The translations under genes were made by a program, and so were the position numbers. From Candidatus Dormiibacterota bacterium (GTDB lineage: Bacteria > Chloroflexota > Dormibacteria > CF-121): DNA of 64,000 nucleotides. The DNA lies in NCBI GenBank assembly GCA_036269255.1, contig DATASI010000121.1:7875-71874 (forward strand). Reading direction: 5' to 3'. Numbering within the stretch: the stretch's first letter is position 1; each line of letters starts with the position of its first letter. The notes beneath the pieces were generated by a model. The model was not told the DNA's origin, made no database searches, and worked only from the letters and a program-made list of their open reading frames with translations. Shown one piece after another: positions 1 to 64,000 of the stretch.

Positions 1-75
1 GGCCAGGGTGCGGCGGTCTCGCCGGAACTGTTGCAGGATTCGCCGGGTGAGGGCGCCGACGCGTCGCAGGCTCAT
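1..75 (-). CDS. ABC-2 type transporter permease, N-terminal fragment; the gene continues beyond the window start
   Basis: The reverse complement of 1-75 reads ATG AGC CTG... = MSLRRVGALTRRILQQFRRDRRTLA, a typical ABC-2 permease N-terminus. Its ATG overlaps the TGA of the upstream ATPase gene (ATGA coupling). Confidence 0.55.
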   Translation of the reverse strand, partial: MSLRRVGALTRRILQQFRRDRRTLA

Positions 76-800
76 CGGGCACCCCGCTCGGAGAGCTTGA
101 GAAAGGCATCTTCGAGGCGGTCGACACCGGCTTGCTGCTTGAGCTCCGCGACGGTTCCCTCGGCGAGCAGCTTGCCGAACCGGATCAACCCCAGGCGGTC
201 CGCCCGCTCGGCTTCATCCATGACGTGGCTCGACACGATGATGGTGGTGCCGGTCTTCGCCATCGCCTGGAATCGGTCCCAGAGCTGGATGCGCAGCTGC
301 GGATCGACCCCGACCGTTGGCTCGTCGAGCAGCAGCAGATCCGGCTTGTTGACCAGGGCGCAGGCCAGCGAGCAGCGCGTCCGCATCCCGCCGCTCAGCG
401 TGCCGACGACCGAGTGACGCCGATCCCAGAGATCGACCAGCTCGAGAGCCTCGCGGACGCCGTCGGTCGCGCCCATGATGGCGCCGAAGAAGCGCAGGTT
501 CTCTTCGACGGAAAGGTCGGGATAGAGGGCGGCCTGCTGCGTCATGTACCCGACGCGGCCGAGGACATCGAGCTGCGGCATGCGCTGTCCCAGCACGGTG
601 ATGGAGCCGGCATCGGGCGCGACCAGCCCAACCAGGCTTCGAATCAGTGTCGTCTTGCCGGCGCCGTTGGGCCCGAGCAACCCGTAGACCTCACCCCGTC
701 GTACCCGCAGCGTCGCGCCGTCGAGGGCGGTGATGTCCTTGAAGCGCTTGACGACACCGTCGACGTCGACGGCGAGATCCGGGGCGGATGCAACGCTCAC
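72..800 (-). CDS. ABC transporter ATP-binding protein (ABC-2/drug-exporter type)
   Basis: Walker A GPNGAGKTT, signature LSGGMRTR and Walker B LLLLDEP are present. It has a GTG start, and a 4-nt overlap with the upstream TetR gene suggests co-transcription. Confidence 0.88.
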   Translation of the reverse strand: MSVASAPDLAVDVDGVVKRFKDITALDGATLRVRRGEVYGLLGPNGAGKTTLIRSLVGLVAPDAGSITVLGQRMPQLDVLGRVGYMTQQAALYPDLSVEENLRFFGAIMGATDGVREALELVDLWDRRHSVVGTLSGGMRTRCSLACALVNKPDLLLLDEPTVGVDPQLRIQLWDRFQAMAKTGTTIIVSSHVMDEAERADRLGLIRFGKLLAEGTVAELKQQAGVDRLEDAFLKLSERGAR

Positions 801-1525
801 AGCGGCGACATTCCTTTCAACCAGAGCTGGGCGAGCTGCCGCACCGCGGGTTCAGCATCGGTGGGTGGCACGCCGGCATCATGCAGCACAGGGGTCGAGA
901 GGACGAGCATCATGACCGGGCCGATCAACGCCTGCAAGGCCAGCAGGGGAGGCATGCGGCGCAGCCGGCCGGCGTCCATGTGTGTCTGGACGTAGCTCCC
1001 CAGGCGAGCGATCGCCTGCATACCGGTTTGCGCGAAGGCCTGTCGCGTCTCTTCGCTCAACGACGTCACCTCGACGATCAGCGTCCGGGCGATGCCGGCA
1101 TGTGGGGCAACCGCGCGGTAGGCGGTGACGACGATCACCGGAATCAGCTCCTCCGGCAGCCGGTCGCCCTGTTCATCAAGGAGCCGCATGATCGGCTCGA
1201 ACGGCGAGAAGACGACGAGGAGCTCGCGGAACAGGGCGGCCTTTCCGGGAAAGAGCCGATAGACACTCGCCCGGGACACGCCGGCACCGGCAGCGAGCTC
1301 ATCCATAGATAGTCGGGTGAGGGTCTGCCGCTGAAGCAATGCCGCGGCGGTTTCGAGGAGGCGCTGCCTGGCATCGGGCTCCGGTTCGAGCTTCAGCTGA
1401 GCGAGCAGCGCCGCACGCGAGGGAAACGCGCGGTAAAAGGTGGTCCGCGAGACGCCTGCCGCGTGAGCGATCTCGTCGACCGAGGCCTCGTCGTCGCGGC
1501 TCAGCAGCGTCATCGCCTCCGTCAC
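797..1525 (-). CDS. TetR-family transcriptional regulator with two HTH-like segments
   Basis: Two TetR_N-like motifs are present (VDEIAHAAGVSRTTFYRAF and MDELAAGAGVSRASVYRLF), followed by a TetR-like C-terminal helical region. Confidence 0.8.
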   Translation of the reverse strand: MTEAMTLLSRDDEASVDEIAHAAGVSRTTFYRAFPSRAALLAQLKLEPEPDARQRLLETAAALLQRQTLTRLSMDELAAGAGVSRASVYRLFPGKAALFRELLVVFSPFEPIMRLLDEQGDRLPEELIPVIVVTAYRAVAPHAGIARTLIVEVTSLSEETRQAFAQTGMQAIARLGSYVQTHMDAGRLRRMPPLLALQALIGPVMMLVLSTPVLHDAGVPPTDAEPAVRQLAQLWLKGMSPL

Positions 1526-1569
1526 GATCCGCTCCTTGGTCGAGGCTGCACCCGAGATGGGACAAGACT

Positions 1570-1587
1570 ATACGAGATGTCTCGTAT
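1570..1587. promoter_or_regulatory. Palindromic candidate operator (ATACGAGA-tg-TCTCGTAT) in the divergent TetR/fpg intergenic region
   Basis: Perfect 8-bp inverted-repeat arms separated by 2 bp, about 45 bp upstream of the TetR start. This geometry is typical of a TetR operator. Confidence 0.45.
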
Positions 1588-1643
1588 CGTCAAGTAACAT
1601 CGCGGCCGGTGAATGCCCGCAAGCTGAGCTAGCCTGATGTGCT

Positions 1644-2447
1644 GTGCCCGAGTTGCCCGAGCTGGAAGTGCTGCGCGAATACCTGGGCCCTCGGCTGGAG
1701 GGGAAGCGGATCGCGGGGGTATGGACCTCTCCCAAGCTCAGCTTTCTGTTACGCACGCCCCCCCAGGAGTTCGCTCGGCAGCTGACCGGCGGAAGCTTCG
1801 AGCGCATCTGGCGACGCGGCAAATTCCTGATCTTCGATATCGCCGGCCAGCACCTGGTGATCAATCCCATGCTCGGCGGCCGTCTGCAGTGGACCACCGA
1901 CACCGAAAAGGTGGCGGCGCCGACGGTGTTCCGCCTCACACTGGAGGGGGGCGAAGAGCTTCGCTTCCTCGACTCGGTGAAGATGGGCCGTGTCTACTGG
2001 GTCCCACCGGGCGCGTTGCCGACCATTCCGGGATGGGCGGAGCTGGGCCCCGATGCGTTGACCGTCACCGAGGGCGAATTTGCGCAACGGATTCGGCGGC
2101 ATCCAGGCGAGTTGAAGAATCTGCTGCGAAACCAGGCCTTCATCGCGGGCGTGGGCAACGCCTATTCCGATGAGATCCTGCACGAAGCGGCATTGCTTCC
2201 CTTGCGAAAACGCACCACGCTGAAATCGGAGGACGTGGTCAGGCTGCACGAGGCGACGGGCAAGGTGCTTCGCTCCGCGATCGAGACGATCAAGGCGCAG
2301 CCGAAGTACGAGCCGCACAAGCAGGATCGCAGCTTCATGGCGGTGCACGGCAAGGCCAAGGAGAAGTGCCCACGCTGCGGCCACCGCATCTCCGAGCTGA
2401 CGGCTCGCGGCGAAGCCACCGATTTTTGTCGCGGCTGTCAGCATTAA
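1644..2447 (+). CDS. fpg: Formamidopyrimidine-DNA glycosylase / Nei-family DNA glycosylase
   Basis: The N-terminus is (M)PELPELEV with the catalytic Pro2. A C-terminal zinc finger CPRCGHRI...CRGCQ is present. The start codon is GTG. Confidence 0.85.
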   Translation: MPELPELEVLREYLGPRLEGKRIAGVWTSPKLSFLLRTPPQEFARQLTGGSFERIWRRGKFLIFDIAGQHLVINPMLGGRLQWTTDTEKVAAPTVFRLTLEGGEELRFLDSVKMGRVYWVPPGALPTIPGWAELGPDALTVTEGEFAQRIRRHPGELKNLLRNQAFIAGVGNAYSDEILHEAALLPLRKRTTLKSEDVVRLHEATGKVLRSAIETIKAQPKYEPHKQDRSFMAVHGKAKEKCPRCGHRISELTARGEATDFCRGCQH

Positions 2448-2452
2448 CTGAC

Positions 2453-3247
2453 GTGCACCTGAAGGACGCGCGCGTCATCGTTACCGGCGCCTCCAGTGGA
2501 ATCGGTCGAGCGATCGCCGTCGAGTTCGCGGATCGCGGCGCCAGCGTCGTCCTCGCCGCCCGCCGTGCGCAGGAAATCGCCGAGCTCGCCGAGCAGATCG
2601 CCACGAAAGGTGGTTCGGCGATCGCAATCCCAACCGACGTCACCGAGGAGGGAGCGCCTGACCGGCTCGCCCAGGAAACCATCGCCCGCCTCGGTCGGAT
2701 CGACCTCCTGGTCAACAACGCCGGGATCGGATTGCACGCCGCGATTGCCGACGCGTCATCCCGCGATGTCGAGGCCCTCTTTCGGCTGAACGTCCTGGCC
2801 GCAGCCGCGATGATCCGGGCCGTCATCCCGACCATGCGAGCCCAGCGATCCGGCATGGTGATCAACATCTCGTCGGTGGCAGGACGAATTGCCATCCCGC
2901 GAATTGGCTATTACTCCGCCAGCAAATTTGCGCTCACGGTCCTCGGCGAGGCGCTGCGCTTAGAGGAAGGGCATCGGGGAATCCGCGTGATGAACGTTTT
3001 TCCGGGAACCACGCGCTCCAACTTTGGAGACAACCGGCTGGGGGACCGCGGTCGCGCGCCGCATCAGCGGATCCCCGCCGTCCCAGCCGAGAAAGTGGCG
3101 CGTCGCATCGCGCTCGCGGTCGAGCGCAATCGAAAGTCGGTCTACGTTTCCTTGATTCCGGACCGGATGGGCGTCGCCATCAACCACGTCGCCAGCTGGG
3201 CGGTTGCGGGCGTGTTGCAGCGGTGGGCCCGGCGTGGCGAAGCCTGA
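2453..3247 (+). CDS. Short-chain dehydrogenase/reductase (SDR)
   Basis: TGASSGIGRA Rossmann motif, an NNAG motif and a YxxxK region are present. The start is placed at GTG 2453, just after the fpg stop; the ORF-track ATG at 2366 would overlap fpg. Confidence 0.8.
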   Translation: MHLKDARVIVTGASSGIGRAIAVEFADRGASVVLAARRAQEIAELAEQIATKGGSAIAIPTDVTEEGAPDRLAQETIARLGRIDLLVNNAGIGLHAAIADASSRDVEALFRLNVLAAAAMIRAVIPTMRAQRSGMVINISSVAGRIAIPRIGYYSASKFALTVLGEALRLEEGHRGIRVMNVFPGTTRSNFGDNRLGDRGRAPHQRIPAVPAEKVARRIALAVERNRKSVYVSLIPDRMGVAINHVASWAVAGVLQRWARRGEA

Positions 3248-3278
3248 TCGCCATTCTGCGCTGGAGATCGGCAAACGC

Positions 3279-3869
3279 GTGTATCTTCGAGAACCGACCC
3301 GAAACGATCAGCAGGAAATCCTGACCAGGAACCGGGCCAGCCGCGCGCTGCATCGCGGCTGGGTATCGCCGCCGACTGACGCGGCGGCCTTTGCGGCCTG
3401 GATCAAGCGCCTCGACAATCCGGCGGCGAAAGCGCTGCTCGTCTGCCGGATTGACGACGGCGCCATCGTCGGCGTCTTCGTCTTGAGCCAGATCGTGCGC
3501 CGCCTGTTCCAGAGCGCCTACCTTGGGTACTACGCGGAGCATCCCTTCGAGGGCCAGGGGTACATGACCGAGGCCGTCCAGCTGGTGCTGCACCACGTGT
3601 TCGTCTCGATGAAGCTGCACCGCGTCGAGGCGAACGTTCAGCCCGAAAACGCCGCCTCGATCGCCCTGATCAAAGGCGCCGGCTTTCGGTTGGAGGGCTT
3701 TTCGCCGCGATACCTAAAGATCGCCGGCCGCTGGCGCGATCATCAACGCTGGGCGTTGCTCATCGACGACTGGCGGACCCTTCGCCGGCGGCGGCGCGCG
3801 CCTTCTCGACGTCAGGGGCGCCGATCACGATCCGCGTCTGGGTCGCCAGGTAGACCGCGTTCAGGTTGA
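3279..3869 (+). CDS. GNAT-family N-acetyltransferase (RimJ/RimL-like)
   Basis: GNAT fold signature (…AYLGYYAEHPFEGQGYMTEAV…HRVEANVQPENAASIALIKGAGFRLEG). The start is uncertain: ATG 3204 would overlap the SDR gene, and GTG 3279 is the alternative. The 3' end overlaps the convergent ACT gene by about 110 bp. Confidence 0.65.
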   Translation: MYLREPTRNDQQEILTRNRASRALHRGWVSPPTDAAAFAAWIKRLDNPAAKALLVCRIDDGAIVGVFVLSQIVRRLFQSAYLGYYAEHPFEGQGYMTEAVQLVLHHVFVSMKLHRVEANVQPENAASIALIKGAGFRLEGFSPRYLKIAGRWRDHQRWALLIDDWRTLRRRRRAPSRRQGRRSRSASGSPGRPRSG

Positions 3870-4161
3870 CGCCCGCGTCGGCCAGCTTGCGGGTCAACTT
3901 GCCCAGCGCTCCCGGCCGATCGTCGATCTGGATGACGAGGGCATCTTGCTCGCCGGTGACGCGTGCGCCGGCGGTCTGCAGCGCCTGACGGGCGTTGCCC
4001 GCGTCTTCGACCAGCAAATGGCCGACGCCTTTGCCCCCGACGACAAAGCCACAGATTCCCTCGATGTTCACGCCGGCCTTGCCAAGCGCCTCCGCCGCCG
4101 CGGCCACGGTGCCGACCTTTTCCTCGAGCTCGAACGTCAGGTCTTTCAAGTGATGTGCCAT
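3760..4161 (-). CDS. ACT-domain protein (small-molecule-binding regulatory domain)
   Basis: The ATG at 4161 has a perfect AGGAGG Shine-Dalgarno 6 nt upstream. The product is about 133 aa with a tandem ACT-like repeat (GTVAAAAEALGKAGVNIEG… / RPGALGKLTRKLADAGVNLNAV…). The upstream part of the ORF-track ORF is a spurious extension. Confidence 0.6.
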   Translation of the reverse strand: MAHHLKDLTFELEEKVGTVAAAAEALGKAGVNIEGICGFVVGGKGVGHLLVEDAGNARQALQTAGARVTGEQDALVIQIDDRPGALGKLTRKLADAGVNLNAVYLATQTRIVIGAPDVEKARAAAGEGSASRR

Positions 4162-4181
4162 CGATCCACCTCCTCGGAGGA

Positions 4182-4544
4182 TCATACGACGCGATTCGGG
4201 TCGTACAGCCAGTTCAAGCCGAGGCCCAGCACGGCGATGACGAACGCCATCACCAGGATCAAGAGCAGCGCGCGGCCGGCGGATCGAATCATCGGCGGGT
4301 GATGCTCGAGCGGCCGCGACCGATCGAACCAGATGGTCCAGATGGCGAGAGGCAGTATCGGTGCACAGCGCAGGGCGATGCGAAGGAGGGGACTGGGCGC
4401 GGCGAAGGCGGCGATGACGTACAGCGCTGCGACGCCGACGAGGGGAACTCCCACCCCGACCCTTCCCCAAAGGGGGAGGGAGCTGAAAACGCTAGTAGGT
4501 CTCCAGGTAGGCGTCGAGCTCCCAGGCGCTGACCTGTTTCTCAT
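4182..4544 (-). CDS. Possible small hydrophobic membrane protein downstream of the GS-like gene
   Basis: An ORF with 2-3 hydrophobic helices and no homology recognised. Its 5' end overlaps the GS-like stop, so the true start is probably internal. Confidence 0.2.
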   Translation of the reverse strand: MRNRSAPGSSTPTWRPTSVFSSLPLWGRVGVGVPLVGVAALYVIAAFAAPSPLLRIALRCAPILPLAIWTIWFDRSRPLEHHPPMIRSAGRALLLILVMAFVIAVLGLGLNWLYDPNRVV

Positions 4545-5805
4545 AACTCTGCCACTCGATTTCCTTGGCTTCGATGAAACGTTCCAGCAGGTGCACTCCT
4601 AGCGCCTCGCGCATAACCTCGTCCTGTCGCAGATGACGGAGCGCCTCGGCCAGCGAGCCGGGCAGCTGCCCGAGCTGGTGGCGGGCCAACCGCTCGGGAT
4701 CGAAGGCGTAGAGGTTCTCCTCGACCGGCGGCGGCAGCGGCAGCTTTTGCCGGATCCCTGACAGGCCGGCATGCAGCATGGCGGCGAACGCGAGGTACGG
4801 GTTGCAGGATGGATCCGGAGCGCGGAACTCGATTCGGATGGCTCCCCGGTCGGCGCTGCTGACGCGCGGCACGCGAATCAAGGCGGAGCGATTCATCTGC
4901 GCCCAGGTGATCGCGACCGGCGCCTCGAAGCCGGGCGTGAAACGCTTATAGGAGTTGACCAGCGGCGCCACCACGGCGCAGAGCCCGCGGGCGTGGGCGA
5001 GTTGCCCGGCGATGAAATGGCGGGCGACCGCCGACAGGTTGTACTGGTCGGCCCGGTCGAAGAAGGCGTTGCTCTCTCTGCCAACCTCGGTCAGCACCTG
5101 GTGGGTGTGCATCCCGGAACCTGCAACGCCGAACATCGGCTTGGGCATGAAGGTGGCCAGCAGCCCGCGGCGCTGGGCGATGGCCTTCACCGTGTGCTTG
5201 AGGGTGACCAACTGATCCGCGCCTCTGAGCGCATTGCTCAAGCCGAGGTCGAGCTCGTACTGCCCGGCCGCGACTTCGTGGTGACTGGCCTCGACGGCGA
5301 TGCCCATGCGATCGAGCGCCTCGACAATTTCTTGACGCACGCTGCCGGCCAGGTCGACCGGATGATCGAAGTAACTCGCCCGGTCGCGACGTTCGAGCCG
5401 CGCGAGGCTGCCGGCGGCATCCGGATTGAGCAAGAAGAACTCGAGCTCGATCGACACGGCGTAGTCGAAGCCCAATGAGGCTGCCTCGGCGAGCGCTCGG
5501 GCGAGCACGCCTCGCGGGTCACCGGCAAAGCGCTCCCCGTCGGGCGTGAGCAGGTCACAGATGACCTGGGCTCCAGCGGTCCCCTCCACCTCGCTGATCG
5601 TCAGCGTATCGAGGTCAGGCCGAAGGAACATGTCGCTTTCGAAGATTCGTGCGAACCCTTCGACCGACGAGCCGTCGAACCACTCCCCCTGGCGGACCGC
5701 GTGCGGCAAACGCTGCGCCGGGATGGTGATGCTCTTCACGGTGCCCAGAACGTCGACGAATCGCAGGTCGAGGAACCGGATGGCGCGCTCGGCGAGACGC
5801 TCCAT
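4492..5805 (-). CDS. Glutamine synthetase family protein (GlnA2/GlnA3-like; possibly a gamma-glutamyl-amine ligase)
   Basis: 437 aa with GS catalytic-domain motifs (…[17 protein letters not shown]…, NSYKRF, RVP…[15 protein letters not shown]). Confidence 0.85.
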   Translation of the reverse strand: MERLAERAIRFLDLRFVDVLGTVKSITIPAQRLPHAVRQGEWFDGSSVEGFARIFESDMFLRPDLDTLTISEVEGTAGAQVICDLLTPDGERFAGDPRGVLARALAEAASLGFDYAVSIELEFFLLNPDAAGSLARLERRDRASYFDHPVDLAGSVRQEIVEALDRMGIAVEASHHEVAAGQYELDLGLSNALRGADQLVTLKHTVKAIAQRRGLLATFMPKPMFGVAGSGMHTHQVLTEVGRESNAFFDRADQYNLSAVARHFIAGQLAHARGLCAVVAPLVNSYKRFTPGFEAPVAITWAQMNRSALIRVPRVSSADRGAIRIEFRAPDPSCNPYLAFAAMLHAGLSGIRQKLPLPPPVEENLYAFDPERLARHQLGQLPGSLAEALRHLRQDEVMREALGVHLLERFIEAKEIEWQSYEKQVSAWELDAYLETY

Positions 5806-5845
5806 CGCCCGCTCGATCGCCGGCGACGCGCTGCGGGCGCCGGTC

Positions 5846-5971
5846 TCAGTCTTCGGCGTCGGGGACTCCGCGGTGATCGGAGCTCAGCGGGCGGTCAGGG
5901 TCGTCCCAGGACGGTCCGGGGCGGGGATGATCGCCGGGTCGCCAGGGCTTGTCTTTCAACGGCTCTTCCAT
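5846..5971 (-). CDS. Possible 41-aa acidic Pro-rich small ORF between the two GS genes
   Basis: ATG with GAGGAG about 8 nt upstream. The product is MEEPLKDKPWRPGDHPRPGPSWDDPDRPLSSDHRGVPDAED, low-complexity with no homology. Confidence 0.15.
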   Translation of the reverse strand: MEEPLKDKPWRPGDHPRPGPSWDDPDRPLSSDHRGVPDAED

Positions 5972-6050
5972 CGCGTGCTCCTCTTCGGTAGATGAGAGAC
6001 GGCTGCCAGGGCGAGTGACAGCCGCCTCGATGTCGGACGAACCAGCCGAA

Positions 6051-7508
6051 CTAGATGTCGTGGTAGAGGTAGAACTCCCAGGGGTGCGGTCGGAGCGCGA
6101 CCTGGTCGTACTCCCGAACGCGCTTGTAGTCAATCCAGGTCTCGATCAGGTCTTCGGTGAAGACGCCGCCCCGCGTCAGGTATTCGTTGTCGATCTCGAG
6201 GGCGTCGAGCACCTCGAGCAGCGATCCCGGCGTGCTCTTGACCTGCCGCTTCAGCTCCGGCTCGAGCTCGTAGAGATCCTCATCGATCGGCTTCGGCGGC
6301 TCGATTTTGTTGATGACCCCGTCCAGGCCGGCCATCAGGCAGGCTGCGAACGACAAATAGGGATTGCAGGACGGATCCGGCGTGCGGAACTCCAGGCGCT
6401 TCGCCTTCGGATTGTCGAAGTACATCGGAATGCGGATGCAGGCGCTGCGATTGCGCTTCGAGTAGATGAGGTTGATCGGCGCCTCATAGCCCGGAACCAA
6501 CCGCCGGTAGGAGTTGGTCGTGGGCGCGGCAAAGGCCAGCAGCGACGGCGCGTGCTTCAGCAGGCCGCCGATGTACCAGCGGCACATGTCGCTGATCCCG
6601 GCATAGCCGGCCTTGTCGTAGAAGAGCGGCTCGCCGTCTTTCCACAGGCTCTGATGGGTGTGCATCCCCGACCCGTTGTCCATGAAGAGCGGCTTGGGCA
6701 TGAAGGTCGCGACGAAGCCGTTCTGGGCGCAGACGTTCTTGACGATGTACTTGTAGAGCATGACCTGGTCGGCCATCTTGAGCAGCGTTCCGAAACGCAT
6801 GTCGATCTCGGTCTGCCCGGCGGTGCCGACCTCATGGTGATGGACTTCCACCTCGATGCCGGCCTCGATCAGCTTGAGCACGATCTGCGAGCGCAGGTCC
6901 TGCAGCTTGTCGGTGGGCGGCACCGGGAAGTAGCCCTCCTTGAATCGCGGCCGATAGGCAAGGTTGGGCTCGCCGTTCTTGGCCGAATTCCACACCCCCT
7001 CCACCGAGTCGATCTCGTACATGCCTGAGAACTGGTTCTGGTCGAAGCGCATGCTGTTGAAGATGTAGAACTCGCATTCCGGGCCCCAAAAGCTGGTGTC
7101 GGCGATCCCGGTCGACCCCAGGTAGGCTTCGGCCTTCTTCGCGACGTAGCGAGGATCGCGCGAGTAGGGCTCGCGGGTGATCGGATCGATGACGTCGCAG
7201 ACGAGATTCAAGGTCGGCACCCGGAGCACGGGATCGACGATCGCCGTCGAGGGGTCGGGCATCAGCAGCATGTCGCTCTCGTGGATGTGTTGGAAGCCGC
7301 GGATGCTGGATCCGTCGAAGCCGATGCCGTCGCTGAAGAGGCTTTTGCTCAGCTCCTGCACCGGGATCGAGAAATGCTGCCAGGTGCCGATCAGGTCGAC
7401 GAACTTGAGATCGACGATCTTGAGGCCCTGCTTCTGAGCCATGTCGATGACGGCCTGCGCGTCCGCCTTCGTTTCTTTCCTGGCGCGCACGCCCTGATCA
7501 ATCGCCAT
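6051..7508 (-). CDS. glnA: Glutamine synthetase type I
   Basis: 485 aa with classic GSI motifs (…FDGSSIRGF…, [34 protein letters not shown]…[15 protein letters not shown]). Confidence 0.92.
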
Positions 7509-7631
7509 AAATACCGTCCCTCCGTGCTACGAAGTAATCCGACGCTCTCGATGCTAGGGGCGACGATTCACCCTGTCATCGGGCCGCAACGACGACTTCC
7601 GGCCCCGATTTTTGTGCGCCGCGCCCAATCG

Positions 7632-8360
7632 TCAGCTGCTTGGGCTGGCGGAGGGGGCGGGCGTCGCCGAGGGGGCTGCGCTAAGCCGGTCGAGCGTCAG
7701 CGTGTAGCCGCTGGACGGCGGATCGATGCCCACCGAAAGCACGAAGTCGTCCCTGGTGAAGCGGAGAATTGGCGTGGTCGCCGAGGTCTTGTCCTCGGCC
7801 CACCCGAGGCGGGCCAGCTCGCGCTCGTAAAAGGGCACGATGCTGTTCAGGTTGTTGGCGGCGATGTCCTCCGATATGCTCTCGGTGCCCTGGAGGCCGG
7901 GCGTCTCGTCGAGCAGCCGGGTGCCGGGTGGCCGGGGTAGCGAGTCCATCACGGGCCGGGTCAGGTGGGTGTCGGCGCCGCTGAGCACGGCAGACACGCT
8001 GGCGTTCTCGATCAGTCCGTAGATGGCGAGCAGGCCCAGCAGTGCCGTGAAGACGGAAGCCGCGATGGTCACGACGAGATGTCCTCGGAGTCCCTCGCGA
8101 TACCGACGCCAGCCGACGGGCAGCAGCAAGCCAAGCGTGAGCAGCGCCAGACCAAGCACGCCGGCGGCCAGCAGCTCGAACCATGCCCCGGGCATGTAGT
8201 CCGCAAGCTGATCGGCGGCGAGGAGGGTGAGGGACAGTGACCCGGCATAAAGCAGCGACACGCCGGGCACGACCCAAGGCCGCGCGGCCGACGCGACAGC
8301 CGGCAGCGGAACGACCGCTTGGCTGAGCCGGCGGTCTATGCGCCGGCGGCTTGCTCCCAC
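7632..8360 (-). CDS. Hypothetical membrane protein with a Pro/Ala/Ser-rich C-terminus
   Basis: Several TM helices followed by an extracytoplasmic segment and a PA/S-rich tail. It overlaps the ABC-F stop by 25 bp, so the start may be internal. Confidence 0.45.
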   Translation of the reverse strand: MGASRRRIDRRLSQAVVPLPAVASAARPWVVPGVSLLYAGSLSLTLLAADQLADYMPGAWFELLAAGVLGLALLTLGLLLPVGWRRYREGLRGHLVVTIAASVFTALLGLLAIYGLIENASVSAVLSGADTHLTRPVMDSLPRPPGTRLLDETPGLQGTESISEDIAANNLNSIVPFYERELARLGWAEDKTSATTPILRFTRDDFVLSVGIDPPSSGYTLTLDRLSAAPSATPAPSASPSS

Positions 8361-10180
8361 TCCTGGTAGAGCCAGCGCAGCCGGCGGCTGGCGTCCTCGT
8401 GGGCGCGCGACAGCTCGGCGACCAGCGCGGGATCGTCATAGGTCTGGTGGTCGGCCAGGCGCTCTTCGATCTGGTGGATCTCGGTTTCAAGGCCGTCGAT
8501 CTGATCCTCAACCGGAACCGCGGGTTTCACGACGGCGGCCGCACGGGTCGCTGTCGTGCGCCGTCCCTCCTCGGCCAGGGGGCGTCGCGTCCGCTGGCGG
8601 GCCCGTTCCCAGTCGCTGTAGTTGCCCAGATGCATGCTGACGGTGCCGTCCTCGACCACCCAGAGCCGCGTCGCCACGTCGTCGATGAAGTAGCGGTCGT
8701 GGGACACGAACACGATGGTGCCCTCGTAGTCGTTGAGCGCATCTTCGAGCATTTCCTGCGCCGGGATGTCGAGGTGGTTGGTCGGCTCGTCGAGCATCAG
8801 CAGGCCGGCATCGTCGAGCATCAGCTTGGCGAGCGCGACCCGGCTCTTCTCGCCGCCGCTCAAGGAGCGGATCGCCTTGAACGCGTCGTCGCCGCTGAAC
8901 AGCAGCCGGCCGAGGAAGGTTCGCAGCGTTTCCTCGGGAAGCCCGAACGCATCCTGCAGCTCGCCGATGACGGTCTTGTTCGGATCGAGATCGGCGAGAT
9001 TCTGATCGTAGTAGCGCATCGCGACTCGGGGACCGGTCTTGACCCGCCCCTGCAAGGGCCGCAATTCTCCCAGCAGCGCTTTCAGCAGGCTGGTCTTGCC
9101 GGAGCCATTTGGTCCGACGATCGCCACCCGCTCGCCGGCGCTGACGGTGAACGCGGGAACGGAGACGATCTCGCGCTTGTCGTATCCGACGCGCAACCCT
9201 TCGCTCTGAAAGATGAGCTCGCTGGTGACGGAGGCCCGCAGCCGGATCCGAATCTGCTGATCCTCGGCCGGGGGTGCCACCCGTGCCAGGCGATCGAGCT
9301 TGGTCTGGCGCCCGCGCGCCTCACGCGCCCGCTGCCCGGCTTTATAGCGGCGGATGAACTCCTGGGTGCGGGCGATGTACTCCTGCTGCGCCTCGTACTC
9401 CTTCTGCCGCACCGCGCGCCGCTCCTGCCGCAGCCGGACGTACTGCCGATAGTTGCCCGGATACCATTCCCCGCCACCGGCCTGCAGCTCGAGGATGTCA
9501 TCCGCGACGTGCTCCAGGAACCGCCGGTCGTGGGAAACGATCAGCATGCCGGCGCGCGAGAGACGGAGAAACCCTTCCAGCCATTCGATCGCCTCCAGGT
9601 CGAGATGGTTGGTCGGCTCGTCCAGCAGGAGCAGGTCGGCGTCCTGCAGCAGGAGCCGGGCCAGCGCCAGCCGGCGGCGCTGGCCTCCGCTCAAGGCGGC
9701 GGGCGCCAGGGCCTGGTCGGTTTCGGAAAGCCCGACGCCGTGGAGGACCTCGGCGACCCGGCTGTCATAGGCATAGCCGTCGAGGCGCTCGTACTCGTGC
9801 TGAACCTCGCCATAATCTTCGACCAGGCGTGCCAATGACTCGGCTTGGGCGCCGGCCATGGACGATTCCAGCTGCTCGAGCTTGCGGCGGAGCTCCATGA
9901 TGTCCGGGCGGCTGTGTAGCGCGTCCGCGTAGACACTCTCATGCGGACCGGCCTCCAGCTCTTGCGGCAGGTAGGCGAGCCGCGCTCTAGGCGCCAGGCT
10001 GACGGAGCCCGCCGTCGTCGGGACGTCGCCGGTAATGGCCCTGAGCAGGCTGGTCTTGCCGGTGCCGTTGGCGCCCACGATGCCCAGCCGCTGGCGCGGT
10101 TCGAGCTGGAACGTCAATTCTCGGAGGACCTCTTCGGCTCCATACAGGAGGGAAAGTCGCTCCACGCGAAGCACGGGCAT
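8336..10180 (-). CDS. ABC-F family ATPase (tandem ABC domains; Uup/EttA-like translation factor)
   Basis: Two complete nucleotide-binding domains (GANGTGKTS…LSGGQRRRLALARLL…LLLLDEPTNHLD and GPNGSGKTS…LSGGEKSRVALAKLM…LLMLDEPTNHLD) with a charged linker. The start is set at the internal ATG 10180 (MPVLRVERLSL); the track's 45-aa N-terminal extension has no homology. Confidence 0.88.
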   Translation of the reverse strand: MPVLRVERLSLLYGAEEVLRELTFQLEPRQRLGIVGANGTGKTSLLRAITGDVPTTAGSVSLAPRARLAYLPQELEAGPHESVYADALHSRPDIMELRRKLEQLESSMAGAQAESLARLVEDYGEVQHEYERLDGYAYDSRVAEVLHGVGLSETDQALAPAALSGGQRRRLALARLLLQDADLLLLDEPTNHLDLEAIEWLEGFLRLSRAGMLIVSHDRRFLEHVADDILELQAGGGEWYPGNYRQYVRLRQERRAVRQKEYEAQQEYIARTQEFIRRYKAGQRAREARGRQTKLDRLARVAPPAEDQQIRIRLRASVTSELIFQSEGLRVGYDKREIVSVPAFTVSAGERVAIVGPNGSGKTSLLKALLGELRPLQGRVKTGPRVAMRYYDQNLADLDPNKTVIGELQDAFGLPEETLRTFLGRLLFSGDDAFKAIRSLSGGEKSRVALAKLMLDDAGLLMLDEPTNHLDIPAQEMLEDALNDYEGTIVFVSHDRYFIDDVATRLWVVEDGTVSMHLGNYSDWERARQRTRRPLAEEGRRTTATRAAAVVKPAVPVEDQIDGLETEIHQIEERLADHQTYDDPALVAELSRAHEDASRRLRWLYQEWEQAAGA

Positions 10181-10314
10181 TACCCGCAAGTCTACGGCCA
10201 GCTTTTTAAGAATCCCGACCAGAAATTGGCCCGGCATGAGGGAATAAAGGATGAGAGTTGACGGTTTGCCAGCGTATAAACACGTTTCCAGCTGCAGTAG
10301 ATGAGGGTTCGTCA

Positions 10315-10695
10315 ATGACAGGATTGCTCGCGCAAACGAATGCCTATATCCGTGACGCAGAGCGGCGCCACCGCGACCGCAAGGCGCACCAGGACCGCGT
10401 CCGCCGGCCGATCGCGCTGATCGACCGGCTGCTCGAGGAGTTGGAGGAGATGAATCTCAAGGGCATGAAGCGGGTGCCGGTTTCCTACGAGCCGCGCCTC
10501 GAGGAGATCGTCACGCTCGTCGGCCCGATGCCGGACCTGGCTAATGACATCGCGAACATCAAAGTCAAGGTCGGGATCGCCAAGCTGATGGACGCGCTCT
10601 TTGCCGTCGAAGAAGCGCTGTTCACGGAGCGTCGCGGTCCTGCCATGGACGTCGACGCCGAACCCTTCGAGAGCCCCTTCTTCACCGCCGCCTAA
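10315..10695 (+). CDS. Hypothetical protein (charged, helical)
   Basis: The ATG at 10315 is preceded by a GAGGG Shine-Dalgarno. The product is about 126 aa with no recognised domain, and the gene is divergent from the ABC-F gene. Confidence 0.4.
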   Translation: MTGLLAQTNAYIRDAERRHRDRKAHQDRVRRPIALIDRLLEELEEMNLKGMKRVPVSYEPRLEEIVTLVGPMPDLANDIANIKVKVGIAKLMDALFAVEEALFTERRGPAMDVDAEPFESPFFTAA

Positions 10696-10740
10696 CTCAC
10701 TCAGCGCCCGCATCGCGGCAGGCGGCAGTACGATACCGCC

Positions 10741-11421
10741 GTGCCGAACGCGCTCGACCTCACGCTGCGCCTCGTCGTCGCGCTGCTCCTGGGTTCACTC
10801 ATCGGCCTCGAGCGCGAGCGGCAGGAGCGTGCCGCCGGGCTCCGCACGGTCACGATGGTGTCGCTCGGCTCGTGCCTCTTCACCGTCGTCGGCGCCTACG
10901 GATTCCCGGGAACCGATCCCTCGCGAGTCGCAGCGCAGATCGTGACGGGAATCGGCTTTCTCGGAGCGGGCACGATCTTTTTGCGCAAGGACCTGGTCCG
11001 CGGGCTGACGACCGCTGCCACCATCTGGGCGACCGCCGCGATCGGAATGGCCGCCGGCACCGCCCAGTATTTCGAGGCCTTCTTTACGACCCTGCTGGTC
11101 CTCGCCGTCTTGATGGTGCTGAAGCCGGTCGAACGTCGCTTCTTCAAGCGGCCCGCCGAAGTGAGCGTCAGTCTCCAGATCCGGAGGGGCGACTCAGAGC
11201 TCGAGCGCGTCCGGGCAGCGCTGGCCGCGATCGGCGCCTTTCCGGAATCCGTGCGCGTCGCTGAGCTGCCGGAGGACACGGATCGAATCGAAATGGAGGT
11301 CGCCCTGCCCCACGACCGGACGACGTCTGATCTGTTGCGCGAGCTTCGAAGGGTCGAAGGGATCTCTCACATCCTGGTCTCGCGCGACCTGATCGAAGAC
11401 CAGATCCGCGCCGGCACTTGA
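10741..11421 (+). CDS. mgtC: MgtC/SapB family membrane protein
   Basis: The MgtC N-terminal TM domain is present (…LLLGSLIGLERERQERAAGLRT…IVTGIGFLGAGTIF…) with a C-terminal ACT-like soluble domain. The start codon is GTG. Confidence 0.8.
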   Translation: MPNALDLTLRLVVALLLGSLIGLERERQERAAGLRTVTMVSLGSCLFTVVGAYGFPGTDPSRVAAQIVTGIGFLGAGTIFLRKDLVRGLTTAATIWATAAIGMAAGTAQYFEAFFTTLLVLAVLMVLKPVERRFFKRPAEVSVSLQIRRGDSELERVRAALAAIGAFPESVRVAELPEDTDRIEMEVALPHDRTTSDLLRELRRVEGISHILVSRDLIEDQIRAGT

Positions 11422-11476
11422 TACAATCGCGCGTAAGGTCAGGGAGGTGGTGCCCATGGCATTAGTTGACTTAAGT

Positions 11477-11513
11477 GAGAGCGGCGGGTAACACCGCCGC
11501 TCTTTCTTTTTTG
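11477..11513 (+). terminator. Rho-independent terminator after mgtC
   Basis: A 9-bp perfect GC stem GAGCGGCGG-gtaaca-CCGCCGCTC is followed by TTTCTTTTTTG. Confidence 0.7.
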
Positions 11514-11697
11514 CCTGCTAACACAGAGATTTGACCGGCCGATTGCATCGGCGCCGGTGTCCTACACCGTGCCTGTCGCGGCGACAGGAGTCGCACGCTC
11601 CAGTTGCACTTTTCCGGACGCGCCGCTGCTCGGCCGACGCTAAAGATGCGCGCTCCGCGCGCGTGCCGGATCTGCGCGAAGCGCAGCCCGGCAGGTA

Positions 11698-12489
11698 TTA
11701 AGGATGCTTGCCAAAGATCGGTGGGCGCTTTTCGATGAAGGCGCGGATCGCCTCGCGAGCCTCGCCAGTCTTGCCGGCCAGCGTTTGCAGGTGCGCTTCG
11801 AGCTGGAGGGTTTGCTCCAGGTCGAGCTCGAGTGCGCGCGCCAGGCCGCGTTTGATCAGCGCCATCGTTTGGCGAGGCCCATCGGCCAGCAGGCGAGCAC
11901 GGTCCAGCGCGGCCGGCAACACCTGATCGCGTGGCACGACGGCGGTCAGCAAGCCGAATCGCAGAGCAGCGTCAGCGGACATCGGCTCGCCGGTCAGCGC
12001 GAGCTCGGTCGCCTTGCTGAGCCCAAGCATTCGGGTCAGGAAGAAGAGGCTGCCCGCATCGGGCACCAGGCCGACGCGGACGAAGGCCACGATCAGCTGC
12101 GCGTCGCTTGCGGCAAGGCGCAGATCGCATGCAAGGGCAAGGCTCAGGCCGGCTCCGGCGGCGGTGCCATTCAGCGCGGCGATCACGGGTTTGGGGCACG
12201 CCCGGATCGCCCGCGTCAACGGTGCGTAGTTTTCCCGCAAGTCATCGCCGACGCGAGTGTCCCCGGCATCGAAGCGTGCGCTGACGTCCTTCAGGTCGGC
12301 GCCCGCGCAGAAGGCGCGTCCGGCTCCTGTCAGCACCACGGAGCCCACCTCCGCGTCGCGCGCCGCCGCGTCGAAGGCCGCCTTCAAGGCTCGGTTGGTC
12401 TGCGGATTCAGGGCATTGAGGGCCTCGGGCCGGTTGATGGTGAGGACCAGCACCGGGCCGTCGCGTTCGGAGCGAACGACCTCGCTCAT
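11698..12489 (-). CDS. Enoyl-CoA hydratase/isomerase (crotonase family)
   Basis: Start at the internal ATG 12489 (MSEVVRSERDGPVLVLTINRPEALNAL…). The crotonase oxyanion motifs AFCAGADL and LNGTAAGAG are present. The ORF-track N-terminal 142 aa is an Arg-rich spurious extension. Confidence 0.82.
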   Translation of the reverse strand: MSEVVRSERDGPVLVLTINRPEALNALNPQTNRALKAAFDAAARDAEVGSVVLTGAGRAFCAGADLKDVSARFDAGDTRVGDDLRENYAPLTRAIRACPKPVIAALNGTAAGAGLSLALACDLRLAASDAQLIVAFVRVGLVPDAGSLFFLTRMLGLSKATELALTGEPMSADAALRFGLLTAVVPRDQVLPAALDRARLLADGPRQTMALIKRGLARALELDLEQTLQLEAHLQTLAGKTGEAREAIRAFIEKRPPIFGKHP

Positions 12490-13259
12490 CGCCCGGTGAA
12501 CTTTCCGGGCCGCTTCTCGAGGAAGGCGCGCATCCCCTCGCGCTTGTCCTCCGAGGCGAAGAGCAGGTAGAAGAGTTTGCGTTCGTAGTCCAACCCGGCG
12601 GAGAGCGAAGTCTCGAGCGCCTGGTTGACGGCTTCCTTGCCTAGCCGCACGGCGAGCGGTGGCCGTTGCGCGATCATCGTTGCGATCCGGAGCGCCTCGT
12701 CGAGCTGCGCCCCGTCGGGCACGACGCGATTGATCAGCCCGATGCGTTCGGCGTCGACCGCGCGGATCGGCTCGCCGGTGAGCACCGCCTCCATCGCGCG
12801 GACTTTTCCGGCGGAACGAGTCCAGCGTTGCGTCCCGCCGGCTCCGGGAATGATGCCGATCTTGACCTCGGGCTGGCCGAACTGCGCGCTTTCCGAGGCG
12901 ATGATCAGGTCGCACATCAAGGCGAGCTCACAGCCTCCCCCGAGGGCATAGCCGGCGACCGCGGCGATCACCGGTTTCTTGATGGCCCGAAAGCGGGCCC
13001 AGTGCGCGAGACGGTCGTCGTCGAGGACGTCGATGGCGCCCGCCTCGGCCATCTGCGCGATATCGGCGCCGGCGGCGAAGGCGCGGTCGTCACCGGTCAG
13101 GATCATGCAGCGAATCTCCGCGTCCGCGTCGAAGGCTGCCAGCGCGTCGACCAGCTCCGCGATCGTCTGGTTGTTGAGCGCATTGCGCACCTTGGGGCGG
13201 TTGATCCTGACGATGCCGACCGCACCATGAATATCCGTCAGGACGAACTCGTAGGCCAT
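12486..13259 (-). CDS. Enoyl-CoA hydratase (crotonase family)
   Basis: MAYEFVLTDIHGAVGIVRINRPKVRNAL…AFAAGADI…AGYALGGGCELA. A 4-nt overlap (ATGA) with the downstream crotonase gene suggests operon coupling. Confidence 0.85.
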   Translation of the reverse strand: MAYEFVLTDIHGAVGIVRINRPKVRNALNNQTIAELVDALAAFDADAEIRCMILTGDDRAFAAGADIAQMAEAGAIDVLDDDRLAHWARFRAIKKPVIAAVAGYALGGGCELALMCDLIIASESAQFGQPEVKIGIIPGAGGTQRWTRSAGKVRAMEAVLTGEPIRAVDAERIGLINRVVPDGAQLDEALRIATMIAQRPPLAVRLGKEAVNQALETSLSAGLDYERKLFYLLFASEDKREGMRAFLEKRPGKFTGR

Positions 13260-13351
13260 GCTTGAGCGAGTCTAGCGCGGCCTCCCAAGCGTCACGGGTC
13301 GCTCGCGTCACGCCGGCGTAAGGAACAGGCCGGCAGGCCAGTTATAGGAAG

Positions 13352-13921
13352 GTGAAACGGCTCGCGCTCGCCTTTGTCGCAGCCGCTTTCGTGCTGCTTG
13401 TGCCGCTGAACGCGCTGGCCGAAGACCAGCCGTTCAAAACCGTCGTCGATGGGATGGTCCCCAAGATCAACGGCCTGACCATCCAGGGAGGGAGCGGCGG
13501 ATGCGACATCGTCCTGCAGAACCAGACCGCCCAGGACGTGGTGCTCTTCGACCTGAGCAAGCCGCCCAAGCCCTTCCGGTTCGCGGCCCAGCCAAAAGGT
13601 GCGACACCGAGACCGCCGATCCCGGTTCACCTGACCGGTGCCTGGCCATGCGCCAGTTTGCCGGCCGTGACCGAAGATCAGCGCTGGAATCATGCCGAGG
13701 CCACGGTCGGGACCTGGGCGATCGGCGGGGCCGCCGGGGCGGTCAGCTTCAAACTGACGGGTCGCTCCGTTTATGATCCGGCGCTCGATCCAACCGCTGA
13801 TCTGCTGATGTATCTCCGGTTCGGGGCCGGCATCGCCGCCGTGGGCGTCCTGCTGATGACGGTGCCCTACCTCGTGCGCCGCCGTCGCGAGATCCTGGCC
13901 GCGGCCAAAAAAGCGGCCTGA
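13352..13921 (+). CDS. Hypothetical exported protein with a C-terminal membrane anchor
   Basis: A GTG start followed by a signal peptide MKRLALAFVAAAFVLLVPLNALA, a soluble domain with 2 Cys, then a C-terminal TM helix and a basic tail. Confidence 0.5.
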   Translation: MKRLALAFVAAAFVLLVPLNALAEDQPFKTVVDGMVPKINGLTIQGGSGGCDIVLQNQTAQDVVLFDLSKPPKPFRFAAQPKGATPRPPIPVHLTGAWPCASLPAVTEDQRWNHAEATVGTWAIGGAAGAVSFKLTGRSVYDPALDPTADLLMYLRFGAGIAAVGVLLMTVPYLVRRRREILAAAKKAA

Positions 13922-14065
13922 CCAAAGATCGGAAACTTGGCTCTGGACGGGCCCGAATCCCGCCCATATAATTCGGGCCATCCTCATGGAAGGGAAGAGG
14001 GTCTTCGTGAAAACTTGTAAACTCGACCGTTGCTTTTCTGATAACGGTCTTGTAGAGTCCGGTTC

Positions 14066-14428
14066 GTGATCGCGACCATGCGGCAGGCCGTCGCGCGCCG
14101 GGTCGAGGCGGTTGCCAGGAAGGAGGTCTCGACCGGAAAGAAGGCGCTGATCCTGATCGGCTTCTGCGTCGCGCAGCTGCTGGATGTCACGACCACCCAC
14201 ATCGGCTTGTCGCAGGGGCGCCAGGAGCTGAATGGAGCGGCTGCCTGGATCATTGGCCACAACGGCGAGGCCGCCGTCTATGCCCTCAAGCTTGGACTGG
14301 TCGCCGTCCTCGTCGGGTTTTTGCTGGTCTTCGGCCGCCGGCGCTCCGGCATCTGGAACGCCTACCTGGTGGCCGCCTGGATCACGACCTTCGCCGTCGT
14401 CAATAACATCTATCGCATCCTGAGCTAG
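14066..14428 (+). CDS. Small integral membrane protein (DUF5658-like pattern)
   Basis: 120 aa with 3-4 TM helices and an LLDVTTTHIGL motif reminiscent of DUF5658. Confidence 0.4.
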   Translation: MIATMRQAVARRVEAVARKEVSTGKKALILIGFCVAQLLDVTTTHIGLSQGRQELNGAAAWIIGHNGEAAVYALKLGLVAVLVGFLLVFGRRRSGIWNAYLVAAWITTFAVVNNIYRILS

Positions 14429-14464
14429 CCGCTCACACCAGTCTTCGCCAGGTGGCGAAGAGCG

Positions 14465-14941
14465 ATGTCCCTCAAGGGCTACATTGACCTGATGACCAGC
14501 GCCGCCGTCACCTTTGGCCAAATCTTGACGCCGCTTTTTTTCTATGTGGTGATCGCCGCCTATGTGGCCTTCGTGATCGCCTCTGCCTGGCAGTTTTCGC
14601 GGCGTCCCGAGCCAGGACGGATCATGCGCGGCCTCAACCTGACGGTGGTCCCGCTCGGGGTGCTGGTCGCCCTCGTGGGCGTGCTCGCCGCCAGCGTCAA
14701 CGCCTTCAATCAACAGGAAGGAACGCCCAGCAACAAGTGGGCGATCGTGATGGTGGCCCTTGGGTTCGGGCTCTCGTCGCTGGTGCTGGCCGTCGAGGGA
14801 TTCATCCTTCGCGGCCGGATCGCGGCATCTCCCGAAGAGCGGCGGGCGATCGGCATGCGCAGCCTGAGCCTGATTGCGACTACGGTTCCGCTGGTCATCC
14901 TCGGCGGGCTTTTTTTGGCCCTGGCCATCCGCATCGGCTGA
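14465..14941 (+). CDS. Hypothetical integral membrane protein
   Basis: 158 aa with 4 predicted TM helices and no homology recognised. Confidence 0.45.
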   Translation: MSLKGYIDLMTSAAVTFGQILTPLFFYVVIAAYVAFVIASAWQFSRRPEPGRIMRGLNLTVVPLGVLVALVGVLAASVNAFNQQEGTPSNKWAIVMVALGFGLSSLVLAVEGFILRGRIAASPEERRAIGMRSLSLIATTVPLVILGGLFLALAIRIG

Positions 14942-14982
14942 GCTATATTTGACCGGTTCGATCAACTATTAGAGGGCGACGC

Positions 14983-15444
14983 ATGCGCATGCGCTTCTCG
15001 ATGAAAACCGAATACGGTGTCCGCGCCATCCTCGAGCTGGCCGCGAACGCCGGCCGGGGCACGCTGCAGAGCGCCGAGATCGCTCGGCGGCAGGCGATTC
15101 CCGGGCCGTTCCTCGACCAGGTGCTGATGACGCTGCGCCGCGCCGGCATGATCTCCTCGACGCGAGGGCCGCATGGCGGCCACGCCATCGCGCGGCGGCC
15201 CGATGAGATCCGTCTCGACGAGGTGCTGGATTGCCTGGAGGGAAACGGCCGTGAGGCTCGCGATGGCCACCGTCCGGTTGGCGATGCGCTGGTGCTCGCC
15301 CAGGTGACCGAGCAGGCCGAATCGGCTGCGCGACAGGTGTTCGCCGCCCACACGCTGGCTGACTGCCTGCGCTTGCGGCCGCAGCAGCCGGCGGTCTTTC
15401 ACGGGATCTTCCATCCGGCACGTGGCCGGTCTAAAGGTGCCTGA
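14983..15444 (+). CDS. Rrf2-family transcriptional regulator (non-Fe-S, CymR/NsrR-like)
   Basis: Rrf2 wHTH N-terminus (MKTEYGVRAILELA…SAEIARRQAIPGPFLDQVLMTLRRAGMISSTRGPHGGHAIAR). Only one Cys is present, so it lacks the three-Cys cluster ligands. The start could be ATG 14983, 14989 or 15001. The TGA overlaps the ATG of the next gene. Confidence 0.8.
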   Translation: MRMRFSMKTEYGVRAILELAANAGRGTLQSAEIARRQAIPGPFLDQVLMTLRRAGMISSTRGPHGGHAIARRPDEIRLDEVLDCLEGNGREARDGHRPVGDALVLAQVTEQAESAARQVFAAHTLADCLRLRPQQPAVFHGIFHPARGRSKGA

Positions 15445-16247
15445 TGGCGTCGCTCACTGCACAGCAGCGTCAGCGGTATGCGCGACACCTTAGCCTGGCC
15501 GAAATCGGTGAGGCCGGCCAGCAGCGACTGCTTCGCGCTCGCGTCTTGATCGTCGGCGTCGGCGCGCTCGGCTCGCCCGCCGCGCTATACCTCGCCGCCG
15601 CGGGCGTTGGCACCCTGGGATTGGCGGATCACGATCGAGTGCGGCTCTCCAACCTGCAGCGCCAGGTGATCCATTCGATCGATGGCGTGAACCGCGCCAA
15701 AGTCGAGGTCGCCGGCCAGACGCTACGCCGCCTGAACCCCGAGCTGACCATCGAGACGATCGAGGCCGCCGTCGACGAGCGAAACGCGCTCGAGTTGCTC
15801 GGGCGCTTCGACGCCATCGTCGATGGCACCGACACCTTCCGCGCCCGCTACCTGCTGAGCGACGCGGCCTACTTCCTGGGCAAGCCGCTGGTTCACGGCA
15901 GCATCTTCCGGGTCGAGGGGCAGGTCACCGTCTTCAAGCCCGGCTTCGGTTGTTACCGCTGCCTCTATCCCGAGCCGCCTCCGCCCGGTGCCATCGAAGA
16001 TTCGGAAGAGGTGGGGGTGTTCGCTCCGCTCGCCGGCATCATCGGAACCATCGAGGCGGCCGAAACCATCAAGCTATTGACCGGTGTCGGTGACGTCCTG
16101 GTCAACCTGGTGTTGCTGCACGACAGCATGGCGATGAGCTTTCGCGAGGTACGGTACCGGCGCAACCCTGCCTGTCCCGTCTGTGGTGATCGACCGTCGG
16201 TGCGCCGCCTGATCGACTACGACGCGTTCGTCGGAGCGGCGCGATGA
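15444..16247 (+). CDS. ThiF/MoeB/HesA-family E1-like adenylyltransferase (copy 1)
   Basis: RYARHLSLAEIGEAGQQRL, the GVGALGSPAALYLAAAGVG Rossmann/ATP loop, and Zn-motif pairs CYRC…CPVC. The stop/start overlaps both neighbouring genes. Confidence 0.85.
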   Translation: MASLTAQQRQRYARHLSLAEIGEAGQQRLLRARVLIVGVGALGSPAALYLAAAGVGTLGLADHDRVRLSNLQRQVIHSIDGVNRAKVEVAGQTLRRLNPELTIETIEAAVDERNALELLGRFDAIVDGTDTFRARYLLSDAAYFLGKPLVHGSIFRVEGQVTVFKPGFGCYRCLYPEPPPPGAIEDSEEVGVFAPLAGIIGTIEAAETIKLLTGVGDVLVNLVLLHDSMAMSFREVRYRRNPACPVCGDRPSVRRLIDYDAFVGAAR

Positions 16248-17041
16248 ACGACCAGCGCCACCATCGCCAGCGCATCCTGGCCGAGATTGGCGAGCAGGGT
16301 CAGCGGCGCCTTGCCTCCGCCTCCGTGGCGATCGTCGGCGTCGGCGGACTGGGATCGCCGGCGGCCCTGTACCTGGCGAGTGCCGGCGTTGGCCGCATCG
16401 CATTGATCGACGACCAGCGAATCGATCGATCCAACCTCAACCGCCAGGTGCTTTACGGCGAGGCTGATATCGGCCGGCCGAAGGTCGAGGTCGCGGCGCA
16501 GCGGCTGCGCGCCATCGACTCCTCGATTGCGATCGAGCCAAGGCAGGAGAGCGTCAGCGCGGGAAACGTCGAGGCGCTCTTCGCCGCGTACGACCTGGTG
16601 CTCGATGGCACGGATGCGTTCGAGACCAAGTTCCTGCTCAACGACGCCGCGGTGCTGGCGCACAAACCGCTGGTGCACGGCGCGGTCCTGCAGTGGGGAG
16701 GCCAGGTACTGACCGTCCTCCCCGGCGGACCATGCCTGCGCTGCCTCTTCCGCGAGCCGCCCGAGCCGGATGCGGTGCAGAGCTGCGAGCAGGCCGGCAT
16801 CCTGGGGGCAACCGCCGGCATTGTCGGGAGCGTCCAGGCGGAGGAAGCGATCAAGCTGCTGCTCGGAGTTGGCGCGCCGCTTTCGGGTCGAATCTACCAG
16901 CACGACGGACTCATCGGCGAGACGCGGATCACCGCCTTCGGTCGCGATCCAAGCTGTCCCGCATGCTCGGACAAGGCCAGCATCACGCGGATGTCGGCGT
17001 ACGCGGAACAGGTCTCGGCTCGGGGCCACCTGCTGGTCTGA
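16244..17041 (+). CDS. ThiF/MoeB/HesA-family E1-like adenylyltransferase (copy 2)
   Basis: HRQRILAEIGEQGQRRL, GVGGLGSPAALYLASAGVG, and Zn-motif pairs CLRC…CPAC. ATGA overlap with copy 1 upstream and TGATG overlap with the MTAP gene downstream. Confidence 0.85.
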   Translation: MNDQRHHRQRILAEIGEQGQRRLASASVAIVGVGGLGSPAALYLASAGVGRIALIDDQRIDRSNLNRQVLYGEADIGRPKVEVAAQRLRAIDSSIAIEPRQESVSAGNVEALFAAYDLVLDGTDAFETKFLLNDAAVLAHKPLVHGAVLQWGGQVLTVLPGGPCLRCLFREPPEPDAVQSCEQAGILGATAGIVGSVQAEEAIKLLLGVGAPLSGRIYQHDGLIGETRITAFGRDPSCPACSDKASITRMSAYAEQVSARGHLLV

Positions 17042-17841
17042 TGCCTGCCCGGGCGGAGATCGGCGTCTTCGGCGGCTCCGGCTTTTATGAGTGGCTGGGC
17101 GCCAGCGAGCCGGTGACGGTCGACACGCCGTACGGGCAGCCGAGCGGCCCGATTGCGATCGCGGAGCTGGCGGGGCGCCGGGTTGCGTTTCTCGCGCGCC
17201 ATGGGCCCAAGCACACCATCCCGCCGCCGCAGGTCAACTACCGGGCGAACGTCTGGGCGATGCGCGAGCTGGGCGTGGAACGGATCATCGGACCCTCCGC
17301 CGTCGGCAGCCTGCAGCCGTCGCTGAAGCCCGGCGACCTGGTCGTCGCCGACCAGTTCATCGACCGAACGACCGGGCGGGCCGACACCTATTACGTCGGA
17401 CCGGAGGTTGTCCACGTCAGCGCCGCCGACCCCTACTGTCCCGAGCTGCGAGCGCTGGCCGCCCGGGTGGCCGTAGACCAGTCGCTGCGATTTCAGGACC
17501 ATGGAACGGTCGTCGTCGTCCAGGGTCCTCGCTTTTCGACCCGGGCCGAGAGCCGATGGTACTCGGGAATGGGCTGGGACATCATTGGCATGACCCAGTA
17601 TCCCGAGGTGATCCTCGCCCGGGAGCAGGAGATGTGTTACCTGAACCTCTCGCTGGTGACGGACTACGACGCCGGGCTTGCGGACGCTCCGGAGGTGGGC
17701 GCGGTCCAGGCGCAGGACGTCATCCGGGTGCTCGCGGAGAACATCTTCAGGGTGCGGGCGCTGCTGGCGGCCCTCATACCCCTGATCCCGCCGGTCCGCA
17801 CCTGCCCCTGCCCGCACGCGCTCGAAGGGGCCAGGGTTTGA
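17041..17841 (+). CDS. mtnP: S-methyl-5'-thioadenosine phosphorylase (PNP/MTAP family)
   Basis: Start at the internal ATG 17041 (MPARAEIGVFGGSGFY…). MTAP-like motifs are present (…RHGPKHTIPPPQVNYRANVWAMRELGV…IGMTQYPEV…). The ORF-track upstream extension is spurious and overlaps the ThiF gene. Confidence 0.85.
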   Translation: MPARAEIGVFGGSGFYEWLGASEPVTVDTPYGQPSGPIAIAELAGRRVAFLARHGPKHTIPPPQVNYRANVWAMRELGVERIIGPSAVGSLQPSLKPGDLVVADQFIDRTTGRADTYYVGPEVVHVSAADPYCPELRALAARVAVDQSLRFQDHGTVVVVQGPRFSTRAESRWYSGMGWDIIGMTQYPEVILAREQEMCYLNLSLVTDYDAGLADAPEVGAVQAQDVIRVLAENIFRVRALLAALIPLIPPVRTCPCPHALEGARV

Positions 17842-17851
17842 GCAAAGAAAA

Positions 17852-17875
17852 AGGCCGAGATTGGGGTCTCGGCCT
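17852..17875. terminator. GC-rich hairpin downstream of the MTAP operon
   Basis: A 9-bp stem AGGCCGAGA-ttgggg-TCTCGGCCT is preceded by an A-run (a T-run on the opposite strand). It may be a bidirectional or I-shaped terminator. Confidence 0.4.
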
Positions 17876-17998
17876 TCAAGGAAGGGGAAGCGGGACTCAC
17901 GATACGGCGGGCCTGTTAAGGACCAGTGAAGGGGCGGTAACGGGCGTGTCACGGGCCCAATTCGACGCCCGTTCGGGCGTCGGGTATAGTCCGCACGA

Positions 17999-19096
17999 GT
18001 GAAGGTGCTGATCACCGGTGGAGCCGGCTTCATCGGCCAGCGGACCGCGCAGCTCTTGCTCAAGCAGGGCCACCAGGTCACGGTTCTCGACAACCTGGCG
18101 CCGCCCGCCCACGACGGGCCGCCGGCGCTCCCGGCCGGGATGGAGCTGGTCGAGGGGGACGTGCGCAAGCGCGAGGACTGGGTCAAGGCGATCAAGGACA
18201 ACGAGGTCGTCCTCCACCTGGCCGATCACCACGATTACCTGCCATCGTTCAGCAAGCTTTTCCACGTCAATGCCGTGGGCGCCGGCATTCTCTTCGAGCT
18301 GTTGCTGGACCGCAAGACATCGGTGCGACGGGTCGTCCTCGGGTCCTCGACGGCGGTCTATGGTGAGGGGAAGTATCGCTGCGGAAAGGATGGTGACGTC
18401 TATCCGCATCCGCGGACGGTCGAGGCGCTGGAGCGCGCCATGTGGGATCCGCCATGTCCGATCTGTGGCGGCGCGATCAGCCCGATGGTCACCGACGAAT
18501 CGGTCACCCGCCCGACCAGCGCCTACGGGCTGAGCAAGCTGGCCCAGGAAGACCTCCTGCGGCTGGTGGGAGAGCGCCAGGGGATCGAGTGGGTCATCCT
18601 CCGATATGGGGCCGTCCAGGGCCGGCCGCAGCCGTTCCAGAACGCCTACTTCGGCGCGCTGCGGATCTTCGCCTTGAGGCTCGCGCACAATCAGCCGCCG
18701 ATGCTGCTGGAGGACGGCAACCAGCTGCGCGATTTTGTCGACGTCGAGGACGTGGCGCGGGCCAACCTGACCGCGCTCGGCGACCTCCCCGTCGGCACCT
18801 ACAACGTCGCCAGTGGACGGGCGCATACCCTCATGGACCTGGCGCGCACGCTGCTGCGCGCGGCCAACCGCGACCTGTTACCGGAAACGCCGGGACGCTA
18901 TCGCGTTGGAGACGCCAGGCATGTGGTGCCGGATGTCAGCCGGCTCAAGGCGGCCGGCTGGGAAGCGCAGCTGGGGCTCGAGGCGATGGCGCGCGGCTAC
19001 TGGCAATGGCTGAGCGAGCAGACCAACCTGGATACCTATTTCGAAGGGGCGGAATACTTGATGGAGCGCACCGGAACCGTTCGCGTGTCGCGATGA
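17999..19096 (+). CDS. NAD-dependent epimerase/dehydratase (extended SDR) with a Cys-containing insertion
   Basis: The GGAGFIG N-terminal Rossmann motif and the YGLSK catalytic Y-x3-K are present. There is an inserted segment …YRCGKDG…DPPCPICGG…. Confidence 0.82.
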   Translation: MKVLITGGAGFIGQRTAQLLLKQGHQVTVLDNLAPPAHDGPPALPAGMELVEGDVRKREDWVKAIKDNEVVLHLADHHDYLPSFSKLFHVNAVGAGILFELLLDRKTSVRRVVLGSSTAVYGEGKYRCGKDGDVYPHPRTVEALERAMWDPPCPICGGAISPMVTDESVTRPTSAYGLSKLAQEDLLRLVGERQGIEWVILRYGAVQGRPQPFQNAYFGALRIFALRLAHNQPPMLLEDGNQLRDFVDVEDVARANLTALGDLPVGTYNVASGRAHTLMDLARTLLRAANRDLLPETPGRYRVGDARHVVPDVSRLKAAGWEAQLGLEAMARGYWQWLSEQTNLDTYFEGAEYLMERTGTVRVSR

Positions 19097-19635
19097 CCCA
19101 GGGCGCGACCCGACGCTTTCCCATCCGCTACTCGATCCAGCGCTGGAACGACGGCGTCTGGTTCTACGGCAGCTTTTTGGTCATCCTCGTGGTGCTGACC
19201 GCCGGCAAGCTGATCGCGCATCAGAGCATCGTGTCGTTCGTCCCGGTGCTCGTGCTCGACGCCGGCATCCTGCTGGCGTTCTGGCTGATGAGGCTGCTGT
19301 CATACGTCGAGGTGCTGGACGACGCCGTTCGCATCCGCTACATCACGCGGCGCATGGATCTTCCCTATGCAGCCCTTTCCCGCGTCCGGCGTCAGCCGCT
19401 GGAGGTTGCCTTTCAGCCGGCGGAGCGGCGGCGCTTCGTCAACCGCTTTGTGCGGCGGCTGGGCCGCCAACCGGCAGCCTACCTTCGGCTCGACCGTCGA
19501 CAGGACAACCTGGTCGAGCAGGCGGAACGACGGCTTGGGCCGCGCCTCGTTGCCGGGGCAGACATCGTGGTGCCGATCATCGGTGTCGATGAATTTCTGA
19601 GCGAGGTCAAGCTCCGCCTCCGCGGGAGCACGTGA
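19093..19635 (+). CDS. Hypothetical membrane protein
   Basis: ATGA overlap with the epimerase stop. The product is about 180 aa with 2 TM helices near the N-terminus and an Arg-rich C-terminal domain. The ORF-track 5' extension is spurious. Confidence 0.5.
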   Translation: MTQGATRRFPIRYSIQRWNDGVWFYGSFLVILVVLTAGKLIAHQSIVSFVPVLVLDAGILLAFWLMRLLSYVEVLDDAVRIRYITRRMDLPYAALSRVRRQPLEVAFQPAERRRFVNRFVRRLGRQPAAYLRLDRRQDNLVEQAERRLGPRLVAGADIVVPIIGVDEFLSEVKLRLRGST

Positions 19636-19675
19636 TCCAGACAGCCTGGCCTGACGGCCCGTTGCTTATGGGCAG

Positions 19676-21295
19676 ATGACACAAACAGCCATCCACGCAC
19701 AGAAGCGGGCAGCATGGTGGCGGATCGACCGGCAGGATCTCTACTGGTTGCTGGCGCTGACCCTGGTTGCCGGCTTCCTGCGCTTTGCCAGCCCGATCTT
19801 TCTGGACGTCTTCAGCCATCCAACCAGCGCCGCGCCAGTCAGCGCCTGGGGCATCGGCCATAACTACCAGGACCCCAAGATCGCGGGACTGGGGAAGCCG
19901 AATCAGATCGCGCCATCCTCGCCCTTCGTCTTCGACGAGCTGTACTTCGCGAACGACGCGCACGACGATATCCTGGGCCGCGATTATTTCGATCCCGAGC
20001 CGCCACTGGCGAAATTGATCATCGCCGTCGGAGAGGTCCTCTTCGGGTTCAACTCCTTCGGCTGGCGGGTGATGGTGGGGCTGTTCGGGACCGCGATGGT
20101 GCCCTTGATGTACCTGCTGGCTCGGCAGCTCCTGGCGGTGCGCTTCTTCGCGATCGCCGCCGGGGTGCTGACGGTCTTCGACGGCATGCTGTTCGTGGAA
20201 TCGCGGACCGCCGTGATCGACATCATTCCGATCGCGCTGACCGTGCTGGTCTACCTGATATTTCATCTGCACCTCAACGCCGACACCTCCGTGCGCCAGC
20301 GCTGGACGATCGTCCTCACCGGCATTCTTATGGGGCTGGCGATCGGTGCCAAGTGGACGGCGATCGCCGCCTACGGCGTCATCATCGCGATCCTGGCGTT
20401 CCGGCTGATCGCCGGCTGGACCCGATACGATCGGCGCACCCTTGGCACGGCGGTGCTCAGCCTGGGGCTGCTCCCGGTGATCTTCTACTCGTTGACCTTC
20501 ATCCGCTACCTGATGATCGAGCACTCGATCACGAGCCTGCCGCAGCCCCCGCTCGCCTTCGCGCCCTTCCATTTCAACCCGGGCGCTGCCTGGACGGACA
20601 TCGCCGAATGGCACCGGCAGACCTGGCTCTATCACATCAACCTGAAGGCCGATCACATCTTCTACAGCCCCTGGTGGAGCTGGCCGCTCGACTTCCGGCC
20701 GGTCGTCTACTACTTCACCAACACCGGGCTGGGCGTTGACCAGTCGACCGGCTCGGCACTGGTCGGCGAGATCTTCAATCTCGGTAACCCGCTGGCCTGG
20801 TGGGGCGGGACCTTCTCGCTGATCGGGCTCGGGATCGGGCTGCCCTGGCTGATCCGCGATTACCGGAGCCGCCGTCGGGCGCAGGGTGCCAGCATCGAAG
20901 GGGCAGACGAGGCGGGACCGGTTGATCAGCGGCTCTATGCATCGCTTTTCTTGTTGACCGCCTTTGTGGCCGCCTGGTTACCGCTGTCGCGCATCCCTCG
21001 CGGACTCTTCCTTTATCACATGCTGGGCGGCCTTCCCGCGATGCTGCTTGCCCTGGCGCTGAGCCTCACCTACCTCAGGTCGTTGAGCGGCGTGCGACCA
21101 GGATTTGCCGCGCGGCTCAGCGGCGCGGTGCCCGCCTACGCCTTCCTGTTGATGGTGATCGCCTTCTTTTTCTACTTCTATCCGCTCTGGACCGGGTTGC
21201 CGCTCACCTCCGACGCGCTCAATGGCCACATCTGGTTTGCCTTCGTCAAACCGTGGCCCAACTGGTGCCTCTGCTACTGGACGAATCCGGGCTAG
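19676..21295 (+). CDS. pmt: Dolichyl/polyprenyl-phosphate-mannose protein O-mannosyltransferase (PMT/GT39 family)
   Basis: Loop-1 DE motif (PFVFDELYFANDAHD), an EPPLAKLIIA motif and multiple TM helices in a GT-C fold. Confidence 0.8.
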   Translation: MTQTAIHAQKRAAWWRIDRQDLYWLLALTLVAGFLRFASPIFLDVFSHPTSAAPVSAWGIGHNYQDPKIAGLGKPNQIAPSSPFVFDELYFANDAHDDILGRDYFDPEPPLAKLIIAVGEVLFGFNSFGWRVMVGLFGTAMVPLMYLLARQLLAVRFFAIAAGVLTVFDGMLFVESRTAVIDIIPIALTVLVYLIFHLHLNADTSVRQRWTIVLTGILMGLAIGAKWTAIAAYGVIIAILAFRLIAGWTRYDRRTLGTAVLSLGLLPVIFYSLTFIRYLMIEHSITSLPQPPLAFAPFHFNPGAAWTDIAEWHRQTWLYHINLKADHIFYSPWWSWPLDFRPVVYYFTNTGLGVDQSTGSALVGEIFNLGNPLAWWGGTFSLIGLGIGLPWLIRDYRSRRRAQGASIEGADEAGPVDQRLYASLFLLTAFVAAWLPLSRIPRGLFLYHMLGGLPAMLLALALSLTYLRSLSGVRPGFAARLSGAVPAYAFLLMVIAFFFYFYPLWTGLPLTSDALNGHIWFAFVKPWPNWCLCYWTNPG

Positions 21296-23232
21296 CGCTC
21301 GTCGCCGGCGGCCTCGTCCTGGGCCTGGGCCTGGCATGGGGAGGGCCGCCCTGGCTCACCGTCGGCGAACGACTGGTGATCGGGATGGTTCTCTCGGTGG
21401 TGAGCCTCACCGTCGGCGGTTACCTGCTGGCGCTGGCGATCGGCATCACGCCCGGCCTGGTGCTGCTACTGGCGGCCGCCGGACTTCTCGGAGGTGGCCT
21501 GCTGCTCGCCCGTCATCGCGGACGGATCGGGCGTGAGGTCCGTCATTTCCGCGAGGAGTTCGTGCTCCACGACCTGGCGCTCCCGGCCGCGGTCGTCGTC
21601 ATCGCGCTCGCGCTCGGCTACCTCTTCGCCCGAGCCGTGGAGATCACCCCCGATGCCTGGCTGAGCCACTACAACAACACGTGGTCGGACTGGTCGTTGC
21701 ATGCCGGCTACGCGACGAGCTTCGTCTACGGGCACAATCTGCCACCTCAGAATCCGCTTTACGCGGGTACGCCCTTCCGCTATCCCCTGGCGCCCGACTT
21801 CGCCAGCTCGATGTTGATCGGTGGTGGCTGGAACATCCCCGCGGCGCTAGCCTGGCCGGGCTGGGCGATGACGGTGCTCGCGCTCAGCGGGCTCATCCTT
21901 TGGGCTCGCCGGCTGACCGGCGGCGTGAGCGCCGGCGTGATCGCCGTCAGCCTGACGCTGCTTGGGGGTGGCGTCGGCTTCTGGTTCTTTTTCGGTGATG
22001 CGGCCCACCTGGGCCTGCTCAACACGCTGCTCCACATTCCTCGGAGCTACGACCGCTTCGACCCGCCCGTCAATATTCAGTGGTACAACCCGATCCTTTC
22101 GTACTACCTGCCGCAACGAACCTTCGTGTTCGGGGCGGCGATGGTGCTGGCGATCGTGTTGCTGATCACGCCGCCCGTTCTACGCACACCCTTCTTTCAA
22201 TGGCGGACAACGCTGGCGACACTCAGCCACTCCTGGCAGCGGCCCGTCTTCAAGAGCGAGGCGGTGGCGTTCGCGGTCGCCGGTGTCGTGGCGGGGCTCT
22301 TGCCCTGGTTTCACGTTCACAGCCTGGTGGCGGTCGGATTGGTGGCGGCCGGCTGGGCGCTCTGTTACCCGCGCCCGGCCTGGATCGGGTTCTTCGCCGC
22401 GATGCTCGTGCTCGCCGTGCCCCGGTTGCTGCTGTCGGTTCCCGGCGACGCCGGCCTGTCCCCGGATCACCAGTACCCTCGCTGGCTGATTGGCTGGATG
22501 TCCGGCGCAGATTCTCCGGTCTGGTTCTGGATCAAGAACACCGGGCTCTTCTGGCCGCTGCTGCTGGTGGCCCTGCTGAGCCCGCTGGCGCTGAACCGGC
22601 GCGCGCGCCTTCTGATTGCGCCGTTCAGCCTGGTGTTCCTGATCGCCAACCTCATCAAGTTCCAGCCGTGGGATTGGGACAACACCAAGCTGCTCGTCTT
22701 CTGGTACCTGGGGAGCGCGGTCGCCGTCGGAGCGCTGCTCGCGCGAATCTGGCGGGCCGGCGTGGCCGGCGGCCTGCTGGCCGGCGCCGGCTGGATCACG
22801 CTGGTCGCCTCCGGGGTGCTCTCGCTGCTGCAGGTGCTCCCGCCGCAGGGCCCGAGCTACGGGTGGTTTTCGAGCGAGGAGGTGCAGCTCGCCGCGCAGG
22901 TGCGGACGGCGACGCCGGCAAAGGCGACCTTCGTCACCGGCGAGGAGCCGAACAATCCGATTGCCGACCTCGCGGGCCGCTCGGTGCTGATCAGCTATCC
23001 GGGGTGGCTGTGGAGCTATGGCATCAACTACGCCCAACGGGAAGCGGACCTGACTCGCATCTACTCGGGAGGCTCTGCGGCACTGGCGCTGCTCCACCAG
23101 TATCACGCCGAGTATCTCGTGGTCGGCCCCAGCGAGCGCGCGACTCTGCGCCCCAACCTCGATTACTTCAATGCGAACTTCCGGCTGGTGCTGCAAAGCC
23201 CGAACTACCAGATCTACCAGGTGCCTCGATGA
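21253..23232 (+). CDS. Large polytopic membrane protein, possibly a GT-C-type glycosyltransferase
   Basis: 659 aa with at least 12 TM helices and conserved-looking loops (WSDWSLHAGYATSFVYGHNLPPQNPLYAG). The start is uncertain; GTG 21253 overlaps pmt by 43 nt. Confidence 0.55.
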   Translation: MAQLVPLLLDESGLALVAGGLVLGLGLAWGGPPWLTVGERLVIGMVLSVVSLTVGGYLLALAIGITPGLVLLLAAAGLLGGGLLLARHRGRIGREVRHFREEFVLHDLALPAAVVVIALALGYLFARAVEITPDAWLSHYNNTWSDWSLHAGYATSFVYGHNLPPQNPLYAGTPFRYPLAPDFASSMLIGGGWNIPAALAWPGWAMTVLALSGLILWARRLTGGVSAGVIAVSLTLLGGGVGFWFFFGDAAHLGLLNTLLHIPRSYDRFDPPVNIQWYNPILSYYLPQRTFVFGAAMVLAIVLLITPPVLRTPFFQWRTTLATLSHSWQRPVFKSEAVAFAVAGVVAGLLPWFHVHSLVAVGLVAAGWALCYPRPAWIGFFAAMLVLAVPRLLLSVPGDAGLSPDHQYPRWLIGWMSGADSPVWFWIKNTGLFWPLLLVALLSPLALNRRARLLIAPFSLVFLIANLIKFQPWDWDNTKLLVFWYLGSAVAVGALLARIWRAGVAGGLLAGAGWITLVASGVLSLLQVLPPQGPSYGWFSSEEVQLAAQVRTATPAKATFVTGEEPNNPIADLAGRSVLISYPGWLWSYGINYAQREADLTRIYSGGSAALALLHQYHAEYLVVGPSERATLRPNLDYFNANFRLVLQSPNYQIYQVPR

Positions 23233-23294
23233 GCCCCCACCCTACCCTCCCCCGCAAGCGGGGGAGGGAAACTGAAGGTCCCTAGAATGCAGCC

Positions 23295-23636
23295 GTGCTG
23301 ACCCGCTTCCTGATCCATATCGTCTCGCTGCTGTTCGTCTTCTATGTCATCTGGCACGTCCACACCGGGATCCTTGGCGCCGCCGTGGTGATGGCCCTCA
23401 TCCTGGCCGTGATCAACACCATCATCCGTCCGGTGCTGATCATGCTCACGCTGCCTGTCACGATCCTGACGCTGGGGCTCTTTGTCGTCATCCTCAACGC
23501 GCTGCTGTTCGCGCTTGCCTTTGCGGTGCTGCAGGGGCTGATGAACGTCCACTTCGACGTGAGCTTCGCCCAGATCGTGCTCGGCTACCTGATCTACGTC
23601 GTCATCAGCATGGTGCTGACGCGGTTGTTCCGCTAA
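23295..23636 (+). CDS. Small membrane protein of the phage-holin-4_2 / YvlD-like family
   Basis: 113 aa with four TM helices and a characteristic NTIIRPVLIMLTLPVTILTLGLFVVILNALLF motif. Confidence 0.55.
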   Translation: MLTRFLIHIVSLLFVFYVIWHVHTGILGAAVVMALILAVINTIIRPVLIMLTLPVTILTLGLFVVILNALLFALAFAVLQGLMNVHFDVSFAQIVLGYLIYVVISMVLTRLFR

Positions 23637-24799
23637 AAGGCCCAGTAACCCCGGCCGAAGGCGAGACCGAAGACGACGAAGGCGACGAGGGATCCGGCAA
23701 CCATCGTCAGATAGAGCCAGCGACTCTCGATCCGCCCGACCAGCAGGAACAGCGGATACATCGCCAGCAGGTACCGCGGGATGCTGAGCCAGAAGGGAAG
23801 AAAGGTCACCATCACCGTCAGCACGGTGGCGTAGACCGCATCCGACGGTCGCAGCCGGAGCCAGCTGAGTGCCGAGACCGCATAGGCGGTGAGCCCGCCG
23901 GCAAGCTCGCCCCCGCCCACGGTGAGCTTCTCCCAGGGAATTCGCCAGCCGATGCTGCTGACGGCGGTCGCGAATCCCACCCAGGGGGCGGCGAGCGCGT
24001 GCGACCAGTGCTCGCGTTGCACGCTGACGAACGCGAACGGGTTTCCGAGCACGAGCTGATTGGTCACAAGATAGGTGGCGAAGCCGAGCACGATCAGGAC
24101 CCCGGCACCCAGCGGCTGCCAGGCCCGGCGCAACGACGGGCGTCCGATCAGCAGCTCGGCCGCGAGAAAGGGGAGCAGGGCCACGCCGGTGAGGCGGGTG
24201 GCGGCGGACAGGCCGCCCAGGATGCCCGACGCGATCCAACGGCGGTGCCGGGCCGCCAGCACGGCGGCGAATGAGAGCGCGCAGAACAGCGCCTCGGTGT
24301 AGCCGACGAGCAGGAAATAGGCGGTCGGGAAAAGGGTGAAGAAGGCGGCGGCGCGGAAGGCGGCTCTGGCATCGCGATCCAGGCGGGCGATCTCATAGAG
24401 GAGGACGGCGGCGGCGACCCCGGCGACATTGCTCACCAGCAGCGCCGCCAGGCGGAGTGGCAGCCCGGCGGTTGCCAGTGCGCCAACCAGCGCCGGGTAG
24501 AGGGGAAAGAACGCGATCAGGTTGCGGGCGTCGCCTGTCGCGCGGTAACCGTTGGCGGCGAGAAAAAGGTAGTGCCTGGCATCCCACTGGTCCCAGCTCC
24601 GGCCGAGGGCCGTCAGGGGGTCCGGGTCCGATCCATAGGCGAGCAGGGTCAGGACCGTCAGCAGCACCTTGACCAGCAGCGCGAGGATCAGCAGGTTGAT
24701 CCAGTCGCGCGGAATCCGCCCCAGGACGCTCGCTGCCGTTAAGGTTCGGGTACGATGCTGCGGCAACAGGCCTTCGGCCGGCTGGCGGCTTGAGCTCAC
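23633..24799 (-). CDS. Membrane mannosyltransferase of the PIG-V/GT76-like family (DUF2029-type)
   Basis: HYLFLAANGY and FFPLYP motifs with multiple TM helices. The 5' end overlaps the divergent IMPase ORF-track start. Confidence 0.6.
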   Translation of the reverse strand: MSSSRQPAEGLLPQHRTRTLTAASVLGRIPRDWINLLILALLVKVLLTVLTLLAYGSDPDPLTALGRSWDQWDARHYLFLAANGYRATGDARNLIAFFPLYPALVGALATAGLPLRLAALLVSNVAGVAAAVLLYEIARLDRDARAAFRAAAFFTLFPTAYFLLVGYTEALFCALSFAAVLAARHRRWIASGILGGLSAATRLTGVALLPFLAAELLIGRPSLRRAWQPLGAGVLIVLGFATYLVTNQLVLGNPFAFVSVQREHWSHALAAPWVGFATAVSSIGWRIPWEKLTVGGGELAGGLTAYAVSALSWLRLRPSDAVYATVLTVMVTFLPFWLSIPRYLLAMYPLFLLVGRIESRWLYLTMVAGSLVAFVVFGLAFGRGYWAF

Positions 24800-24825
24800 C
24801 GAACTGGCTTCCGCTGTTCCGCGAC

Positions 24826-25617
24826 ATGGCGGCCGAGGTCCGGGACGGCGTCACACCACTTGCCGGAAGTGCCAGAGGCCGAGAGGTGGTCGGCGCCGGC
24901 GCCGGCGGCGACCAGACGATCTACCTGGATCAGCTGGCCGAAGCGATCGTGGTCCGCCACCTCGAGCAAGCCTATCGCAGCGGTTTTCGCTTCCACCTGA
25001 TCTCCGAGGAACTCGGCGAGCGTGACTTCGGCGGTTCCTCCCTCATCCTGGTCGATCCGCTCGACGGCAGCTACAACGCGAAGTCCGGGCTGCCATACTA
25101 TGCCGTCGTGCTGGCGGCCACGGAGGGTGACCGATTCGAGGATGTGGTGTTCGGTTACGTGCAGAACCTCGTGACCGGGGACGAGTTTTACGCCGCCCGA
25201 GGCGGCGGAGCGTTTCGCAACGGCCACCGGCTCGCGCCTGAGCCGGTCCCCTTCGACGGGCGCTCGATCCCGCTGGTCCAGCTCGACGCTCCCACCGGGG
25301 TGGAGCCGAGGGGGCGGGCCCTGCCGATCTGCAACCAGGCGGAGAAGATCCGGCAGCTGGGATCGGCGGCACTCAACCTCTGTCACACGGCGGCCGGCGG
25401 CATTGCGCTCCAGGCGACCCCCGCTCCGGTCCGGGCCTTTGACCTGGCCGGTCCACTGCGCATCCTCTGGGAAGCCGGAGGCGTGGCCTCGGACTTCGAA
25501 GGGGGGCCGCTGGAGCAGGTTTCGGTCCGGCTGGATTCGCGCACCACGCTGCTCGCCTCGCTCACACCGGCGATCCACCGGTACGCGTTGCAGCTGATGG
25601 GGGCGGAGGTGACGTGA
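24826..25617 (+). CDS. Inositol monophosphatase / FBPase-family phosphatase
   Basis: Metal-binding motifs ISEE and DPLDGS are present. The start is taken at MAAEVRDG (24826); the track ATG 24790 overlaps the divergent gene. Confidence 0.8.
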   Translation: MAAEVRDGVTPLAGSARGREVVGAGAGGDQTIYLDQLAEAIVVRHLEQAYRSGFRFHLISEELGERDFGGSSLILVDPLDGSYNAKSGLPYYAVVLAATEGDRFEDVVFGYVQNLVTGDEFYAARGGGAFRNGHRLAPEPVPFDGRSIPLVQLDAPTGVEPRGRALPICNQAEKIRQLGSAALNLCHTAAGGIALQATPAPVRAFDLAGPLRILWEAGGVASDFEGGPLEQVSVRLDSRTTLLASLTPAIHRYALQLMGAEVT

Positions 25618-26918
25618 TGCTCGAGCCCGACAAGACAACCTTCATGCTGCTGTCGTTCGAGGGGCCGGATGTTTACTCCCAGGCCGGCGGCCTCGGGGTG
25701 CGGGTCAAGGAGCTCTCGCGGGCGCTCGCCGAGCGAGGCTTTACCACCCACCTGTTCTTTGTCGGGGACCCCAACCTGCCGGCGGATGAGAGCGTGCTCG
25801 ATGGCCGACTCTGGCTGCACCGCTGGAGCCAGTGGATCAGCCGCTACCACCCGGTCGGCGTCTACGACGGCGAGAACGACAAGGTCTCCGATATCAACCG
25901 GAGCCTTCCCGAGACGCTGCTCGACGATTACATCCGGCCTGCGGTCGAGCGGGGCCAGACGGTCGTGATCCTTGGTGAGGAGTGGCACCTCGCGCACGTC
26001 ATGACCCTCATTTCCGATGCGCTGTATTTCGCGGGATTGCGCGATCGCTGCCTGCTCCTCTGGAACGCGAACAATCATTTCTCATTCCACCGAATCAACT
26101 GGGGACAGCTCGCCTTCACGACGACGCTGCTGACCGTGTCCCGCTACATGAAACACATCATGTGGCAGTGGGGCGTGAATCCGATCGTGGTGCCCAACGG
26201 GATCCCAAGCTCGATGATGGCGCGCGTCAGCCAGGCCCAGGTGCGCGCCGTGCGAGGCGCGGCGAACGTCCCCGCCCTGCTCTTCAAGATCGGTCGCTTC
26301 AGCCCGGACAAGCGCTGGCACCAGGCGATCGCCGCGGTGGCCCAGCTCAAGGAACGCGGCGTCGGCACCAGGCTCATCATGCGCGGCGGCCTCGAGCCGT
26401 TTGGCGGCGAGGTGCTCGGACTGGCCGCCCAACTCGACCTCAAGGTGGTCCCGCTCGACCGACGAATCGACGATGTGCCGTCGCTGGTCAGGACGCTGAA
26501 GGACAACCCCGACGCCGACATCTGGAACCTGACGGCCTTTCTACCGGACGACCTATTGCCGGTTCTCTACGCCTCGGCGACGGCCACGCTCGCCAACAGC
26601 GGCCACGAGCCGTTCGGGCTGGTTGGCCTGGAGGCGATGGCCTCCGGCGGTGTGGCGTTCGTCGGCGCCACCGGCGAGGAATACGCGCAGCCGTTCAAGA
26701 ACTCGATCGTGATCGAAACCGACGACGCGGCCGAGATCGTCGCCTACGTTTCCAACCTGGCAGAGCACCCGGAAAATGCCCGCAACCTGCGGATCGCCGC
26801 CCAGCGCACCGCCCATGACTACACCTGGCAGCGCGTCATCGACATCCTCTTACAGCGCCTCGAGTTCGTCGCCCTCAAGCAGGGGCTCAGGCTGCCGGAG
26901 CCCCGCGTCAGCGCGTGA
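25617..26918 (+). CDS. GT4-family glycosyltransferase (retaining alpha-glucosyl/mannosyl transferase)
   Basis: GT-B fold with an N-terminus SFEGPDVYSQAGGLGVRVKELSRALAERG and a C-terminus …GLVGLEAMASGG…. GGAGG lies 7 nt upstream of the ATG, and the start overlaps the IMPase stop. Confidence 0.8.
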   Translation: MLEPDKTTFMLLSFEGPDVYSQAGGLGVRVKELSRALAERGFTTHLFFVGDPNLPADESVLDGRLWLHRWSQWISRYHPVGVYDGENDKVSDINRSLPETLLDDYIRPAVERGQTVVILGEEWHLAHVMTLISDALYFAGLRDRCLLLWNANNHFSFHRINWGQLAFTTTLLTVSRYMKHIMWQWGVNPIVVPNGIPSSMMARVSQAQVRAVRGAANVPALLFKIGRFSPDKRWHQAIAAVAQLKERGVGTRLIMRGGLEPFGGEVLGLAAQLDLKVVPLDRRIDDVPSLVRTLKDNPDADIWNLTAFLPDDLLPVLYASATATLANSGHEPFGLVGLEAMASGGVAFVGATGEEYAQPFKNSIVIETDDAAEIVAYVSNLAEHPENARNLRIAAQRTAHDYTWQRVIDILLQRLEFVALKQGLRLPEPRVSA

Positions 26919-26930
26919 GAAACTAGCCAG

Positions 26931-28136
26931 ATGCCGAACGCGCTCGTGATCTACATGGTGGCCCATCAGCCGCGGCGCATCAAGCTGCCGGCGCAGATGA
27001 TCCAGCGCGGCACGCCGCCGGAAAAGATGGACGCGTTGATCTTCGACGAGGCGATGGATCGCCGTTACTTCGATAAGGTGGCCAGGTACTGCTACCGGCC
27101 GGCGACCGAGATGTTCGCCTCGCTGGCCGCCAAAGGGATGAAGCTCTCGCTCGGATTCTCGGTGTCGTTCCTGCTGCAGATGCAGCGCTTTGGTCCCGAT
27201 GTCCTGCGCGGTTTCCAAAAGCTGGTCGCCCACCCGAACGTCGAGCTGGTCGCCGTCGAGCCCTATCACTCCTTCATCTTTTATCTCGACATCGCCGCCT
27301 TCGCCGAGCGGATGGCCCGGGGCAAGGCGCAGCTGGAAGAGACCTTTCAGAAACCGATCGCGATCACCGACACCACCGAGATGTTCATGTCCAACGACAT
27401 CTATTTCCAGCTGCAGCGGAGCGGCTTCAAGGGCGCGGTCATGGACGGGCGTCCGTGGGTCATGGGATGGCGCGAACCAACCCATCTGTATCGCTATCCA
27501 AACGAGGAGATGCGGCTCTTCACGCGGCACTTCGAGCTGAGCGACGACGTCGGATACCGGTTCAGCAACCGCGACTGGAACGGCTGGCCGCTGATGGCCG
27601 ACACTTACGCCAACTGGGTGCGCCAGGCGATGGGCGAATTCGTCTTCCTGGCCTGGGATTTCGAAACCTTCGGCGAGCATCACCGAGCCGACTCCGGGAT
27701 CTTTCCCTTCATGCACGCGTTGCACGACGACTTCGTCGCCCACAAGATGCGCTACCTCACCCCCTCGGAGGCGCTGGCGGCGTTTCCCAAAGTGCACGAG
27801 ATGCCCCTGCCCGAGTACGGCTGTACCTGGGCGGGCGACGGCGGGATGGACTTCTTTCTCGGCAACGAGGCGCAGCAGGGCATTTTCCGGCTGATGCACC
27901 ACATCTACAACAAAGCCAAGCTGACCGAACATCCACACCTGATGGATATCGCGATGTGGCTGCTGCAATCGGACAATCTCCACCTGATCCAATGGTTCTC
28001 GAAGGCGGGGAGCCAGGCGGAGGTCTCCGCCTACTTCACGCCCGATGAATGGTGGGAGCTGGGCGGGCTGGGGATTCTTCGCGAGCAGCAGCGGGTGTAC
28101 GTCAACTTCCTCCGCGCCATGGACGACTATGCGTAG
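26931..28136 (+). CDS. Glycoside hydrolase family 57 protein
   Basis: GH57 region I (VAHQPRRI) is present, together with an AWDFETFGEHH catalytic-region motif. At 401 aa it is shorter than GH57 branching enzymes. Confidence 0.7.
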   Translation: MPNALVIYMVAHQPRRIKLPAQMIQRGTPPEKMDALIFDEAMDRRYFDKVARYCYRPATEMFASLAAKGMKLSLGFSVSFLLQMQRFGPDVLRGFQKLVAHPNVELVAVEPYHSFIFYLDIAAFAERMARGKAQLEETFQKPIAITDTTEMFMSNDIYFQLQRSGFKGAVMDGRPWVMGWREPTHLYRYPNEEMRLFTRHFELSDDVGYRFSNRDWNGWPLMADTYANWVRQAMGEFVFLAWDFETFGEHHRADSGIFPFMHALHDDFVAHKMRYLTPSEALAAFPKVHEMPLPEYGCTWAGDGGMDFFLGNEAQQGIFRLMHHIYNKAKLTEHPHLMDIAMWLLQSDNLHLIQWFSKAGSQAEVSAYFTPDEWWELGGLGILREQQRVYVNFLRAMDDYA

Positions 28137-28162
28137 CGGGCTGATCCGTAGTACCAGCGGCT

Positions 28163-28633
28163 GCGGGTAAGCGCCTCTTCACGGTCGGTCACTCGACGAG
28201 GAGCGTCGATGAGCTCGCTGCCCTGCTGCACGAGCATGGGGTCACCCAACTCGTCGACGTCCGCCACTATCCGCGGTCCCGCCGCAACCCGCAGGTCAAC
28301 CGCGACACGCTGGAGCGTGAGCTACCAGCCCGGGGAGTCGCCTACGTGTGGGAGGGCGAAACGCTTGGCGGCTTTCGGCCCGGTGGGTACCGGGCGTACA
28401 TGGATTCGGACGATTTCCGCGAAGGTGCCGACCGGCTCGAACGCCTTACCGAGCGGGCGCCGACCGCGATCATGTGCGCCGAAATCGTCTGGTTTCGGTG
28501 CCACCGCCGGTTTATCGCCCGTGAAATGGTGCGCCGCGGTTATCGAGTAACGCACATCGTCAACCGGGGGAAACCCGGATACGAAGAGTCCTTGCCGCCT
28601 GATACTGAGCCGCTTACAATTCGACCGGAATGA
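28163..28633 (+). pseudogene. DUF488-family protein with no canonical start codon for the full-length form
   Basis: Strong DUF488 homology (…RLFTVGHSTRSVDELAALLHEHGVTQLVDVRHYPRSRRNPQVN…AIMCAEIVWFRCHRRFIA…) begins right after a TGA at 28142. No in-frame ATG/GTG/TTG occurs before GTG 28346, which would give only the C-terminal 95 aa. Confidence 0.5.
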
Positions 28634-28634
28634 A

Positions 28635-29066
28635 GTGGAGGGGATGTTGTTGAGCAGTGTTCCTGCTCGCCTTCCCTCGGACGACGTCCCGCCGGTCCTG
28701 GTTGCGGACGATGACCCGGACGTGCGCAGCATGCTGCGGACCCTGCTTGAGCTGGACGGCCACGAGGTGCTGGAGGCCAAGGACGGCGAACAAGCCTGGC
28801 AGGTCTGCCTCGAAACCCAGCCAAGCGTGGTGGTGGCGGACATCCAGATGCCCGGGATCGACGGTCTGGAGCTGTGCCGGAAGATTCGCCAGAGCAAGCA
28901 CTCCACCGATATCAAGGTGATCGTCTACACCGCGGGCATGGCGACGGCCGAGCAGGCCAGGAGCGCCGGCTGTGACGAGTACTTCCTGAAGACCGATCCG
29001 CTGCCGCGCCTGCGCGACAAGGTGCGCCAGTACGTCAGCGCGCGTCCCGGCCGTTCCCCGTCCTGA
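28635..29066 (+). CDS. Stand-alone response-regulator receiver domain (CheY-like)
   Basis: VLVADDDPDVRSMLRTLLELDGHEV…VVVADIQMPGIDGLELCRKIR…KVIVYT contains the phospho-acceptor Asp and the T/K residues. Alternative starts are GTG 28635, ATG 28644 and TTG. Confidence 0.8.
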   Translation: MEGMLLSSVPARLPSDDVPPVLVADDDPDVRSMLRTLLELDGHEVLEAKDGEQAWQVCLETQPSVVVADIQMPGIDGLELCRKIRQSKHSTDIKVIVYTAGMATAEQARSAGCDEYFLKTDPLPRLRDKVRQYVSARPGRSPS

Positions 29067-29151
29067 GCGCCGCTTTTTCCGCCCCTAGCCCGAATACGGC
29101 CTGAATACGGCGGCTGCAAGGTCGGCCCGGGGGGCCGGTTATACACGAGGG

Positions 29152-29823
29152 GTGCCTGCCTTGCCTGCCTTGCCCGTGCCTCCGTTGGCGGCTGTCATCG
29201 ATCTGTCACTGGTCGCCGTGGCGGTGGGGTCGCTGCTGCTGCTGCGCCTTGCGCACGGCGTCCTCCCCTGGGGCCACCTGATGATCGCGGTGGGACCCGA
29301 TGGACGCCCGATGCGACCGCGGGTGAAGTGGCATCTCTGGTCGATCAGCCGCGGGGAATCCCCTCGGGTGGCGGCGCTGGGAGGCTTTGCCTCGGTTACG
29401 CTCGGCGGCGCGGTAGTGCTGGCCGTCGGGCCGCGTCTGGTCGACTCGGTGTTTCGACCGGTGAGCTCCGTCTGGAGCACGCTGATGATGGTCACCCTGG
29501 CGCTGTCGATCATCATGCTTCCGCTGGGGATCACGGTCCTGTTGCGGGCCTTGCTCGATTTGAGCGCGCGCCGCTCGTCGATGGTGGGGACCGTCGTCGG
29601 CATGCGTCGAGACAACGGCGTCTTCGGCCGGACCTACCGGATTGCGGTCCAGGCCGGTGACCGGTCGATGGCGCGCGGCTTGTGGGCCGAATCCTTTCGG
29701 GTCGATCGTCCGACCTTCGAGCGGCTGAGTCCGGGTGACCGGATCAGCGTCGAGTACTCACCGCGGCTTCGCTATGTGTACAGCGCCGTGGTCTCCGAGC
29801 CGCTGAAAAAAGCGGCCGGTTAG
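29152..29823 (+). CDS. Hypothetical membrane protein (3-4 TM helices plus a C-terminal soluble domain)
   Basis: The ORF lies between the receiver gene and the GH57-GT5 fusion. No homology was recognised. The start could be GTG 29152 or TTG 29161. Confidence 0.5.
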   Translation: MPALPALPVPPLAAVIDLSLVAVAVGSLLLLRLAHGVLPWGHLMIAVGPDGRPMRPRVKWHLWSISRGESPRVAALGGFASVTLGGAVVLAVGPRLVDSVFRPVSSVWSTLMMVTLALSIIMLPLGITVLLRALLDLSARRSSMVGTVVGMRRDNGVFGRTYRIAVQAGDRSMARGLWAESFRVDRPTFERLSPGDRISVEYSPRLRYVYSAVVSEPLKKAAG

Positions 29824-29838
29824 CTAGACTTCCTCCCC

Positions 29839-32800
29839 GTGACGCGACCGCTGCATGTGGCTTTTGTCTGGCACATGCACCAGCCCTATTACAAGGACGA
29901 CCTGGAGAATACCTTCCTGCTCCCCTGGGTGCGGCTGCGCTGCGCCAAGGATTATTACAAAATGCCGGCGCTGCTGGACGACTACCCCGGCATCAAGCAG
30001 ACCTTCAACCTGGTGCCGGCGCTGGTCGAGCAGGTCGCCGACTACGCGGCCGGGGGAAGCACCGACGTCTACCTGGAACTTTGTCGCCGCCCGGTCAGCG
30101 AGCTCAGCGGTGAGGAGCGCGCCTTCATCGCGCGCTGGATGACCGAGTCGAGCCAGATCCGACGGGTCCGTCAGTACCCACGCTACCTGGAGCTGGTGCG
30201 CAAGCGGGAGCAGGCGGCCTCGCGTGAGGCGGAGGCGCTGGCTCGACTGTTCTCGGATGCCGAGCTTCGCGACCTCCAGGTCTGGTTCAACCTCTCCTGG
30301 ATCGGTCCCGAGCTGATCGAGCGCGAGCCGGAGATCGCCTCGCTGGTCGCCAAAGGCCGCGACTTTGTCGAGGCGGACAAGGGCCCGATCTTCCGCGTGC
30401 AGCTGGATCAGATTGGAAAGGTCCTGGCCAAATACCGCGAGGTGCAGGCCCGGGGCCAGGCGGAGCTGATCAGCAGCCCCTATTACCATCCGATCCTGCC
30501 GCTGGTCGATGACGTGCGCGTGGCCCGCGTGGCACGCGCCGACCTCGTCCTCCCGCGAGTGCCGTTCCGTCATCCCGACGATGCGCGAGAACAGCTTCGG
30601 CGGGGCATGGACGCCCACCAACAAACCTTCACGACGCGGCCGCGCGGCATCTGGCCGCCTGAGGCGGCGCTCTCCGACGAGGTGCTGTCGCTGGCGGCGG
30701 AGCAGGGCGTCCGCTGGATGGTCGGCGATGAAGGCCTCCTGGCGCGCTCGATCGGCAACGGCCTCCCCCGCGACGGTGAGGGCCGCCTGATGCAGCCCGA
30801 GCTGCTCTATTCGCCGTATCGGGTGGAGACCGACAAAGGGCCGATCGATCTGGTGTTCCGCGATGCCCGCCTGTCCAACGCGATCGGCTTCGAGTACCAG
30901 AACGCGGGATCGGAGGAAGGGGCCAAAGACCTGGTCGACCGGCTCCACGCGATCCAGCACCAGCAGAGCGATGCACCGATGCTGGCGGTGATCGCGCTGG
31001 ATGGGGAAAACTGCTGGGACTTTTACGAGCAGAACGGCAATCCATTCCTTCGCGCGCTCTACGGCAGGCTGAGCCGGGCCCCCGAGCTGAAGACCGTGAC
31101 CGTTTCGGAGTTCCTCGATGAGGTCCCGGCGTCCCGCTCGCTGAGCCGGATCGAGCCTGGCTCCTGGATCAACGCCAGCTTCGACACCTGGGTGGGCGAT
31201 GAGGAACACAACATGGCGTGGGACCGCCTGGCCGAAGCGAGAAATTTTCTCGCGCAACGGCAACGCACCCCGATCAACGCGGCCGCGCTCGAGGCCGCCT
31301 ACCGGGAAGCACTGATCGCGGAAGGCAGCGATTGGTTCTGGTGGTTTGGCCGCTCGCACGACTCGGGCATGGACCAGATCTGGGACAGCCTCTTTCGGCT
31401 CCACTTACGCAACATCTATATGTCGTTGGGCGAGGCGCCCCCGCCGGGGCTCTACCAGCCGATCGTCAAGGACGCACAGGACACCGCCTCCAAACGCCCC
31501 GAGCGCAAGATCAGCCCCAAGCTCAACGGGGTGGTGGACGACGAGGAGTGGCGCGCCGGCGGCTACGTCGACGTCACGGCGCTCTTCGGTGCGATGCATC
31601 CACCACGGGGAGCGCTTCAACGGGTCTGGTTCGGACACGACGACCGCAACCTCTATCTTCGCTTCGACTTACTCCCGGACGGCCGCTCCGATCGATCGAT
31701 CGAGTTGGAGCTGCTATTGAGCGGGCACCATGGGCCATCGTTGCGCTTGCGGGCCAGCCGGGTGGACGGCGCCTTCGATCTGCAGCTGCGGGACAGCACA
31801 CAGAGCAGCGGCGCTCCGCGCTGGTCGAGCCGGGTGCAGGCGCACAAGGCCCTCGCCTTCGCGCTGCCCTTCGACGCCCTCGGCCATGACCCCGGCGACA
31901 CGATCGAGATGGTCGCGATCGCCTACGAAGGCGGAAAAGCGGTGGAGCAGCTGCCGCCGACGGGTGCGATCGCGGTGCGGGTGCCCGGCGAGATCCCCGG
32001 CGAGGGCCGGCAAAAGCCGCTGAAGATCCTGCTGGTTTCGGCCGAGGTGGCGCCGTTCGCCAAGGTCGGCGGGCTGGCCGACGTGGCCGGGGCCCTGCCA
32101 AAAGCCCTGCGCGCGATGGGCCACGACGTGCGGGTGGTGATGCCGCGCTACGGCAGCATCGATGTCGAGAAGTACCGGCTCCACCCCGTGCTCCGCGAAC
32201 TGCCCGTGCCGCTCGCGCACCAGCGGGTCAACGCCAGCGTGCTCGAGGGCCGGATCGGGCAGGACGTCCCCGTCTACTTCATCGACAATCCGCAGTTCTT
32301 CGGCCGCGAGGGCATGTATGGCTTCTGGGATGACGATGCCCGCTTCATCTATTTCAGCCGAGCCGCGCTGGAAATGCTTCGGCCGCTCGGATTCCAGCCT
32401 GACGTCATCCATGTCAACGACTGGCACACGGCGATCATCCCCAACCTGCTGGCGAAGCTTTACGCCGCGGACCCCTTTTACGCCGACATCGCGACCGTGC
32501 TGACGATTCACAACCTGGCGTTCCAGGGCGTCTACGGCTATGGAACCCTGCACCTGGCCGAGCTCGAGCAATGGGGCCTGATCAAATCGGGCATCGCCGG
32601 CCTGGACGACATCGTCAACCTGCTGGGACGCGGTGTCTGGTTCGCCGATGTCGTCAATACCGTCAGCAACCGGTACGCGGAGGAGATCCTGACCCCTGAG
32701 TACGGCGAGCGCATGGACCCGTTGCTGCGGCTCTTCAAGAGCAAGCTGCACGGGATCATCAATGGCATCGACTACGAGGTGTTCAACCCGCAGACGGATG

Positions 32801-33501
32801 CCTCGATCGCGGCGCACTACGAGCTTGGAAGCATCGAGCGGAAGCTGGACAACAAGCGGGCTCTGCAGCGCGAAGTCGGCCTTCCCGCGGACGCGTCGAT
32901 TCCGGTCATCGGCCTGATCTCCCGGCTCTACGACCAGAAAGGGCTGGACCTGATCGCGAACATCATGTGGGGCCTGATGCGCCTCAACCTGCAGCTGGTC
33001 GTCCTGGGTGCCGGCGACGGCCGCTATGAGGAAATGTTCCGCGCCAATGCGCGCGACAATCCGCTGAAGGTTTCGGCCACGATCGGCTTCAAGCCGGTAC
33101 TGGCGCAGCACATTTACGCCGGCTCGGACATCTTCCTGATGCCGTCCCGCTTCGAACCCTGCGGGCTCGGCCAGCTGATCAGCATCCGCTATGGGACGAT
33201 TCCGATCGTCCGCGCCACCGGTGGGCTGGCCGACACGATCGAGGACTGGGACCCGGTCGAGCGGACCGGGAACGGCTTTGTCTTCACCGCCTACGATCAC
33301 TGGGACCTCTACGCCCAGGTGGTCCGCGCCCTGGAGACCTACCGCCAGCCCCAGCTGTGGCAGCGGCTGCAGGCAAATGCGATGTCGACCGACGTCAGCT
33401 GGGCCAACTCGGCCGACAAGTACGCCCGCCTCTACCGGATGGCGACGAGCCGGCATGCCGAAGCCCGCGAGTACTCGGAAGTGCCGACCGGCAGCTGGTG
33501 A
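29839..33501 (+). CDS. 1220-aa fusion of an N-terminal GH57 alpha-glucan-active domain and a C-terminal GT5 glycogen (ADP-glucose) synthase
   Basis: The N-terminus carries all five GH57 conserved regions: WHMHQPYY, ELISSPYYHPILPL, the GIWPPE nucleophile region, IALDGENCWDFY and EGSDWFWWFG. From about residue 735 it reads KILLVSAEVAPFAKVGGLADV…, a canonical GlgA N-terminus, and continues with a full GT-B domain (…PSRFEPCGLGQLISIRYGTIPIVRATGGLADTI…). Confidence 0.85.
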   Translation: MTRPLHVAFVWHMHQPYYKDDLENTFLLPWVRLRCAKDYYKMPALLDDYPGIKQTFNLVPALVEQVADYAAGGSTDVYLELCRRPVSELSGEERAFIARWMTESSQIRRVRQYPRYLELVRKREQAASREAEALARLFSDAELRDLQVWFNLSWIGPELIEREPEIASLVAKGRDFVEADKGPIFRVQLDQIGKVLAKYREVQARGQAELISSPYYHPILPLVDDVRVARVARADLVLPRVPFRHPDDAREQLRRGMDAHQQTFTTRPRGIWPPEAALSDEVLSLAAEQGVRWMVGDEGLLARSIGNGLPRDGEGRLMQPELLYSPYRVETDKGPIDLVFRDARLSNAIGFEYQNAGSEEGAKDLVDRLHAIQHQQSDAPMLAVIALDGENCWDFYEQNGNPFLRALYGRLSRAPELKTVTVSEFLDEVPASRSLSRIEPGSWINASFDTWVGDEEHNMAWDRLAEARNFLAQRQRTPINAAALEAAYREALIAEGSDWFWWFGRSHDSGMDQIWDSLFRLHLRNIYMSLGEAPPPGLYQPIVKDAQDTASKRPERKISPKLNGVVDDEEWRAGGYVDVTALFGAMHPPRGALQRVWFGHDDRNLYLRFDLLPDGRSDRSIELELLLSGHHGPSLRLRASRVDGAFDLQLRDSTQSSGAPRWSSRVQAHKALAFALPFDALGHDPGDTIEMVAIAYEGGKAVEQLPPTGAIAVRVPGEIPGEGRQKPLKILLVSAEVAPFAKVGGLADVAGALPKALRAMGHDVRVVMPRYGSIDVEKYRLHPVLRELPVPLAHQRVNASVLEGRIGQDVPVYFIDNPQFFGREGMYGFWDDDARFIYFSRAALEMLRPLGFQPDVIHVNDWHTAIIPNLLAKLYAADPFYADIATVLTIHNLAFQGVYGYGTLHLAELEQWGLIKSGIAGLDDIVNLLGRGVWFADVVNTVSNRYAEEILTPEYGERMDPLLRLFKSKLHGIINGIDYEVFNPQTDASIAAHYELGSIERKLDNKRALQREVGLPADASIPVIGLISRLYDQKGLDLIANIMWGLMRLNLQLVVLGAGDGRYEEMFRANARDNPLKVSATIGFKPVLAQHIYAGSDIFLMPSRFEPCGLGQLISIRYGTIPIVRATGGLADTIEDWDPVERTGNGFVFTAYDHWDLYAQVVRALETYRQPQLWQRLQANAMSTDVSWANSADKYARLYRMATSRHAEAREYSEVPTGSW

Positions 33502-33630
33502 CGAAGATCCTAGGATTGAGGCTCACCGAGTGTTCTAACAACAATCTAATAACTCATCCCTAGACTCGTGGCGCTGTTCTAACCCAGCGATCGTTTCGCG
33601 CATCTCGAACCGGGAATTAAGGAGGGACGT

Positions 33631-35493
33631 ATGGAAGAATCGATACGGCGATGGTGGAGTCGGCCGACCGTCGCCATTGGGGTTGGCGCGATGGCGAGCG
33701 TGCTGCTGGCCGCCTGCGGCGGTACCAACCCTGGCAACACCACGAGTGCAAGCATCAACTCGAGCTATAGCCCCGCCAAGGGCACGACCGGCGGGCAGCT
33801 TGTCTACTCCGACTGGGAGCCGGTCCAGGATCTCAACGTGCTCACCAGCTCGGCGCAGACGACCCTGCAGGTGGCTGTCGGCCCGATCTGGTCGGCGCTG
33901 TGGGGCTTCGACGCCCAGAACAAGCCGATCCCTGACCTGGTCACCGACGTTCCCACTACCGACAACGGGATGGTCAAGAAGATCGACGACAAGCACATGG
34001 ACGTGACGATCAAGCTGAAGAGCGGCCTGAAGTGGTCCGACGGCTCGGCCCTGACGGCGAACGACGTCAAGTTCACCGTGGACGCGATCTGTAATCCGGA
34101 CGTGGGTGCATCTAGCCAGCTTGGCTTCGACCACATCGCCTCCCAGGAAGTCAAGGACAGCACGACGCTCATCTGGCACTTCGGTCCCAACAAGAGTGGG
34201 ACCTGCGGCCTCTCGTCCGACCTGACCAGCGGCATCTACTCGCCGTATTTGATCCTGGGTCTGTCCGTGACCGTCGTTCCCCAGGCGGCGCTTTCCAACC
34301 TGGCGCCCAAGAACTGGGCGACCTCCGATTACTTCACCAAGAAGCCGACCCCGACCAGCGGTCCCTACATGGTCCAGGACTTCACGCCGGGGCCGTCGGC
34401 GATCGTGACCCTGGTTCCGAACCCGAATTACGCGGCGGGACGGAGCGGCGCCAAGTTCTTCGGTCACGCGCCCTACCTGCAGAAGCTGACCTACAAGATC
34501 TACGGCGACAAGTCGTCCCAGATTGCCGGCATCAAGTCGGGCGACACCGACCTCGGCCTGGACCTGATCGCCAAGGACCTGCCCTCGATTCAGAGTGGCT
34601 GGAACGGCAAGGCGGTGTACGCGAACGGTCTGCTGAATGAGGGGATCTACATGAACCTCAGCAACAACGAGAGCGCGTGCAAGGCGCAGCAATACGCCGA
34701 AACCTGCGGCACGCCGACCGTCTTCAAGGACGACAAGCTGCTGCGGCAGGCGGTCCAGCTGGCCTCCGACCTGGACGCGATGAACACCCAGCTCGTCGGC
34801 GGCATCGGCAAGCCGATGAACACGTTCCTGCCCTCGACGCTGTCGCCCTACTACGACACCAGCGCGCCGAAGTTCGTGCGTAACGTGACCAAGGCGAACT
34901 CGCTGCTCGACCAGGACGGCTGGACCAAGAACGCCGACGGTACCCGCAGCAAGAACGGCAAGAAGCTGGCCTGGGTGATCAGCACCACCTCGGGCAACCC
35001 GCAGCGGGCGGCCGAGGAAGAGCTGTTGATCAGCAACTGGAAGGACATCGGCGCCACGGTGACGACCAAGAACTGGCCCGCCGGCCAATTCTTCGACGGC
35101 TTCACCAACGGCGGCATCAACGCCACCGGGCAATACGACATGTCGCTCTACGCCAACAGCTTTGCCCCTGACCCCGACTCCTGGGCCTCGCTGGCGATCT
35201 CGAGCCAGATCCCGACCGCGGCCAACCCGTCCGGCTCGAACTGGGACCGCATGCGCGATCCCAAGCTAGACGATCTGCTGACCAAGGGCGAGAACACCAT
35301 CGACATCAACTCGCGCATCTCGCTCTACAAGCAGGCGCAGACCGAATGGGCGGATTACATGGGCTACTTCGGCCTCTACGAGCGGCCTGACGTTTTCGGA
35401 GTGGGTAACAACTTCGGGAACTTCTACCCGACGGCGAACACCTGTGTTTCGACCTGCAACGCTGCCGACTGGTACAAGAAGGGAGCGTCCTAA
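33631..35493 (+). CDS. ABC transporter substrate-binding lipoprotein, family 5 (peptide/oligopeptide/nickel type)
   Basis: Signal peptide with a lipobox LLAACGG. SBP_bac_5-like throughout. A strong AAGGAGGG RBS lies upstream. Confidence 0.85.
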   Translation: MEESIRRWWSRPTVAIGVGAMASVLLAACGGTNPGNTTSASINSSYSPAKGTTGGQLVYSDWEPVQDLNVLTSSAQTTLQVAVGPIWSALWGFDAQNKPIPDLVTDVPTTDNGMVKKIDDKHMDVTIKLKSGLKWSDGSALTANDVKFTVDAICNPDVGASSQLGFDHIASQEVKDSTTLIWHFGPNKSGTCGLSSDLTSGIYSPYLILGLSVTVVPQAALSNLAPKNWATSDYFTKKPTPTSGPYMVQDFTPGPSAIVTLVPNPNYAAGRSGAKFFGHAPYLQKLTYKIYGDKSSQIAGIKSGDTDLGLDLIAKDLPSIQSGWNGKAVYANGLLNEGIYMNLSNNESACKAQQYAETCGTPTVFKDDKLLRQAVQLASDLDAMNTQLVGGIGKPMNTFLPSTLSPYYDTSAPKFVRNVTKANSLLDQDGWTKNADGTRSKNGKKLAWVISTTSGNPQRAAEEELLISNWKDIGATVTTKNWPAGQFFDGFTNGGINATGQYDMSLYANSFAPDPDSWASLAISSQIPTAANPSGSNWDRMRDPKLDDLLTKGENTIDINSRISLYKQAQTEWADYMGYFGLYERPDVFGVGNNFGNFYPTANTCVSTCNAADWYKKGAS

Positions 35494-35586
35494 AGCGCGT
35501 CACTTCGACTGCTAGGTTGAGAGCGGCCACTTGGCCGCTCTCAACCATTCGGCTATAGTTCAAAACGGGGAGAGCATCCAGGCCAT

Positions 35587-36594
35587 ATGGTTGGGTTTGT
35601 CGGGCGCCGGCTCCTGCAGTCGATCCCGACCCTGCTCCTGATTTCGTTACTGCTCTTCTTCGGCATGCAGGCGGTCCCGGGTGGGCCACTGTCCGCCTTC
35701 GCCTTCCGTCCGGGGATGAGCCAGGCGGCGCGCCAGGCGATCATCCACCAGTGGGGACTGGACCAGCCGATCTACGTCCAATACCTCCAGTGGGCCAAGT
35801 CGATGGTCACCGGCAACTGGCAGTTTTCCTTCTTCATGCACCGCTCGGTGCGCGAGGTGATCTTCTCGCGACTTCCGGCGACCGTCATCCTGATGGTCAC
35901 GGCGTACGTGATCCAGCAGGTGATCGCGCTGCCGGCCGGGATCATCGCCGCGCTCAAGCGCTACTCGTTCTTCGATCAGGCGCTCACGTTCTTCTCCTAC
36001 GTCGGCTACTCGATGCCGACCTTCTGGCTGGGGCTGATGCTACTGCTGATCTTCGCGGTCTTCGTGCCGATCTTCCCGGTGGCCGGCATCATCAACGTCA
36101 GGCTGTCGGGCGCGCCATTTCTGACGTCGGATTACAACGCCTGGTTCGGCCAGAATCCGATCGCGGGGATTCTCGACATCATGGTCCATATCGTGCTGCC
36201 CGCGACGACGATCGCCATCGTCGGTATCGCCGGTGACTCTCGCTTCATGCGGTCGTCGATGCTCGATGCGATCCATCAGGACTACGTCCGCACCGCGAGG
36301 GCGAAAGGCCTGAGCGAGCGCGTGGTGGTCCTCAAGCATGCGCTGCGCAACGCCCTGCTCCCGGTCGTCACCAACATCGCGATCGAGCTGCCACTCCTCT
36401 TCTCGGGGGCGGTCGTCACGGAGGCGATCTTCAGCTGGCCGGGGATGGGCCAGCTGTTCTTCCAGGCCCTGGAAGCGTTCGACTATCCCTTGCTGATGGG
36501 CATCCTCTCCGTATCCGCGATCCTGATCGTGCTCTTCAACCTGCTCGCCGACATCGCCTACGCCTACATCGACCCGAGGATCTCCTATGCTTGA
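35587..36594 (+). CDS. ABC transporter permease (DppB/OppB-like)
   Basis: BPD_transp_1 motifs with an EAA-like loop (…DYVRTARAKGLSERVVVLKHALRNALLPV…) and 6 TM helices. Confidence 0.85.
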   Translation: MVGFVGRRLLQSIPTLLLISLLLFFGMQAVPGGPLSAFAFRPGMSQAARQAIIHQWGLDQPIYVQYLQWAKSMVTGNWQFSFFMHRSVREVIFSRLPATVILMVTAYVIQQVIALPAGIIAALKRYSFFDQALTFFSYVGYSMPTFWLGLMLLLIFAVFVPIFPVAGIINVRLSGAPFLTSDYNAWFGQNPIAGILDIMVHIVLPATTIAIVGIAGDSRFMRSSMLDAIHQDYVRTARAKGLSERVVVLKHALRNALLPVVTNIAIELPLLFSGAVVTEAIFSWPGMGQLFFQALEAFDYPLLMGILSVSAILIVLFNLLADIAYAYIDPRISYA

Positions 36595-37540
36595 CACCCG
36601 CCAGGTCGGGGGCGAGTCGCTTGGCGCGGTCACCGCCGGGGCACTGGCCGGCGACGACGTCACCGTCAGGCAGTTCAGCTTCCGCGAGCTGACCTACCGC
36701 CGGTTCATGAGCCACCCGACGGCGAAGTGGGCCCTCCTCGCGCTGGGTATCCTGATTGTCGCCTGCTACGGCGCTCCACTCTGGCACCTCTTGTTTCCGA
36801 ATTACATCCAGGCTCCAGACCAGTTTTCGCTGCTGGATGCCGGCACCGGCCCCTCGCTGAAGCACCTCTTCGGAACGGATTCGTACAACGGCCACGACAT
36901 CTTCAGCCTGGTGCTCTACGGAGGCCGCTTCTCGATCTTCATCGGAATCGGGTCGATGGTGATTGCCGCGATCATCGGCGTCACCTGGGGGGCGACCGCT
37001 GGGTACTTCGGCCACGCGCTGGATGCCCTCTTGATGCGCATTACCGATGTCTTCCTCACGATCCCCGCCCTGCTGCTGGTGCCGCTCGCCGCCAGGGTGT
37101 TCGGCGAGGCGTCCCCCTGGAAGATCGCGCTGATCTTCGGGCTGCTGAGCTGGCCGTCGATCTCGCGTATCGTGCGCAGCCAATTCCTGTCCCTCCGCGA
37201 GATGCAGTTCGCGGAGGCTGCGCGGGCTCTCGGGGTGCCAAACCGACGGATCATCTTCCGCCACCTGTTGCCCAACGCGGTCGGCCCGATCGTGGTGGCC
37301 TTCACGCTGGGCATCGCCAACAACATCGTGCTGGAGGCATTCGTCAGTTTTCTCGGGTTCGGCATTCAGCCGCCCAACTACTCCTGGGGCTCGACGCTCG
37401 CCGGCGCGCAGGGTGTGCTGGTACAGGGCAACTGGTGGTGGATCACCTTCCCCGGCCTGGCGGTCGTCGTCACCGTGCTCTGCATCAACTTCATCGGTGA
37501 CGGGCTGCGCGACGCGCTGGATCCCAAGATCATCCGCTAG
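36587..37540 (+). CDS. ABC transporter permease (DppC/OppC-like)
   Basis: HLFGTDSYNGHDIFSLVLYG…; EAA loop FAEAARALGVPNRRIIFRHLLPNA. It overlaps the upstream permease gene by 8 nt. Confidence 0.85.
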   Translation: MLDTRQVGGESLGAVTAGALAGDDVTVRQFSFRELTYRRFMSHPTAKWALLALGILIVACYGAPLWHLLFPNYIQAPDQFSLLDAGTGPSLKHLFGTDSYNGHDIFSLVLYGGRFSIFIGIGSMVIAAIIGVTWGATAGYFGHALDALLMRITDVFLTIPALLLVPLAARVFGEASPWKIALIFGLLSWPSISRIVRSQFLSLREMQFAEAARALGVPNRRIIFRHLLPNAVGPIVVAFTLGIANNIVLEAFVSFLGFGIQPPNYSWGSTLAGAQGVLVQGNWWWITFPGLAVVVTVLCINFIGDGLRDALDPKIIR

Positions 37541-37576
37541 CGCAGAACCCGACCCTGCGTTACGAGAGGATCAGGC

Positions 37577-38626
37577 TCAGGCGGTCTCGCCGGCGAAGTG
37601 ACAGGCGGCCAGGTGCCCCGAGCCCCATTCCTTGAGCGGCGGTTCCTGCTCTGCGCAGATCCCGTTGATGGTGCCTTTGGCTTTGGCCAGCGGGCAGCGA
37701 GTCCGGAAATGGCAGCCCGATGGTGGATTGAAGGGGCTGGGGACGTCCCCGGTGAGCTTGATCCGCTCGTGGCGCTGGCCCGGGTCCGGGTTGGGGATCG
37801 CCGAGAGCAGTGATTGCGTGTAGGGGTGCAGGGGACTGCCGTAGAGCTCGGTTGACCCGGCGAGCTCGACGATCTTGCCCAGGTACATGACGGCGATGCG
37901 GTCGCTGATATAGGCGACCACCGCCAGGTTGTGGGCGACAAAGAGATAGGTGAGATTGAACTCCTGCTTCAGCTCCACCAGCAGGTTGAGCACCTGCGAC
38001 TGGATGGAAACGTCGAGTGCCGAGACCGGCTCGTCGGCGACGACCAGCTTGGGATGCAGGGCGAGCGCGCGGGCGATCCCGATCCGCTGGCGCTGGCCGC
38101 CGGAGAACTCGTGGGGGTAACGGTTCAGGTACTCGGGGCGTAGCCCGACCTGGAGCAGGATCTCGCGGACGGTGTTCTCACGCTGGCGCCGCCGCCGAAT
38201 GCCGTGCACGAGCAGACCCTCGCCGATGATGTCGCCGACCGACATCCGGGGATTCAGCGAGCCGATCGGGTCCTGGAAGATCATCTGCATGTCCGCACGG
38301 ACCGCCTTCATGCCGCGCCGTCCGAGCCGGGTGATGTCGCGACCCTCGAATTCGATGCTGCCGGCGGTTGGCTCGACCAGCCGCAGGATCGACCGGCCGA
38401 GCGTCGACTTGCCGCAGCCCGACTCGCCCACCAGGCCGAGCGTTTCCCCCTGGGCCACGTCCAGGTCGACCCCGTCGACGGCCTTGATGAACCCGATGGT
38501 CCGCTGCAGGAAGCCGCGGCGAACCGGGAAGTATTTCTTCAGACCGCGCACCTCGAGCAGCTGTTCGCCACCGGTGAGCACGACCGGCCGTGGGGGAGAG
38601 GTGCTGGTCGGTTCGGTCGCGGCCAT
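37577..38626 (-). CDS. Oligopeptide/dipeptide ABC transporter ATP-binding protein (DppF/OppF-like)
   Basis: Start at the internal ATG 38626 (MAATEPTS…[11 protein letters not shown]). Walker [10 protein letters not shown], signature [14 protein letters not shown] and a C-terminal oligopeptide-ABC extension. The ORF-track N-terminal 34 aa is spurious. Confidence 0.85.
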
Positions 38627-38636
38627 GGTTAGCCGG

Positions 38637-39698
38637 CTAACCCTCCGCCGAGGTGGCGCTCGGATGCGTCTCAACTGGCTTTGGCGCGAACGCCTCACCC
38701 GCGGTCGGCGGCGTCGCGACCACCGCACGACGACCCCCCTCGACGAGCCAGCACGCGGCTTTCTGGCCGCCGATGTCGAAGAGCGGCGGTGGCGTCACGC
38801 ACTTGTCGAAGGCGTAGTCGCAACGCGCCATGAAGCGGCAGGTTTTCGGCCAGCGAATCGGGTTGGGAACGACGCCGCGGATCACGGCGAGCTTCTGCGC
38901 CTGGGTCATCCCCAGACGTGGAATCGACTTCAAGAGGCCTTCGGTGTAGGGCATCTGCGGTGAGCGGAACAATGTGTTGACGTCGGCTTGCTCGACGATC
39001 TGGCCGGCGTACATGACGGCAACGTCCTTGCACATCTCAGCCACCACCCCGAGGTCGTGGGTGATCAGCAGGATGGACATCTTGAGCCGCTGCTGGAGGT
39101 CACGCATCAGGTCCAGGATCTGGGCCTGGATGGTGACGTCGAGGGCGGTCGTGGGCTCGTCCGCGATCAGCAACTTGGGGTTGCAGGAGAGCGCCATGGC
39201 GATCATCACGCGCTGACGCATTCCGCCCGACATGTTGTGGGGATAGTCACTGACGCGCCGCTCGGGTGATGGGATGCGCACCAGGTCGAGCATCTCGATC
39301 GCCCGCTTCCAGGCGTCCTTCCGCGAGAGCTTCAGGTGCAGCTGGACGGCCTCCGCGATCTGGTCGCCGACGGTGTAGACCGGATTGAGCGACGTCATCG
39401 GCTCCTGGAAGATCATCGCGATCTCGGAGCCGCGGATATGGCGCATCTCGTCGATCTCCAGCTCGGCCAGATCCTTGTCCTTGAAGAGGATGTGCCCGCC
39501 CGCGATCTCGCCCGGGTAATCGATCAGGCGCATGATGCTCAGCGCGGTGACGCTCTTGCCGCAGCCGGACTCGCCCACCAGGCCCATCGTTTCGCCCTGC
39601 GGGATCGCGAACGATACGCCATCGACCGCGCGCACGACGCCGTCGCGCGTCTGGAAATGGGTTTCGAGATTCTGAACGCGAAGCAGGTCAGCCGTGTG
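38637..39698 (-). CDS. Oligopeptide/dipeptide ABC transporter ATP-binding protein (DppD/OppD-like); N-terminus lacks an in-frame canonical start
   Basis: [23 protein letters not shown] and the DppD C-terminal domain. Conserved N-terminal residues ([28 protein letters not shown]) are encoded upstream of the first in-frame start (GTG 39635). A TTG with a GGAGGAAG Shine-Dalgarno lies in the +1 frame just upstream. Confidence 0.75.
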
Positions 39699-39887
39699 CG
39701 CGCCCCTCTCGCAGGACCAAAACGGCTTCCTCCCCTGTCAGCGAAGCGTGCTGGGTAGACGCATCCATAGAAGGGCGCACCCTGAGTTCAAAACGATCTT
39801 ATCAGCCCAACGCCTGGCCGTCATCGCCCTGGAACGGGCGGTGGTTCGCGCCGCGAATGAACCGATCCACCGGGATAGAATCGCCCG

Positions 39888-41138
39888 GTGTTCGGCGGCG
39901 TGCTGTGGCGTCATCCTGACTTTCTCAAGCTCTGGGCGGGCGAGACCGTCAGCGAGTTCGGCACCCAGATCACCCAGCTCGCCATGCCGACCGTGGCCAT
40001 CCTCATCCTGCATGCGGGTCCCTTCCAGGTCGGGATCCTCTCGGCGCTCGAGTTCCTTGCCTTTCCAACCCTGGGGCTGGTCGCCGGGGTCTACGCCGAC
40101 CGGCTGCGGCGGCGGCCGATCATGATCGTCTGCGACCTGGGCCGGCTGGCGGCGCTGGCCTCGATCCCGATCACATTCAGCCTGGGGGCCTTGACGCTCC
40201 CGCAGCTCTACGTCGTCGCACTGATCAGCGGCATCTTCACCGTCTTTTTCGACGTCGCCTATCAGTCCTACCTGCCGGTGCTGGTCGACCGTCCGAACCT
40301 GATCGAAGGCAACACCAAGCTGGAGGTGACGCGTTCTGGTTCGCAGATCGCCGGGCCCGCGGTCGCCGGATTCTTGATCCAGCTGATCGGCGGAGCCAGG
40401 GCGGTAGCGGTCGACGCGGTCTCCTTCCTGGTCTCCGCGCTGGCCCTGGCATTGATCAAAAACCCGGAACCGGTGCCGAAGCCAGGGACGGCGTCTGGAC
40501 AGACCGGGTTTCTGGTCGAGATGCGCGAGGGCGTCGAGGTCGTGTTCAAGAACCCCTTGCTCTGGCGGATCGCCGCCACCACCGCGACCAGCAATCTGGG
40601 ATCCAACATGATCTTCGGCGCGGTCTTCCTGGTCTTTGCCTATCGCGATCTGCACCTGACCGCCGGTCTGGTTGGACTGGTCTTTGCCATCAGCAGCGTG
40701 GGCTTTCTGGTGGGGGCCGTGATCGCGGGCTGGGCGGCTCGAACGATCGGTCTCGGGTTGACGCTTGCGCTGTCGATCCTTCTCGGTGGCCTGGTCAGCG
40801 TTGGAATCCCGCTCGCCCGGTTTGGAGCGCCCGTCGTCATTCTCAGTGTCCTTGGCTTCGTCGCCTTCTTGATGGGACCGATCTACAACATCAATCAGGT
40901 CAGCCTCCGTCAGGCGATCACGCCCGACCGGGTACAGGGACGAATGAACGCCACGATGCGCACCATCGTCTGGGGAACGATCCCCATCGGCGCGGTGGTC
41001 GGGGGAATCCTCGGGACGGCCATCGGGGTGGTGCCGACCATCATCCTGGGCAGCCTGGTATCGGCCGCGGCGGCGTTCTGGATCTTTCTCGGACCGGTTG
41101 TCGGTTTGAAGCGACAGCCCGAGCCGGTGCCGGCGTGA
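39888..41138 (+). CDS. MFS transporter
   Basis: 416 aa with 12 TM helices and an MFS motif …GVYADRLRRRP…. The start codon is GTG. Confidence 0.8.
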   Translation: MFGGVLWRHPDFLKLWAGETVSEFGTQITQLAMPTVAILILHAGPFQVGILSALEFLAFPTLGLVAGVYADRLRRRPIMIVCDLGRLAALASIPITFSLGALTLPQLYVVALISGIFTVFFDVAYQSYLPVLVDRPNLIEGNTKLEVTRSGSQIAGPAVAGFLIQLIGGARAVAVDAVSFLVSALALALIKNPEPVPKPGTASGQTGFLVEMREGVEVVFKNPLLWRIAATTATSNLGSNMIFGAVFLVFAYRDLHLTAGLVGLVFAISSVGFLVGAVIAGWAARTIGLGLTLALSILLGGLVSVGIPLARFGAPVVILSVLGFVAFLMGPIYNINQVSLRQAITPDRVQGRMNATMRTIVWGTIPIGAVVGGILGTAIGVVPTIILGSLVSAAAAFWIFLGPVVGLKRQPEPVPA

Positions 41139-42316
41139 GCCGGCTGCTGATCCAGGACGCCTGCCTGGCCGATGGGCGGTCCGCCAGCCTGCAGGTCGAG
41201 ATCAGCTTGCTGATCGAGAACGGTCGGATCGCCGCCATCGGACCCAGGGACGCGATCGATCCGGGTGGGGCGGAGATTCTCGACGGCGGTGGTGCGACCA
41301 TCGTCCCCGCCTTCGTCGATGCGCACAGCCACCTGACGATGCCGGGTGGCAGCCACTGGATCGAGCGCGGGTCCGATCCGCCCGATCGGCTCCGCGAGGT
41401 CGCGCGTCAGAACGCGGCACGGCTGGTCCAGGCCGGCATCCTCTGGGCACGCGACGTCGGGGCGCCGGCGGGTCCGGACGGCCGGGCCCTGAGCCTCGAG
41501 GTGCGAACGGAGCTGCGCGCTCGACCGGGCGCGCCCTATATCCGGGCCGCCGGGACCTGGATCGCCAAGGAGGGCTATCTGCCGATGACCGTCCCGGTTG
41601 CCGACGGGGCAGGGCTGCGATCGGCAGCGCTGGCGCAGCTCGATGCCGGTGCAGACTTCGTCAAGATCATGCTCGACCCGCCTGGCCGCGGGGACCGCTG
41701 CCCGTTCACGGTTGATGATGTGCGCCTTGCGGTCGAGGCGGTACACGAGCGGGGACGCCGCATCACCGCCCATGCCACGATCCTCGATGGCGCACGCGTG
41801 GGCGCGGAGGCCGGCGTCGACTCGATCGAGCACGGCATGGAAGTCGATGATGCCGTGGCCGCGACCATGGCGAGGAACAACGTCGCGCTGGTGTCCACGC
41901 TGTCGGTGCTCGCCAGCTGGAGGACGTTCGAACGGACCACGCGGATCGACCGCTTTGTCGGCGAGGAAGGCAAGCGTCGGTTGGCCGCGCGCCGCGAGGG
42001 AGCGGTTGCGGCGATCAGGGCGGCGCAGCGGGCCGGTGTGCGGATCGCGGCCGGCTCAGACTTCGGTGGCGGCTCGGTGCGCGCCGGTCACCTGGCGTGG
42101 GAGGTTGAGCTGCTGGTGGAGGCGGGCGTGTCGCCGCAGGAGGCGCTGGCCGCCGTCACCTGGCGGGGCGGTGAGCTACTTGGGATCGCCCATGCCGGCC
42201 GGCTGCAGCAAGGCGATCCCGCGGACCTGGTGCTGGTCCACGGTGATCCGCTGAGTGACCCGGCAACGCTGTGGCGGGTCTGGGCGGTCTTCAAGGCGGG
42301 CGAGCGGGTCGCCTGA
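41135..42316 (+). CDS. Amidohydrolase-family metal-dependent hydrolase
   Basis: HSHLTM (HxH metal site) is present, with the TIM-barrel amidohydrolase pattern …AHATIL…GVDSIEHG…. The GTG start overlaps the MFS stop by 4 nt. Confidence 0.78.
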   Translation: MSRLLIQDACLADGRSASLQVEISLLIENGRIAAIGPRDAIDPGGAEILDGGGATIVPAFVDAHSHLTMPGGSHWIERGSDPPDRLREVARQNAARLVQAGILWARDVGAPAGPDGRALSLEVRTELRARPGAPYIRAAGTWIAKEGYLPMTVPVADGAGLRSAALAQLDAGADFVKIMLDPPGRGDRCPFTVDDVRLAVEAVHERGRRITAHATILDGARVGAEAGVDSIEHGMEVDDAVAATMARNNVALVSTLSVLASWRTFERTTRIDRFVGEEGKRRLAARREGAVAAIRAAQRAGVRIAAGSDFGGGSVRAGHLAWEVELLVEAGVSPQEALAAVTWRGGELLGIAHAGRLQQGDPADLVLVHGDPLSDPATLWRVWAVFKAGERVA

Positions 42317-42444
42317 GGTCCACCCGGCCCCGGCCGGCAACGAGGTCGCGGTCTCGGACGGGCTGATCTGCAAGGAATCACTGTCCGCGAACCTTACGGC
42401 ATAATGAAGCCTCACTTTTCGCGCCGTTTCCCAGGAGTCTTGCC

Positions 42445-43473
42445 CTGCCCCAGCTTCGACAAGATCTGATCACCGGCCGATGGGTGGCCGTGGCGACCGA
42501 ACGTGCCAGGCGGCCCGACTCATTCACCCAGGCGGCCAAGGAATCCGTCGCGGCCCGCGACGTGTGCCCCTTCTGTCCGGGGCACGAGTCGATGACGCCG
42601 CCGGAGGTTCTGGCGTACCGGCACCCCGGCACCCTGCCCAACACCCAGGGATGGTGGATTCGTGTCGTGCCCAATCTCTATGCCGCCTTCCGGCTCGAGC
42701 CGGATGGGCAGGACCGTCAGGAGGGACCGTTCTGGCAGCGCGACGCGATTGGCGCCTGCGAGGTGCTGATTTCGAGCCCGGACCATCGCGCGCCGACCGC
42801 CGTACTGCCCCGCCGGCAGGTTGAGGAAATCGTGCAATCGTACCTCGACCGCTACCGGCATCACGCGCAGAACCCGGCGCTCGAGCACGTGCTGATCCTT
42901 TACAACCACGGCCGCCCGGCGGGCGCGTCGCTGGAGCACCCGCATTCCCAGCTGTATGCGATCGGGCTGGTGCCGCCGGCCTTCACCGATGAGCTCGCCG
43001 GCGCCCGTCGATGCCTCGATACCTACGGCGGGTGCGGCTTTTGCCGCACCCTGGAGGAGGAGCGGCAGGCCGCGGCGCGAATCGTGTTCGAAAATGAGGC
43101 GTTCGTGGTCTTTGCCCCCTTCGCCGCACGCACGCCGTTCGAAACCTGGGTCATGCCGCGGCGGCATCGGGCCTCGTTCGGCGATCTCGACGAGGCGAGC
43201 GAAAAGCCGGCGTTCGCCGAGGCCCTGCAGCTCACGCTGAGCGCGCTGCGCGAGGGCTTGAACGATCCGCCGTTCAATTACTACATTCACAGCGCGCCGC
43301 TGAAGGCGAAGGTCGACCAGGATTATCACTGGCACCTGGAGCTGATTCCCAAGCTCAGCACCGCCGCGGGCTTCGAGCTGGGGACGGGGATGTGGATCAA
43401 CGTGGTCAAACCCGAAGATTCCGCGGCCTTCCTTCGCGAAGGAATCAAGAAGCGGGTGGGACAACCGGCGTGA
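42445..43473 (+). CDS. Galactose-1-phosphate uridylyltransferase-like HIT-family nucleotidyltransferase (GalT type)
   Basis: The N-terminus reads …[22 protein letters not shown] Zn site CPFCPGHE and the HPHSQ active-site His-Pro-His are present. The first canonical start (GTG 42484) lies inside the conserved N-terminus. CTG 42445 is preceded by AGGAG with a 7-nt spacer. Confidence 0.75.
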
Positions 43474-45995
43474 AGGCGGTGGTGATGGCGGGCGGCGAGG
43501 GGTCGCGGCTGCGGCCGTTGACCAGCGGCATCCCGAAGCCGCTGGTGCCGGTCGTGGGCAAGCCGGTGATGGAGCACATCCTGCGGCTGTTGCGGCAGCA
43601 TGGCATCACCGACGTGATCGTGACGCTGCAGTACCTCGGCTCGGCGATCCGTGACTACTTCGGTGACGGCTCCGATTTCGGGGTGGACATCACCTACGTC
43701 GTCGAGGACTCGCCGCTGGGAACCGCCGGCAGTGTCAAGAACGCGCAGGAGTTCCTCGACGAGCCGTTCATCGTCATCAGCGGCGATGCCCTGACGGACA
43801 TCGACCTCGGCCAGGTGATGGCGTATCACCGGGAGAAAGGCGCGCAGGCCACCATCGTGCTCACCTCGGTCTCGAACCCACTCGAGTTCGGCGTGGTGAT
43901 CACCAACCCGGACGGCACCATCAACCGGTTTTTGGAGAAGCCATCCTGGGGCGAGGTCTTCTCAGACCAGGTGAACACCGGCATCTATGTGATCGAGCCG
44001 GCCGTGCTCGACCTCTTGCCGCCGGCCGCGGTGGTGGACTGGAGCAGCGACGTCTTTCCCAAGATGCTGGCCAACGGGTTGCCGCTGTACGGCTATCTGG
44101 CCGGCGGCTACTGGTGCGACATCGGCAACATTCAGACCTATTACCAGGCGAACTGGGATGCGCTCGAGGGACGGGTCGATCTCGAGATTCCCGGTGAGCG
44201 GCGGCACGGCAATGTCTGGATGGGAGAGAACGTCGAAGTCGGCCTCGGGGTTCGCATCGAAGGCCCCGCCTATATCGGCAACGACTCCAAGCTCAAGGCG
44301 GGCGTCTTCATCAACGGCCCGGTTTGCATCGGCAACTTCTCGGTGGTCGATGAGAACACCAAGGTCAGCAATTCGGTGGTGTGGACCTATTCCTACCTGG
44401 GAGAGAATTCGCGACTGCGGCAGGCGATCGTCTGCCGGCACGCCACCATCAAGAACAACTGCTTGCTGGAAGAAGGTGCCGTCATCGGCGACGACGTGGT
44501 GGTCGGCGAAGGCACCACGATCGACGCCGGCGTCAAGATCTGGCCGGACAAGGAAATCGAGCCGGGATCAACCGTGCACGAGAGCATCATCTGGGCCGGT
44601 CACTACAAGCGGGGGCTGTTCTCTTCCTACGGGCTGGTCGGCCTGGTCAACATCGAGCTGACCCCCGAGTACTGCGCGCGGCTGGGGGCGTCGTTTGCGG
44701 CGCTCTTTCCCAAGGGAGCGGCGATCGGCGCCGCCCGGGATGGCCAGCGGCCGTCGCGGATGATCAAGCGTGCGATGATCGCGGGGATGATGTCGTCCGG
44801 CGCCGAGATCATCGATCTGAGCGAGCTCCCGATTCCGGTGGTGCAGTACTACACCCGCGAGCATCCGATCGCCGGCTCGGTTCATGTGCAGATGTCGCCG
44901 CTCGACAGCCGCTCGGCCGACATCCGGATGTTCGACAGCAACGGTGTCGTGCTGGACAAGCGAGCCGAGCGCAAGCTGGAGAACATCTTCTTCCGCGAGG
45001 ACATCCGGCGGGTTCACTTCTACGAGATGGGTGACATCAGCTACCCGCAAGACACGATCGACTCCTACATTGACGGGCTCGTTGGGCAGATCGATGTCGA
45101 GGCGGTCCGCCAGGCGCATCAGAAAGTGCTGGTCGATTTCGATCACGGCAGTGCCTCACTGGTGCTGCCGCGGCTGTTCAAGGAACTCAACATCGAGGCC
45201 ATCCCGCTCAATGCCGGCTTCGACGAAACCTATCAATCGAAGACGAATGAAGCCTTCGACGAAGCGCGCCGGCAATCGGCGCTGATCACGCGCACGCTCG
45301 GCTGCAATCTGGGCGCCTACATCGACTACGGGTCGGAGCGGATTTTCTTGATCGACGAACAGGGCGAGCTGCTCGACCACCATGAGGCGCTCGGGGTCAT
45401 CGGCTTGCTGGCGCTCAAGAGCAAGCCCGGCGTCCTGGTGGCGCCGGCGACGGTGCCGCAGACGATCGCCGCGCTGGTCCGGCAGCTCCCGGGATCGCAT
45501 TTCGTGCCGGGCAAAGCCGAGCCCGCCGCGTTGCTGCGGGCCGCCCAGCAGCACCAGGCCCGGCTCGCCTCCGATGCGAATGGCGGCTACGCCTTTCCCG
45601 ACCACCTGCTTGGCTTCGACGCCATCTTTAGCTTGATCAAATTGCTCGAGCTGCTGGCGAAGGACGGCCGGCCGGTCTCAGTGGTGCGTCAGGAGATTCC
45701 GCGGGCCGCCTACGAGCACCGGCTCCAGACCGTGCCCTGGGACGCCAAAGGCCGCGTGATGCGCACCATGGTCGAGATGCACCGGGATGCGCCGGTCGAC
45801 CTGGCGGATGGGATCAAGGTGTTCGTCGACGGTGGGTGGGTTCTGGTGCTGCCCGATCCGGATATGCCGCGCTATCACATCATCGTGAGCATGGATGACT
45901 CGCAGCGCGCCCGCGACCTGGCGGACCGGTACACCGCGCTGGTCAAGACGGCTGTTGGTCAAGGCTCGACTGGCCTCCCCCCCGCGCCGAACTGA
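43470..45995 (+). CDS. Bifunctional-architecture protein: an N-terminal sugar-1-phosphate nucleotidyltransferase (GDP-mannose pyrophosphorylase-like, with a left-handed beta-helix) fused to a C-terminal phosphohexomutase-fold domain with apparently degenerate catalytic motifs
   Basis: The N-terminus is [15 protein letters not shown] plus hexapeptide repeats. The C-terminal domain aligns to PMM/PGM, but QMSPLD replaces TASHNP and DYGSER replaces DGDGDR. The GTG start overlaps the GalT stop (GTGA). Confidence 0.75.
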
Positions 45996-46041
45996 TCGGT
46001 TCATTCGAACCGCCCCGTTCTTTCGGGCGCTGCCCGAGAAG

Positions 46042-46452
46042 GTGAAGGCCGGCCTGCCACCGGCGATGAGGGACGTGAAGCATCGCGTGCGGTCGAGCCA
46101 GACGCAGTGGTGGTTCGACGACCCGCGGCTTCATGTCGAGGCCTGGTGGCATGCGAAGACCGGCCGGCTGGAGCTGGGTCTGCACCTGGAGGGCCCACCC
46201 GAGCTCAACGAGCGGATCGCCGTCGGGCTGTCGCGTCGGCTGCTGATGATCAAGGCCCGGCTGGGCGAGCGCCTCGACCTGGAACCATGGGACAAGGGCT
46301 GGGTGCGGTTGTATGAAACGCATGCCGTGGAGGGCTTCGATGCCGCTCGGCTGGCGGCGACGGCCCGGCGCGTCGCCGAGTTGATCGAGGTCCTCTGGCC
46401 GATGTGCGCGGAGTTGCGGCGAGGTAAAATCCGCCTAGCCGAGCGGGTGTAA
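46042..46452 (+). CDS. Hypothetical protein
   Basis: The ORF lies downstream of the fusion gene. Candidate starts are GTG 46042 and ATG 46066. The 3' end overlaps the first 9 nt of tRNA-Gly, which is suspicious. Confidence 0.35.
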   Translation: MKAGLPPAMRDVKHRVRSSQTQWWFDDPRLHVEAWWHAKTGRLELGLHLEGPPELNERIAVGLSRRLLMIKARLGERLDLEPWDKGWVRLYETHAVEGFDAARLAATARRVAELIEVLWPMCAELRRGKIRLAERV

Positions 46453-46515
46453 CTCAGCTGGTAGAGTGCAACCTTCCCAAGGTTGAAGTCGCGAGTTCGA
46501 GTCTCGTCACCCGCT
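46444..46515 (+). tRNA. tRNA-Gly (anticodon CCC)
   Basis: Cloverleaf: acceptor GCGGGTG/CACCCGC, D-arm TAACTCAGCTGGTAGAGTG, anticodon stem CAACC/GGTTG with loop TTCCCAA, T-arm GCGAGTTCGAGTCTCGT. CCA is not encoded. Confidence 0.85.
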
Positions 46516-46542
46516 TTGCCTTTGCCGTTTTGCGGGGGTTGG

Positions 46543-46932
46543 CTACCGTTTTAGGAGCGTAAGGGTGAGCAATCCATCGACTTCGGTTGCGAGCCGGACG
46601 GCGCCCATTCCGTAGTCGTCTATCAGTTCGTACTCCAACCCGCGCTCGCGGGCTAACTCCCTTATCTCCGCACTCTCCTTAACCAGTGCCTGGATCGTGG
46701 CCTTACCTCGTTCCAGGTCCGCGATCGCGCGTTCTCTTGTGACGTTCTCTGCCTGCCACGATGATTGGATCCTCGCTTTCAGCCGGCCAAGCGCCGGCTG
46801 TGGTCCGCGATACTCCCTCAGGGTGAGGCCGATCGCGCGGTAGATGACGTATCCGCCATCGCGAATCATGGCAATGGCGGCCGACCAGTTGGGTCCGCCC
46901 ACCGCTTCCACCGACAATGCGCCTCGATCCAT
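46543..46932 (-). CDS. Hypothetical protein in a lower-GC tRNA-adjacent segment
   Basis: A 129-aa ORF with no recognised domain. Local GC content is visibly lower than in the flanking regions. Confidence 0.4.
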   Translation of the reverse strand: MDRGALSVEAVGGPNWSAAIAMIRDGGYVIYRAIGLTLREYRGPQPALGRLKARIQSSWQAENVTRERAIADLERGKATIQALVKESAEIRELARERGLEYELIDDYGMGAVRLATEVDGLLTLTLLKR

Positions 46933-46956
46933 GTTGGGTGGGTCCGGCCGGATCCC

Positions 46957-47331
46957 TCAGGGCTCGTCCTTGCTCTCGGCGGCAGCGGCTTGTATGACAC
47001 AGAAGACCTTCCCCTCCGGGTCCGCCAGGATCACATAGTCCTCGCCCGGGTCAGGCAGCCGTTTGACCGTTGCCCCGAGCCGGACCAGCCGGTCGACTTC
47101 GGCCTTCTGGTCGGTCGCGTACAGGTCGAGGTGCGTCCGATTCCTGCCGAACTTCAGTTCGTCGGTGTCCTGGACTGACAGGTTCGGGCTGCGGCCGGTC
47201 GGGTCGTGAAGGATGGCGAAGTCCCCCTCGGCGGTCCTCCGCACCTGATATCCGAGTGCCTGTTGCCAGAAGGCGATCGTCGTTTCGAAGTCGTCACAAT
47301 TGATCACGACCGACCCGATTCGCAGTCCCAT
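46957..47331 (-). CDS. VOC-family (glyoxalase/bleomycin-resistance/dioxygenase fold) protein
   Basis: 124 aa (…IGSVVINCDDFETTIAFWQQALGY…HLDLYATD…KVFCV…). Confidence 0.7.
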   Translation of the reverse strand: MGLRIGSVVINCDDFETTIAFWQQALGYQVRRTAEGDFAILHDPTGRSPNLSVQDTDELKFGRNRTHLDLYATDQKAEVDRLVRLGATVKRLPDPGEDYVILADPEGKVFCVIQAAAAESKDEP

Positions 47332-47384
47332 AGACTAATTTTGCGTTAGCCGCCGCTTAGCCCGGGGCTACCTATACTATTCCA

Positions 47385-49607
47385 GTGGAAGCACCCCCCA
47401 AGTCCCCGGTGTCCGCGCCTGTCCGCGACGCCGACATAGCACCGTCAGGCCAGCCAGAGCCCAGTTCGACACCCTCCGTCCAGGAGTCTCAGGCCGGCCA
47501 GGCGCCGACCCTCGTCGACGGTCACCCGGCGAGCTCCGGCGCCCGCCAACGCTACATCAACCGGGAGCTCTCCCAGCTCGACTTCGACGAGCGAGTGCTC
47601 GCCATGGCGGAAGATCGATCGCGCCCGCTTCTGGAGCGGGTCCGGTTCCTCGCCATCCTGGGCGAGAACGTCGACCAGTTCTTCCAGGTGCGGGTCGCCG
47701 GACTCAAGGAACAGTTGCACGCGGCGCTGCCGCAGACGTCCCCGGACGGTATGACCACCGGCGAGCAACTTCGCGCCATCCATGAGCGCGCTGACGGCCT
47801 GCTGAAGGTGAGTACCCGTCTCTTCACCGAAGACGTGGCGCCCGCCCTCGACCGGCACGGCGTGTGCGTCGCCGGCGTCGGCAACCTCGATGACGCTGAC
47901 CGCGATTACCTGGCCGCGGAATTCGAGGCGCGCATCTTCCCGGTGTTGACTCCTCTCGCCGTCGATCCGGCGCACCCATTCCCCTACATCTCCCATCTGT
48001 CGCTGAACCTCGCCGTCATGGTTCGAGACCCCGTCAACCGGGAGATGCGGTTCGCGCGCGTCAAGGTTCCGCCGCTGCTCCCGCGCTTCATTCCGCTGCC
48101 GGATGGTAAGCGGTTCATTCCGCTCGAGCAGGTGATCTCCCTCCACGTCGACGAGCTCTTTCCCGGGATGGACATCGTCAGTCAGCATCCCTTCCGGGTG
48201 ACCCGCGACGCCGACCTCGACGTGGTCGACGAGGAGGCCGCCGACCTTTTGGCGGCGATTCAGAGCGAGCTCCGCCGGCAGCAGCGCCGCGCGCAGGTGG
48301 TCCGACTCGAGGTCGACGCCGGGATGTCGGAAGAGGTGCTCGACCTGCTGGTTCGCGAGCTCGAGCTGGAGCCGACCGACGTCTACCGGGTCGAAGGACT
48401 GCTCGACCTCAGCAGCCTGTGGGCGCTCTATGCGCTGGATCGGCCAGATCTCAAGGATGACCCCTGGACCCCGGTGACGCAGCTGCGGCTGAAAGGCCCG
48501 GGTGGTGCACCGGCGGACATCTTCAAGGTTCTCGAGGACGGCGACGTGCTCGTGCACCATCCCTATGACTCCTTTGCCAGCTCGGCGGAGGCCTTCATCG
48601 AGCAGGCCGCGCAGGACCCGGACGTCCTCGCCATCAAGCAGACGCTCTACCGAACCTCGGGTCCGGTCAGCCCGATCGTGCGCTCCCTGATCGGCGCGGC
48701 CGAGAGCGGCAAGCAGGTCGTTGCCTTGGTCGAACTCAAGGCCCGCGGCGACGAGCGCGCGAATATCGCCTGGGCCCAGGCGCTGGAGCAGGTCGGCGTC
48801 CACGTCGTCTACGGCGTCGTGGGATTGAAGACGCACGCCAAGGTGGCGCTGGTGGTCCGGCGGGAAGCCGAGGGCATTCGTCGCTACGTGCACGTCGGGA
48901 CCGGCAACTACAACCCGAAGACCGCCCAGATCTACGAGGACGTGGGACTTCTCTCGGCTGATCCCGAGCTCGGCAACGACGTGGCCGAACTCTTCAATTT
49001 CCTGACCGGGTACAGCCGTCAGCGGCGGTTCGGCCGGCTGCTGGTCGCGCCGATGGGGCTGCGGGCCAACATCATCCGCATGATTCGCCTGGAGGCCGGC
49101 CGGCCGGGGGGCGGCCGGATCGTGCTCAAGGTCAACGCCCTGGTCGATCCGGAGATCGTCGACGTCCTCTACGAGGCCTCGCAGGCGGGAACCCAGATCG
49201 ATCTCATCGTGCGTGGCATCTGCAGTCTGCGGCCCGGCGTCCCTGGGCTCTCCGAAAATATTCGGGTTCGGTCACTGGTCGGCCGCTTCCTCGAACACTC
49301 GCGCGTCTTCCGCTTTGGCCCGGATGGCGATGAAGCCGCCTACTATCTCGGGTCGTCAGACCTGATGCCTCGCAACCTCGACCGCCGCGTCGAGGCGATG
49401 GTTCCCGTGCTGGATCGCCGGCTGCAGCAGCGTCTCGATCAGGTGATCGAGGTGGAACTCAAGGATGACGTGCTCGCCTGGACTCTCCATGCAGATGGGT
49501 CCTGGACCAAAGTCGAAACCGTCGAGGGCGTCAATGCCCAGCGGGTTTTCGAAAAGCTCGCCACCGAGCGGGCCGTCAGCTCGACGAACGGGTCCCTGGA
49601 TGCTTGA
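47385..49607 (+). CDS. ppk: Polyphosphate kinase 1
   Basis: PPK1 N-terminal, head and two PLD-like C-terminal domains (…RYINRELSQLDFDERVL…, …HAKVALVVRRE…, …HSRVFRF…). There is a low-complexity roughly 50-aa N-terminal extension. Confidence 0.9.
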   Translation: MEAPPKSPVSAPVRDADIAPSGQPEPSSTPSVQESQAGQAPTLVDGHPASSGARQRYINRELSQLDFDERVLAMAEDRSRPLLERVRFLAILGENVDQFFQVRVAGLKEQLHAALPQTSPDGMTTGEQLRAIHERADGLLKVSTRLFTEDVAPALDRHGVCVAGVGNLDDADRDYLAAEFEARIFPVLTPLAVDPAHPFPYISHLSLNLAVMVRDPVNREMRFARVKVPPLLPRFIPLPDGKRFIPLEQVISLHVDELFPGMDIVSQHPFRVTRDADLDVVDEEAADLLAAIQSELRRQQRRAQVVRLEVDAGMSEEVLDLLVRELELEPTDVYRVEGLLDLSSLWALYALDRPDLKDDPWTPVTQLRLKGPGGAPADIFKVLEDGDVLVHHPYDSFASSAEAFIEQAAQDPDVLAIKQTLYRTSGPVSPIVRSLIGAAESGKQVVALVELKARGDERANIAWAQALEQVGVHVVYGVVGLKTHAKVALVVRREAEGIRRYVHVGTGNYNPKTAQIYEDVGLLSADPELGNDVAELFNFLTGYSRQRRFGRLLVAPMGLRANIIRMIRLEAGRPGGGRIVLKVNALVDPEIVDVLYEASQAGTQIDLIVRGICSLRPGVPGLSENIRVRSLVGRFLEHSRVFRFGPDGDEAAYYLGSSDLMPRNLDRRVEAMVPVLDRRLQQRLDQVIEVELKDDVLAWTLHADGSWTKVETVEGVNAQRVFEKLATERAVSSTNGSLDA

Positions 49608-51078
49608 ACGCGAGGTCAAACTCGCGGTCCCGCCTTCCTTCAGCCTTCCCGACCTCGGCGACCTCGGCGCGGCCATCCATACCTCGCCCGTTGACGAACG
49701 GCGATTGGAGACCGTCTACTACGACTCGCCCGATCTGCGCCTGACCCGCTGGGGATGCAGCCTGCGGTTGCGCCAGGGTGAAGGCTGGACGCTCAAGCTT
49801 CCCGTCTCCGGCGACCATGTCGCGCTGACCCGCCGCGAGCTCGAGTTCCCAAACCGCGAAAGCCGTCCGCCCGACGCCGCCGTTGCCCTGGTTCTGGGCT
49901 ACGTGCGTAAAAGCACCCTGGTGCCGGTGGTCAGCCTTTCAACCTTGCGGCGCAAGCTCCAGCTTTTAACCGGCGACGGGACGGTCCTTGCCGAGGTGGT
50001 CGACGACGATGTTTCGGTGATCCAGGGGCTTCGCGTCCAGAATCGCTTTCGCGAAATCGAGGTTGAGCTGCGCGACCCCTCCGCCGAAGCGCTGCTGCAA
50101 CCGATCCTTTCGCGCCTGCGTGGGGCCGGGGCTGCCGATGAAGGACAGACCTCAAAGCTCATTCGCGCGCTGGGCGCCCGGGCAACCGCCCCGCCCGAAG
50201 TCGACCCCTTGCCGATCGGCTCCGCCCCCACCACCGCCGAGCTGGTTCGCCACGTGATCGGATCGTCGGTCTCGAGCCTGCTCCAGCACGACCCGGGAGT
50301 GCGTCTCGGTGACGACCCCGAAGACGTCCATCGGGCTCGCGTCGCAACGCGGCGACTGCGGTCGCAGCTGCGCACCTTCCGGACCGTGCTCGAGCCGGAC
50401 TGGACGGCGACCATCCGGGAGGACCTTCGCTGGTTGGGCGGCGGGCTGGGGACGGTGCGCGACAAACAGGTCTTAAGCCAGCGGCTCCGCGGGCGTGCCG
50501 CGGCCCTCGACAAGGCCGACGCCCCGGCGGTCGCGGAGCTCGCCGACGAGCTCGAGGCGGAAAGCCAGGAGGCAAGGGGACGCCTGGTGCTCGACATGCG
50601 TTCAGAGCGTTACCTCGAGATCATCGAGCGCCTGATCGAGGCGTCACGCTCTCCCCGCGTCACCGATGCCGGCCAGCAACCCGCATCATCGCTGATGTCC
50701 TCCCTTGTCCGGCGGGACTGGAAGCGCTTGCGCAAGGGGGTCTCGAAGCTGCCGGAGGTCCCATCCGACGCGGAGCTGCACCGCATTCGCATCATGGCAA
50801 AACGCCTGCGCTACGCGGCGGAGGCCGCTGAGCCGATCGCCGGCAAGGATGCGACACGGCAGGCTGAGGCGGCCACCCAACTGCAGGACGTGCTCGGTGA
50901 TCACCAGGACAGTGTCACTGCGCAACGGTGGCTGCGTCAGGCGACGCAGGGCCCGCAGGCCTTCGCGGCCGGCGAGCTGACCGCCATGGAACGGGCGGCG
51001 GCGCTGGAGGATCGGGTCGAATGGCATCGCGCCTGGAAAAAACTTTCCCGCAGACGACTCAGAAAGTGGATGATATAA
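49600..51078 (+). CDS. CYTH-domain (triphosphate tunnel metalloenzyme) plus CHAD-domain protein
   Basis: The ATG at 49600 overlaps the ppk stop by 8 nt. It opens with MLEREVKL (ExExK CYTH signature). The C-terminal helical CHAD region carries conserved His/Arg (…VHRARVATRRLRS…HRIRIMAKRLRYAAE…). Confidence 0.8.
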   Translation: MLEREVKLAVPPSFSLPDLGDLGAAIHTSPVDERRLETVYYDSPDLRLTRWGCSLRLRQGEGWTLKLPVSGDHVALTRRELEFPNRESRPPDAAVALVLGYVRKSTLVPVVSLSTLRRKLQLLTGDGTVLAEVVDDDVSVIQGLRVQNRFREIEVELRDPSAEALLQPILSRLRGAGAADEGQTSKLIRALGARATAPPEVDPLPIGSAPTTAELVRHVIGSSVSSLLQHDPGVRLGDDPEDVHRARVATRRLRSQLRTFRTVLEPDWTATIREDLRWLGGGLGTVRDKQVLSQRLRGRAAALDKADAPAVAELADELEAESQEARGRLVLDMRSERYLEIIERLIEASRSPRVTDAGQQPASSLMSSLVRRDWKRLRKGVSKLPEVPSDAELHRIRIMAKRLRYAAEAAEPIAGKDATRQAEAATQLQDVLGDHQDSVTAQRWLRQATQGPQAFAAGELTAMERAAALEDRVEWHRAWKKLSRRRLRKWMI

Positions 51079-51134
51079 GGGAGGCCGCGTCGATCAAGCA
51101 ATCGTGGCAGCAACAAACCGCGCAAGGGGTGTCC

Positions 51135-51569
51135 ATGGCAGCAAAGATCCTGAATGTCGATGAGGCCAAGCTGGTTCGCGCCGCAGGTGGCGTGGTTCGT
51201 AAGAACGGATCACGCGGGCCGATCAGGCTGGCGATCGTACACCGGCCGGGGTATGACGATTGGTCGTTTCCCAAAGGTAAGCTCGATCGTGGTGAGACCC
51301 TCGAGGAGGCCGCGCTCCGAGAGGTAGAGGAGGAGACGGGTCTGCGCTGCCGCCTGGTCAGCGCCCTCGGTTGCACCGCCTACTCCGACCACAAGGGCCG
51401 TGACAAGGTGGCCTGCTACTACTTGATGGATGTCGTCGGCGGGCGATTCCAGGCAGGCAGTGAGGTCGATGAAGTCCGTTGGGTGACGGTGGACGAGGCG
51501 ATGGATCTGCTCAGCTACCGCCGCGACCGCGCGCTGCTTCGCGCCTTCGACCTCGCCGAAACGGGCTAA
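51135..51569 (+). CDS. NUDIX hydrolase
   Basis: Nudix box GKLDRGETLEEAALREVEEETG. The start is the internal ATG 51135 with an AAGGGG Shine-Dalgarno. The ORF-track upstream extension overlaps the CHAD gene. Confidence 0.8.
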   Translation: MAAKILNVDEAKLVRAAGGVVRKNGSRGPIRLAIVHRPGYDDWSFPKGKLDRGETLEEAALREVEEETGLRCRLVSALGCTAYSDHKGRDKVACYYLMDVVGGRFQAGSEVDEVRWVTVDEAMDLLSYRRDRALLRAFDLAETG

Positions 51570-51576
51570 CCGCTTC

Positions 51577-52035
51577 TTGCCGGTCTACGTCGTCCGGCAT
51601 GCCAAAGCCGGTGACCGTTCGGAATGGCAAGGGGATGACCGGCTCAGGCCCTTGACCAAGGCGGGCAGCAAGCAGGCGGAAGCGCTGGCGCAACAGCTGC
51701 GGGACGAACCTCTGGACGAAATCCGCTCGAGCGCCTATGTGCGCTGCATGCAAACGGTTGAGCCCCTGGCGAAGGCGCGAGGGTTGCCGGTCCAACCGGA
51801 ACCACTCCTCGAAGAAGGAGCCGGCGGGGAGAGCGTGCTGCGGCTCATCAAGCAGCGGCCGGGCCGCCGGCTCGTCCTCTGCACCCACGGCGACGTCGTC
51901 GAGGAGCTGCTCGAGCTGCTGGTCGAGCGAGGCCTGCTGTCCCGATCACGGCTTGCCAATGAGAAGGGTGGCACCTGGGTCCTCGAGGAACGCAACGGCG
52001 ATGTCTCCGGCGCCAGCTATCGGGCCGCGCCCTGA
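51577..52035 (+). CDS. Histidine-phosphatase-superfamily protein (SixA/phosphoglycerate-mutase-like)
   Basis: RHAKA catalytic RHG-type motif at the N-terminus and a C-terminal …LCTHGDVV… motif. The start codon is TTG. Confidence 0.75.
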   Translation: MPVYVVRHAKAGDRSEWQGDDRLRPLTKAGSKQAEALAQQLRDEPLDEIRSSAYVRCMQTVEPLAKARGLPVQPEPLLEEGAGGESVLRLIKQRPGRRLVLCTHGDVVEELLELLVERGLLSRSRLANEKGGTWVLEERNGDVSGASYRAAP

Positions 52036-52042
52036 AGCGGGC

Positions 52043-52870
52043 TTAGCCGAACTTTCCGCTGATGTAGTCGCGGGTCCGCTCGTCCGCGGCATCGTCGAAA
52101 ATCTTCCGGGTGTCACCGAACTCGATCAGTTCCCCGTAGCGGTGAAACGGCTCGATCAACATGAAGGCGGTATAGTCGGCCAGCCGTCGAGCCTGCTGCA
52201 TGTTGTGGGTGACGATCGCCACCGTGTAGGACGTAGCCAGCTGCCGGATCAGCTCCTCGACACGCATCGTCGAGATCGGGTCCAGCGCCGAGCAGGGTTC
52301 ATCCATCAGGATGACTTCCGGCTTCACCGCGATGCAGCGCGCGATGCAGAGGCGCTGCTGCTGTCCGCCCGACATCGAGGTGGCAGACCGATTGAGGCCA
52401 TCGCTGACGTCGTCCCAGAGCCCGGCAACGGTCAGGCTTTCCCGAACCGCCGCGTCGATCGCGTCCTTGCTCCAGCCCATCAGCCGCGGACCGTAGGCGA
52501 CATTGTCGTAAATCGACATGCGAAACGGATTGGCGCGCTGGAACACCATGCCGACGCGCCGGCGTAGCTGCTGGAGGTTGCCCATGGTGGTCACCTCTTC
52601 GTGGCCGAGCCGGATCGAGCCCTTGACGCGGGCACCGGGGGTGAGTTCGTACATCCGATTGAAGGTGGACAGCAAGGTGCTCTTGCCGCAGCCGGACGGT
52701 CCGATCAGGGCCGTGATCCTCCCCTCGGCGATCGAGAGGCTGACCTCATTCAGGGCGCGGAAGCTGCCGTAGAAGAAGGAGAGATTGGACGCGCGCAGCT
52801 TGACCCGTTGATTGGCCAAGGCGGCGTCGCCGGACACAACCTGGCGCGTCTGAAGCCGTGGCTGTGCCAA
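52043..52870 (-). CDS. pstB: Phosphate ABC transporter ATP-binding protein PstB (orphan second copy)
   Basis: GPSGCGKST, SGGQQQRLCIARCIA and ILMDEPCSALDP motifs are present. Across its aligned core it is about 60 % identical to the in-operon PstB at 57262. Confidence 0.88.
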   Translation of the reverse strand: MAQPRLQTRQVVSGDAALANQRVKLRASNLSFFYGSFRALNEVSLSIAEGRITALIGPSGCGKSTLLSTFNRMYELTPGARVKGSIRLGHEEVTTMGNLQQLRRRVGMVFQRANPFRMSIYDNVAYGPRLMGWSKDAIDAAVRESLTVAGLWDDVSDGLNRSATSMSGGQQQRLCIARCIAVKPEVILMDEPCSALDPISTMRVEELIRQLATSYTVAIVTHNMQQARRLADYTAFMLIEPFHRYGELIEFGDTRKIFDDAADERTRDYISGKFG

Positions 52871-53035
52871 TGCCTTACCTTCCTCGAACGACAGACTAGG
52901 CGGGCGCGATTAAGGCCGCGTTATCGACAGGTTAAGACGGCGAGCTCCGAAACTTTAATCTGCGGTCTCCCGCGCCTTTACCGGGCGACTCTACCGTAGG
53001 CGTTGACGATTCGGACGCCCGGTTTCCCTTTCCGA

Positions 53036-53077
53036 GCCGCTCCCAGGCTCTCCCCCGTGGGAGCGGCTTTCTTTTAT
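53036..53077 (+). terminator. Intrinsic-terminator-like hairpin in the pstB/sensor-kinase intergenic region
   Basis: A 9-bp stem GCCGCTCCC…GGGAGCGGC with a 14-nt loop is followed by TTTCTTTTAT. No + strand CDS lies upstream of it. Confidence 0.5.
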
Positions 53078-53096
53078 CTGCTAGATTCCGCGACGC

Positions 53097-54200
53097 ATGG
53101 CAGGCATCTGGCGGCGGCGCGCCAACGACTGGCCACGTCGCGCCCACCCGCCGCGCGAACCGGGTGGATCCGTGGATAACCCCGAGCAACCGATGGAGGC
53201 GTTCGCCGTCCTCGAGCACCTGGCCGAAGGCGTTGTGCTGGTGGATGCGGATCGGAGCGTCGGCTGGCTCAATCCGGTAGCGGCCCGGCTCCTTTCGGCG
53301 ATCGATCAGCCGGTCGGCCGGCTCCTGGTCGAGGTCATTCGTGACCATCGGCTCGACGCACTCGCCGAACGCGCGCGCGAGTCGGGCGATGAGCAATCGC
53401 TGGAGATCGAGCTCCCCGTTTCGGGTCGGATCCTGCAGGTTCGGGCCATCCCGCTCGAGGGCCAGCGGGCGGCGCTGATCTTCAGCGATGTGAGCCGGCT
53501 GCGCTATCTGGAGACCGTTCGGCAGCAATTTGTTGCCAACCTTTCCCACGAGATCCGCACCCCACTCGCCGGTCTCGACCTTGCCGCCCAGACCCTCGCG
53601 GGCCAATTGCCTGCCGACGGCGACGCGCGGACCTTCATCGACCGCGTGATCCAGGAATCGCAGCGACTGCAGGCCATCCTCCACAACCTGACCCAGCTGG
53701 CGGCCCTCGATGCGGAAGGCATCCAGGTCGAGCGAGCGCGTTTCAGGGTGGCCGGCCTGGTCGGCGAGTTGATCGATCGCTACCAGGGGCGCGCGGCCGC
53801 CGCCGGACTGCAGCTGCGCGCGGAAGCGATTGACGCTCAGCTCGAGGCGCTCGGCGACCGAGGCAAAGCGGACCAGGCGTTGCAGAACATCGTCGACAAC
53901 GCGCTGAAATTCACCAAAGCCGGCGAGGTGGTGGTGGGGGCGCACGCCGATCACGTCTGGGCCGTGATCGCCGTCCGCGACACCGGCCCCGGGATTCCAC
54001 CCCGCGACCTCCCGCGGATCTTCGAGCGCTTTTACAAGGTCGATCGCGCTCGTGGGGGCCAACCCGGAACCGGCCTGGGGCTCTCGATCGCCCGCCACCT
54101 GATCGAGCTCCAGGGCGGCACGATCACGGCCGACAGCATTCCGGGCTCGGGCAGCGAGGTGACCGTGCGGCTTCCGCGCCCAGCGTTAACCTCCCCTTAA
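53097..54200 (+). CDS. Soluble PAS-containing sensor histidine kinase (SenX3/PhoR-like)
   Basis: PAS domain, then the HisKA H-box LSHEIRTPLAGL, then the HATPase N, G1 (DTGPGIP) and G2 (GTGLGLSIA) boxes. There are no TM helices. An alternative start is ATG 53193. Confidence 0.85.
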   Translation: MAGIWRRRANDWPRRAHPPREPGGSVDNPEQPMEAFAVLEHLAEGVVLVDADRSVGWLNPVAARLLSAIDQPVGRLLVEVIRDHRLDALAERARESGDEQSLEIELPVSGRILQVRAIPLEGQRAALIFSDVSRLRYLETVRQQFVANLSHEIRTPLAGLDLAAQTLAGQLPADGDARTFIDRVIQESQRLQAILHNLTQLAALDAEGIQVERARFRVAGLVGELIDRYQGRAAAAGLQLRAEAIDAQLEALGDRGKADQALQNIVDNALKFTKAGEVVVGAHADHVWAVIAVRDTGPGIPPRDLPRIFERFYKVDRARGGQPGTGLGLSIARHLIELQGGTITADSIPGSGSEVTVRLPRPALTSP

Positions 54201-54300
54201 CCTTCCACCAACCGAGCGATTACGGCGGCTGCCTAACATCAGGACTGGATCCGCTATCTGAATTTTCGCCTGTTCTCAAGGAGGAGGAAGCATCGCCAGC

Positions 54301-55416
54301 ATGAAACGTTTTTTCGTCGGTTCGACTGCGATCGCCGCGTTGTTGCTCGCGGCCTGCGGGAGCAATAACGGGACGGCGACCAACCCCTCGACCGGCGCGG
54401 CCAACCCGATCCCAGTTCCCCCGGCCGCGGCGCTGACCGGTGCCGGGGCGACCTTTCCGGCGCCGTTCTACGATGCCGCCCGTTTCGCCTACAACCAGAA
54501 GTTCAGCCAGGTCACGGTCAACTACCAGGCGGTTGGCTCCGGGGCCGGCATTCAGCAGCTGACCAAGAAGACCGTCGACTTCGGCGCCAGCGACGTACCG
54601 ATGAACGCGACGGAGCTCACCAACGCCGGGGGCGCCGGCAGCGTGGTCGAGATCGCCTCGACGCTCGGCACCGAAGGGCTCGCCTACAACCTCCAGGGCG
54701 TGGCCAACGGCCAGCTGAAGCTGACGCCCGACACGATCGCGGGCATCTTCCTGCGCCACATCACCAACTGGAACGACCCCGCGCTTGCCGCCGACAACAG
54801 CGGGGTCAGCCTGCCCAATCAGCCGATCACGGTCGTGCATCGTTCCGACGGCAGTGGCACGACCTACATCTTCAGCGACTACATGTCAACCGTGAACGCC
54901 GAGTGGAAGACGAAGATCGGCAAAGGCAAGTCGCTCAGCTGGCCGGCCGGCGAGCAGGGCGCCAGCGGCAACGCAGCCGTAGCCACCACCATCAAGAACA
55001 CGCCCGGCGCAATCGGGTACGTCGAGCTGGCCTACATCCTTCAGACCAACATGACGCAAGCGTCGCTCAAGAACCACGACGGCCAGTTCGTCATCCCCAG
55101 CGCCGAAGGCGCGACCGCCGCCGCCACCCAGTTCCCCGACGTGACGCCCGGCCAGTTCTCGATCGTCGACGCGCCCGGCAAGGCCAGCGCGCCGATCACC
55201 GGATACAGCTGGCTGATGCTCTATAAGGACCAGGCCGACAAGACCAAGGGCACGGCGCTGGTCGACTTCCTCTACTGGCTGGTTAAAGACGGCCAGCAGT
55301 ACGCGGTAACCGTCCATTACGCAAAGCTTCCAGCGAACATGGTCAGCAATGACGTGACCTCGCTCAAGACGGTTACCTCAGGAGGCAGTACGCTCCTCAC
55401 CGTTTCAGGCTCGTAA
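54301..55416 (+). CDS. pstS: Phosphate ABC transporter substrate-binding lipoprotein PstS
   Basis: Signal peptide plus lipobox LLAACGS. A PstS fold motif TGAGATFPAPFY is present. Confidence 0.88.
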   Translation: MKRFFVGSTAIAALLLAACGSNNGTATNPSTGAANPIPVPPAAALTGAGATFPAPFYDAARFAYNQKFSQVTVNYQAVGSGAGIQQLTKKTVDFGASDVPMNATELTNAGGAGSVVEIASTLGTEGLAYNLQGVANGQLKLTPDTIAGIFLRHITNWNDPALAADNSGVSLPNQPITVVHRSDGSGTTYIFSDYMSTVNAEWKTKIGKGKSLSWPAGEQGASGNAAVATTIKNTPGAIGYVELAYILQTNMTQASLKNHDGQFVIPSAEGATAAATQFPDVTPGQFSIVDAPGKASAPITGYSWLMLYKDQADKTKGTALVDFLYWLVKDGQQYAVTVHYAKLPANMVSNDVTSLKTVTSGGSTLLTVSGS

Positions 55417-55422
55417 ACAGGA

Positions 55423-56406
55423 ATGAGTCGGGGAACTGCCGATCGGGTGGTTCCGGCGCCGCTGGTGGCCATTGGCCGCCGGCGGCGCCTCAATACCGGT
55501 GACCAAATCTTCCGCGGACTGGCCTATGTGGCCGCCATTCTGGTCTTCGTCATCGCGTTTATCCTCGTGCTCGCCCTCTTGCTGCCGGCGCTGCCGTCGA
55601 TCACGCGCTTCGGTCTTGGCTTCATCGTCAGCCGGGTGTGGGATCCCGTCCACGAGCACTTCGGCGCCTTGCCCGCCATCTATGGGACGCTGGTCACGTC
55701 GGCCATCGGCATCGTGCTCGCGTTCCCCATCGGGTTGGGGGCGGCGCTCTTTCTGGCCGAGGAAGGGGGACTCAGGATGATCCGCGGCCCGCTCTCCTTC
55801 GCGATCGAATTGCTGGCGGCGATTCCCAGCGTGGTGATCGGGCTCTGGGCCTTTTTCACCCTGACGCCGTTGATGCGGGCGAACATCGATCCCTTCTTGA
55901 ATCACGTGTTCGGGTTTCTTCCGTTATTCAGGGGGACGGCCAGTGGATACGGCTACCTGACCGCGGGGGTCGTCCTGGCGATCATGGTGCTGCCGATCAT
56001 GACCGCCCTCTCGCGAGACGTGATCGCCGCCGTGCCTCGAGCCCTTCGGGAAGCCAGCCTGGCGCTGGGGGCGACGCGCGCGGAGACGATCTGGTCGGTG
56101 GTGCTGCCCTATGCCCGGGTCGGGATCACGGGCGCGATATTGCTTTCCCTGGGCCGGGCGCTGGGAGAGACGATTGCGGTCACGATGGTGATCGGCAACT
56201 CCCCGAACATCAGCGCCTCGCTCTTCAGCCTCGGCTACACGCTGCCGAGCGTGATTGCGAATGAGTTCACCGAGGCGGTTGGCAACGTCTACCAGGGGGC
56301 CCTCTTCGAACTCGCGCTGATCCTCGTGGTCATCACCGTCCTGGTCAACGTGTTCGCGCGACTACTGATCTGGCGCTTCAAAGGCTCGGAGCCGGCCTCG
56401 GCATGA
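55423..56406 (+). CDS. pstC: Phosphate ABC transporter permease PstC
   Basis: 6 TM helices and an EAA loop (…REASLALGATRAETIWSVVLP…). Confidence 0.88.
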   Translation: MSRGTADRVVPAPLVAIGRRRRLNTGDQIFRGLAYVAAILVFVIAFILVLALLLPALPSITRFGLGFIVSRVWDPVHEHFGALPAIYGTLVTSAIGIVLAFPIGLGAALFLAEEGGLRMIRGPLSFAIELLAAIPSVVIGLWAFFTLTPLMRANIDPFLNHVFGFLPLFRGTASGYGYLTAGVVLAIMVLPIMTALSRDVIAAVPRALREASLALGATRAETIWSVVLPYARVGITGAILLSLGRALGETIAVTMVIGNSPNISASLFSLGYTLPSVIANEFTEAVGNVYQGALFELALILVVITVLVNVFARLLIWRFKGSEPASA

Positions 56407-57242
56407 ACAGGCTGTGGGTGCGCATCGCGCTCGACCGGCTGGTCGTCGGGTTGATTGCCGTCTGCGTGACGATCGCGGCCATCCCGGTCGTCATTCTCTT
56501 CGTCTTCGTCCTCATCAAAGGGCTGCCGGGAATGCTCACCCCCGGCTTCTTCACCGATACGCCGCATCCCATCGGTGTCCCTGGAGGTGGCGTCGTCAAC
56601 GCCATTGTCGGCACGCTGATCATCGTTGGCCTCGCCTCGGCGTTTGCCGTTCCCTTTGGGACGATGATCGGGATCTTCCTGTCCGAGTACGGGCGCAACC
56701 AGCTTGGGAACGCGGTGCGGTTCATCAGCGATGTGCTCACCGGCCTCCCCTCGATCGCCTTCGGCATCTTCGGCTACACGGTCCTGGTGGCGACGGTGGG
56801 CCACTTTTCCGCGCTGTCGGCGTCGCTGGCCCTCGGCGTCTTGATGCTGCCGGTCATCCTGCGGGCGACGGAAACCGCGCTGGTCCTGGTCCCGGGATCG
56901 TTGCGCGAGGCCGGCCTGGCGCTGGGCGCGCCCCGCTGGAGAGTCACGCTCGAGATCATCGTGCCCGCCGCGCTGGGCGGCATCGTCACCGGCGCGCTCC
57001 TCTCGATGGCACGGGCAGCCGGCGAGACCGCGCCCCTGCTGTTCACGGCGCTGGGAAACGATTTCTTCAGCACCAATCCGCTGCGGCCGATGGGCGCGCT
57101 GGCATTGACCGTTTTTCACAACGCGCTGTCCCCCTACCCGAACCTGCAGGACCAGGCCTGGGCGGCGGCCCTGCTGCTCGTCATGCTGGTGGCGGTCACC
57201 AACATCCTCGCTCGGATTTACGTACGCCGGATCCAGCATTGA
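56403..57242 (+). CDS. pstA: Phosphate ABC transporter permease PstA
   Basis: EAA loop [22 protein letters not shown]. It overlaps pstC by 4 nt. Confidence 0.88.
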
Positions 57243-57261
57243 GCCTCACGGCTGGGAGACA

Positions 57262-58089
57262 ATGAGATCGAGTGCCCTGATGCAGACCGAGGTTGCGCCG
57301 CCAGCCGTGCGTGATGCCGACCCCGCGATCAAGCTCGACGCGCGAAAGGTCAACTTCTGGTACGGCGACTTCCAGGCCCTGCACGAGGCCTCGCTGGCGG
57401 TGCAGGAGCAGAGGATCACCGCGCTGATCGGGCCGTCCGGATGCGGTAAGACCACCTTTCTGCGCATCTTCAACCGCATGCACGACCTGGTCCCGGGAAC
57501 GCGTACCAGCGGCGAGGTTTTGCTGGACGGCGCCAACGTGCTCACGCCTGATACCGACGTCATCCAGTTGCGGCGTCAGATTGGCATGCTCTTCCAGCGG
57601 CCCAACCCTTTCCCCAAATCGATCTACGACAACGTCGCCTACGGGCCGCACATCCTGGGGTGGCCGCGCAAGCGCATCGACCAGGTGGTTGAGGAAAGCC
57701 TGAAGGATACCGGGCTCTGGGAGGAGGTCAAGCACCGGCTTCGGCGGTCCGCCATCAACCTCTCGGGCGGCCAGCAGCAGCACCTCTGCCTGGCCCGAGC
57801 CCTGGCGGTGGAACCCGAGGTGATTCTCATGGACGAACCGGCGTCGGCGCTCGATCCGATTGCCACGTTGCGGATCGAAGAACTCATGCAACAGCTCAAG
57901 GAGCGGTATACGATCGTGATCGTGACGCACAATATGCAGCAGGCCGCCCGAGTCTCCGACTTCACCGCCTTCATGCTGATGAACGACCGGCGAGCCGGCG
58001 AGGTTGTCGAGTTCGGCCCCACCGACGACATCTTCAATCGTCCCAAAGACAGCCGGACAGAGGATTACATCACCGGCCGTTTCGGGTAA
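57262..58089 (+). CDS. pstB: Phosphate ABC transporter ATP-binding protein PstB
   Basis: [24 protein letters not shown] and [12 protein letters not shown] motifs. Confidence 0.9.
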
Positions 58090-58099
58090 GAAGCTGGTC

Positions 58100-58759
58100 G
58101 TGGCGACTACCAGAACCGTCTTCGATCAGGAACTGGTCGAACTCAAATCGGGTGTGCTGCGCATGGGCAGCATGGTCGAGCAGGCGATAGCCGAGTCGAT
58201 GCGCGCCCTCGTGGACCGTGACAACGCGCTCGCCCGCTCGGTGATCGCCCGCGACGAAGAGGTCAACGAGCTGCACCGCCAGCTGCGCGAGCGCGCCTTC
58301 ATGATCATGGCAACCCAGCAGCCGGTGGCCCGAGACCTGCGCCTGATCGTCAGTTTCCAGCACATGGTCCTCGAGCTGGAACGGATGGGTGACCACGCGG
58401 TCAGCATCGCGCGCGCGACCCTGCGTCTAAACAATCTCCCGCTGCTCAAGCCCTACATCGACCTGCCGAAGATGGCCGAGCTGGTGGAATCGCAGGTCCA
58501 CGAGATCCTGGGGGCGGTGATCGAGGCCGACCAGGAGCGAGCCCGCGCAATTGCGGCGCGAGACGACGATGTCGACATCATCTATCACCGGCTCTGGGAC
58601 GAGCTGGTCGGCTACATGGTCAAGGACCCGTCGACGGTGGAACGTGCCGCGATCCTGCTCTTCCTTTCGAAGGATCTGGAGCGGATCGCCGACCGGGTGA
58701 CCAACATCGCCGAGGACGTCGTCTTCCTGCATACCGGCCGGATTGTGGAGCTGAGCTGA
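58100..58759 (+). CDS. phoU: Phosphate-signalling protein PhoU
   Basis: Two PhoU repeats (…ELKSGVLRMGSMVEQAIAES… / …ERMGDHAVSIARA…). The start is set at GTG 58100, just after the pstB stop; the ORF-track ATG 58004 lies inside pstB. Confidence 0.82.
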   Translation: MATTRTVFDQELVELKSGVLRMGSMVEQAIAESMRALVDRDNALARSVIARDEEVNELHRQLRERAFMIMATQQPVARDLRLIVSFQHMVLELERMGDHAVSIARATLRLNNLPLLKPYIDLPKMAELVESQVHEILGAVIEADQERARAIAARDDDVDIIYHRLWDELVGYMVKDPSTVERAAILLFLSKDLERIADRVTNIAEDVVFLHTGRIVELS

Positions 58760-59488
58760 TTGCCCAAGCGCATTCTCGTCGTCGAGGATGATGCGACGAT
58801 TCGGGACACGCTGTCCTTCAACCTCAAGAAGGAGGGTTACCTGGTGACCGTCGCCGAAGACGGTGCGCAGGCGTTACAGCAAGCCCGGGCTTCGCGGCCC
58901 GACCTCATTCTTCTCGATCTCATGCTGCCCGAGCTGAACGGTCTCGAGGTCTGCCGCATGTTGCGCCAGGAAGGCAACGTGCCGATCATCATGCTGACCG
59001 CCAAGGAAAGCGAGGTGGACAAGGTGGTCGGCTTGCAGCTCGGCGCCGACGACTACATCACCAAACCCTTTTCCCTCCGGGAGCTGTTTGCCCGCATGAC
59101 CGCTGTCTTGCGCCGCACCGAGCAGCGCGAGGTTCGACCCGAGCTGGAGGAAGACCGCCTCGGCCGGCTGCGCATCGACCGGGCGGGTCATCGCGCCCTG
59201 GTCGACGACACCGAGCTCAAGCTGACTCCCAAGGAGTGGGAGCTGCTCGCCTACCTGGTGCATCGCCCGGGCCGCGTCTTTACCCGGGAGATCCTGTTGG
59301 AGCAGGTCTGGGGCTATAACTACCTCGGCGATCGCAAGACGGTCGACGTCCACATCCGCTGGTTGCGCGAGAAGCTGGGGCGCTTCGGCAAGCTCGGCTT
59401 CGAAATCGTGACCGTGCGCGGGGCCGGCTACCGCGTCGACCCGGTGCGTGAGGCCGGCGAGGCGCAGCCGGCGGCGGTGGCCCGCTAG
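58760..59488 (+). CDS. OmpR/PhoB-family response regulator (RegX3/PhoP-like)
   Basis: A receiver (ILVVEDDATIRD…LILLDLMLPELNG…IIMLTAK) plus a winged-helix domain (…LTPKEWELLAYL…). The TTG start immediately follows the phoU stop. Confidence 0.88.
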   Translation: MPKRILVVEDDATIRDTLSFNLKKEGYLVTVAEDGAQALQQARASRPDLILLDLMLPELNGLEVCRMLRQEGNVPIIMLTAKESEVDKVVGLQLGADDYITKPFSLRELFARMTAVLRRTEQREVRPELEEDRLGRLRIDRAGHRALVDDTELKLTPKEWELLAYLVHRPGRVFTREILLEQVWGYNYLGDRKTVDVHIRWLREKLGRFGKLGFEIVTVRGAGYRVDPVREAGEAQPAAVAR

Positions 59489-59520
59489 CCGGAGCCGGAC
59501 CGCTTTCCCGTTATAGAAGG

Positions 59521-60858
59521 ATGCGGGGGTGGCGGTTTGCGGGGCGGGCCGAATGGTACGGGGCGGTTGCCATGGCAGGCGTGGTGGCGCTCGCGCTCGC
59601 GCTGACCTGGCTGCGCGGCAGCAGCCTGACGATCGGCCTGGCCGCGCTGCTCACCTCAGTCGTCTGGATGACCGCCTTTACGCTCGCCCTTCAGCGCGAA
59701 CGACGGACGTCGGCGGTCTCGGCGCAAGCCCAGTCGGGCCGTGGTCAGGCGATCATCCGACAGGAACTCGATCAACGGCTGGACGTCCAGCGACAGCTGC
59801 GGGAGACGGAGGCGCGGCTCCGCGCCATCATCGAAAGCGCTCCGGTCACCCTCTTCGCCGTCGACCTGGAGGGCGTCATCACGTTCTGCGTCGGCGTCGG
59901 GCCGGATCCCTTTGGCGGTGAGGCGCGCCGCGAGGCCAGCGGCTGGTCGGCCCTCGAGCTGCTGGCCGATCAACCTGACGCGATTCGCGCGATTCGCGAC
60001 GCGCTGTCCGGCGAGAGAGCGCAGATCGACCTGCGACGTGAGGAGCGGACCTTCGCGCTGCGGCTGGGACCGTTCCGCGACGCCGCGGGCCGGACCGCGG
60101 GAGCCATCGCGGTCGCCTCGGATGTCACCGACCGGCGGCGGGATGAGGCCATCTTGCGGCAGACGCTGGCGGCCTTGCGCGAGGCCGATGGGGAACGTCG
60201 GGCGCTGCTGGGCCGCCTGGTCGATGCCCAGGAGCAGGAGCGGCGCCGGATCGCCGCCGACATCCATGATGATTCGATCCAAACGATTTTTGCGGTGGCG
60301 GTCCGGTTGCTCAGCCTGCGATCCTCGTTGAAAGACCCGGCGCAGGTCCAGTTGCTCGACCGCCTCCAGGTGGCCGTCCAGCAAGCCTCCGACCGGTTGC
60401 GCCACCTGATCTTTGAACTTCGGCCGCTGACGCTCGATGAGGGAGGGCTGGCGGCGGCCCTACGCGAATCCCTGGTTGCGATGCAGGAAGAGACCGGGAT
60501 TGCGGTGGAGCTGACCGCGAGCGGCGAGGCCCACCCGGCGACCGACCTGGAGGTGATCGCGTTCCGCATCGCGCAAGAGGCCTTGAGCAACATTCGCAAA
60601 CACGCTCGCGCCCAGCACGTTCAATGTGTCGTGGCGACCGATTCGCAGGGGGTGCTGATCGACGTCAAGGACGACGGAGTGGGGTTCAATGGCGAAGCGC
60701 CGCGGCCTTCGTCGCGCGGCCACCTCGGCATCGTGGCGATGCGTGAGCGCGCCGAGCTCGCCGGCGGATGGCTCCGCATCACGGGATCCGAGGGGGCGGG
60801 CTGCCACGTCGAGTGTTGGATTCCGAACCACGCCCAGGCGGTGGCCAATGCCGCCTGA
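59521..60858 (+). CDS. Membrane-anchored sensor histidine kinase of the NarL/DesK type (HisKA_3) with a PAS domain
   Basis: N-terminal TM helices and a PAS region (…RAIIESAPVTLFAVDLEGVI…). The H-box is RRRIAADIHDDSIQT. The HATPase G-boxes are …DDGVGF… and …GHLGIVAMRERAE…. Confidence 0.85.
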   Translation: MRGWRFAGRAEWYGAVAMAGVVALALALTWLRGSSLTIGLAALLTSVVWMTAFTLALQRERRTSAVSAQAQSGRGQAIIRQELDQRLDVQRQLRETEARLRAIIESAPVTLFAVDLEGVITFCVGVGPDPFGGEARREASGWSALELLADQPDAIRAIRDALSGERAQIDLRREERTFALRLGPFRDAAGRTAGAIAVASDVTDRRRDEAILRQTLAALREADGERRALLGRLVDAQEQERRRIAADIHDDSIQTIFAVAVRLLSLRSSLKDPAQVQLLDRLQVAVQQASDRLRHLIFELRPLTLDEGGLAAALRESLVAMQEETGIAVELTASGEAHPATDLEVIAFRIAQEALSNIRKHARAQHVQCVVATDSQGVLIDVKDDGVGFNGEAPRPSSRGHLGIVAMRERAELAGGWLRITGSEGAGCHVECWIPNHAQAVANAA

Positions 60859-61519
60859 ATCGACGCCAACCACCTGCCTCATCGTCGACGACCATCTCCT
60901 CGTCAGCGAGGGGCTGGCGGCGATGCTGAATTCCAGCGGGCGGGTCCGGGTGGTTGGCACGGCCGCGTCGCTTTCCGAGGCGGAGCGGATCGCGAACCAG
61001 CTTCAGCCCGACGTGGTCGTGATGGACTCGCATCTTCATGAGGACTCGGGCGCGAATGTGGCCATGCGGCTCCGGGCGCGCCGGCCGCAGCTCGCCATCG
61101 TCTTCGTCAGCGCCGATGACAGTGATGCCGCGATGATCGCGGCGGTGCGGGCCGGGGCCTGCGCCTACCTGCCCAAGTCGAGGGCGGCCGCCGAGGTAAC
61201 CGAGGCCGTTTGCCGGGCGGCGGAGGGGGAGATGCTGATCCCGCCGGCGCAGCTCGCGCGCCTGCTGATGCGCTCGCAGGAAATGGCTCGCGACGAGGCG
61301 GAGCGGCGGCGCATCCAGGAGAGCCTGACGCGGCGCGAGCTCGAGGTGCTCGGCCTGATGGCCGGCGGGCTCGACAATCGGGCGATCGCGGCGGAGTTGG
61401 GCATCGGGTTTACCACGGTTCGCGGACACGTGCAGAACCTCCTCGAAAAACTCGATTCGCACTCCAAGCTCGAAGCGCTGGCCTGCGCCGCGCGTTACGG
61501 CCTCCTCGACGCCGCATAG
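60848..61519 (+). CDS. NarL/LuxR-family response regulator
   Basis: A receiver (CLIVDDHLLVSEG…VVVMDSHL…) plus a LuxR HTH (LTRRELEVLGLMAGGLDNRAIAAELGIGFTTVRGHVQNLLEKL). The start is the internal ATG 60848, which overlaps the kinase stop by 11 nt. Confidence 0.85.
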   Translation: MPPESTPTTCLIVDDHLLVSEGLAAMLNSSGRVRVVGTAASLSEAERIANQLQPDVVVMDSHLHEDSGANVAMRLRARRPQLAIVFVSADDSDAAMIAAVRAGACAYLPKSRAAAEVTEAVCRAAEGEMLIPPAQLARLLMRSQEMARDEAERRRIQESLTRRELEVLGLMAGGLDNRAIAAELGIGFTTVRGHVQNLLEKLDSHSKLEALACAARYGLLDAA

Positions 61520-62063
61520 CCCGGTAGTAACCCTGCAGCTGGCGGGGATCGATGCCGTGCGAATGGGGGGCGAACCGGCGCCGGAATGCCGCTATCGTGG
61601 TCCACGTCTCCAGCACCGGTAGGCTCTCCCGGCCGGCACTGCGACGCAAGTGGCCGCGGCAGTGTCCAATCCCAGGCAGGGAGTCAGTCAGTCCGGGCAT
61701 CCACCCGCGTCGGCGTCGGTGATGGCTGCGGCGGTAAGCCGAGGGTCGCACGTCCCCCTCCCAACCTCGCGCGCTGCCCGTCACCGGCGTCGGCGTTTCT
61801 GCGCCGCCGAGCGACCCTTCGCCGGAGTCGCGCTCGCCCCTTCAAATGATGGGATGGCCAGCCGTCTATCGGCACGGCGATTTCGCCGGCAAACCGCCCT
61901 ACCGTGGAGCCATGATTGCAGCCGCCACGCTACCACCCCGACCGAGCCGCCATTCGATGACCGCACGCCGTCTGCCGTTCGCCGCAACCCCGCATCTCGG
62001 CGGCCGCCCGTACGAGGCTCGCGTGGGTTGGCGGGTCGCTGCGCAGAACACCAGGAGGAACCG

Positions 62064-63212
62064 ATGACACCGATGCCCACGTCGATTGCCGATCGCGCGA
62101 CGTCCGCGAGCGCCGCTTCGCCAGGTCGAGCGTTGTCCGCCGGCGGCTTTCGCGTCTTGCCCGGTGGCCGGGGGTCGCCCCAGGCCGTCCCGCGGCGCCG
62201 CTCCGGCTCGAGGCAGCCGGTTGGGCTGCCCGTGATCGCATCGCGCGGCAGCTATCTGCGCAAACTGCGCGCGCCCCGGCGTCCCGCGGAGCTGGCGCTG
62301 CTGAGCGTCATCCAGGAGACCTACCTGGCCGGCGCCAGCACGCGCGCGGTGGACGCCCTTGCCGAGCTGCTCGGCGTACCGGTCACGGAACCCGCGTCGA
62401 TCGAGGTTGCTGCGCGGCAGTGGGACGAGCGGGTGGAGGCGTTCCGCCGGCGCCCACTCCAGGATCGGTATCCCTACCTCCTGCTGCTCGAGGTCCCGCT
62501 GCTGATCAGCGGTGTGCTTGGCGCGACGACGTGCAAGGCGGTGGTCGCCGTCGGACGAGCCTCCTCCGGCGTTCGCGAGGTGGTCGGCTTCGCACTCCGG
62601 TCCGAGGGAACCATCGACTTCTGGACGTCCTTTCTCGGCGATCTCGATCAGCGCGGGCTTCACCGCCTGCGCCTGGTGACAGCGACACCGACTGACGGCT
62701 TGCTGGCAGCCGTGGCCACCGTTTACCCGGATGCCCAGTGGCAGCACTGCCGGCGGGACTTTCTGACGCACGCGCTCAGCCTGGTCCCCGAGCAGGGCCG
62801 TTCGGCGGTCAAGGCCAGCCTGCGCTCGGTCTTCTGCCAGCCGGACGTGACCGAGGCGCTGCATCGGCTCTCCCGCGTGCGCTCGCAGTTTGAATTCGGC
62901 TTTCCCGAGCTGGTCGACGCCCTCGATCAGCCGGTCGGTGCCCGCTTTGCCTACTTCGGCGTCCCCGCGGCGCAGCGTCGGCTGGTCAGCTCGCTGAGCT
63001 CGCTTGCGCCTCTGGAGCGGGAGCTCCGGCGCGCCTGTCAGCTGATTGGGATCTTTCCTCGCGACGCCACCGCCTTGCGGCTGGTCGGATCAATCCTGCA
63101 AGAGGTCAGCGACGAGTGGGCGGCGCGCGCGACGGCTCGACGAGGACCGGTCAGGGCAGCGATGGGATCGACGGTGAGAGCGCAGGAATGGCCGGTGTTA
63201 GCGGCGGCGTAG
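62064..63212 (+). mobile_element. IS256-family (mutator-type) transposase gene, possibly degenerate
   Basis: An ATG with a perfect AGGAGG Shine-Dalgarno 5 nt upstream. Transposase_mut motifs are present (…LSVIQETYLAGASTRAVDALAELLGV…, …REVVGFALRSEGTIDFWTSFLGDLDQRGL…, …YPDAQWQHCRRDFLTHALSLVP…). The first catalytic Asp region reads YPYLLLLEV instead of the usual …D(A/S)T…. Confidence 0.7.
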
Positions 63213-63630
63213 GCAGGGTCGGCGTCGGGATCGGCAGCGTCGGCGTCGGGATCGGCAGCGTCGGCGTCGGGACCGGCAGCGTCGGCGTCGGGATCGGCAG
63301 CGTCGGCGTCGGGATCACGCCACTGCTCGTAGGGCTGGGTGATGGCCGGCCCGATTGCGACCCCGATGGGGAACTGCTGGGACCCGGCGACGCCGACGGC
63401 TTCGCCATCCGGGCCGCCTGGTCGTTACTTGCGTCGGTGATCACGGCGGCGGTCAGCGGGCTCTGGGGCAGACCATCGGTGCTGTAGTCGGCGACCGTCG
63501 CACCCGGGAGGCTGATGCCGAGCCGACGAACGTCTGGCGACAAGCCTCCGACCAGGGCGGACAGCCAGAAGAGCGCGACGACCCCGACCGCAAAGCCGGC
63601 CCATCGCGCGCGGCGGGTCCTGGTGGTCAC
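63151..63630 (-). CDS. Membrane-anchored protein with a Ser/Pro-rich region and a (PTPTLPI)n tandem-repeat tail
   Basis: N-terminal TM helix (FAVGVVALFWLSALVGGL), then an S/P-rich linker, then 5 heptad PT repeats. The 3' end overlaps the transposase 3' end by about 60 bp. Confidence 0.5.
   Translation of the reverse strand: MTTRTRRARWAGFAVGVVALFWLSALVGGLSPDVRRLGISLPGATVADYSTDGLPQSPLTAAVITDASNDQAARMAKPSASPGPSSSPSGSQSGRPSPSPTSSGVIPTPTLPIPTPTLPVPTPTLPIPTPTLPIPTPTLPTPPLTPAIPALSPSIPSLP
63212..63316. repeat. Five tandem copies of a 21-bp repeat GGCAGCGTCGGCGTCGGGATC
   Basis: Exact 21-nt periodicity with 1-2 variant positions. On the - strand it encodes (PTPTLPI)5. Confidence 0.9.
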
Positions 63631-64000
63631 GCGGCCTCGTCCAGGCGGATGTCGGCAGCGTGTGGTGCCGGTCTTTTGCCCATCTCCTCGAGCTTCGCGA
63701 GGATCAGCGGCTCCGTCTTGACGAACGCGGCGACCACCGCCGGGTCGAATTGCCGACCGGATTCGCTCGCAATCGTTTTGGCGGCGAACCCGAAGGAGAA
63801 GCCCTTGCGGTAGGGGCGGTCCGACGTCATCGCGTCGAACGCATCGGCGACGGCGACGATCCGAGCCGGCGCGGGGTTTTCCTCCGCGGTGAGCCCGTCA
63901 GGATAGCCCTCACCGTCCCATCGCTCGTGATGGTGCCTGATGCCGGCGAGGCTCGCCTGCAAGAAGGGGACGTCTTTGAGCATGTCGTAGCCGATGATCG
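63627..64000 (-). CDS. HD-GYP domain phosphodiesterase, C-terminal portion; the gene continues beyond the window end
   Basis: HHERWDGEGYPDGL is the HD-GYP signature. The upstream part of the gene lies outside the window. Confidence 0.7.
   Translation of the reverse strand, partial: IIGYDMLKDVPFLQASLAGIRHHHERWDGEGYPDGLTAEENPAPARIVAVADAFDAMTSDRPYRKGFSFGFAAKTIASESGRQFDPAVVAAFVKTEPLILAKLEEMGKRPAPHAADIRLDEAA

Follow-up and report, generated by a model that had tools for sequence, protein, structure and literature searches.

The locus described here belongs to a soil bacterium of the candidate phylum Dormibacterota (Candidatus Dormiibacterota bacterium, assembly GCA_036269255.1) and lies within a stretch of 64,000 nt, positions 7,875-71,874 of the forward strand of contig DATASI010000121.1, to which we refer as the window and whose own numbering is used below. 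The operon and its flanking elements are arranged as follows:

14944-14972, + strand: conserved upstream block TATATTTGACCGGTTCGATCAACTATTAG, candidate promoter and/or Rrf2 operator
14983-15444, + strand: Rrf2-family transcriptional regulator, 153 aa, operon gene 1 (PF02082, TIGR00738)
15444-16247, + strand: ThiF-1, MoeB/ThiF-class E1-like adenylyltransferase, 267 aa (PF00899, NF004281)
16244-17041, + strand: ThiF-2, second MoeB/ThiF-class E1-like adenylyltransferase, 265 aa (PF00899)
17041-17841, + strand: S-methyl-5'-thioadenosine phosphorylase (MTAP/MtnP), 266 aa (NF005876, TIGR01694, PF01048)
17850-17877, strand unassigned: GC-rich hairpin GGCCGAGA-loop-TCTCGGCC with an 11-pair stem, directly 3' of the MTAP stop

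Profile scores agreed with the original prediction as to the identity of the four genes, and the junction coordinates bore out their overlap at TGATG, ATGA and TGATG. The A of the Rrf2 stop TGA (15442-15444) is the first base of the ThiF-1 ATG (15444), ATGA (16244-16247) combines the start codon of ThiF-2 with the stop of ThiF-1, and the A of the ThiF-2 stop TGA (17039-17041) is in turn the first base of the MTAP ATG (17041). Three consecutive overlaps support co-transcription, yet alone they do not prove a shared pathway, since start/stop overlap is common in this genome, being seen at nine of the window's 38 same-strand junctions. Upstream of the operon, a sigma-70-like match spans 14922-14949, and within the block at 14944-14972, TTGAC (14949-14953) and TCAAC (14962-14966), separated by N8, form an imperfect inverted repeat, both arms of which are invariant in all six Dormibacterota loci with the compact operon. 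Judged from its sequence, this block is a candidate promoter and/or Rrf2 operator. The hairpin at 17850-17877 is the probable end of the transcription unit; its T-run lies on the minus-strand side, so that we infer its terminator function for the plus strand. The next gene downstream, encoding an epimerase (17999), has a promoter-like site of its own at 17962-17990.

The regulator scored 93 bits with PF02082 and 103 bits with TIGR00738 (cutoff 73), and fell under the cutoffs for CymR, IscR, NsrR and RirA. It contains the winged-helix domain and lacks the three Fe-S ligand cysteines, as anticipated for a non-Fe-S Rrf2 protein, while the motif C-x7-8-C-x5-C is present in its orthologues from four other Dormibacterota loci (L086, L088, L089 and L091) and from loci outside the phylum, which suggests that the ligands were lost in the lineage of the window. 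The window Rrf2 gene comes first in its operon, as iscR does in iscRSUA, and its product is a probable autorepressor acting at the conserved TTGAC-N8-TCAAC block. In common with iscR-iscSUA operons, the Rrf2 gene is the first cistron of a sulfur-trafficking operon and the presumed target of its own product, and the three-Cys cluster motif is kept in orthologous regulators of other lineages; unlike in those operons, the window regulator has no cluster ligands and its presumed targets are E1-like enzymes. The earlier designation of this protein as CymR-like can be retained as an analogy and not as family membership, since the CymR equivalog NF047409 gave 63.1 bits against a cutoff of 195 and matched the N-terminal half only. 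The accompanying idea of control by sulfur metabolites does fit the context, since orthologous Rrf2-E1 pairs occur in clusters of the CysO/CysM/Mec+ type and in sulfate-assimilation clusters of other phyla. In Bacillus, CymR represses the yrrT-mtnN-mccAB operon (PMC3519770). That regulon likewise brings together an Rrf2 regulator without an Fe-S cluster, genes of cysteine metabolism and an MTA-cleaving enzyme, the control itself being a feature of CymR and only predicted for the window; it differs in that its regulator partners are transsulfuration enzymes instead of E1-like proteins and its MTA enzyme is the nucleosidase MtnN instead of a phosphorylase.

Both E1-like proteins match PF00899 over its full length (ThiF-1, 246 bits, profile positions 1-238 of 238; ThiF-2, 254 bits, positions 2-237) and share 46% identity. 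ThiF-1 passes narrowly the cutoff of 266 for the MoeB subfamily NF004281 with 271.4 bits, and its homologues are named MoeB by NCBI, whereas ThiF-2 reaches 229.1 bits and remains under every NCBIfam cutoff, its second-highest score relative to cutoff being that of the ThiF equivalog TIGR02356 (247 bits, cutoff 275). Both proteins can be aligned over their entire length with E. coli MoeB and ThiF (PDB 1JW9, 1ZUD), to which they are equally similar (40-43% identity in the trimmed alignment), and share with them length, fold class and the residues for ATP, magnesium and zinc. The GxGxxG motif, the arginine finger R14, K86, D130 and two zinc CxxC pairs are kept in both, and R11 in ThiF-1, so that the expected pair of paralogues each carrying both CxxC pairs was recovered. 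These residues are invariant in the ThiF-1 homologue sets (window-type and extended-lineage) and nearly invariant in LarE-linked ThiF2; in the window-type ThiF-2 clade they were checked by eye on few aligned sequences. Neither protein has a rhodanese domain, PF00899 being the only domain in their 267 and 265 aa, and with MoeZ/MoeZR (NF005902, cutoff 647) they scored 283 and 236 bits. The proposed comparison with the MccB and TcdA clades showed no resemblance of either E1 to them. An MccB/PaaA-type assignment was rejected, as no N-terminal peptide clamp and no MccB PDB match at E<=1e-20 was found, and for TcdA the scores of 59 and 66 bits fell short of the cutoff (304); by profile score both are of the MoeB/MoeZ/UbaA class, lacking the rhodanese domain of MoeZ.

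The two enzymes differ at the cross-over loop. ThiF-1 has Ser188 (IEDSEEVGV) where E. coli MoeB has C187 and ThiF has C184, whereas ThiF-2 retains the cysteine (VQSCEQAGI). Among 120 homologues of the ThiF-1 clade this position is Ser in 113, Ala in five, Pro in two and Cys in none, while the cysteine, retained by about 93% of relatives, is kept in 69 of 75 ThiF1 proteins of other Dormibacterota lineages, in all 120 LarE-linked ThiF2 and in the four window-type ThiF2 sequences examined. Hence, the chemistry of ThiF-1 may differ. In E. coli ThiF the cysteine reportedly forms an acyl-disulfide with ThiS, and in MoeB it is said to be dispensable. One could envisage that, within this sublineage, both proteins form an obligate heteromer in which the Cys-less ThiF-1 provides adenylation or the trans arginine finger and the Cys-bearing ThiF-2 performs the covalent step. 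The ATGA coupling of both genes would agree with it, as would the distribution of the loop cysteine, absent throughout the clade that holds the compact order (E1-E1 adjacency was checked in L001-L008) and kept in the ThiF2 sets; moreover, MoeB/ThiF enzymes are reportedly dimers with a trans-acting arginine, as seen in the MoeB-MoaD structure (PDB 1JW9). Such a pair would be a bacterial counterpart of the E1 heterodimers of eukaryotes. However, the residues for ATP binding, catalysis and zinc are complete in both window proteins, whereas one subunit of the eukaryotic heterodimers is degenerate, and the reported independence of E. coli MoeB from its loop cysteine also speaks against this arrangement. 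Its probability is further lowered by the phylogeny. In a neighbour-joining tree with long branches (300 bootstrap replicates), ThiF-1 formed a clade with all Rrf2-adjacent Dormibacterota E1s in 300/300 replicates, the compact and extended ThiF1 clades appearing as sisters, whereas ThiF-2 was not sister to ThiF-1 and grouped with the LarE-coupled E1s of L086, L089 and L091 (235/300, 78%), with which it has five rare residues in common. The pair are old paralogues and not a recent duplication, and we consider the heteromer distinctly unlikely.

The reported lack of a carrier, a rhodanese or a JAMM protein nearby was corroborated. No ThiS/MoaD-type carrier, rhodanese, JAMM or CysM is encoded in the 64-kb window, and the only ORF of 50-130 aa ending in GG is a spurious one (3946-4302). 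Partner HMMs built from the related loci (carriers, JAB, PLP enzymes, TusA, NIL, rhodanese, NifS and MetY) gave zero matches to the six-frame translation of the window. Carrier, persulfide donor and acceptor enzyme were found neither in the window nor within 10 kb in any Dormibacterota locus, so that the E1 substrate is an assumption. The closest relatives of ThiF-1 outside the phylum (45-56% identity) lie mostly in thiocarboxylate-type cysteine or sulfate-assimilation clusters. Within 4 kb of the E1 in 75 such loci, we counted a ThiS-family carrier in 39, a PLP (CysM-like) enzyme in 32, JAB/Mec+ in 27 and Rrf2 in 19, along with TusA, NIL, MetY, rhodanese and NifS; MTAP occurred near the E1 in none of the 75, and the 73 neighbours that fell into no other class showed no recurrence of MoaE or ThiG. 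An Rrf2-PALP-sulfite reductase-TusA-PAPS reductase-DsrEFH cluster includes a ThiS-ThiF fusion that shares 60% identity with the E1 of L009, and L093 has the order ThiF-TusA...JAB-ThiS-PAPS reductase-ATP sulfurylase-sulfite reductase. Rrf2 and ThiF-1 constitute a widespread two-gene module conserved across several phyla. A related arrangement is known from M. tuberculosis, where one E1 (MoeZR) serves both MoaD and CysO, a second paralogue (MoeBR) serves MoaD only, and the genes are unlinked to their carriers (PMC3227635). The window resembles it in having two MoeB/MoeZ-class paralogues unlinked to carriers, the activation of ThiS/MoaD-family carriers, in cysteine and in Moco biosynthesis, being a feature of the M. 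tuberculosis enzymes, and the CysO-CysM-Mec+ type is also that of the clusters around the nearest out-of-phylum relatives of ThiF-1; it differs in the absence of rhodanese domains from its E1s and of CysO, CysM and Mec+ from the 64 kb, in the Rrf2 gene heading the operon and in the missing loop cysteine of ThiF-1.

Within Dormibacterota, conservation of gene order, proposed beforehand as a test, held for Rrf2-ThiF1 and not for the MTAP part. The four-gene order with a direct E1-E1-MTAP junction is limited to one sublineage with 67-99% identical ThiF-1, in which collinearity extends over the whole 20 kb. Rrf2 and ThiF1 remain joined in L009, where they stand alone, in L090, where NadA follows, and in L086, L089 and L091, with the order Rrf2-ThiF1-DsrE-like-LarE-ThiF2. 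MTAP is absent from L009, L089 and L090 and lies 2-4 kb further on, behind NadA, in L086 and L091; the interval between the E1s and MTAP in L091 also includes a GGDEF/EAL gene and a gene on the reverse strand. The LarE proteins of L086, L089 and L091 scored 272-289 bits with TIGR00268 (cutoff 150), and the ThiF2 start overlaps the LarE stop. In L092, the series Rrf2-DsrE-like-ThiF2-like lies upstream of CoxSLM-like genes accompanied by XdhC and MocA, a ThiF-2-like E1 thus adjoining a molybdenum hydroxylase cluster in this one related locus.

MTAP itself scored 337.1 bits with NF005876 (cutoff 306) and 290.9 with TIGR01694 (cutoff 274.85), and has a C-terminal C-P-C motif at 17803-17811; it is an ordinary methionine-salvage enzyme. 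It is joined to the E1s by translational coupling, an arrangement that persists down to 67% ThiF-1 identity (L008) and may reflect selection for co-expression. From this coupling, the original prediction had deduced an undescribed pathway in which the substrate of carrier-less E1s is a peptide or a non-protein compound and MTA is made or consumed in the same process. Retention of the overlapping junction throughout the compact sublineage and the lack of a carrier near any Dormibacterota locus would accommodate it. Nevertheless, the MTAP linkage is gone in deeper Dormibacterota and in every other phylum, the operon contains no SAM-using enzyme, and the E1s are bare MoeB folds (265-267 aa) devoid of an additional substrate-recognition domain comparable to the MccB/PaaA N-terminal clamp, with TcdA scores far under the cutoff. 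Neither the joint MTA process nor a new pathway was upheld by the comparison, and we regard such a pathway as most improbable.

Another possibility is that a housekeeping MoeB for molybdopterin synthase sulfuration and a ThiF for thiazole synthesis are encoded next to each other and that MTAP is carried along as a passenger. The NF004281 score and naming of ThiF-1, the approach of ThiF-2 to the ThiF equivalog, the equal similarity of both to E. coli MoeB and ThiF, the molybdenum hydroxylase genes adjoining the ThiF2-like E1 of L092 and near the E1 of L087, and the precedent of promiscuous E1s with unlinked carriers (PMC3227635) are all compatible with it. However, the window E1s lie outside moa or thi operons, the window has neither a TPP nor a Moco riboswitch, and moaD/moaE or thiS/thiG do not recur as neighbours in any of roughly 90 related loci; ThiF-1 belongs mainly to cysteine or sulfate-assimilation clusters, and ThiF-2 to a LarE/DsrE-like context. 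ThiF-1 also lacks the cysteine to which the ThiF-ThiS acyl-disulfide of E. coli is attributed. On balance this possibility appears rather unlikely, although it overlaps with a sulfur-trafficking explanation if the E1s serve several carriers.

We favour, with a probability of roughly 55%, the view that the operon functions in sulfur trafficking and probably represents, in condensed form, a larger cluster conserved in Dormibacterota. We expect each E1 to bind Mg-ATP and to adenylate a carrier at its C-terminal glycine; the carrier is predicted to be a ThiS/MoaD/CysO-type beta-grasp protein encoded elsewhere in the genome. A persulfide donor, likewise assumed to be encoded elsewhere since both E1s lack a rhodanese domain, would turn the acyl-adenylate into a thiocarboxylate. 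ThiF-1 is the orthologue of the Rrf2-linked E1 serving thiocarboxylate-dependent cysteine/methionine synthesis and sulfate assimilation in other phyla, and ThiF-2 that of an E1 which other Dormibacterota encode in translational coupling with DsrE-like relay proteins and a LarE sulfur insertase of the [4Fe-4S] type. MTAP probably joined the operon in this sublineage upon loss of the DsrE-like protein, LarE, a 196-aa protein and NadA, and it would share with the E1s at most a common sulfur-amino-acid regulation, by analogy with mtnN in the Bacillus CymR regulon. For the window these data are mostly a correction, the supposed E1-E1-MTAP pathway being better explained as carrier activation and methionine salvage brought together by cluster rearrangement. 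The Rrf2-E1 module offers a handle on the regulation of thiocarboxylate-dependent sulfur assimilation across phyla, and an abundant soil lineage that lost the Fe-S ligands and the E1 loop cysteine, and whose locus is missing DsrE-like and LarE genes, looks like a natural experiment in sulfur-relay rewiring.

The E1-DsrE-like-LarE-E1 order of the sister lineages could bear on the sulfur supply to cluster-type LarE, and the literature search disclosed no work that connects LarE with E1-like enzymes. A bolder reading takes the window pair as an obligate ThiF-1/ThiF-2 heteromer derived from an undescribed Rrf2-E1-DsrE-like-LarE-E1 relay that feeds a cluster-type, thiocarboxylate-forming LarE insertase, with MTAP co-transcription as a metabolic link and not the product of gene-order decay; we consider it very unlikely. 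As for synthesis of the nickel-pincer nucleotide cofactor, the window differs in containing no LarE, LarB, LarC or LarA; the likeness resides in three other lineages, where the ThiF-2 orthologues overlap a LarE with the CxxC...C cluster-type motif and NadA is encoded nearby.

The operon in the window represents a lineage-specific version of sulfur-carrier activation systems already known, rather than a pathway of a new kind. The original prediction held as an observation, with its genes, their overlaps and the missing partners all borne out, and was supported only in part as an interpretation. Families assigned with Pfam and NCBIfam profiles, together with the junction sequences, confirmed the four overlapping genes:

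14983-15444, + strand, Rrf2 regulator (PF02082, 93 bits)
15444-16247, + strand, ThiF-1, E1-like adenylyltransferase (full-length PF00899, 246 bits)
16244-17041, + strand, ThiF-2, E1-like adenylyltransferase (full-length PF00899, 254 bits)
17041-17841, + strand, MTAP, methylthioadenosine phosphorylase (equivalog-level NF005876, 337 bits against a cutoff of 306)

Stop and start codons overlap at the three junctions as TGATG, ATGA and TGATG, in that order. A GC-rich hairpin lies 3' of the MTAP gene (17850-17877) and the gene that follows has its own promoter-like site, so that the transcription unit comprises these four genes. Overlapping junctions are common in the window (9 of 38 same-strand junctions), and count as evidence for co-transcription rather than for a shared pathway. 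A 29-nt block located 5' of the Rrf2 gene (14944-14972) holds the motif TTGAC-N8-TCAAC, both half-sites of which are invariant across six compact-type loci, and Rrf2 would repress its own operon at this conserved inverted repeat. Homologues in public assemblies carry the labels Candidatus Dormibacteraeota or 'Chloroflexi bacterium', and an exact-match look-up of the window's ThiF-1 returned no record. Two genes for small membrane proteins (14066-14941; a DUF5658 protein of 120 aa and an unassigned one of 158 aa) stand directly 5' of the operon on the same strand, syntenic with it in the compact sublineage only, and a terminator-like hairpin (14887-14908) is found within the 3' end of the second. 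Tandem glutamine synthetase genes occur at 4492-7508 on the - strand (437 and 485 aa), a pair kept in the close relatives L001 and L003-L005.

ThiF-1 and ThiF-2 share 46% identity, align over their whole length to E. coli MoeB and ThiF with nearly equal scores, and retain the arginine finger, K86, D130 and the zinc cysteines, which form two CxxC pairs in both proteins. The NCBIfam MoeB subfamily cutoff was narrowly passed by ThiF-1, and ThiF-2 reached none of the NCBIfam cutoffs; a representative-library search placed ThiF-1 within the very large MoeB/MoeZ family (33,843 matches) and defined no special ThiF-1 subfamily. Neither protein carries extra domains: having no rhodanese domain they are not MoeZ-type, having no peptide-clamp domain they are not MccB/PaaA-type, and the TcdA scores of both are far under the cutoff. 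Membership of an MccB-like or TcdA clade, one of the placements initially considered, thus did not hold for either enzyme, and MccB/PaaA/TcdA-like functions as well as ubiquitin-like conjugation were ruled out by domain content and scores. Judging from the intact catalytic residues and the family context, each E1 would adenylate the C-terminal glycine of beta-grasp carriers encoded elsewhere and, because both lack a rhodanese domain, a separate persulfide donor would form the thiocarboxylate. All functions proposed here derive from sequence and context.

The absence of a nearby sulfur-carrier partner holds across the window. The only Gly-Gly-ending ORF of 50-130 aa was a spurious one at 3946-4302, without Pfam match, and HMMs made from the carriers, JAB proteases, PLP enzymes, TusA, NIL, rhodanese, NifS and MetY of related loci gave zero matches in the six-frame translation of the window. 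LarE, a DsrE-like gene and NadA are likewise all missing from it. Control by TPP, Moco or SAM riboswitches was rejected, since none of these elements was found in the window.

A scan of species-representative genomes yielded 75 loci outside Dormibacterota with a ThiF-1 identity of 45-56%, whose neighbour genes were clustered, the clusters being named by Pfam. Within 4 kb of the E1, a ThiS-family carrier occurred at 39 of the 75 loci, a PLP-dependent CysM-like enzyme at 32, a JAB/Mec+ protease at 27 and an Rrf2 regulator at 19; TusA, NIL, MetY, rhodanese and NifS were further neighbours. On these counts, the Rrf2-E1 pair is a widespread module of the thiocarboxylate-type assimilation by which sulfur enters cysteine or methionine. 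Its prototype is the mycobacterial CysO/CysM/Mec+/MoeZR system, where a single E1 acts in Moco synthesis as well (PMC3227635). ThiF-1 would most likely act in cysteine or methionine synthesis, possibly also in that of Moco. It is possible that the two E1s are plain housekeeping MoeB and ThiF, a reading that partly overlaps with sulfur-carrier activation, but the gene contexts give it no support; neither MoaE nor ThiG recurred among the 73 remaining unclassified neighbours.

A ThiS-ThiF fusion 60% identical to a Dormibacterota E1 lies within an Rrf2-PALP-sulfite reductase-TusA-PAPS reductase-DsrEFH cluster. Proteins of this fusion family (P0333, P0326-P0342; ~364 aa) bear the carrier at the N-terminus of the E1, and the cluster of P0333 (L088:6267-12554) reads Rrf2-PALP-sulfite reductase-TusA-PAPS reductase-fusion-DsrE/DsrE/DsrH-TusA. 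Gemmatimonadota loci (L020, L021, L028, L039, L054 and L063, around 7500-9800) contain a bare Rrf2-MoeZ pair followed by SmpB, MoeZ being an E1 plus rhodanese of ~380 aa; no carrier was found near this pair, the regulator-E1 module standing alone there too. Nitrospirota clusters (L051, L058, L064, L065, L067 and L082, about 5000-9500 each) hold two E1-like genes together with two different ThiS-family carriers, two PLP enzymes, a NIL-domain protein and a JAB protease, and may represent two parallel thiocarboxylate routes.

Within Dormibacterota, the compact-type loci L001-L008 (ThiF-1 67-99% identical to that of the window) have the identical four genes, and synteny among these close relatives is uninformative because the whole 20-kb neighbourhood is also collinear. 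A search with the E1 of L009 found deeper lineages, arranged as follows:

L009: Rrf2-ThiF1 only
L090: Rrf2-ThiF1-(164 aa)-NadA-FGGY-PMT
L089:9522-13379: Rrf2-ThiF1-three small ORFs-LarE-ThiF2
L091:9522-18315: Rrf2-ThiF1-three small ORFs-LarE-ThiF2, reverse-strand gene, NadA, GGDEF/EAL gene, MTAP, ECH, FGGY
L086:9540-16317: Rrf2-ThiF1-(290 aa)-LarE-ThiF2-(196 aa)-NadA-MTAP-ECH-FGGY-PMT

The 290-aa product of L086 corresponds to the small ORFs called as one. In all three loci bearing it, LarE is equivalog-level (TIGR00268, 272-289 bits, cutoff 150); it shows a CxxC...C pattern, and its stop is overlapped by the ThiF2 start in L086, L089 and L091, with NadA following closely in L086 and L091. DsrE/DsrF-like sequences account for two of the small ORFs, one scoring over the Pfam cutoff and the others weakly; the third was assigned to DsrH/TusB by no profile and resembles it in size, position and C-terminal Trp only. 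We found no literature linking LarE to E1-like enzymes, and nothing usable on a LarE-ThiF-DsrE cluster or on cofactor reconstruction in Dormibacterota. This E1-DsrE-like-LarE-E1 cluster of sister lineages, which lies outside the window, constitutes the most interesting lead, and ThiF-2 would supply the needs of a LarE/DsrE-like relay or of Moco enzymes. A further locus, L092:6620-16580, carries Rrf2, three small ORFs (the first faintly DsrE-like) and a ThiF2-like E1 directly 5' of a CoxSLM-like molybdenum hydroxylase set that also includes CoxD/E-like genes, XdhC and MocA, a hint that E1s of this type may have ties to Moco enzymes.

In a distance-based neighbour-joining tree (99 sequences, 244 columns, 300 bootstraps), all Dormibacterota ThiF1 formed a single clade (300/300), and the LarE-linked and window-type ThiF2, which have in common five residues rare elsewhere, grouped together (235/300). 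ThiF1 and ThiF2 were not sisters (1/300), which makes ThiF-2 an old paralogue and not a recent tandem copy. The window sublineage is marked by two derived changes, affecting the loop cysteine and the Rrf2 cluster ligands. The loop position, which matches C187 of MoeB and C184 of ThiF, holds Ser, Ala or Pro in 120/120 close ThiF-1 homologues; Cys is present in 69/75 ThiF1 from other Dormibacterota, in 120/120 LarE-linked ThiF2 and in 139/150 diverse family representatives. The loss tracks the compact sublineage. That it would occur wherever ThiF-2 is present was rejected, as L086, L089 and L091 combine ThiF-2 with a Cys-bearing ThiF-1. The three-Cys Fe-S motif of Rrf2 appears in L086, L089, L091, L088 and the out-of-phylum orthologues, is missing in the window, L001, L003 and L006, and is independently missing in L009 and L090. 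The cysteine loss in ThiF-1 and the translational coupling of both genes suggest that the two proteins could form an obligate heteromer, a reading weakened by the complete active sites of both. As to activation by each E1 separately, ThiF-1 would form no covalent intermediate with its carrier because the loop cysteine is missing, acting by adenylation only, as E. coli MoeB does.

By score, the MTAP of the window is an ordinary MtnP. Its direct junction with the E1 occurs in the compact sublineage only: MTAP lies 2-4 kb downstream in L086 and L091, past NadA and, in L091, also past the reverse-strand and GGDEF/EAL genes, and is absent near the locus in L089, L090 and L009 and at the out-of-phylum loci (0/75). 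The coupling had been taken to mean a shared process producing or consuming MTA, a claim that found no support; the case for a new MTA-linked pathway is weakened by the linkage not being kept beyond the compact sublineage. The further-downstream genes ECH, FGGY, PMT and mannosyltransferase recur across Dormibacterota lineages, which places MTAP within a conserved chromosomal backbone. Its position as fourth cistron probably arose when the intervening genes were lost, a direction of change that we can only infer, given that the compact-type and extended-type ThiF1 clades are sister groups. MTAP could also be linked to the E1s more loosely, through sulfur-amino-acid control, by analogy with Bacillus, where CymR represses an operon with the MTA nucleosidase gene mtnN (PMC3519770).

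The MTAP of the window ends with a C-x-C motif (17803-17811, T-C-P-C-P-H), with counterparts at the same place in L086 (GCGC) and L091 (SCSC). A C-terminal CXC disulfide motif has been described in hyperthermophilic archaeal MTAPs. Downstream of the operon, a glycosylation block (17999-24799) begins with an NAD-dependent epimerase and also includes a PMT-family protein O-mannosyltransferase, a 659-aa membrane protein, a holin-like protein and a Mannosyl_trans2 protein; this block recurs across Dormibacterota lineages (L090:10745-16752) and resembles actinobacterial mannosylation loci.

Follow-up and report, generated by a model that had tools for sequence, protein, structure and literature searches.

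The window, which is the whole 64,000-nucleotide stretch of DNA analysed here, comes from a MAG of a soil bacterium of Candidatus Dormibacterota and carries a GT4 glycosyltransferase gene followed by a gene for a short GH57 protein and, further downstream, by a gene for a GH57-GT5 fusion. An initial annotation described the region as a non-canonical alpha-glucan cluster reminiscent of the mycobacterial MGLP locus. The cluster genes that it named were all confirmed, in place and on the plus strand, and the features are as follows.

23633-24799, minus strand: PIG-V-like GT-C gene, the upstream neighbour, identified by domain search
24790..25617, plus strand: archaeal-type FBPase/IMPase-family phosphatase, 275 aa (PF00459, 82.6 bits)
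25614/25617-26918, plus strand: GT4 retaining GT-B glycosyltransferase, 433/434 aa (Glycos_transf_1, 55.7 bits; Glyco_transf_4, 35.7 bits)
26931..28136, plus strand: minimal GH57, 401 aa (PF03065, 137.8 bits)
28145..28633, plus strand: full-length DUF488 reading frame, 162 codons (PF04343, 86 bits)
28635..29066, plus strand: stand-alone CheY-like receiver, 140-143 aa (PF00072, 89.5 bits)
29152..29823, plus strand: 3-TM membrane protein, 212-223 aa, identified by hydropathy
29839..33501, plus strand: GH57-GT5 fusion, 1220 aa (PF03065, 207.6 bits; PF08323, 260.7 bits)
43392..45995, plus strand: sugar-1-phosphate nucleotidyltransferase (LbH domain)-phosphoglucomutase fusion (PF00483, 186 bits; PGM_PMM_I/II matched)

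GC3 of 0.83-0.88 and GC2 of 0.38-0.52 across the PIG-V-like, IMPase-family, GT4, GH57, receiver, 3-TM and fusion genes, together with the strong domain matches, indicated that these are more than chance open reading frames. The assignment to a non-canonical alpha-glucan cluster was upheld, the context including a GlgA domain, GlgP and the NDP-sugar pyrophosphorylase-PGM fusion. We consider it probable (roughly 0.62) that the cluster represents the core of the glycogen-type (storage alpha-glucan) locus in Candidatus Dormibacterota, whose conserved unit is a four-gene operon with a GT4-GH57 module. Glycogen storage has been inferred for this phylum (bioRxiv 10.1101/647651).

Comparison with about 85 related loci, whose GH57 proteins were 59-94% identical to that of the window, showed that the order IMPase, GT4, short GH57, GH57-GlgA fusion was kept in about 85 loci and was invariant wherever the contig reached, the fusion gene being found downstream in every locus that extended far enough. 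Conservation of the cluster, on which the initial annotation had made its proposal depend, was thus borne out. Wherever a Dormibacterota locus extended far enough to include it, the phosphatase gene was located directly 5' of GT4, its stop overlapping the GT4 start (GTGATG), and 12 nt separate GT4 from the short GH57. This gene had been regarded as an upstream neighbour; it is indeed upstream but belongs to the invariant core rather than lying outside the unit. The PIG-V-like gene, also described as upstream, is present but is not conserved across the phylum: the GT-C block was found only in the close clade, defined as loci with at least 80% GH57 identity, and alpha/beta-hydrolases occupy that place in the sister clade. 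One subclade has a gene for a HAD-IIB S6PP-like phosphatase inserted between GT4 and the short GH57. In 27-28 loci, nearly all of the sister clade, the GH57-GlgA fusion was followed directly by GlgP and then by NTP_transferase-PGM. The NTP_transferase-PGM of the window (at 43.4 kb) lies 10 kb downstream of the GH57-GlgA fusion, is 54.5% identical to the gene found after the fusion and GlgP in 27 loci, and is the likely supplier of NDP-glucose.

The genes for DUF488, the orphan receiver and the 3-TM protein were confined to the close clade, and are later one-clade insertions that are dispensable to the core function. The 3-TM gene, specific to the close clade and found throughout it wherever the locus was long enough, ends 15 nt 5' of the fusion gene; its product has hydrophobic segments at about 3-39, 72-97 and 103-139, a soluble, conserved C-terminal part and no match to a Pfam family at E up to 0.001, with PWGxLxIAVGPDGRPMRPRVxWHLW and PGDRxxxEYSP conserved in 34 distinct orthologues. 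Residues D25, D26, D69, T99 and K119 of the receiver were kept in 27 distinct orthologues, and the receiver was missing in all sister-clade loci and in eight close-clade loci (L011, L015, L021, L023, L027, L036-L038). The histidine kinases closest to the cluster were at least 24 kb away, in Pho-type and other contexts. The case for regulation of the cluster by a phosphorelay, which the receiver had suggested to the initial annotation, is weak, the receiver being variably present, restricted to the close clade and without a kinase nearby.

Of about 40 close-clade loci, about 10 carried the DUF488 gene, which was degenerate in L011. No ATG, GTG, TTG, CTG or ATH codon occurs from the opening of its frame (after the TGA at 28142-44) to the RLFTVGH motif at 28172, and the first canonical start is a GTG at 28346. 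Because there is no upstream ATG, GTG or TTG, both the program-made ORF list and the public annotation contained only a C-terminal piece of 77-95 aa. The DNA over this stretch was identical in the independent JGI assembly L090, and dN/dS was 0.13-0.23 for the whole ORF and 0.12-0.28 for the N-terminal 58 codons. The reading frame is an oddity, having no start codon yet being under purifying selection.

In the fusion protein, about 200 aa of linker or beta-rich sequence separate an N-terminal amylopullulanase-type GH57 domain from a GT5 GlgA domain at about 725-1220, which scored 547 bits against TIGR02095 (glgA; cut-off 328). Its N-terminal 525 aa aligned end to end with the Aquifex aeolicus GH57 amylopullulanase (PDB 8zyi, 9iht and related entries, released 2025; E 3e-78). 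The fusion GH57, with E275, D388 and the CSR-5 sequence GSDWFWW, matches the catalytic E256 and D352 of the Aquifex enzyme and has the WW CSR-5 fingerprint in common with it. Unlike the Aquifex amylopullulanase, it is covalently tied to a glycogen synthase, which points to a part in glucan synthesis or remodelling rather than in the breakdown of starch. The phosphatase, which carries the motifs SEELGE, DPLDGS and FDLAG, had as its top PDB matches A. fulgidus AF2372, P. horikoshii PH1897 and M. jannaschii MJ0109 (E 2e-25 to 2e-20), and scored 163 bits against NF009321 (bifunctional FBPase/IMPase), under the cut-off of 264. Like the classical glycogen pathway (GlgC-GlgA-GlgB, GlgP/GlgX), the Dormibacterota system has an ADP-glucose-type GT5 synthase domain above the NCBIfam cut-off and groups a sugar-1-phosphate nucleotidyltransferase with a phosphoglucomutase at a single locus, to which the sister clade adds an alpha-glucan phosphorylase. 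Unlike that pathway, it has no GH13 GlgB at the locus, carries GlgA and an amylopullulanase-type GH57 in one polypeptide, includes GT4 as a second transferase paired with a separate GH57, combines pyrophosphorylase and PGM in a single protein, and starts the operon with an FBPase/IMPase.

The proposal of the initial annotation also depended on the short GH57 having its catalytic residues; on alignment both were retained (nucleophile E150 and proton donor D243), with D348 in CSR-5. Profile searches matched TLGT, the Aquifex amylopullulanase (APU) and GH57 branching enzymes, and aligned E150 with E123 of TLGT and E256 of APU, and D243 with D352. No NCBIfam model matched the protein and phmmer found no PDB match, while Foldseek with its AF2 model (pLDDT 86.6) retrieved GH57 and GH38 folds only (TM 0.6-0.67, 11-17% identity). 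Compared with published logos, its conserved-region fingerprint (D at position 12, T at position 23, HL at positions 35-36) fits no defined GH57 specificity, and the protein belongs to an unassigned GH57 subgroup. A branching enzyme of the mycobacterial type was ruled out for this protein by its 401-aa length, Thr rather than Leu at position 23 and the lack of an NCBIfam match.

Archaeal glycogen clusters also contain GT4 genes, flagged in a review as having no known role, beside GH57 'amylases', and the review considers that these GH57 enzymes may be the missing branching enzyme (PMC11046441). In the Picrophilus torridus and Methanoculleus bourgensis clusters (PMC11046441), GT4 adjoins a GH57 of about 400 aa that belongs to the alpha-amylase lineage, and GH15 or GH133 enzymes accompany the pair, the GT4s being likened to that of Dormibacterota by family and position only. 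The same GH15/GH133 partners were found in L094 and L097. The short GH57 differs from the archaeal 'alpha-amylase' in lacking the alpha-amylase fingerprint: its positions 35-36 are HL rather than YY, and its position 1 is neither Glu nor Gln. It is only about 27-32% identical to YY-type relatives (alignment A1).

GT4 and the short GH57 were found fused as one protein in 103 full-length clusters from Chloroflexota, Rhodothermales/Salinibacter and Gemmatimonadota, with a short linker of 17-32 residues and all key residues of both halves kept, showing that the two Dormibacterota genes represent, in split form, a GT4-GH57 protein which many other bacteria encode as a fusion. Adjacent GT4 and short GH57 genes were also found in Chloroflexota and Bacillota MAGs, with L097 (annotated as Bacillota) and L094 lying outside the phylum, and in other metagenome loci. 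The partners of the pairs outside Dormibacterota were a nucleotidyltransferase, GH15, GH133, a GlgA-like GT, GlgP or TreT. Two observations count against a glycogen-type reading: in the isolate Salinibacter sp. 10B the fused gene is solitary and distant from the glycogen genes, and 26 metagenome loci have GT4 homologues without a close short GH57 alongside.

In a glycogen-type locus, the phosphatase (as an FBPase) and the PGM-pyrophosphorylase would channel hexose phosphate into NDP-glucose, and GlgA and GT4 would each add glucose, with retention, to an alpha-1,4 chain. The GH57 tied physically or genetically to each transferase would branch, disproportionate or trim the nascent chain via a Glu/Asp double-displacement mechanism, and the NDP-sugar pyrophosphorylase-PGM fusion, plus GlgP in the sister clade, would complete the pathway. 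The pairing of transferases with GH57 would therefore amount to two 'GT-B synthase + GH57' modules in place of the classical GlgA and GlgB (GH13). For GT4 and the short GH57, we infer donor, acceptor and linkage from fold and context.

GT4, to which the public protein P0271 is 100% identical, gave generic GT4 matches only in Pfam and NCBIfam. It has the canonical retaining GT-B motifs EX7E and R228/K233; AGGLG(24), EEWH(122), WNANN(150), TVSRYMK(174), R228/K233 and E332-x7-E340 were invariant in the 103 fused homologues, and TVSRY aligned with TVSNRY in the window's own GlgA domain. The top Foldseek matches of its AF2 model (pLDDT 89.5) were P. abyssi glycogen synthase (first), SPS, MshA and GlgM. 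With this top match and its GGLG, EEWH and TVSRY motifs, the modelled GT4 appears to resemble glycogen synthases. However, SPS and MshA match it about as well as glycogen synthase does: its best PDB sequence match was the sucrose-phosphate synthase Tll1590 (E 1.5e-15) and its best TM-score was to MshA (0.73/0.80), a user of inositol-phosphate. Judging from sequence, the many invariant Arg/Lys residues of its N-domain would also suit a phosphorylated acceptor. These features, the translational coupling of the phosphatase gene to GT4 throughout the phylum and the HAD-IIB phosphatase gene beside GT4 in one subclade count against the glycogen-type reading and favour one in which GT4 is a glycoside-phosphate synthase. 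GT4 would then glycosylate a small phosphorylated acceptor (such as fructose-6-P, inositol-P or glucose-1-P); removal of the phosphate by the IMPase-family enzyme would yield a compatible solute or primer glycoside, on which the short GH57 would act as a hydrolase or transglycosylase. We regard this as unlikely: the SPS and MshA matches in the PDB span mainly the nucleotide-sugar-binding C-domain, TreT- and SPS-specific Pfam and NCBIfam models were unmatched, the phosphatase is nearest to bifunctional FBPase/IMPases with a plain gluconeogenic role, and the pairs outside Dormibacterota occur without a phosphatase.

The same basic residues, and the recurrent fusion through a short linker of a retaining GT4 to a retaining GH, would also fit a GlgM/GlgE-like logic on a new scaffold, in which GT4 makes an activated disaccharide phosphate such as maltose-1-phosphate and GH57 polymerises it onto alpha-glucan, the coupling serving to channel a toxic intermediate. 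The actinobacterial pathway likewise joins a GT4 to a retaining GH-family transglycosylase for alpha-glucan, and GlgM is among the structural neighbours of GT4 (Foldseek E 1.6e-15; profile E 5.4e-7). However, a dozen other GT-B enzymes are as close, TIGR02149 (GlgM family) scored just 31 bits against a cut-off of 302, the partner is GH57 and not GH13_3, no TreS/Pep2 was seen, and a canonical ADP-glucose GlgA is already in the locus. We know of no GH57 that uses a sugar-phosphate donor, and this arrangement seems quite improbable.

The mycobacterial MGLP locus (Rv3030-Rv3037c), in which the GT4 Rv3032 adjoins the GH57 Rv3031 and both act on alpha-glucan, shares with the Dormibacterota locus the GT4-beside-GH57 arrangement, and GT4 also matches the M. 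hassiacum methylmannose-polysaccharide mannosyltransferase (7qsg). A polymethylated or lipid-linked glucan pathway of the Rv3032/Rv3031 type, controlled by the orphan receiver, nevertheless has a very low probability. Neither the flanks of the window nor the genes called in relatives contained a methyltransferase or acyltransferase, as the initial annotation had noted for this region, and the neighbours are genes of glycogen synthesis and degradation. The short GH57 is minimal, with Thr at position 23 as in alpha-amylases, rather than of the branching-enzyme type of about 520 aa, and the receiver is missing in the sister clade and several close loci. This reading is contradicted by gene content, and the locus is of alpha-glucan type, not MGLP-like. 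A cell-envelope glycoconjugate pathway, with IMPase supplying inositol and a PimA/PimB-like GT4 acting on a lipid acceptor together with the upstream PMT and PIG-V-like GT-C enzymes, would accord with the side-by-side IMPase, GT4, PIG-V-like GT-C, PMT-family GT-C and epimerase genes in the window and with weak PDB matches of GT4 to PimA and PimB (E 6e-4 to 1e-2), but is unlikely by synteny and has a minimal chance of being correct, since the GT-C block is limited to the close clade, GT4 accompanies the short GH57 and glucan enzymes in other phyla, and the glycogen synthase and SPS matches are far stronger than those to PimA.

In conclusion, beyond the glycogen-type locus proposed for Candidatus Dormibacterota, GT4-GH57 is a previously unstudied module of several bacterial phyla.

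The cluster consists of seven core and accessory genes, arranged head to tail and all on the plus strand.

Genes of the cluster in the window (coordinates, strand, feature)
24790-25617, +, IMPase-family phosphatase
25614/25617-26918, +, GT4 glycosyltransferase
26931-28136, +, GH57 protein of 401 aa (the short GH57)
28145-28633, +, DUF488 reading frame (PF04343, 86 bits)
28635-29066, +, stand-alone receiver
29152-29823, +, 223-aa protein with three hydrophobic segments (the 3-TM protein)
29839-33501, +, GH57-GT5 fusion of 1220 aa

Domain matches and the excess of GC3 over GC2, which is the signature of real genes in this genome (window G+C, 66%) and is common to all genes of the cluster, confirmed that the genes listed in the initial annotation are real and correctly placed, the DUF488 frame being without a start codon. 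A public protein from a 'Candidatus Dormibacteraeota' MAG matches the window GT4 protein at 100% identity, and the sequence of bases 28100-28650, which covers the DUF488 stretch, recurs with zero mismatches in a JGI contig assembled independently (L090). A promoter and terminator scan gave no signal above shuffled expectation.

In order to examine conservation, the window proteins were mapped by tblastn onto 85 loci collected around short-GH57 homologues of 59-94% identity, nearly all of which are labelled Dormibacterota or mis-binned 'Chloroflexi'. The genes for the phosphatase, GT4, the short GH57 and the GH57-GlgA fusion were found in the same order in every locus whose contig reaches far enough. 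The phosphatase stop overlaps the GT4 start (GTGATG), and the gap from GT4 to the short GH57 is 12 nt. DUF488, the receiver and the 3-TM protein are confined to the close clade, that is, to loci whose short GH57 is at least 80% identical to that of the window; there the 3-TM protein is constant, and about ten loci contain DUF488, which is visibly degenerate in one. In the sister clade, whose short GH57 is about 62% identical, the four core genes directly adjoin one another. An alpha-glucan phosphorylase (DUF3417 plus Phosphorylase) and then a nucleotidyltransferase-phosphoglucomutase fusion follow the core in 27-28 loci, almost all of them sister-clade, and the window carries an orthologue of the latter at 43392-45995 (+) with 54.5% identity. 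From the conserved core and these neighbours it was therefore concluded that the conserved unit is a glycogen-type locus, whose left border is the phosphatase gene and not GT4. The assignment of the cluster to alpha-glucan metabolism, as first proposed, was upheld.

The gene at 43392-45995 encodes a sugar-1-phosphate nucleotidyltransferase with a left-handed beta-helix domain, joined to a phosphoglucomutase/phosphomannomutase, and its product would convert glucose-6-phosphate to NDP-glucose within one polypeptide. Just downstream of this fusion and of a tRNA-Gly(CCC) gene (46442-46516) lies a gene for polyphosphate kinase, so that the genes for two storage polymers, glycogen and polyphosphate, are found within 25 kb. 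The region upstream of the phosphatase gene, 19676-24799, is an envelope glycosylation block, including the PMT and PIG-V GT-C genes, which is conserved in the close clade alone. Elsewhere in the window, a pair of adjacent glutamine synthetase genes (437 and 485 aa) was observed at 4492-7508 (-), and a pair of adjacent ThiF-family genes (267 and 265 aa) at 15444-17041 (+).

Further features of the window (coordinates, strand where assigned, feature)
17999-19096, NAD-dependent epimerase
within 19676-24799, PMT-family GT-C of 539 aa
within 19676-24799, 659-aa multi-pass membrane protein, no Pfam match
within 19676-24799, 113-aa Phage_holin_4_2-family membrane protein
within 19676-24799, upstream of the phosphatase gene, - (opposite to the cluster), PIG-V-like GT-C
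47385-49607, +, polyphosphate kinase PPK1

The 1220-aa fusion protein combines two recognizable enzymes. Its GH57 part aligns with the Aquifex aeolicus GH57 amylopullulanase over 525 residues (E 3e-78), and the mutated catalytic residues E256 and D352 of that enzyme, for which structures were released in 2025, align with E275 and D388 of the fusion. The fifth conserved sequence region (CSR-5) reads GSDWFWW and carries the 'two tryptophans', a fingerprint of amylopullulanases (PMC6037648). Residues ~725-1220 are a GlgA (GT5) domain, which scored 547 bits against TIGR02095, the NCBIfam model of ADP-glucose glycogen synthase (cut-off 328.45), and 260.7 bits against PF08323, the starch synthase catalytic domain.

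Both Pfam scores of the GT4 protein (Glycos_transf_1, 55.7 bits; Glyco_transf_4, 35.7 bits) exceeded their cut-offs, the EX7E motif (E332-x7-E340) is invariant, and the AF2 model (pLDDT 89.5) retrieved GT-B enzymes of families GT4, GT5 and GT20 in Foldseek searches at E values of about 1e-18 to 1e-14; the protein is thus predicted to be a canonical retaining GT-B enzyme. The closest solved structures are Pyrococcus abyssi glycogen synthase, which ranked first, cyanobacterial sucrose-phosphate synthase, MshA, starch synthases, GlgM and OtsA, so that its structural neighbours are GT-B enzymes making alpha-glucans and disaccharide phosphates. The sequence also contains motifs resembling those of glycogen synthases (AGGLG for KxGGL, EEWH for HDWH and TVSRY for TVSPTY), and in a profile comparison TVSRY aligned weakly (E 0.003) with the GlgA domain of the window itself. 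The score against the glgA model was far below the cut-off (TIGR02095, 21.6 vs 328), as was that against the model for GlgM, the maltose-1-phosphate synthase (TIGR02149, glgA_Coryne, 31.1 bits vs 302.4), and curated models do not place GT4 in the GlgM, TreT, MshA or BshA families.

The short GH57 was modelled by AF2 with a pLDDT of 86.6 and a pTM of 0.88, and the model has the (beta/alpha)7 barrel and helical bundle of GH57. The top 25 Foldseek matches in the PDB were all GH57 enzymes (TM 0.55-0.67); the model matched GH57 and related GH38 folds alone, at TM 0.6-0.67 and 11-17% identity, and no subfamily was favoured. All five GH57 conserved regions are present, namely HQP (12-14), VELV (104), DTTE150MF, WD243FETFGEH and QSD348NLHL, with the Glu nucleophile in CSR-3 and the Asp proton donor in CSR-4. 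E150 aligns with the known nucleophiles TLGT E123 and Aquifex E256, and D243 with the Aquifex proton donor D352; the catalytic pair is therefore retained in the window protein, and the loss that would have refuted the initial annotation does not occur. Some more distant paralogues are without these residues.

Assignment of the short GH57 to a characterized GH57 type was attempted in several ways. A single-sequence phmmer search of the PDB returned nothing. A family profile gave weak matches to the Thermococcus litoralis 4-alpha-glucanotransferase, the Aquifex enzyme and GH57 branching enzymes, the last over 85-115 residues. A first, very diverse GH57 alignment (A1) contained no stretch conserved enough for a locus scan. 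GH57 glycogen branching enzymes of the TK1436, Thermus thermophilus and Rv3031 type are about 520-560 aa long, have an extra C-terminal domain, carry Trp at position 12 and Leu at position 23 of the fingerprint and match an equivalog model; the short GH57, with 401 aa, Asp and Thr at these positions and no NCBIfam match at E up to 0.01, was rejected as a member of this type. The alpha-amylase fingerprint of the Methanocaldococcus jannaschii type comprises a non-aromatic position 12, Thr 23, Tyr-Tyr 35-36 and Glu or Gln at position 1 (PMC6037648). Positions 12 and 23 of the short GH57 fit this group of ~414-aa enzymes, but positions 35-36 are H351-L352, which are invariant or nearly so, and position 1 is Ala; membership of the alpha-amylase subgroup was consequently rejected as well. 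Relatives of the short GH57 at 27-32% identity do have Tyr-Tyr at positions 35-36.

The accessory genes of the close clade were analyzed separately. In the receiver, D25, D26, D69, T99 and the Lys of FLKTD are conserved in 27 distinct orthologues, and the receiver is probably functional because this phospho-acceptor pocket is intact in all of them. It is nevertheless a late, dispensable insertion, absent from the whole sister clade and from eight loci of the close clade. The scanned ORFs of the window yielded only two kinases, neither of them near this orphan receiver but 24 kb and 30 kb away, the first in a Pho-type and the second in another two-component setting:

53097-54200 (block 53097-57242), PAS-HisKA kinase beside a pstS-type phosphate ABC transporter
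59521-60858 (block 58760-60858), PAS-HisKA_3 kinase beside an OmpR-type regulator

The phosphorelay control of polysaccharide synthesis at which the initial annotation had hinted is disfavoured by the absence of the receiver from so many loci and of a kinase beside it. The 3-TM protein, which is better conserved than the receiver and has a conserved loop and conserved C-terminal motifs, matched no known family; its gene stops 15 nt before the fusion gene, and in the close clade it may serve to anchor the fusion enzyme or to modulate it.

The DUF488 frame is full length, and in the window and in one further locus (L016) no ATG, GTG, TTG, CTG or ATH is found from the preceding stop to the N-terminal motif RL(F/Y)TVGH; in three further loci an ATT at the opening of the frame is the one candidate. 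Public gene calls give DUF488 as a 77-aa fragment.

Start-less DUF488 frames (locus and coordinates)
window, 28145-28633 (+)
L016:5796-6296
L010/L012:11175-11681
L024:4771-5277

Among these loci dN/dS was 0.13-0.23 over the complete ORF and 0.12-0.28 over the 58 codons before the first canonical start, and since it is so low there, the start-less part appears to be translated, or to have been until very recently. The same values led to rejection of a decaying pseudogene. A frameshift fusion to GH57 was rejected for the window, where stops occur in both frames between the two ORFs; the frame relation to GH57 also varies, from -1 in the window to +1 in L012.

A search of 1.8 billion representative proteins identified an 876-aa protein in which a GT4 domain lies N-terminal to the same type of GH57, and this protein as a query retrieved more than 100 clusters of GT4-GH57 fusions of 830-960 aa (proteins P0410-P0521). 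The fusions come from Chloroflexota (those listed were Anaerolineae, Ardenticatenaceae and Candidatus Thermoflexus japonica), Rhodothermales, Gemmatimonadota and the isolate Salinibacter sp. 10B. Full-length fusions numbered 103, and in these the GT4 motifs GGLG, EWH, NxN, R228/K233 and EX7E are kept, as are HQP, T246, D348 and H351 of the GH57 half, with E150 in 93 and D243 in 101 of the 103; the linker is 17-32 residues long. The fused state rests on public gene calls, and our own counts of fused and split genes are qualitative, since the greedy ORF caller reported too few fused genes from the metagenome loci.

Several contigs from distant homologues did not extend far enough to reveal gene context. 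Glucan-related neighbours recurred in other loci. A split pair follows genes for a GH15 enzyme, a GlgA-like transferase and a GH133 debranching enzyme in one locus (L094), and lies between a sugar-1-phosphate nucleotidyltransferase and a GH15 gene in a MAG annotated as Bacillota (L097). Two further contexts were found in metagenome loci outside Dormibacterota (L101, L113, L114, L115, L117 and L119; L102, L103, L105, L112 and L169): 1) TreT, GT4, the short GH57, a second, more divergent GH57 of 436 aa and a tandem universal stress protein (Usp), and 2) an M20 peptidase on the opposite strand, a 147-aa unknown protein, GT4, the short GH57, GlgP and an FMN reductase. In Salinibacter sp. 10B (MQWC01000004.1, L098:10001-12637) the fused gene (BSZ35_02660) stands alone, and its flanking genes, of the baeRF and ferritin/Dps families, were uninformative. 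In two Chloroflexota assemblies that are independent of each other (L095:9112-9932 and L096:6297-7069), the GT4 gene preceding the short GH57 is broken into two small ORFs, one of 107-123 aa (123 in L095, 107 in L096) and one of 152 aa, and a downstream GT4-like gene also appears split, which could reflect gene decay or a recurrent frameshift.

Because of the fusions and of the recurring adjacency with glucan genes, there is strong comparative evidence that GT4 and the short GH57 act together and that their business is alpha-glucan, or trehalose-linked glucan, metabolism. In the pathway proposed for the window, the phosphatase, which is closest to the archaeal bifunctional FBPase/IMPases AF2372 and MJ0109, would supply fructose-6-phosphate from gluconeogenesis; it scored 163 bits against the model for such bifunctional enzymes (NF009321, cut-off 264), its metal-binding motifs are present, and its best PDB relatives are AF2372, PH1897 and MJ0109. 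The phosphoglucomutase-nucleotidyltransferase fusion would convert hexose phosphate to NDP-glucose, and GlgA and GT4 would add glucose with retention. The GH57 tied to each transferase, to GlgA by fusion and to GT4 by adjacency or, in other phyla, by fusion, would cut alpha-1,4 chains and transfer or trim them by Glu/Asp double displacement. As there is no GH13 branching enzyme in the locus, the branching role would most obviously fall to one or both of the GH57 domains. That GH57 'amylases' beside GT4 genes in archaeal glycogen clusters might be the missing branching enzyme was raised as an idea in a review, in which the role of GT4 was given a question mark (PMC11046441).

The broadest reading is that GT4 and the short GH57, split or fused, form a self-contained and previously unrecognized alpha-glucan-building module in several of the bacterial phyla surveyed, in which a retaining GT-B transferase is obligatorily paired with a GH57 transglycosylase, and the latter branches or polymerizes the product of the former. 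This proposal is tentative, with a rough probability of 0.3. Some weight should also be given to the possibility that GT4 is a glycoside-phosphate synthase working with a phosphatase: the phosphatase gene is translationally coupled to GT4 across Dormibacterota, sucrose-phosphate synthase and MshA are among the best GT4 matches, and in one subclade an S6PP-like phosphatase of the HAD-IIB family and an EamA transporter lie between GT4 and GH57. In other phyla, however, the module occurs without any phosphatase, and its partners are glucan enzymes. The insertion in that Dormibacterota subclade (L031:8359-9959 (-), with the same gap in L033, L034 and L035) is on the opposite strand, and its phosphatase is of the Cof/S6PP-like kind. 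A scheme like that of GlgM and GlgE, in which GT4 makes an activated disaccharide phosphate that GH57 polymerizes, would account for the recurrent fusion as channelling and has no specific support. Gene content and synteny contradict both the resemblance to the mycobacterial methylglucose lipopolysaccharide locus that was noted at first and a PIM or lipoglycan role shared with the GT-C genes upstream: no SAM-dependent methyltransferase or acyltransferase was found among the called genes within 10 kb in five related loci (L001-L005) or in those ORFs of the window that were scanned, the GH57 differs in type from the branching enzymes, and the GT-C block is clade-specific.

The valuable part of the cluster is the GT4-GH57 module, which is widespread, often fused and belongs to a family without a characterized member. 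In the literature, no study of a bifunctional GT4-GH57 enzyme and no description of the GT4-GH57 family or of the two-module architecture were found. Glycogen storage has been inferred for Dormibacterota from gene lists (bioRxiv 10.1101/647651). If the proposed module is real, it would represent either the 'missing branching enzyme' system (non-GH13 and non-GBE) that has been debated for the glycogen clusters of archaea, or a route like that of GlgM and GlgE on a different scaffold.

Designer starches are made with GH57 and GT-B enzymes that assemble or modify alpha-glucans, and the practical interest of the GT4-GH57 module is modest. Cultivable bacteria, among them Salinibacter sp. 10B, carry members of the family, and because cultured carriers exist, what GT4 and the small GH57 do in the glycogen clusters of prokaryotes is directly testable. 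Dormibacterota are abundant, uncultured soil oligotrophs in which glycogen storage is thought to aid persistence, and their glycogen locus has two 'GT-B synthase + GH57' modules where the textbook pathway has GlgA and GlgB.

Follow-up and report, generated by a model that had tools for sequence, protein, structure and literature searches.

In the 64,000-nucleotide stretch of DNA from Candidatus Dormiibacterota bacterium that was analysed (hereafter the window), we identified a fusion gene whose sequence supports a protein composed of an intact pyrophosphorylase and a catalytically degenerate domain of the PMM/PGM fold. The mutase half is predicted, from the residues it has lost, to be unable to act as a phosphosugar mutase, and we consider it probable that the protein is an NDP-hexose pyrophosphorylase with a C-terminal pseudo-mutase module kept for a non-catalytic role. 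The fusion gene belongs to a large family, present in Dormibacterota, Chloroflexota, Actinomycetota, Bacillota and others.

The gene is located at 43470..45995 of the forward strand, as are all features described below, and encodes 841 amino acid residues, from a GTG start to a TGA stop, organised in nucleotidyltransferase, beta-helix and PGM-like parts; neither stops nor frameshifts were found within it. The GTG at 43470 is internal to the open reading frame 43392..45995, and its assignment as start codon is supported because homologues of 828-841 amino acids begin at the same residues. As the initial annotation had reported, start and stop codons overlap here as GTGA, the TGA ending the preceding gene (42484..43473). 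The upstream gene codes for a GalT-like class-I HIT protein with CPFC (residue 28) and HPH (residue 152) motifs, which matched Pfam PF01087 and PF02744 and scored under the cut-offs of the NCBIfam galT models; among solved structures it is nearest to Arabidopsis At5g18200 (1z84, 2e-54), with E. coli GalT further off (1e-13).

The N-terminal half is indeed a nucleotidyltransferase followed by a hexapeptide beta-helix, as had been proposed. The NTP_transferase domain (residues 2-231, 43473..44162) matched Pfam PF00483 with an E-value of 1e-54 and 186 bits, against a cut-off of 21.2 bits, and includes a 13-residue motif (43485..43523) and a FLEKPS motif (43929..43946). The left-handed beta-helix (residues 247-357, 44208..44540) scored over the Pfam cut-offs for both LbH_EIF2B (1e-17; 64.5 bits, cut-off 54) and Hexapep (2e-12; 46.9 bits, cut-off 27). 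The catalytic residues are intact and each of them (G8, G9, G11, R13, K23, D106, E156-K157-P158 and D217) is kept in 134-142 of 142 distant relatives, an invariance that is the pattern of an active transferase. This half had also been described as closest to GDP-mannose pyrophosphorylase, which agrees with the best NCBIfam model, NF052502 for Rv3264c-type Man-1-P guanylyltransferases (290.9 bits, below the 440-bit cut-off), but not with the closest solved structure, 8x7s (tlr0611, 6e-75), deposited as UTP-glucose-1-phosphate uridylyltransferase; the structures of GDP-mannose enzymes scored behind it (3e-53 to 6e-42). We take tlr0611 to be of the CugP type; nothing on this protein was found in the literature searched. 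Since the best structure is a UDP-glucose enzyme and the best NCBIfam model, of GDP-mannose type, falls below its cut-off, the specificity of the transferase half is not readable and the GDP-mannose label for the fusion family is not secure.

A linker (residues 371-396, 44580..44657), with AlphaFold2 pLDDT values below 50, leads from the beta-helix to the PGM-like module. The C-terminal 461 amino acids align end to end (phmmer) with the archaeal PMM/PGMs 1wqa (3e-61), 9du5 and 2f7l, at 26-28% identity, and have structural residues in common with archaeal PGMs (F384, G391, N394, D424, G444, Y533 and D717). Domain I (residues 383-511, 44616..45002), aligned to 1wqa, and domain II (residues 531-632, 45060..45365) matched PF02878 (PGM_PMM_I, E-value 8e-22) and PF02879 (PGM_PMM_II, E-value 1e-12), respectively. 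Domain III (residues ~636-745, 45375..45704) is a fold match, with PF02880 below threshold (E-value 0.002), and domain IV (residues ~746-830, 45705..45959) keeps the fold with no match to PF00408 (PGM_PMM_IV), either in the fusion protein or in any of 42 family members. Domain IV contains a family-specific motif of 11 residues (45732..45764), with the consensus CPW[ED]xKGxVMR, that is not present in canonical PGMs. AlphaFold2 gave the PGM-like domains pLDDT values of ~85-95 and the beta-helix only 55-70, the pTM of the model being 0.56. The model superposes on whole PGM chains (TM 0.88-0.89, target-normalised; ~456 columns, E-value 1e-41), so all four PGM domains are present and the four-domain layout of the initial annotation is confirmed. 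The archaeal PGM entries 1wqa and 9du5 list four chains each, an observation compatible with a role in oligomerisation and no demonstration of it.

The four catalytic loops are degenerate. The phosphoserine loop, TASHNP in canonical enzymes, reads Q474-M-S476-P-L-D479 (44889..44906), with Pro, Leu and Asp in place of His, Asn and Pro; the metal loop, DGDxDR, reads D619-Y-G-S-E-R624 (45324..45341), with the second Asp replaced by Gly and the third by Glu; the sugar-binding loop, GEENGG/GEESGG, reads S701-D-A-N-G-G706 (45570..45587); and the phosphate-binding loop, RxSGTEP, reads L794-P-D-P-D-M-P800 (45849..45869), with Arg, Ser and Thr replaced by Leu, Asp and Asp. A separate alignment built with MAFFT L-INS-i, which included three canonical PGMs, returned these columns for the four loops; in all, three alignment methods and the fold comparison agree in placing the loops at the canonical positions. 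In addition, the N-terminal GxRG has lost its Arg (GLVG for GVRG) and NGIK has R at the Lys position. The initial annotation had already read QMSPLD and DYGSER in the first two loops, and both are degenerate, but the nucleophile serine (S476), the first Asp (D619) and the Arg (R624) are kept; the sugar- and phosphate-binding loops, which had been considered not recognisable, are located by the alignment as the degenerate SDANGG and LPDPDMP. An intact serine loop or DxDxDR site displaced to another position of the C-terminal domain was looked for, in the alignments and by regular expressions, and none was found: in six-frame searches, [ST][AGP]SH[NL]P and RxS[GN]TEP gave no match across the whole window, and DxDxDR and GExxG[GH] gave none inside the fusion gene. 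The proposal that the mutase domain is a pseudo-enzyme is supported by loops that are degenerate in both the phmmer and MAFFT alignments, and by a catalytic histidine absent from all the 142 distant relatives.

One scan returned at least 600 genomic matches, so that the family has at least several hundred members. We analysed a close set of 120 homologues (55-93% identity) and a distant set of 142 full-length fusions (32-52% identity), drawn from the 150 best representatives after clustering at 50%; the loop readout from genomic loci leaves out L025, L039 and L042. S-P-L-D and P-D-x-D-x-P are present in 116 out of 116 close homologues. In the distant relatives, the nucleophile serine is kept in 54 (38%), the third metal Asp in 14 and the phosphate-loop Arg in 9, while the Ser of this last loop is an Asp in 110, and the sugar-binding loop is deleted in ~60 of the 142. 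More distant fusions, beyond these 150 representatives and 120 close homologues, might still contain an intact mutase. Conservation is lowest in domains II and III, with a mean identity to the query of 21-22%. In domain IV, LPDxxEP is a second motif conserved in the family, beside CPW[ED]xKGxVMR, and the individual residues are frequent among the 142 sequences (C in 118, K in 114, G in 133, R in 130, P795 in 135 and D796 in 110). The dN/dS ratios were 0.107 for the PGM-like part and 0.116 for the nucleotidyltransferase in the comparison with L001, and 0.238 and 0.124, respectively, in that with L002: the PGM-like domain is under purifying selection and is not decaying. Fold kept, catalytic residues lost and purifying selection together correspond to the operational definition of a pseudoenzyme.

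The genomic neighbourhoods of 80 loci were inspected. The GalT-like gene adjoins the fusion gene in only one of these (L002; tblastn); it is also found beside it in the 90%-identical L081 and L082, and not in the 84%-identical L001. We rejected this neighbour as a family-wide functional clue, the adjacency being confined to close relatives of the window. Genes coding for CDP-alcohol phosphatidyltransferase (cardiolipin synthase), Lgt, PAP2 and GT4 proteins recur in the vicinity of family members and, in Actinomycetota loci, the CDP-alcohol phosphatidyltransferase gene is immediately upstream of the fusion. A single conserved operon partner was rejected, as partners vary by phylum, and so was a cluster of upstream GT4 open reading frames, which mixed two kinds of GT4 gene, some of them several kb away from the fusion. 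In two loci (L019 and L034), a canonical stand-alone PGM is encoded directly downstream of the fusion gene.

The family is labelled 'mannose-1-phosphate guanylyltransferase / phosphomannomutase', which we take to be KEGG K16881. Its member in Streptomyces coelicolor, SCO1388, has the same nucleotidyltransferase, beta-helix and PGM-like architecture over its full length. Streptomyces members are ~40% identical to the protein of the window over residues 1-828 and their loops are also degenerate (IRTSPGVPDS, FDPVGER and LPDPAEA), whereas the gene upstream differs: CDP-alcohol phosphatidyltransferase in Actinomycetota and the GalT-like gene in the window. SCO1388 was studied genetically only; it 'appears' bifunctional, as judged from its domains, and 'contributes little to GMP activity' (PMC5982138). 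Its knockout had no phenotype, the knockout of manB (sco3028) was severe although sco1388 was present, and a sco3039 sco4238 double knockout was not obtainable (PMC5982138). We found no description of SCO1388 as a pseudo-mutase, or of any pseudo-mutase of such kind, in the searchable literature.

Several other explanations have to be weighed against a pyrophosphorylase with a pseudo-mutase module. The protein could be truly bifunctional, as in the database label used by source annotations and in the domain-based judgement on SCO1388 (PMC5982138), with mutase activity occurring at a non-canonical site formed by S476, D619, E623 and R624. S476 occupies the column of the nucleophile serine and does not vary among the 116 close homologues, and a metal might still be bound by D619, E623 and R624. 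All four residues are invariant or nearly so in the clade of the window, where some residual or altered phosphoryl chemistry may exist. Nevertheless, we consider bifunctionality improbable, given the loss of the His and Asn by the serine, of the second metal Asp, of the sugar-loop Glu and of the phosphate-loop Arg, Ser and Thr (the latter two positions now being acidic), the changes in the GxRG Arg and NGIK Lys, the minority of relatives with the serine, the frequent deletion of the sugar loop and the failure of sco1388 to compensate for the loss of manB in S. coelicolor. The degeneration of the four loops, together with Pfam models for domains III and IV that fail or nearly fail, could instead be taken as the mark of a functionless, decaying relic, but this reading is hardly credible: it is contradicted by a dN/dS that, at about 0.1, matches the value for the transferase domain, and the gene is free of stops and frameshifts, relatives as far apart as Streptomyces and Bacillota (32-52% identity) retain all the parts over the full length and the AlphaFold2 model of the module is confident.

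The strong purifying selection and the conservation of CPW[ED]xKGxVMR and LPDxxEP across phyla would also fit a PGM-fold module rebuilt as a different enzyme, with a site near K760, R765, D796 and D/E798 of domain IV. We regard this as unlikely: the conserved residues are few and could belong to a binding surface or to a contact between domains, domains II and III vary most, many relatives have lost the sugar loop and we recognised no catalytic signature of a known kind. The superficially HAD-like DxD in LPDPD was discarded as a nucleophile, since DxE is the reading in most relatives and the module has another fold. Finally, both halves might be non-catalytic, as in eIF2B gamma/epsilon, which have the nucleotidyltransferase and beta-helix layout, which would turn the entire protein into a regulator or a scaffold. 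For the beta-helix region, the eIF2B-epsilon LbH model gave the best match, and the sco1388 knockout has no GDP-mannose-related phenotype; however, the GxGxR...K, GD, EKP and D217 set is kept almost throughout the distant relatives, and a different nucleotide-sugar product explains the Streptomyces result equally well, which makes a wholly inactive protein very improbable.

Returning to the pyrophosphorylase with a pseudo-mutase module, the N-terminal half would make an NDP-hexose from NTP and hexose-1-phosphate, the presumed product being GDP-mannose or UDP-glucose, and another gene would provide the actual mutase. The pseudo-mutase module would be kept for a non-catalytic job, possibly the regulatory or scaffolding role put forward in the initial annotation; oligomer assembly, or a regulatory module that binds a ligand or a partner, seem the likeliest, and its conserved surface would be centred on the two motifs of domain IV. 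More tentatively, we hypothesize that the dead mutase is a built-in sensor or docking module, a counterpart in cis of GMPPA, coupling the production of nucleotide sugars either to a metabolite or to a partner enzyme in the synthesis of membrane lipids or the envelope, across Terrabacteria phyla. The acidic loop that replaces the phosphate-binding loop and the K/R motif of domain IV would constitute the new binding site and such a module, if it exists, would explain the recurring CDP-alcohol phosphatidyltransferase, Lgt, PAP2 and GT4 neighbours.

Public annotation names this family bifunctional ManC/ManB, and the sequence evidence is against the mutase half doing that job. Since this half appears unfit for it, reconstructions that credit a phosphomannomutase from the fusion gene are probably wrong, including those of poorly known phyla such as Dormibacterota. 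A dead mutase half would also help to explain why the loss of sco1388 leaves Streptomyces without a phenotype. The fusion would be a bacterial case of an enzyme bearing a dead copy of the preceding enzyme of its pathway, and invites the question of whether dead modules sense pathway intermediates.

The two halves of the protein resemble different known systems. The N-terminal 365 residues align with the full length of tlr0611, Leishmania GDP-MP, Arabidopsis VTC1 and human GMPPB, with catalytic motifs intact, but all of these are devoid of a PGM-like extension. The C-terminal half shares the four-domain fold with the archaeal-type PMM/PGMs (P. horikoshii 1wqa, T. kodakarensis 9du5 and S. tokodaii 2f7l; TIGR03990, Arch_GlmM), which stand alone, whereas the module of the fusion is joined to a transferase, has degenerate loops and has domain IV motifs of its own. 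The alpha-D-phosphohexomutase superfamily includes proteins of animals and ciliates that lack mutase activity and have non-metabolic roles, namely PGM5/aciculin and parafusin (PMC7761743, PMC2140215); these are eukaryotic and stand-alone, and in the inactive herring PGM5 substrate binding was reported to be intact, whereas the substrate-binding loops of the fusion are lost as well. In the GlmM-CdaA complexes (PDB 7olh, 7ojs and 9g69), a PGM-fold protein acts on a nucleotidyl-transfer enzyme by protein contact, although GlmM retains mutase activity and the two partners are separate proteins. GMPPA, a non-catalytic, GDP-mannose-binding paralogue that regulates GMPPB (PMC11228364; PDB 7d72-7d74), is likewise a dead relative of a sugar-nucleotide-pathway enzyme, kept to regulate a pyrophosphorylase. 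In GMPPA, however, it is the pyrophosphorylase that has been copied, and the dead copy acts in trans, while the module of the fusion would be a dead mutase of the preceding step, held in cis and possibly regulatory.

The fusion gene encodes an intact pyrophosphorylase, composed of a nucleotidyltransferase (NT) domain and a left-handed beta-helix (LbH), joined to a mutase fold, complete as modelled, without almost every residue for phosphoryl transfer and substrate-phosphate binding, a pattern that extends over a large family from several phyla and persists under purifying selection. The open frame extends over 43392..45995 (+ strand), and the GTG at 43470 is the likely start, since homologues of 828–841 aa begin with the same 11 residues; the product has 841 aa and the gene has no internal stops. 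Pfam identified an NTP_transferase domain (residues 2–231, E 1e-54), a hexapeptide/LbH region (residues 247–357), PGM_PMM_I (residues 383–511, E 8e-22) and PGM_PMM_II (residues 531–632, E 1e-12), with a sub-threshold match to PGM_PMM_III and no match to PGM_PMM_IV. None of the NCBIfam models exceeded its cut-off; for the C-terminal half, archaeal GlmM scored highest (224 vs 439 bits). A 185-aa ORF with no Pfam match (45895..46452) overlaps the 3' end of the gene by ~100 nt, and a gene of 123–161 aa is called at the corresponding place in the two 90%-identical loci, L081 and L082.

The AlphaFold2 model, built from 52 homologues, has a mean pLDDT of 80 (~85–95 in the transferase and PGM-like domains, 55–70 in the beta-helix and below 50 in linker residues 371–396) and a pTM of 0.56. 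In a Foldseek search of the PDB, the whole chains of 9du5 and 1wqa superposed on the C-terminal half with target-normalised TM of 0.88–0.89, and the superposition on archaeal PMM/PGM, spanning ~456 columns (E ~1e-41), points to a complete four-domain mutase fold in the model, including domains III and IV, which were missed by Pfam.

In this fold the catalytic loops are degenerate, as the initial annotation had proposed. In phmmer alignments with three solved PMM/PGMs, which gave loop columns identical residue for residue, the phosphoserine loop T-A-S-H-N-P corresponds to Q474-M-S476-P-L-D479, the metal loop D-G-D-A-D-R to D619-Y-G-S-E-R624, the sugar loop G-E-E-N-G-G to S701-D-A-N-G-G706 and the phosphate loop R-A-S-G-T-E-P to L794-P-D-P-D-M-P800; moreover, the arginine of the N-terminal GVRG is replaced by valine (GLVG) and the lysine of NGIK by arginine (ADIR). 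An independent MAFFT L-INS-i alignment, which took in the P. horikoshii enzyme and the canonical stand-alone PGMs of loci L019 and L034, reproduced the same columns. A six-frame regular-expression scan found no Ser-loop or phosphate-loop motif anywhere in the window and no DxDxDR or GExxG[GH] inside the fusion gene. Since neither the alignments nor the scan revealed an intact motif, the possibility that an intact Ser loop or DxDxDR site lies elsewhere in the domain, which the initial annotation had left standing against its own reading, does not hold for this gene. The proposal of a pyrophosphorylase fused to a degenerate mutase domain is thus supported with one correction: the phosphoserine and metal loops are not fully lost, as the nucleophilic serine, the first aspartate of the metal loop and its arginine are retained.

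The family to which the gene belongs, as an ordinary member, is known and widely annotated. MAGs of Candidatus Dormibacter/Dormibacterota are the nearest genomic relatives of the window, and full-length collinear homologues are present in Dormibacterota, Chloroflexota, Actinomycetota (many of them in Streptomyces, at ~40% identity and with the same loop degeneracy), Bacillota, Eremiobacterota and Armatimonadota. The "degenerate" loops are themselves conserved: Ser476, Pro477, Asp479, Glu623, Arg624, Asp702, Pro795, Asp796, Asp798 and Pro800 are invariant or nearly so in 116 homologues with at least 55% identity. Among the best 150 matches from 1.84 billion cluster representatives searched, 142 were full-length fusions at 32–52% identity, in which the two halves contrast sharply. 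Whereas Gly8, Gly9, Gly11, Arg13, Lys23, Gly84, Asp106, Glu156, Lys157, Pro158 and Asp217 of the transferase are retained in 134–142 of the 142, the mutase histidine is kept in none, the serine in 54, the three metal aspartates in 76, 23 and 14 (the third being glutamate in 105) and the phosphate-loop arginine in nine; the phosphate-loop serine is replaced by aspartate in 110 and the threonine by glutamate or aspartate in 82, and the sugar loop is deleted in ~60. An intact metal loop was observed in two deep members (P0135 and P0154) and an intact sugar loop in another (P0179); a Ser-His-Asn loop occurs in none of the members inspected, deep ones included. Pfam, applied to 42 diverse members, recognized PGM_PMM_I in 42, II in 39, III in 25 and IV in none.

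The PGM-like module is not decaying. Nei-Gojobori dN/dS values against the 84%-identical homologue of L001 are 0.116 for the transferase and 0.107 for the PGM-like module, and against that of L002 they are 0.124 and 0.238, respectively. Of the positions that at least 75% of the 142 representatives conserve, most are ancestral structural residues also present in the P. horikoshii enzyme. We also identified in domain IV two conserved elements absent from canonical PGMs: the family motif CPW[ED]xKGxVMR (here residues 755–765, 45732..45764) and Pro795/Asp796 of the LPDxxEP loop (here LPDPDMP, 45849..45869). Basic and acidic residues stand in this domain in place of the phosphate-binding loop chemistry.

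The resemblance of the N-terminal half to GDP-mannose pyrophosphorylase, also proposed initially, holds for the best NCBIfam model, the Rv3264c-type mannose-1-phosphate guanylyltransferase, itself below cut-off (291 vs 440 bits), but not for the closest solved structure, 8x7s (tlr0611, E 6e-75), deposited as a UTP-glucose-1-phosphate uridylyltransferase; the GDP-mannose enzymes score behind it (Leishmania GDP-MP, 3e-53; VTC1 and GMPPB, ~1e-42), and Foldseek ranks 8x7s first and GDP-mannose pyrophosphorylases next. On this evidence, we treat the putative product broadly as an NDP-hexose. The only relevant experimental literature that we found on the family concerns S. coelicolor SCO1388, which, judged from its domains, "appears to be" a bifunctional GMP/ManB enzyme (PMC5982138). 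Mutants disrupted in sco1388, whether singly or together with other manC candidates, showed no phenotype, and the authors concluded that little of the GDP-mannose pyrophosphorylase activity comes from SCO1388; disrupting the stand-alone manB (sco3028) had severe effects, and a sco3039 sco4238 double mutant was not obtainable (PMC5982138). Since both results arose with sco1388 intact, they fit a dead mutase and suggest that any GDP-mannose made by the transferase half may be too little to be useful.

The fusion-gene neighbours differ by phylum. The preceding gene in the window (42484..43473), whose TGA shares a GTGA tetranucleotide with the GTG at 43470, is GalT-like, as first described; its product belongs to the class I HIT proteins and has the motifs CPFC and HPH. 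Scores against the NCBIfam galT models fall short of their cut-offs. The nearest solved structure is that of Arabidopsis At5g18200, an ADP-glucose phosphorylase (1z84, 2e-54), and E. coli GalT is much farther off (1e-13). The order MFS, amidohydrolase, GalT-like and fusion gene is kept in L081 and L082; among the 80 loci compared, a GalT-like gene adjoins the fusion in L002 and is absent from L001 and the other 78, so that the pairing is limited to close relatives of the window. A polyphosphate-related block lies downstream (47385..52035), in the same order in L081 and L082, with PPK1 (47385..49607), a CYTH/CHAD protein (49465..51078), a NUDIX hydrolase and a His_Phos_1 (SixA-like) phosphatase.

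A CDP-alcohol phosphatidyltransferase gene is located immediately upstream in 44 of the 80 loci (within L022–L080), on the same strand and ~100–600 bp from the fusion, almost all in Actinomycetota, from Acidimicrobiia and Gaiellales to Streptomyces. Its counterpart in S. coelicolor appears, by gene number, to be Sco1389, a cardiolipin synthase that depends on CDP-DAG (PMC4966929). About 17 Streptomyces contigs (L053, L055, L059–L062, L064, L065, L067, L068, L071–L074, L076, L077 and L079) end 830–1140 bp upstream of the fusion, just past the transferase gene, pointing to a spot where assemblies repeatedly break, perhaps a repeat; downstream, Actinomycetota carry genes resembling a DUF881/FHA-domain/MerR block, judged by eye from ORF sequences. 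In Chloroflexota, Lgt is downstream in four loci (L008, L018, L026 and L030), a small PI3_PI4_kinase-like gene upstream in L016 and L017, and PAP2 downstream in L012; L030 also has, ~2.7 kb downstream, an ORF of 833 aa without a Pfam match (L030:13216-15714), about as long as the fusion protein but evidently unrelated to it. Some loci of Dormibacterota and Bacillota have a GT4 glycosyltransferase, of one of two different types, immediately upstream (L005:6641-7942, L007, L011; L025, L028:6617-7903, L046:6624-7895), the Bacillota type being nearest to the GlgM/"glgA_Coryne", MshA and BshA models, below their cut-offs. Taken with the cardiolipin synthase of Actinomycetota and the GT4 genes, the lipid-related genes of Chloroflexota hint, circumstantially, at a membrane-lipid or envelope theme. 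Directly downstream of the fusion, L019 (10532-11944) and L034 (10649-12133) encode a canonical stand-alone PGM with TASHNP, DGDxDR, GEESxG and RPSGTEP, and therefore a real mutase is supplied next door in these loci.

From these sequence comparisons we infer that the PGM-like module is probably non-catalytic and may serve in oligomer assembly, or in a regulatory or docking role, for which domain IV would be the conserved functional surface. We found no description of a pseudo-mutase of the NT-LbH-PGM-like fusion type in the literature; the reading of the mutase half as a pseudo-enzyme across the family, and the annotation error that follows from it, appear to be new. By analogy, precedents exist for each element of a non-catalytic module: GMPPA is a non-catalytic regulator of GMPPB (PMC11228364), PGM5 and parafusin are inactive PGM-like proteins (PMC7761743, PMC2140215), and GlmM is found bound to CdaA in PDB entries.
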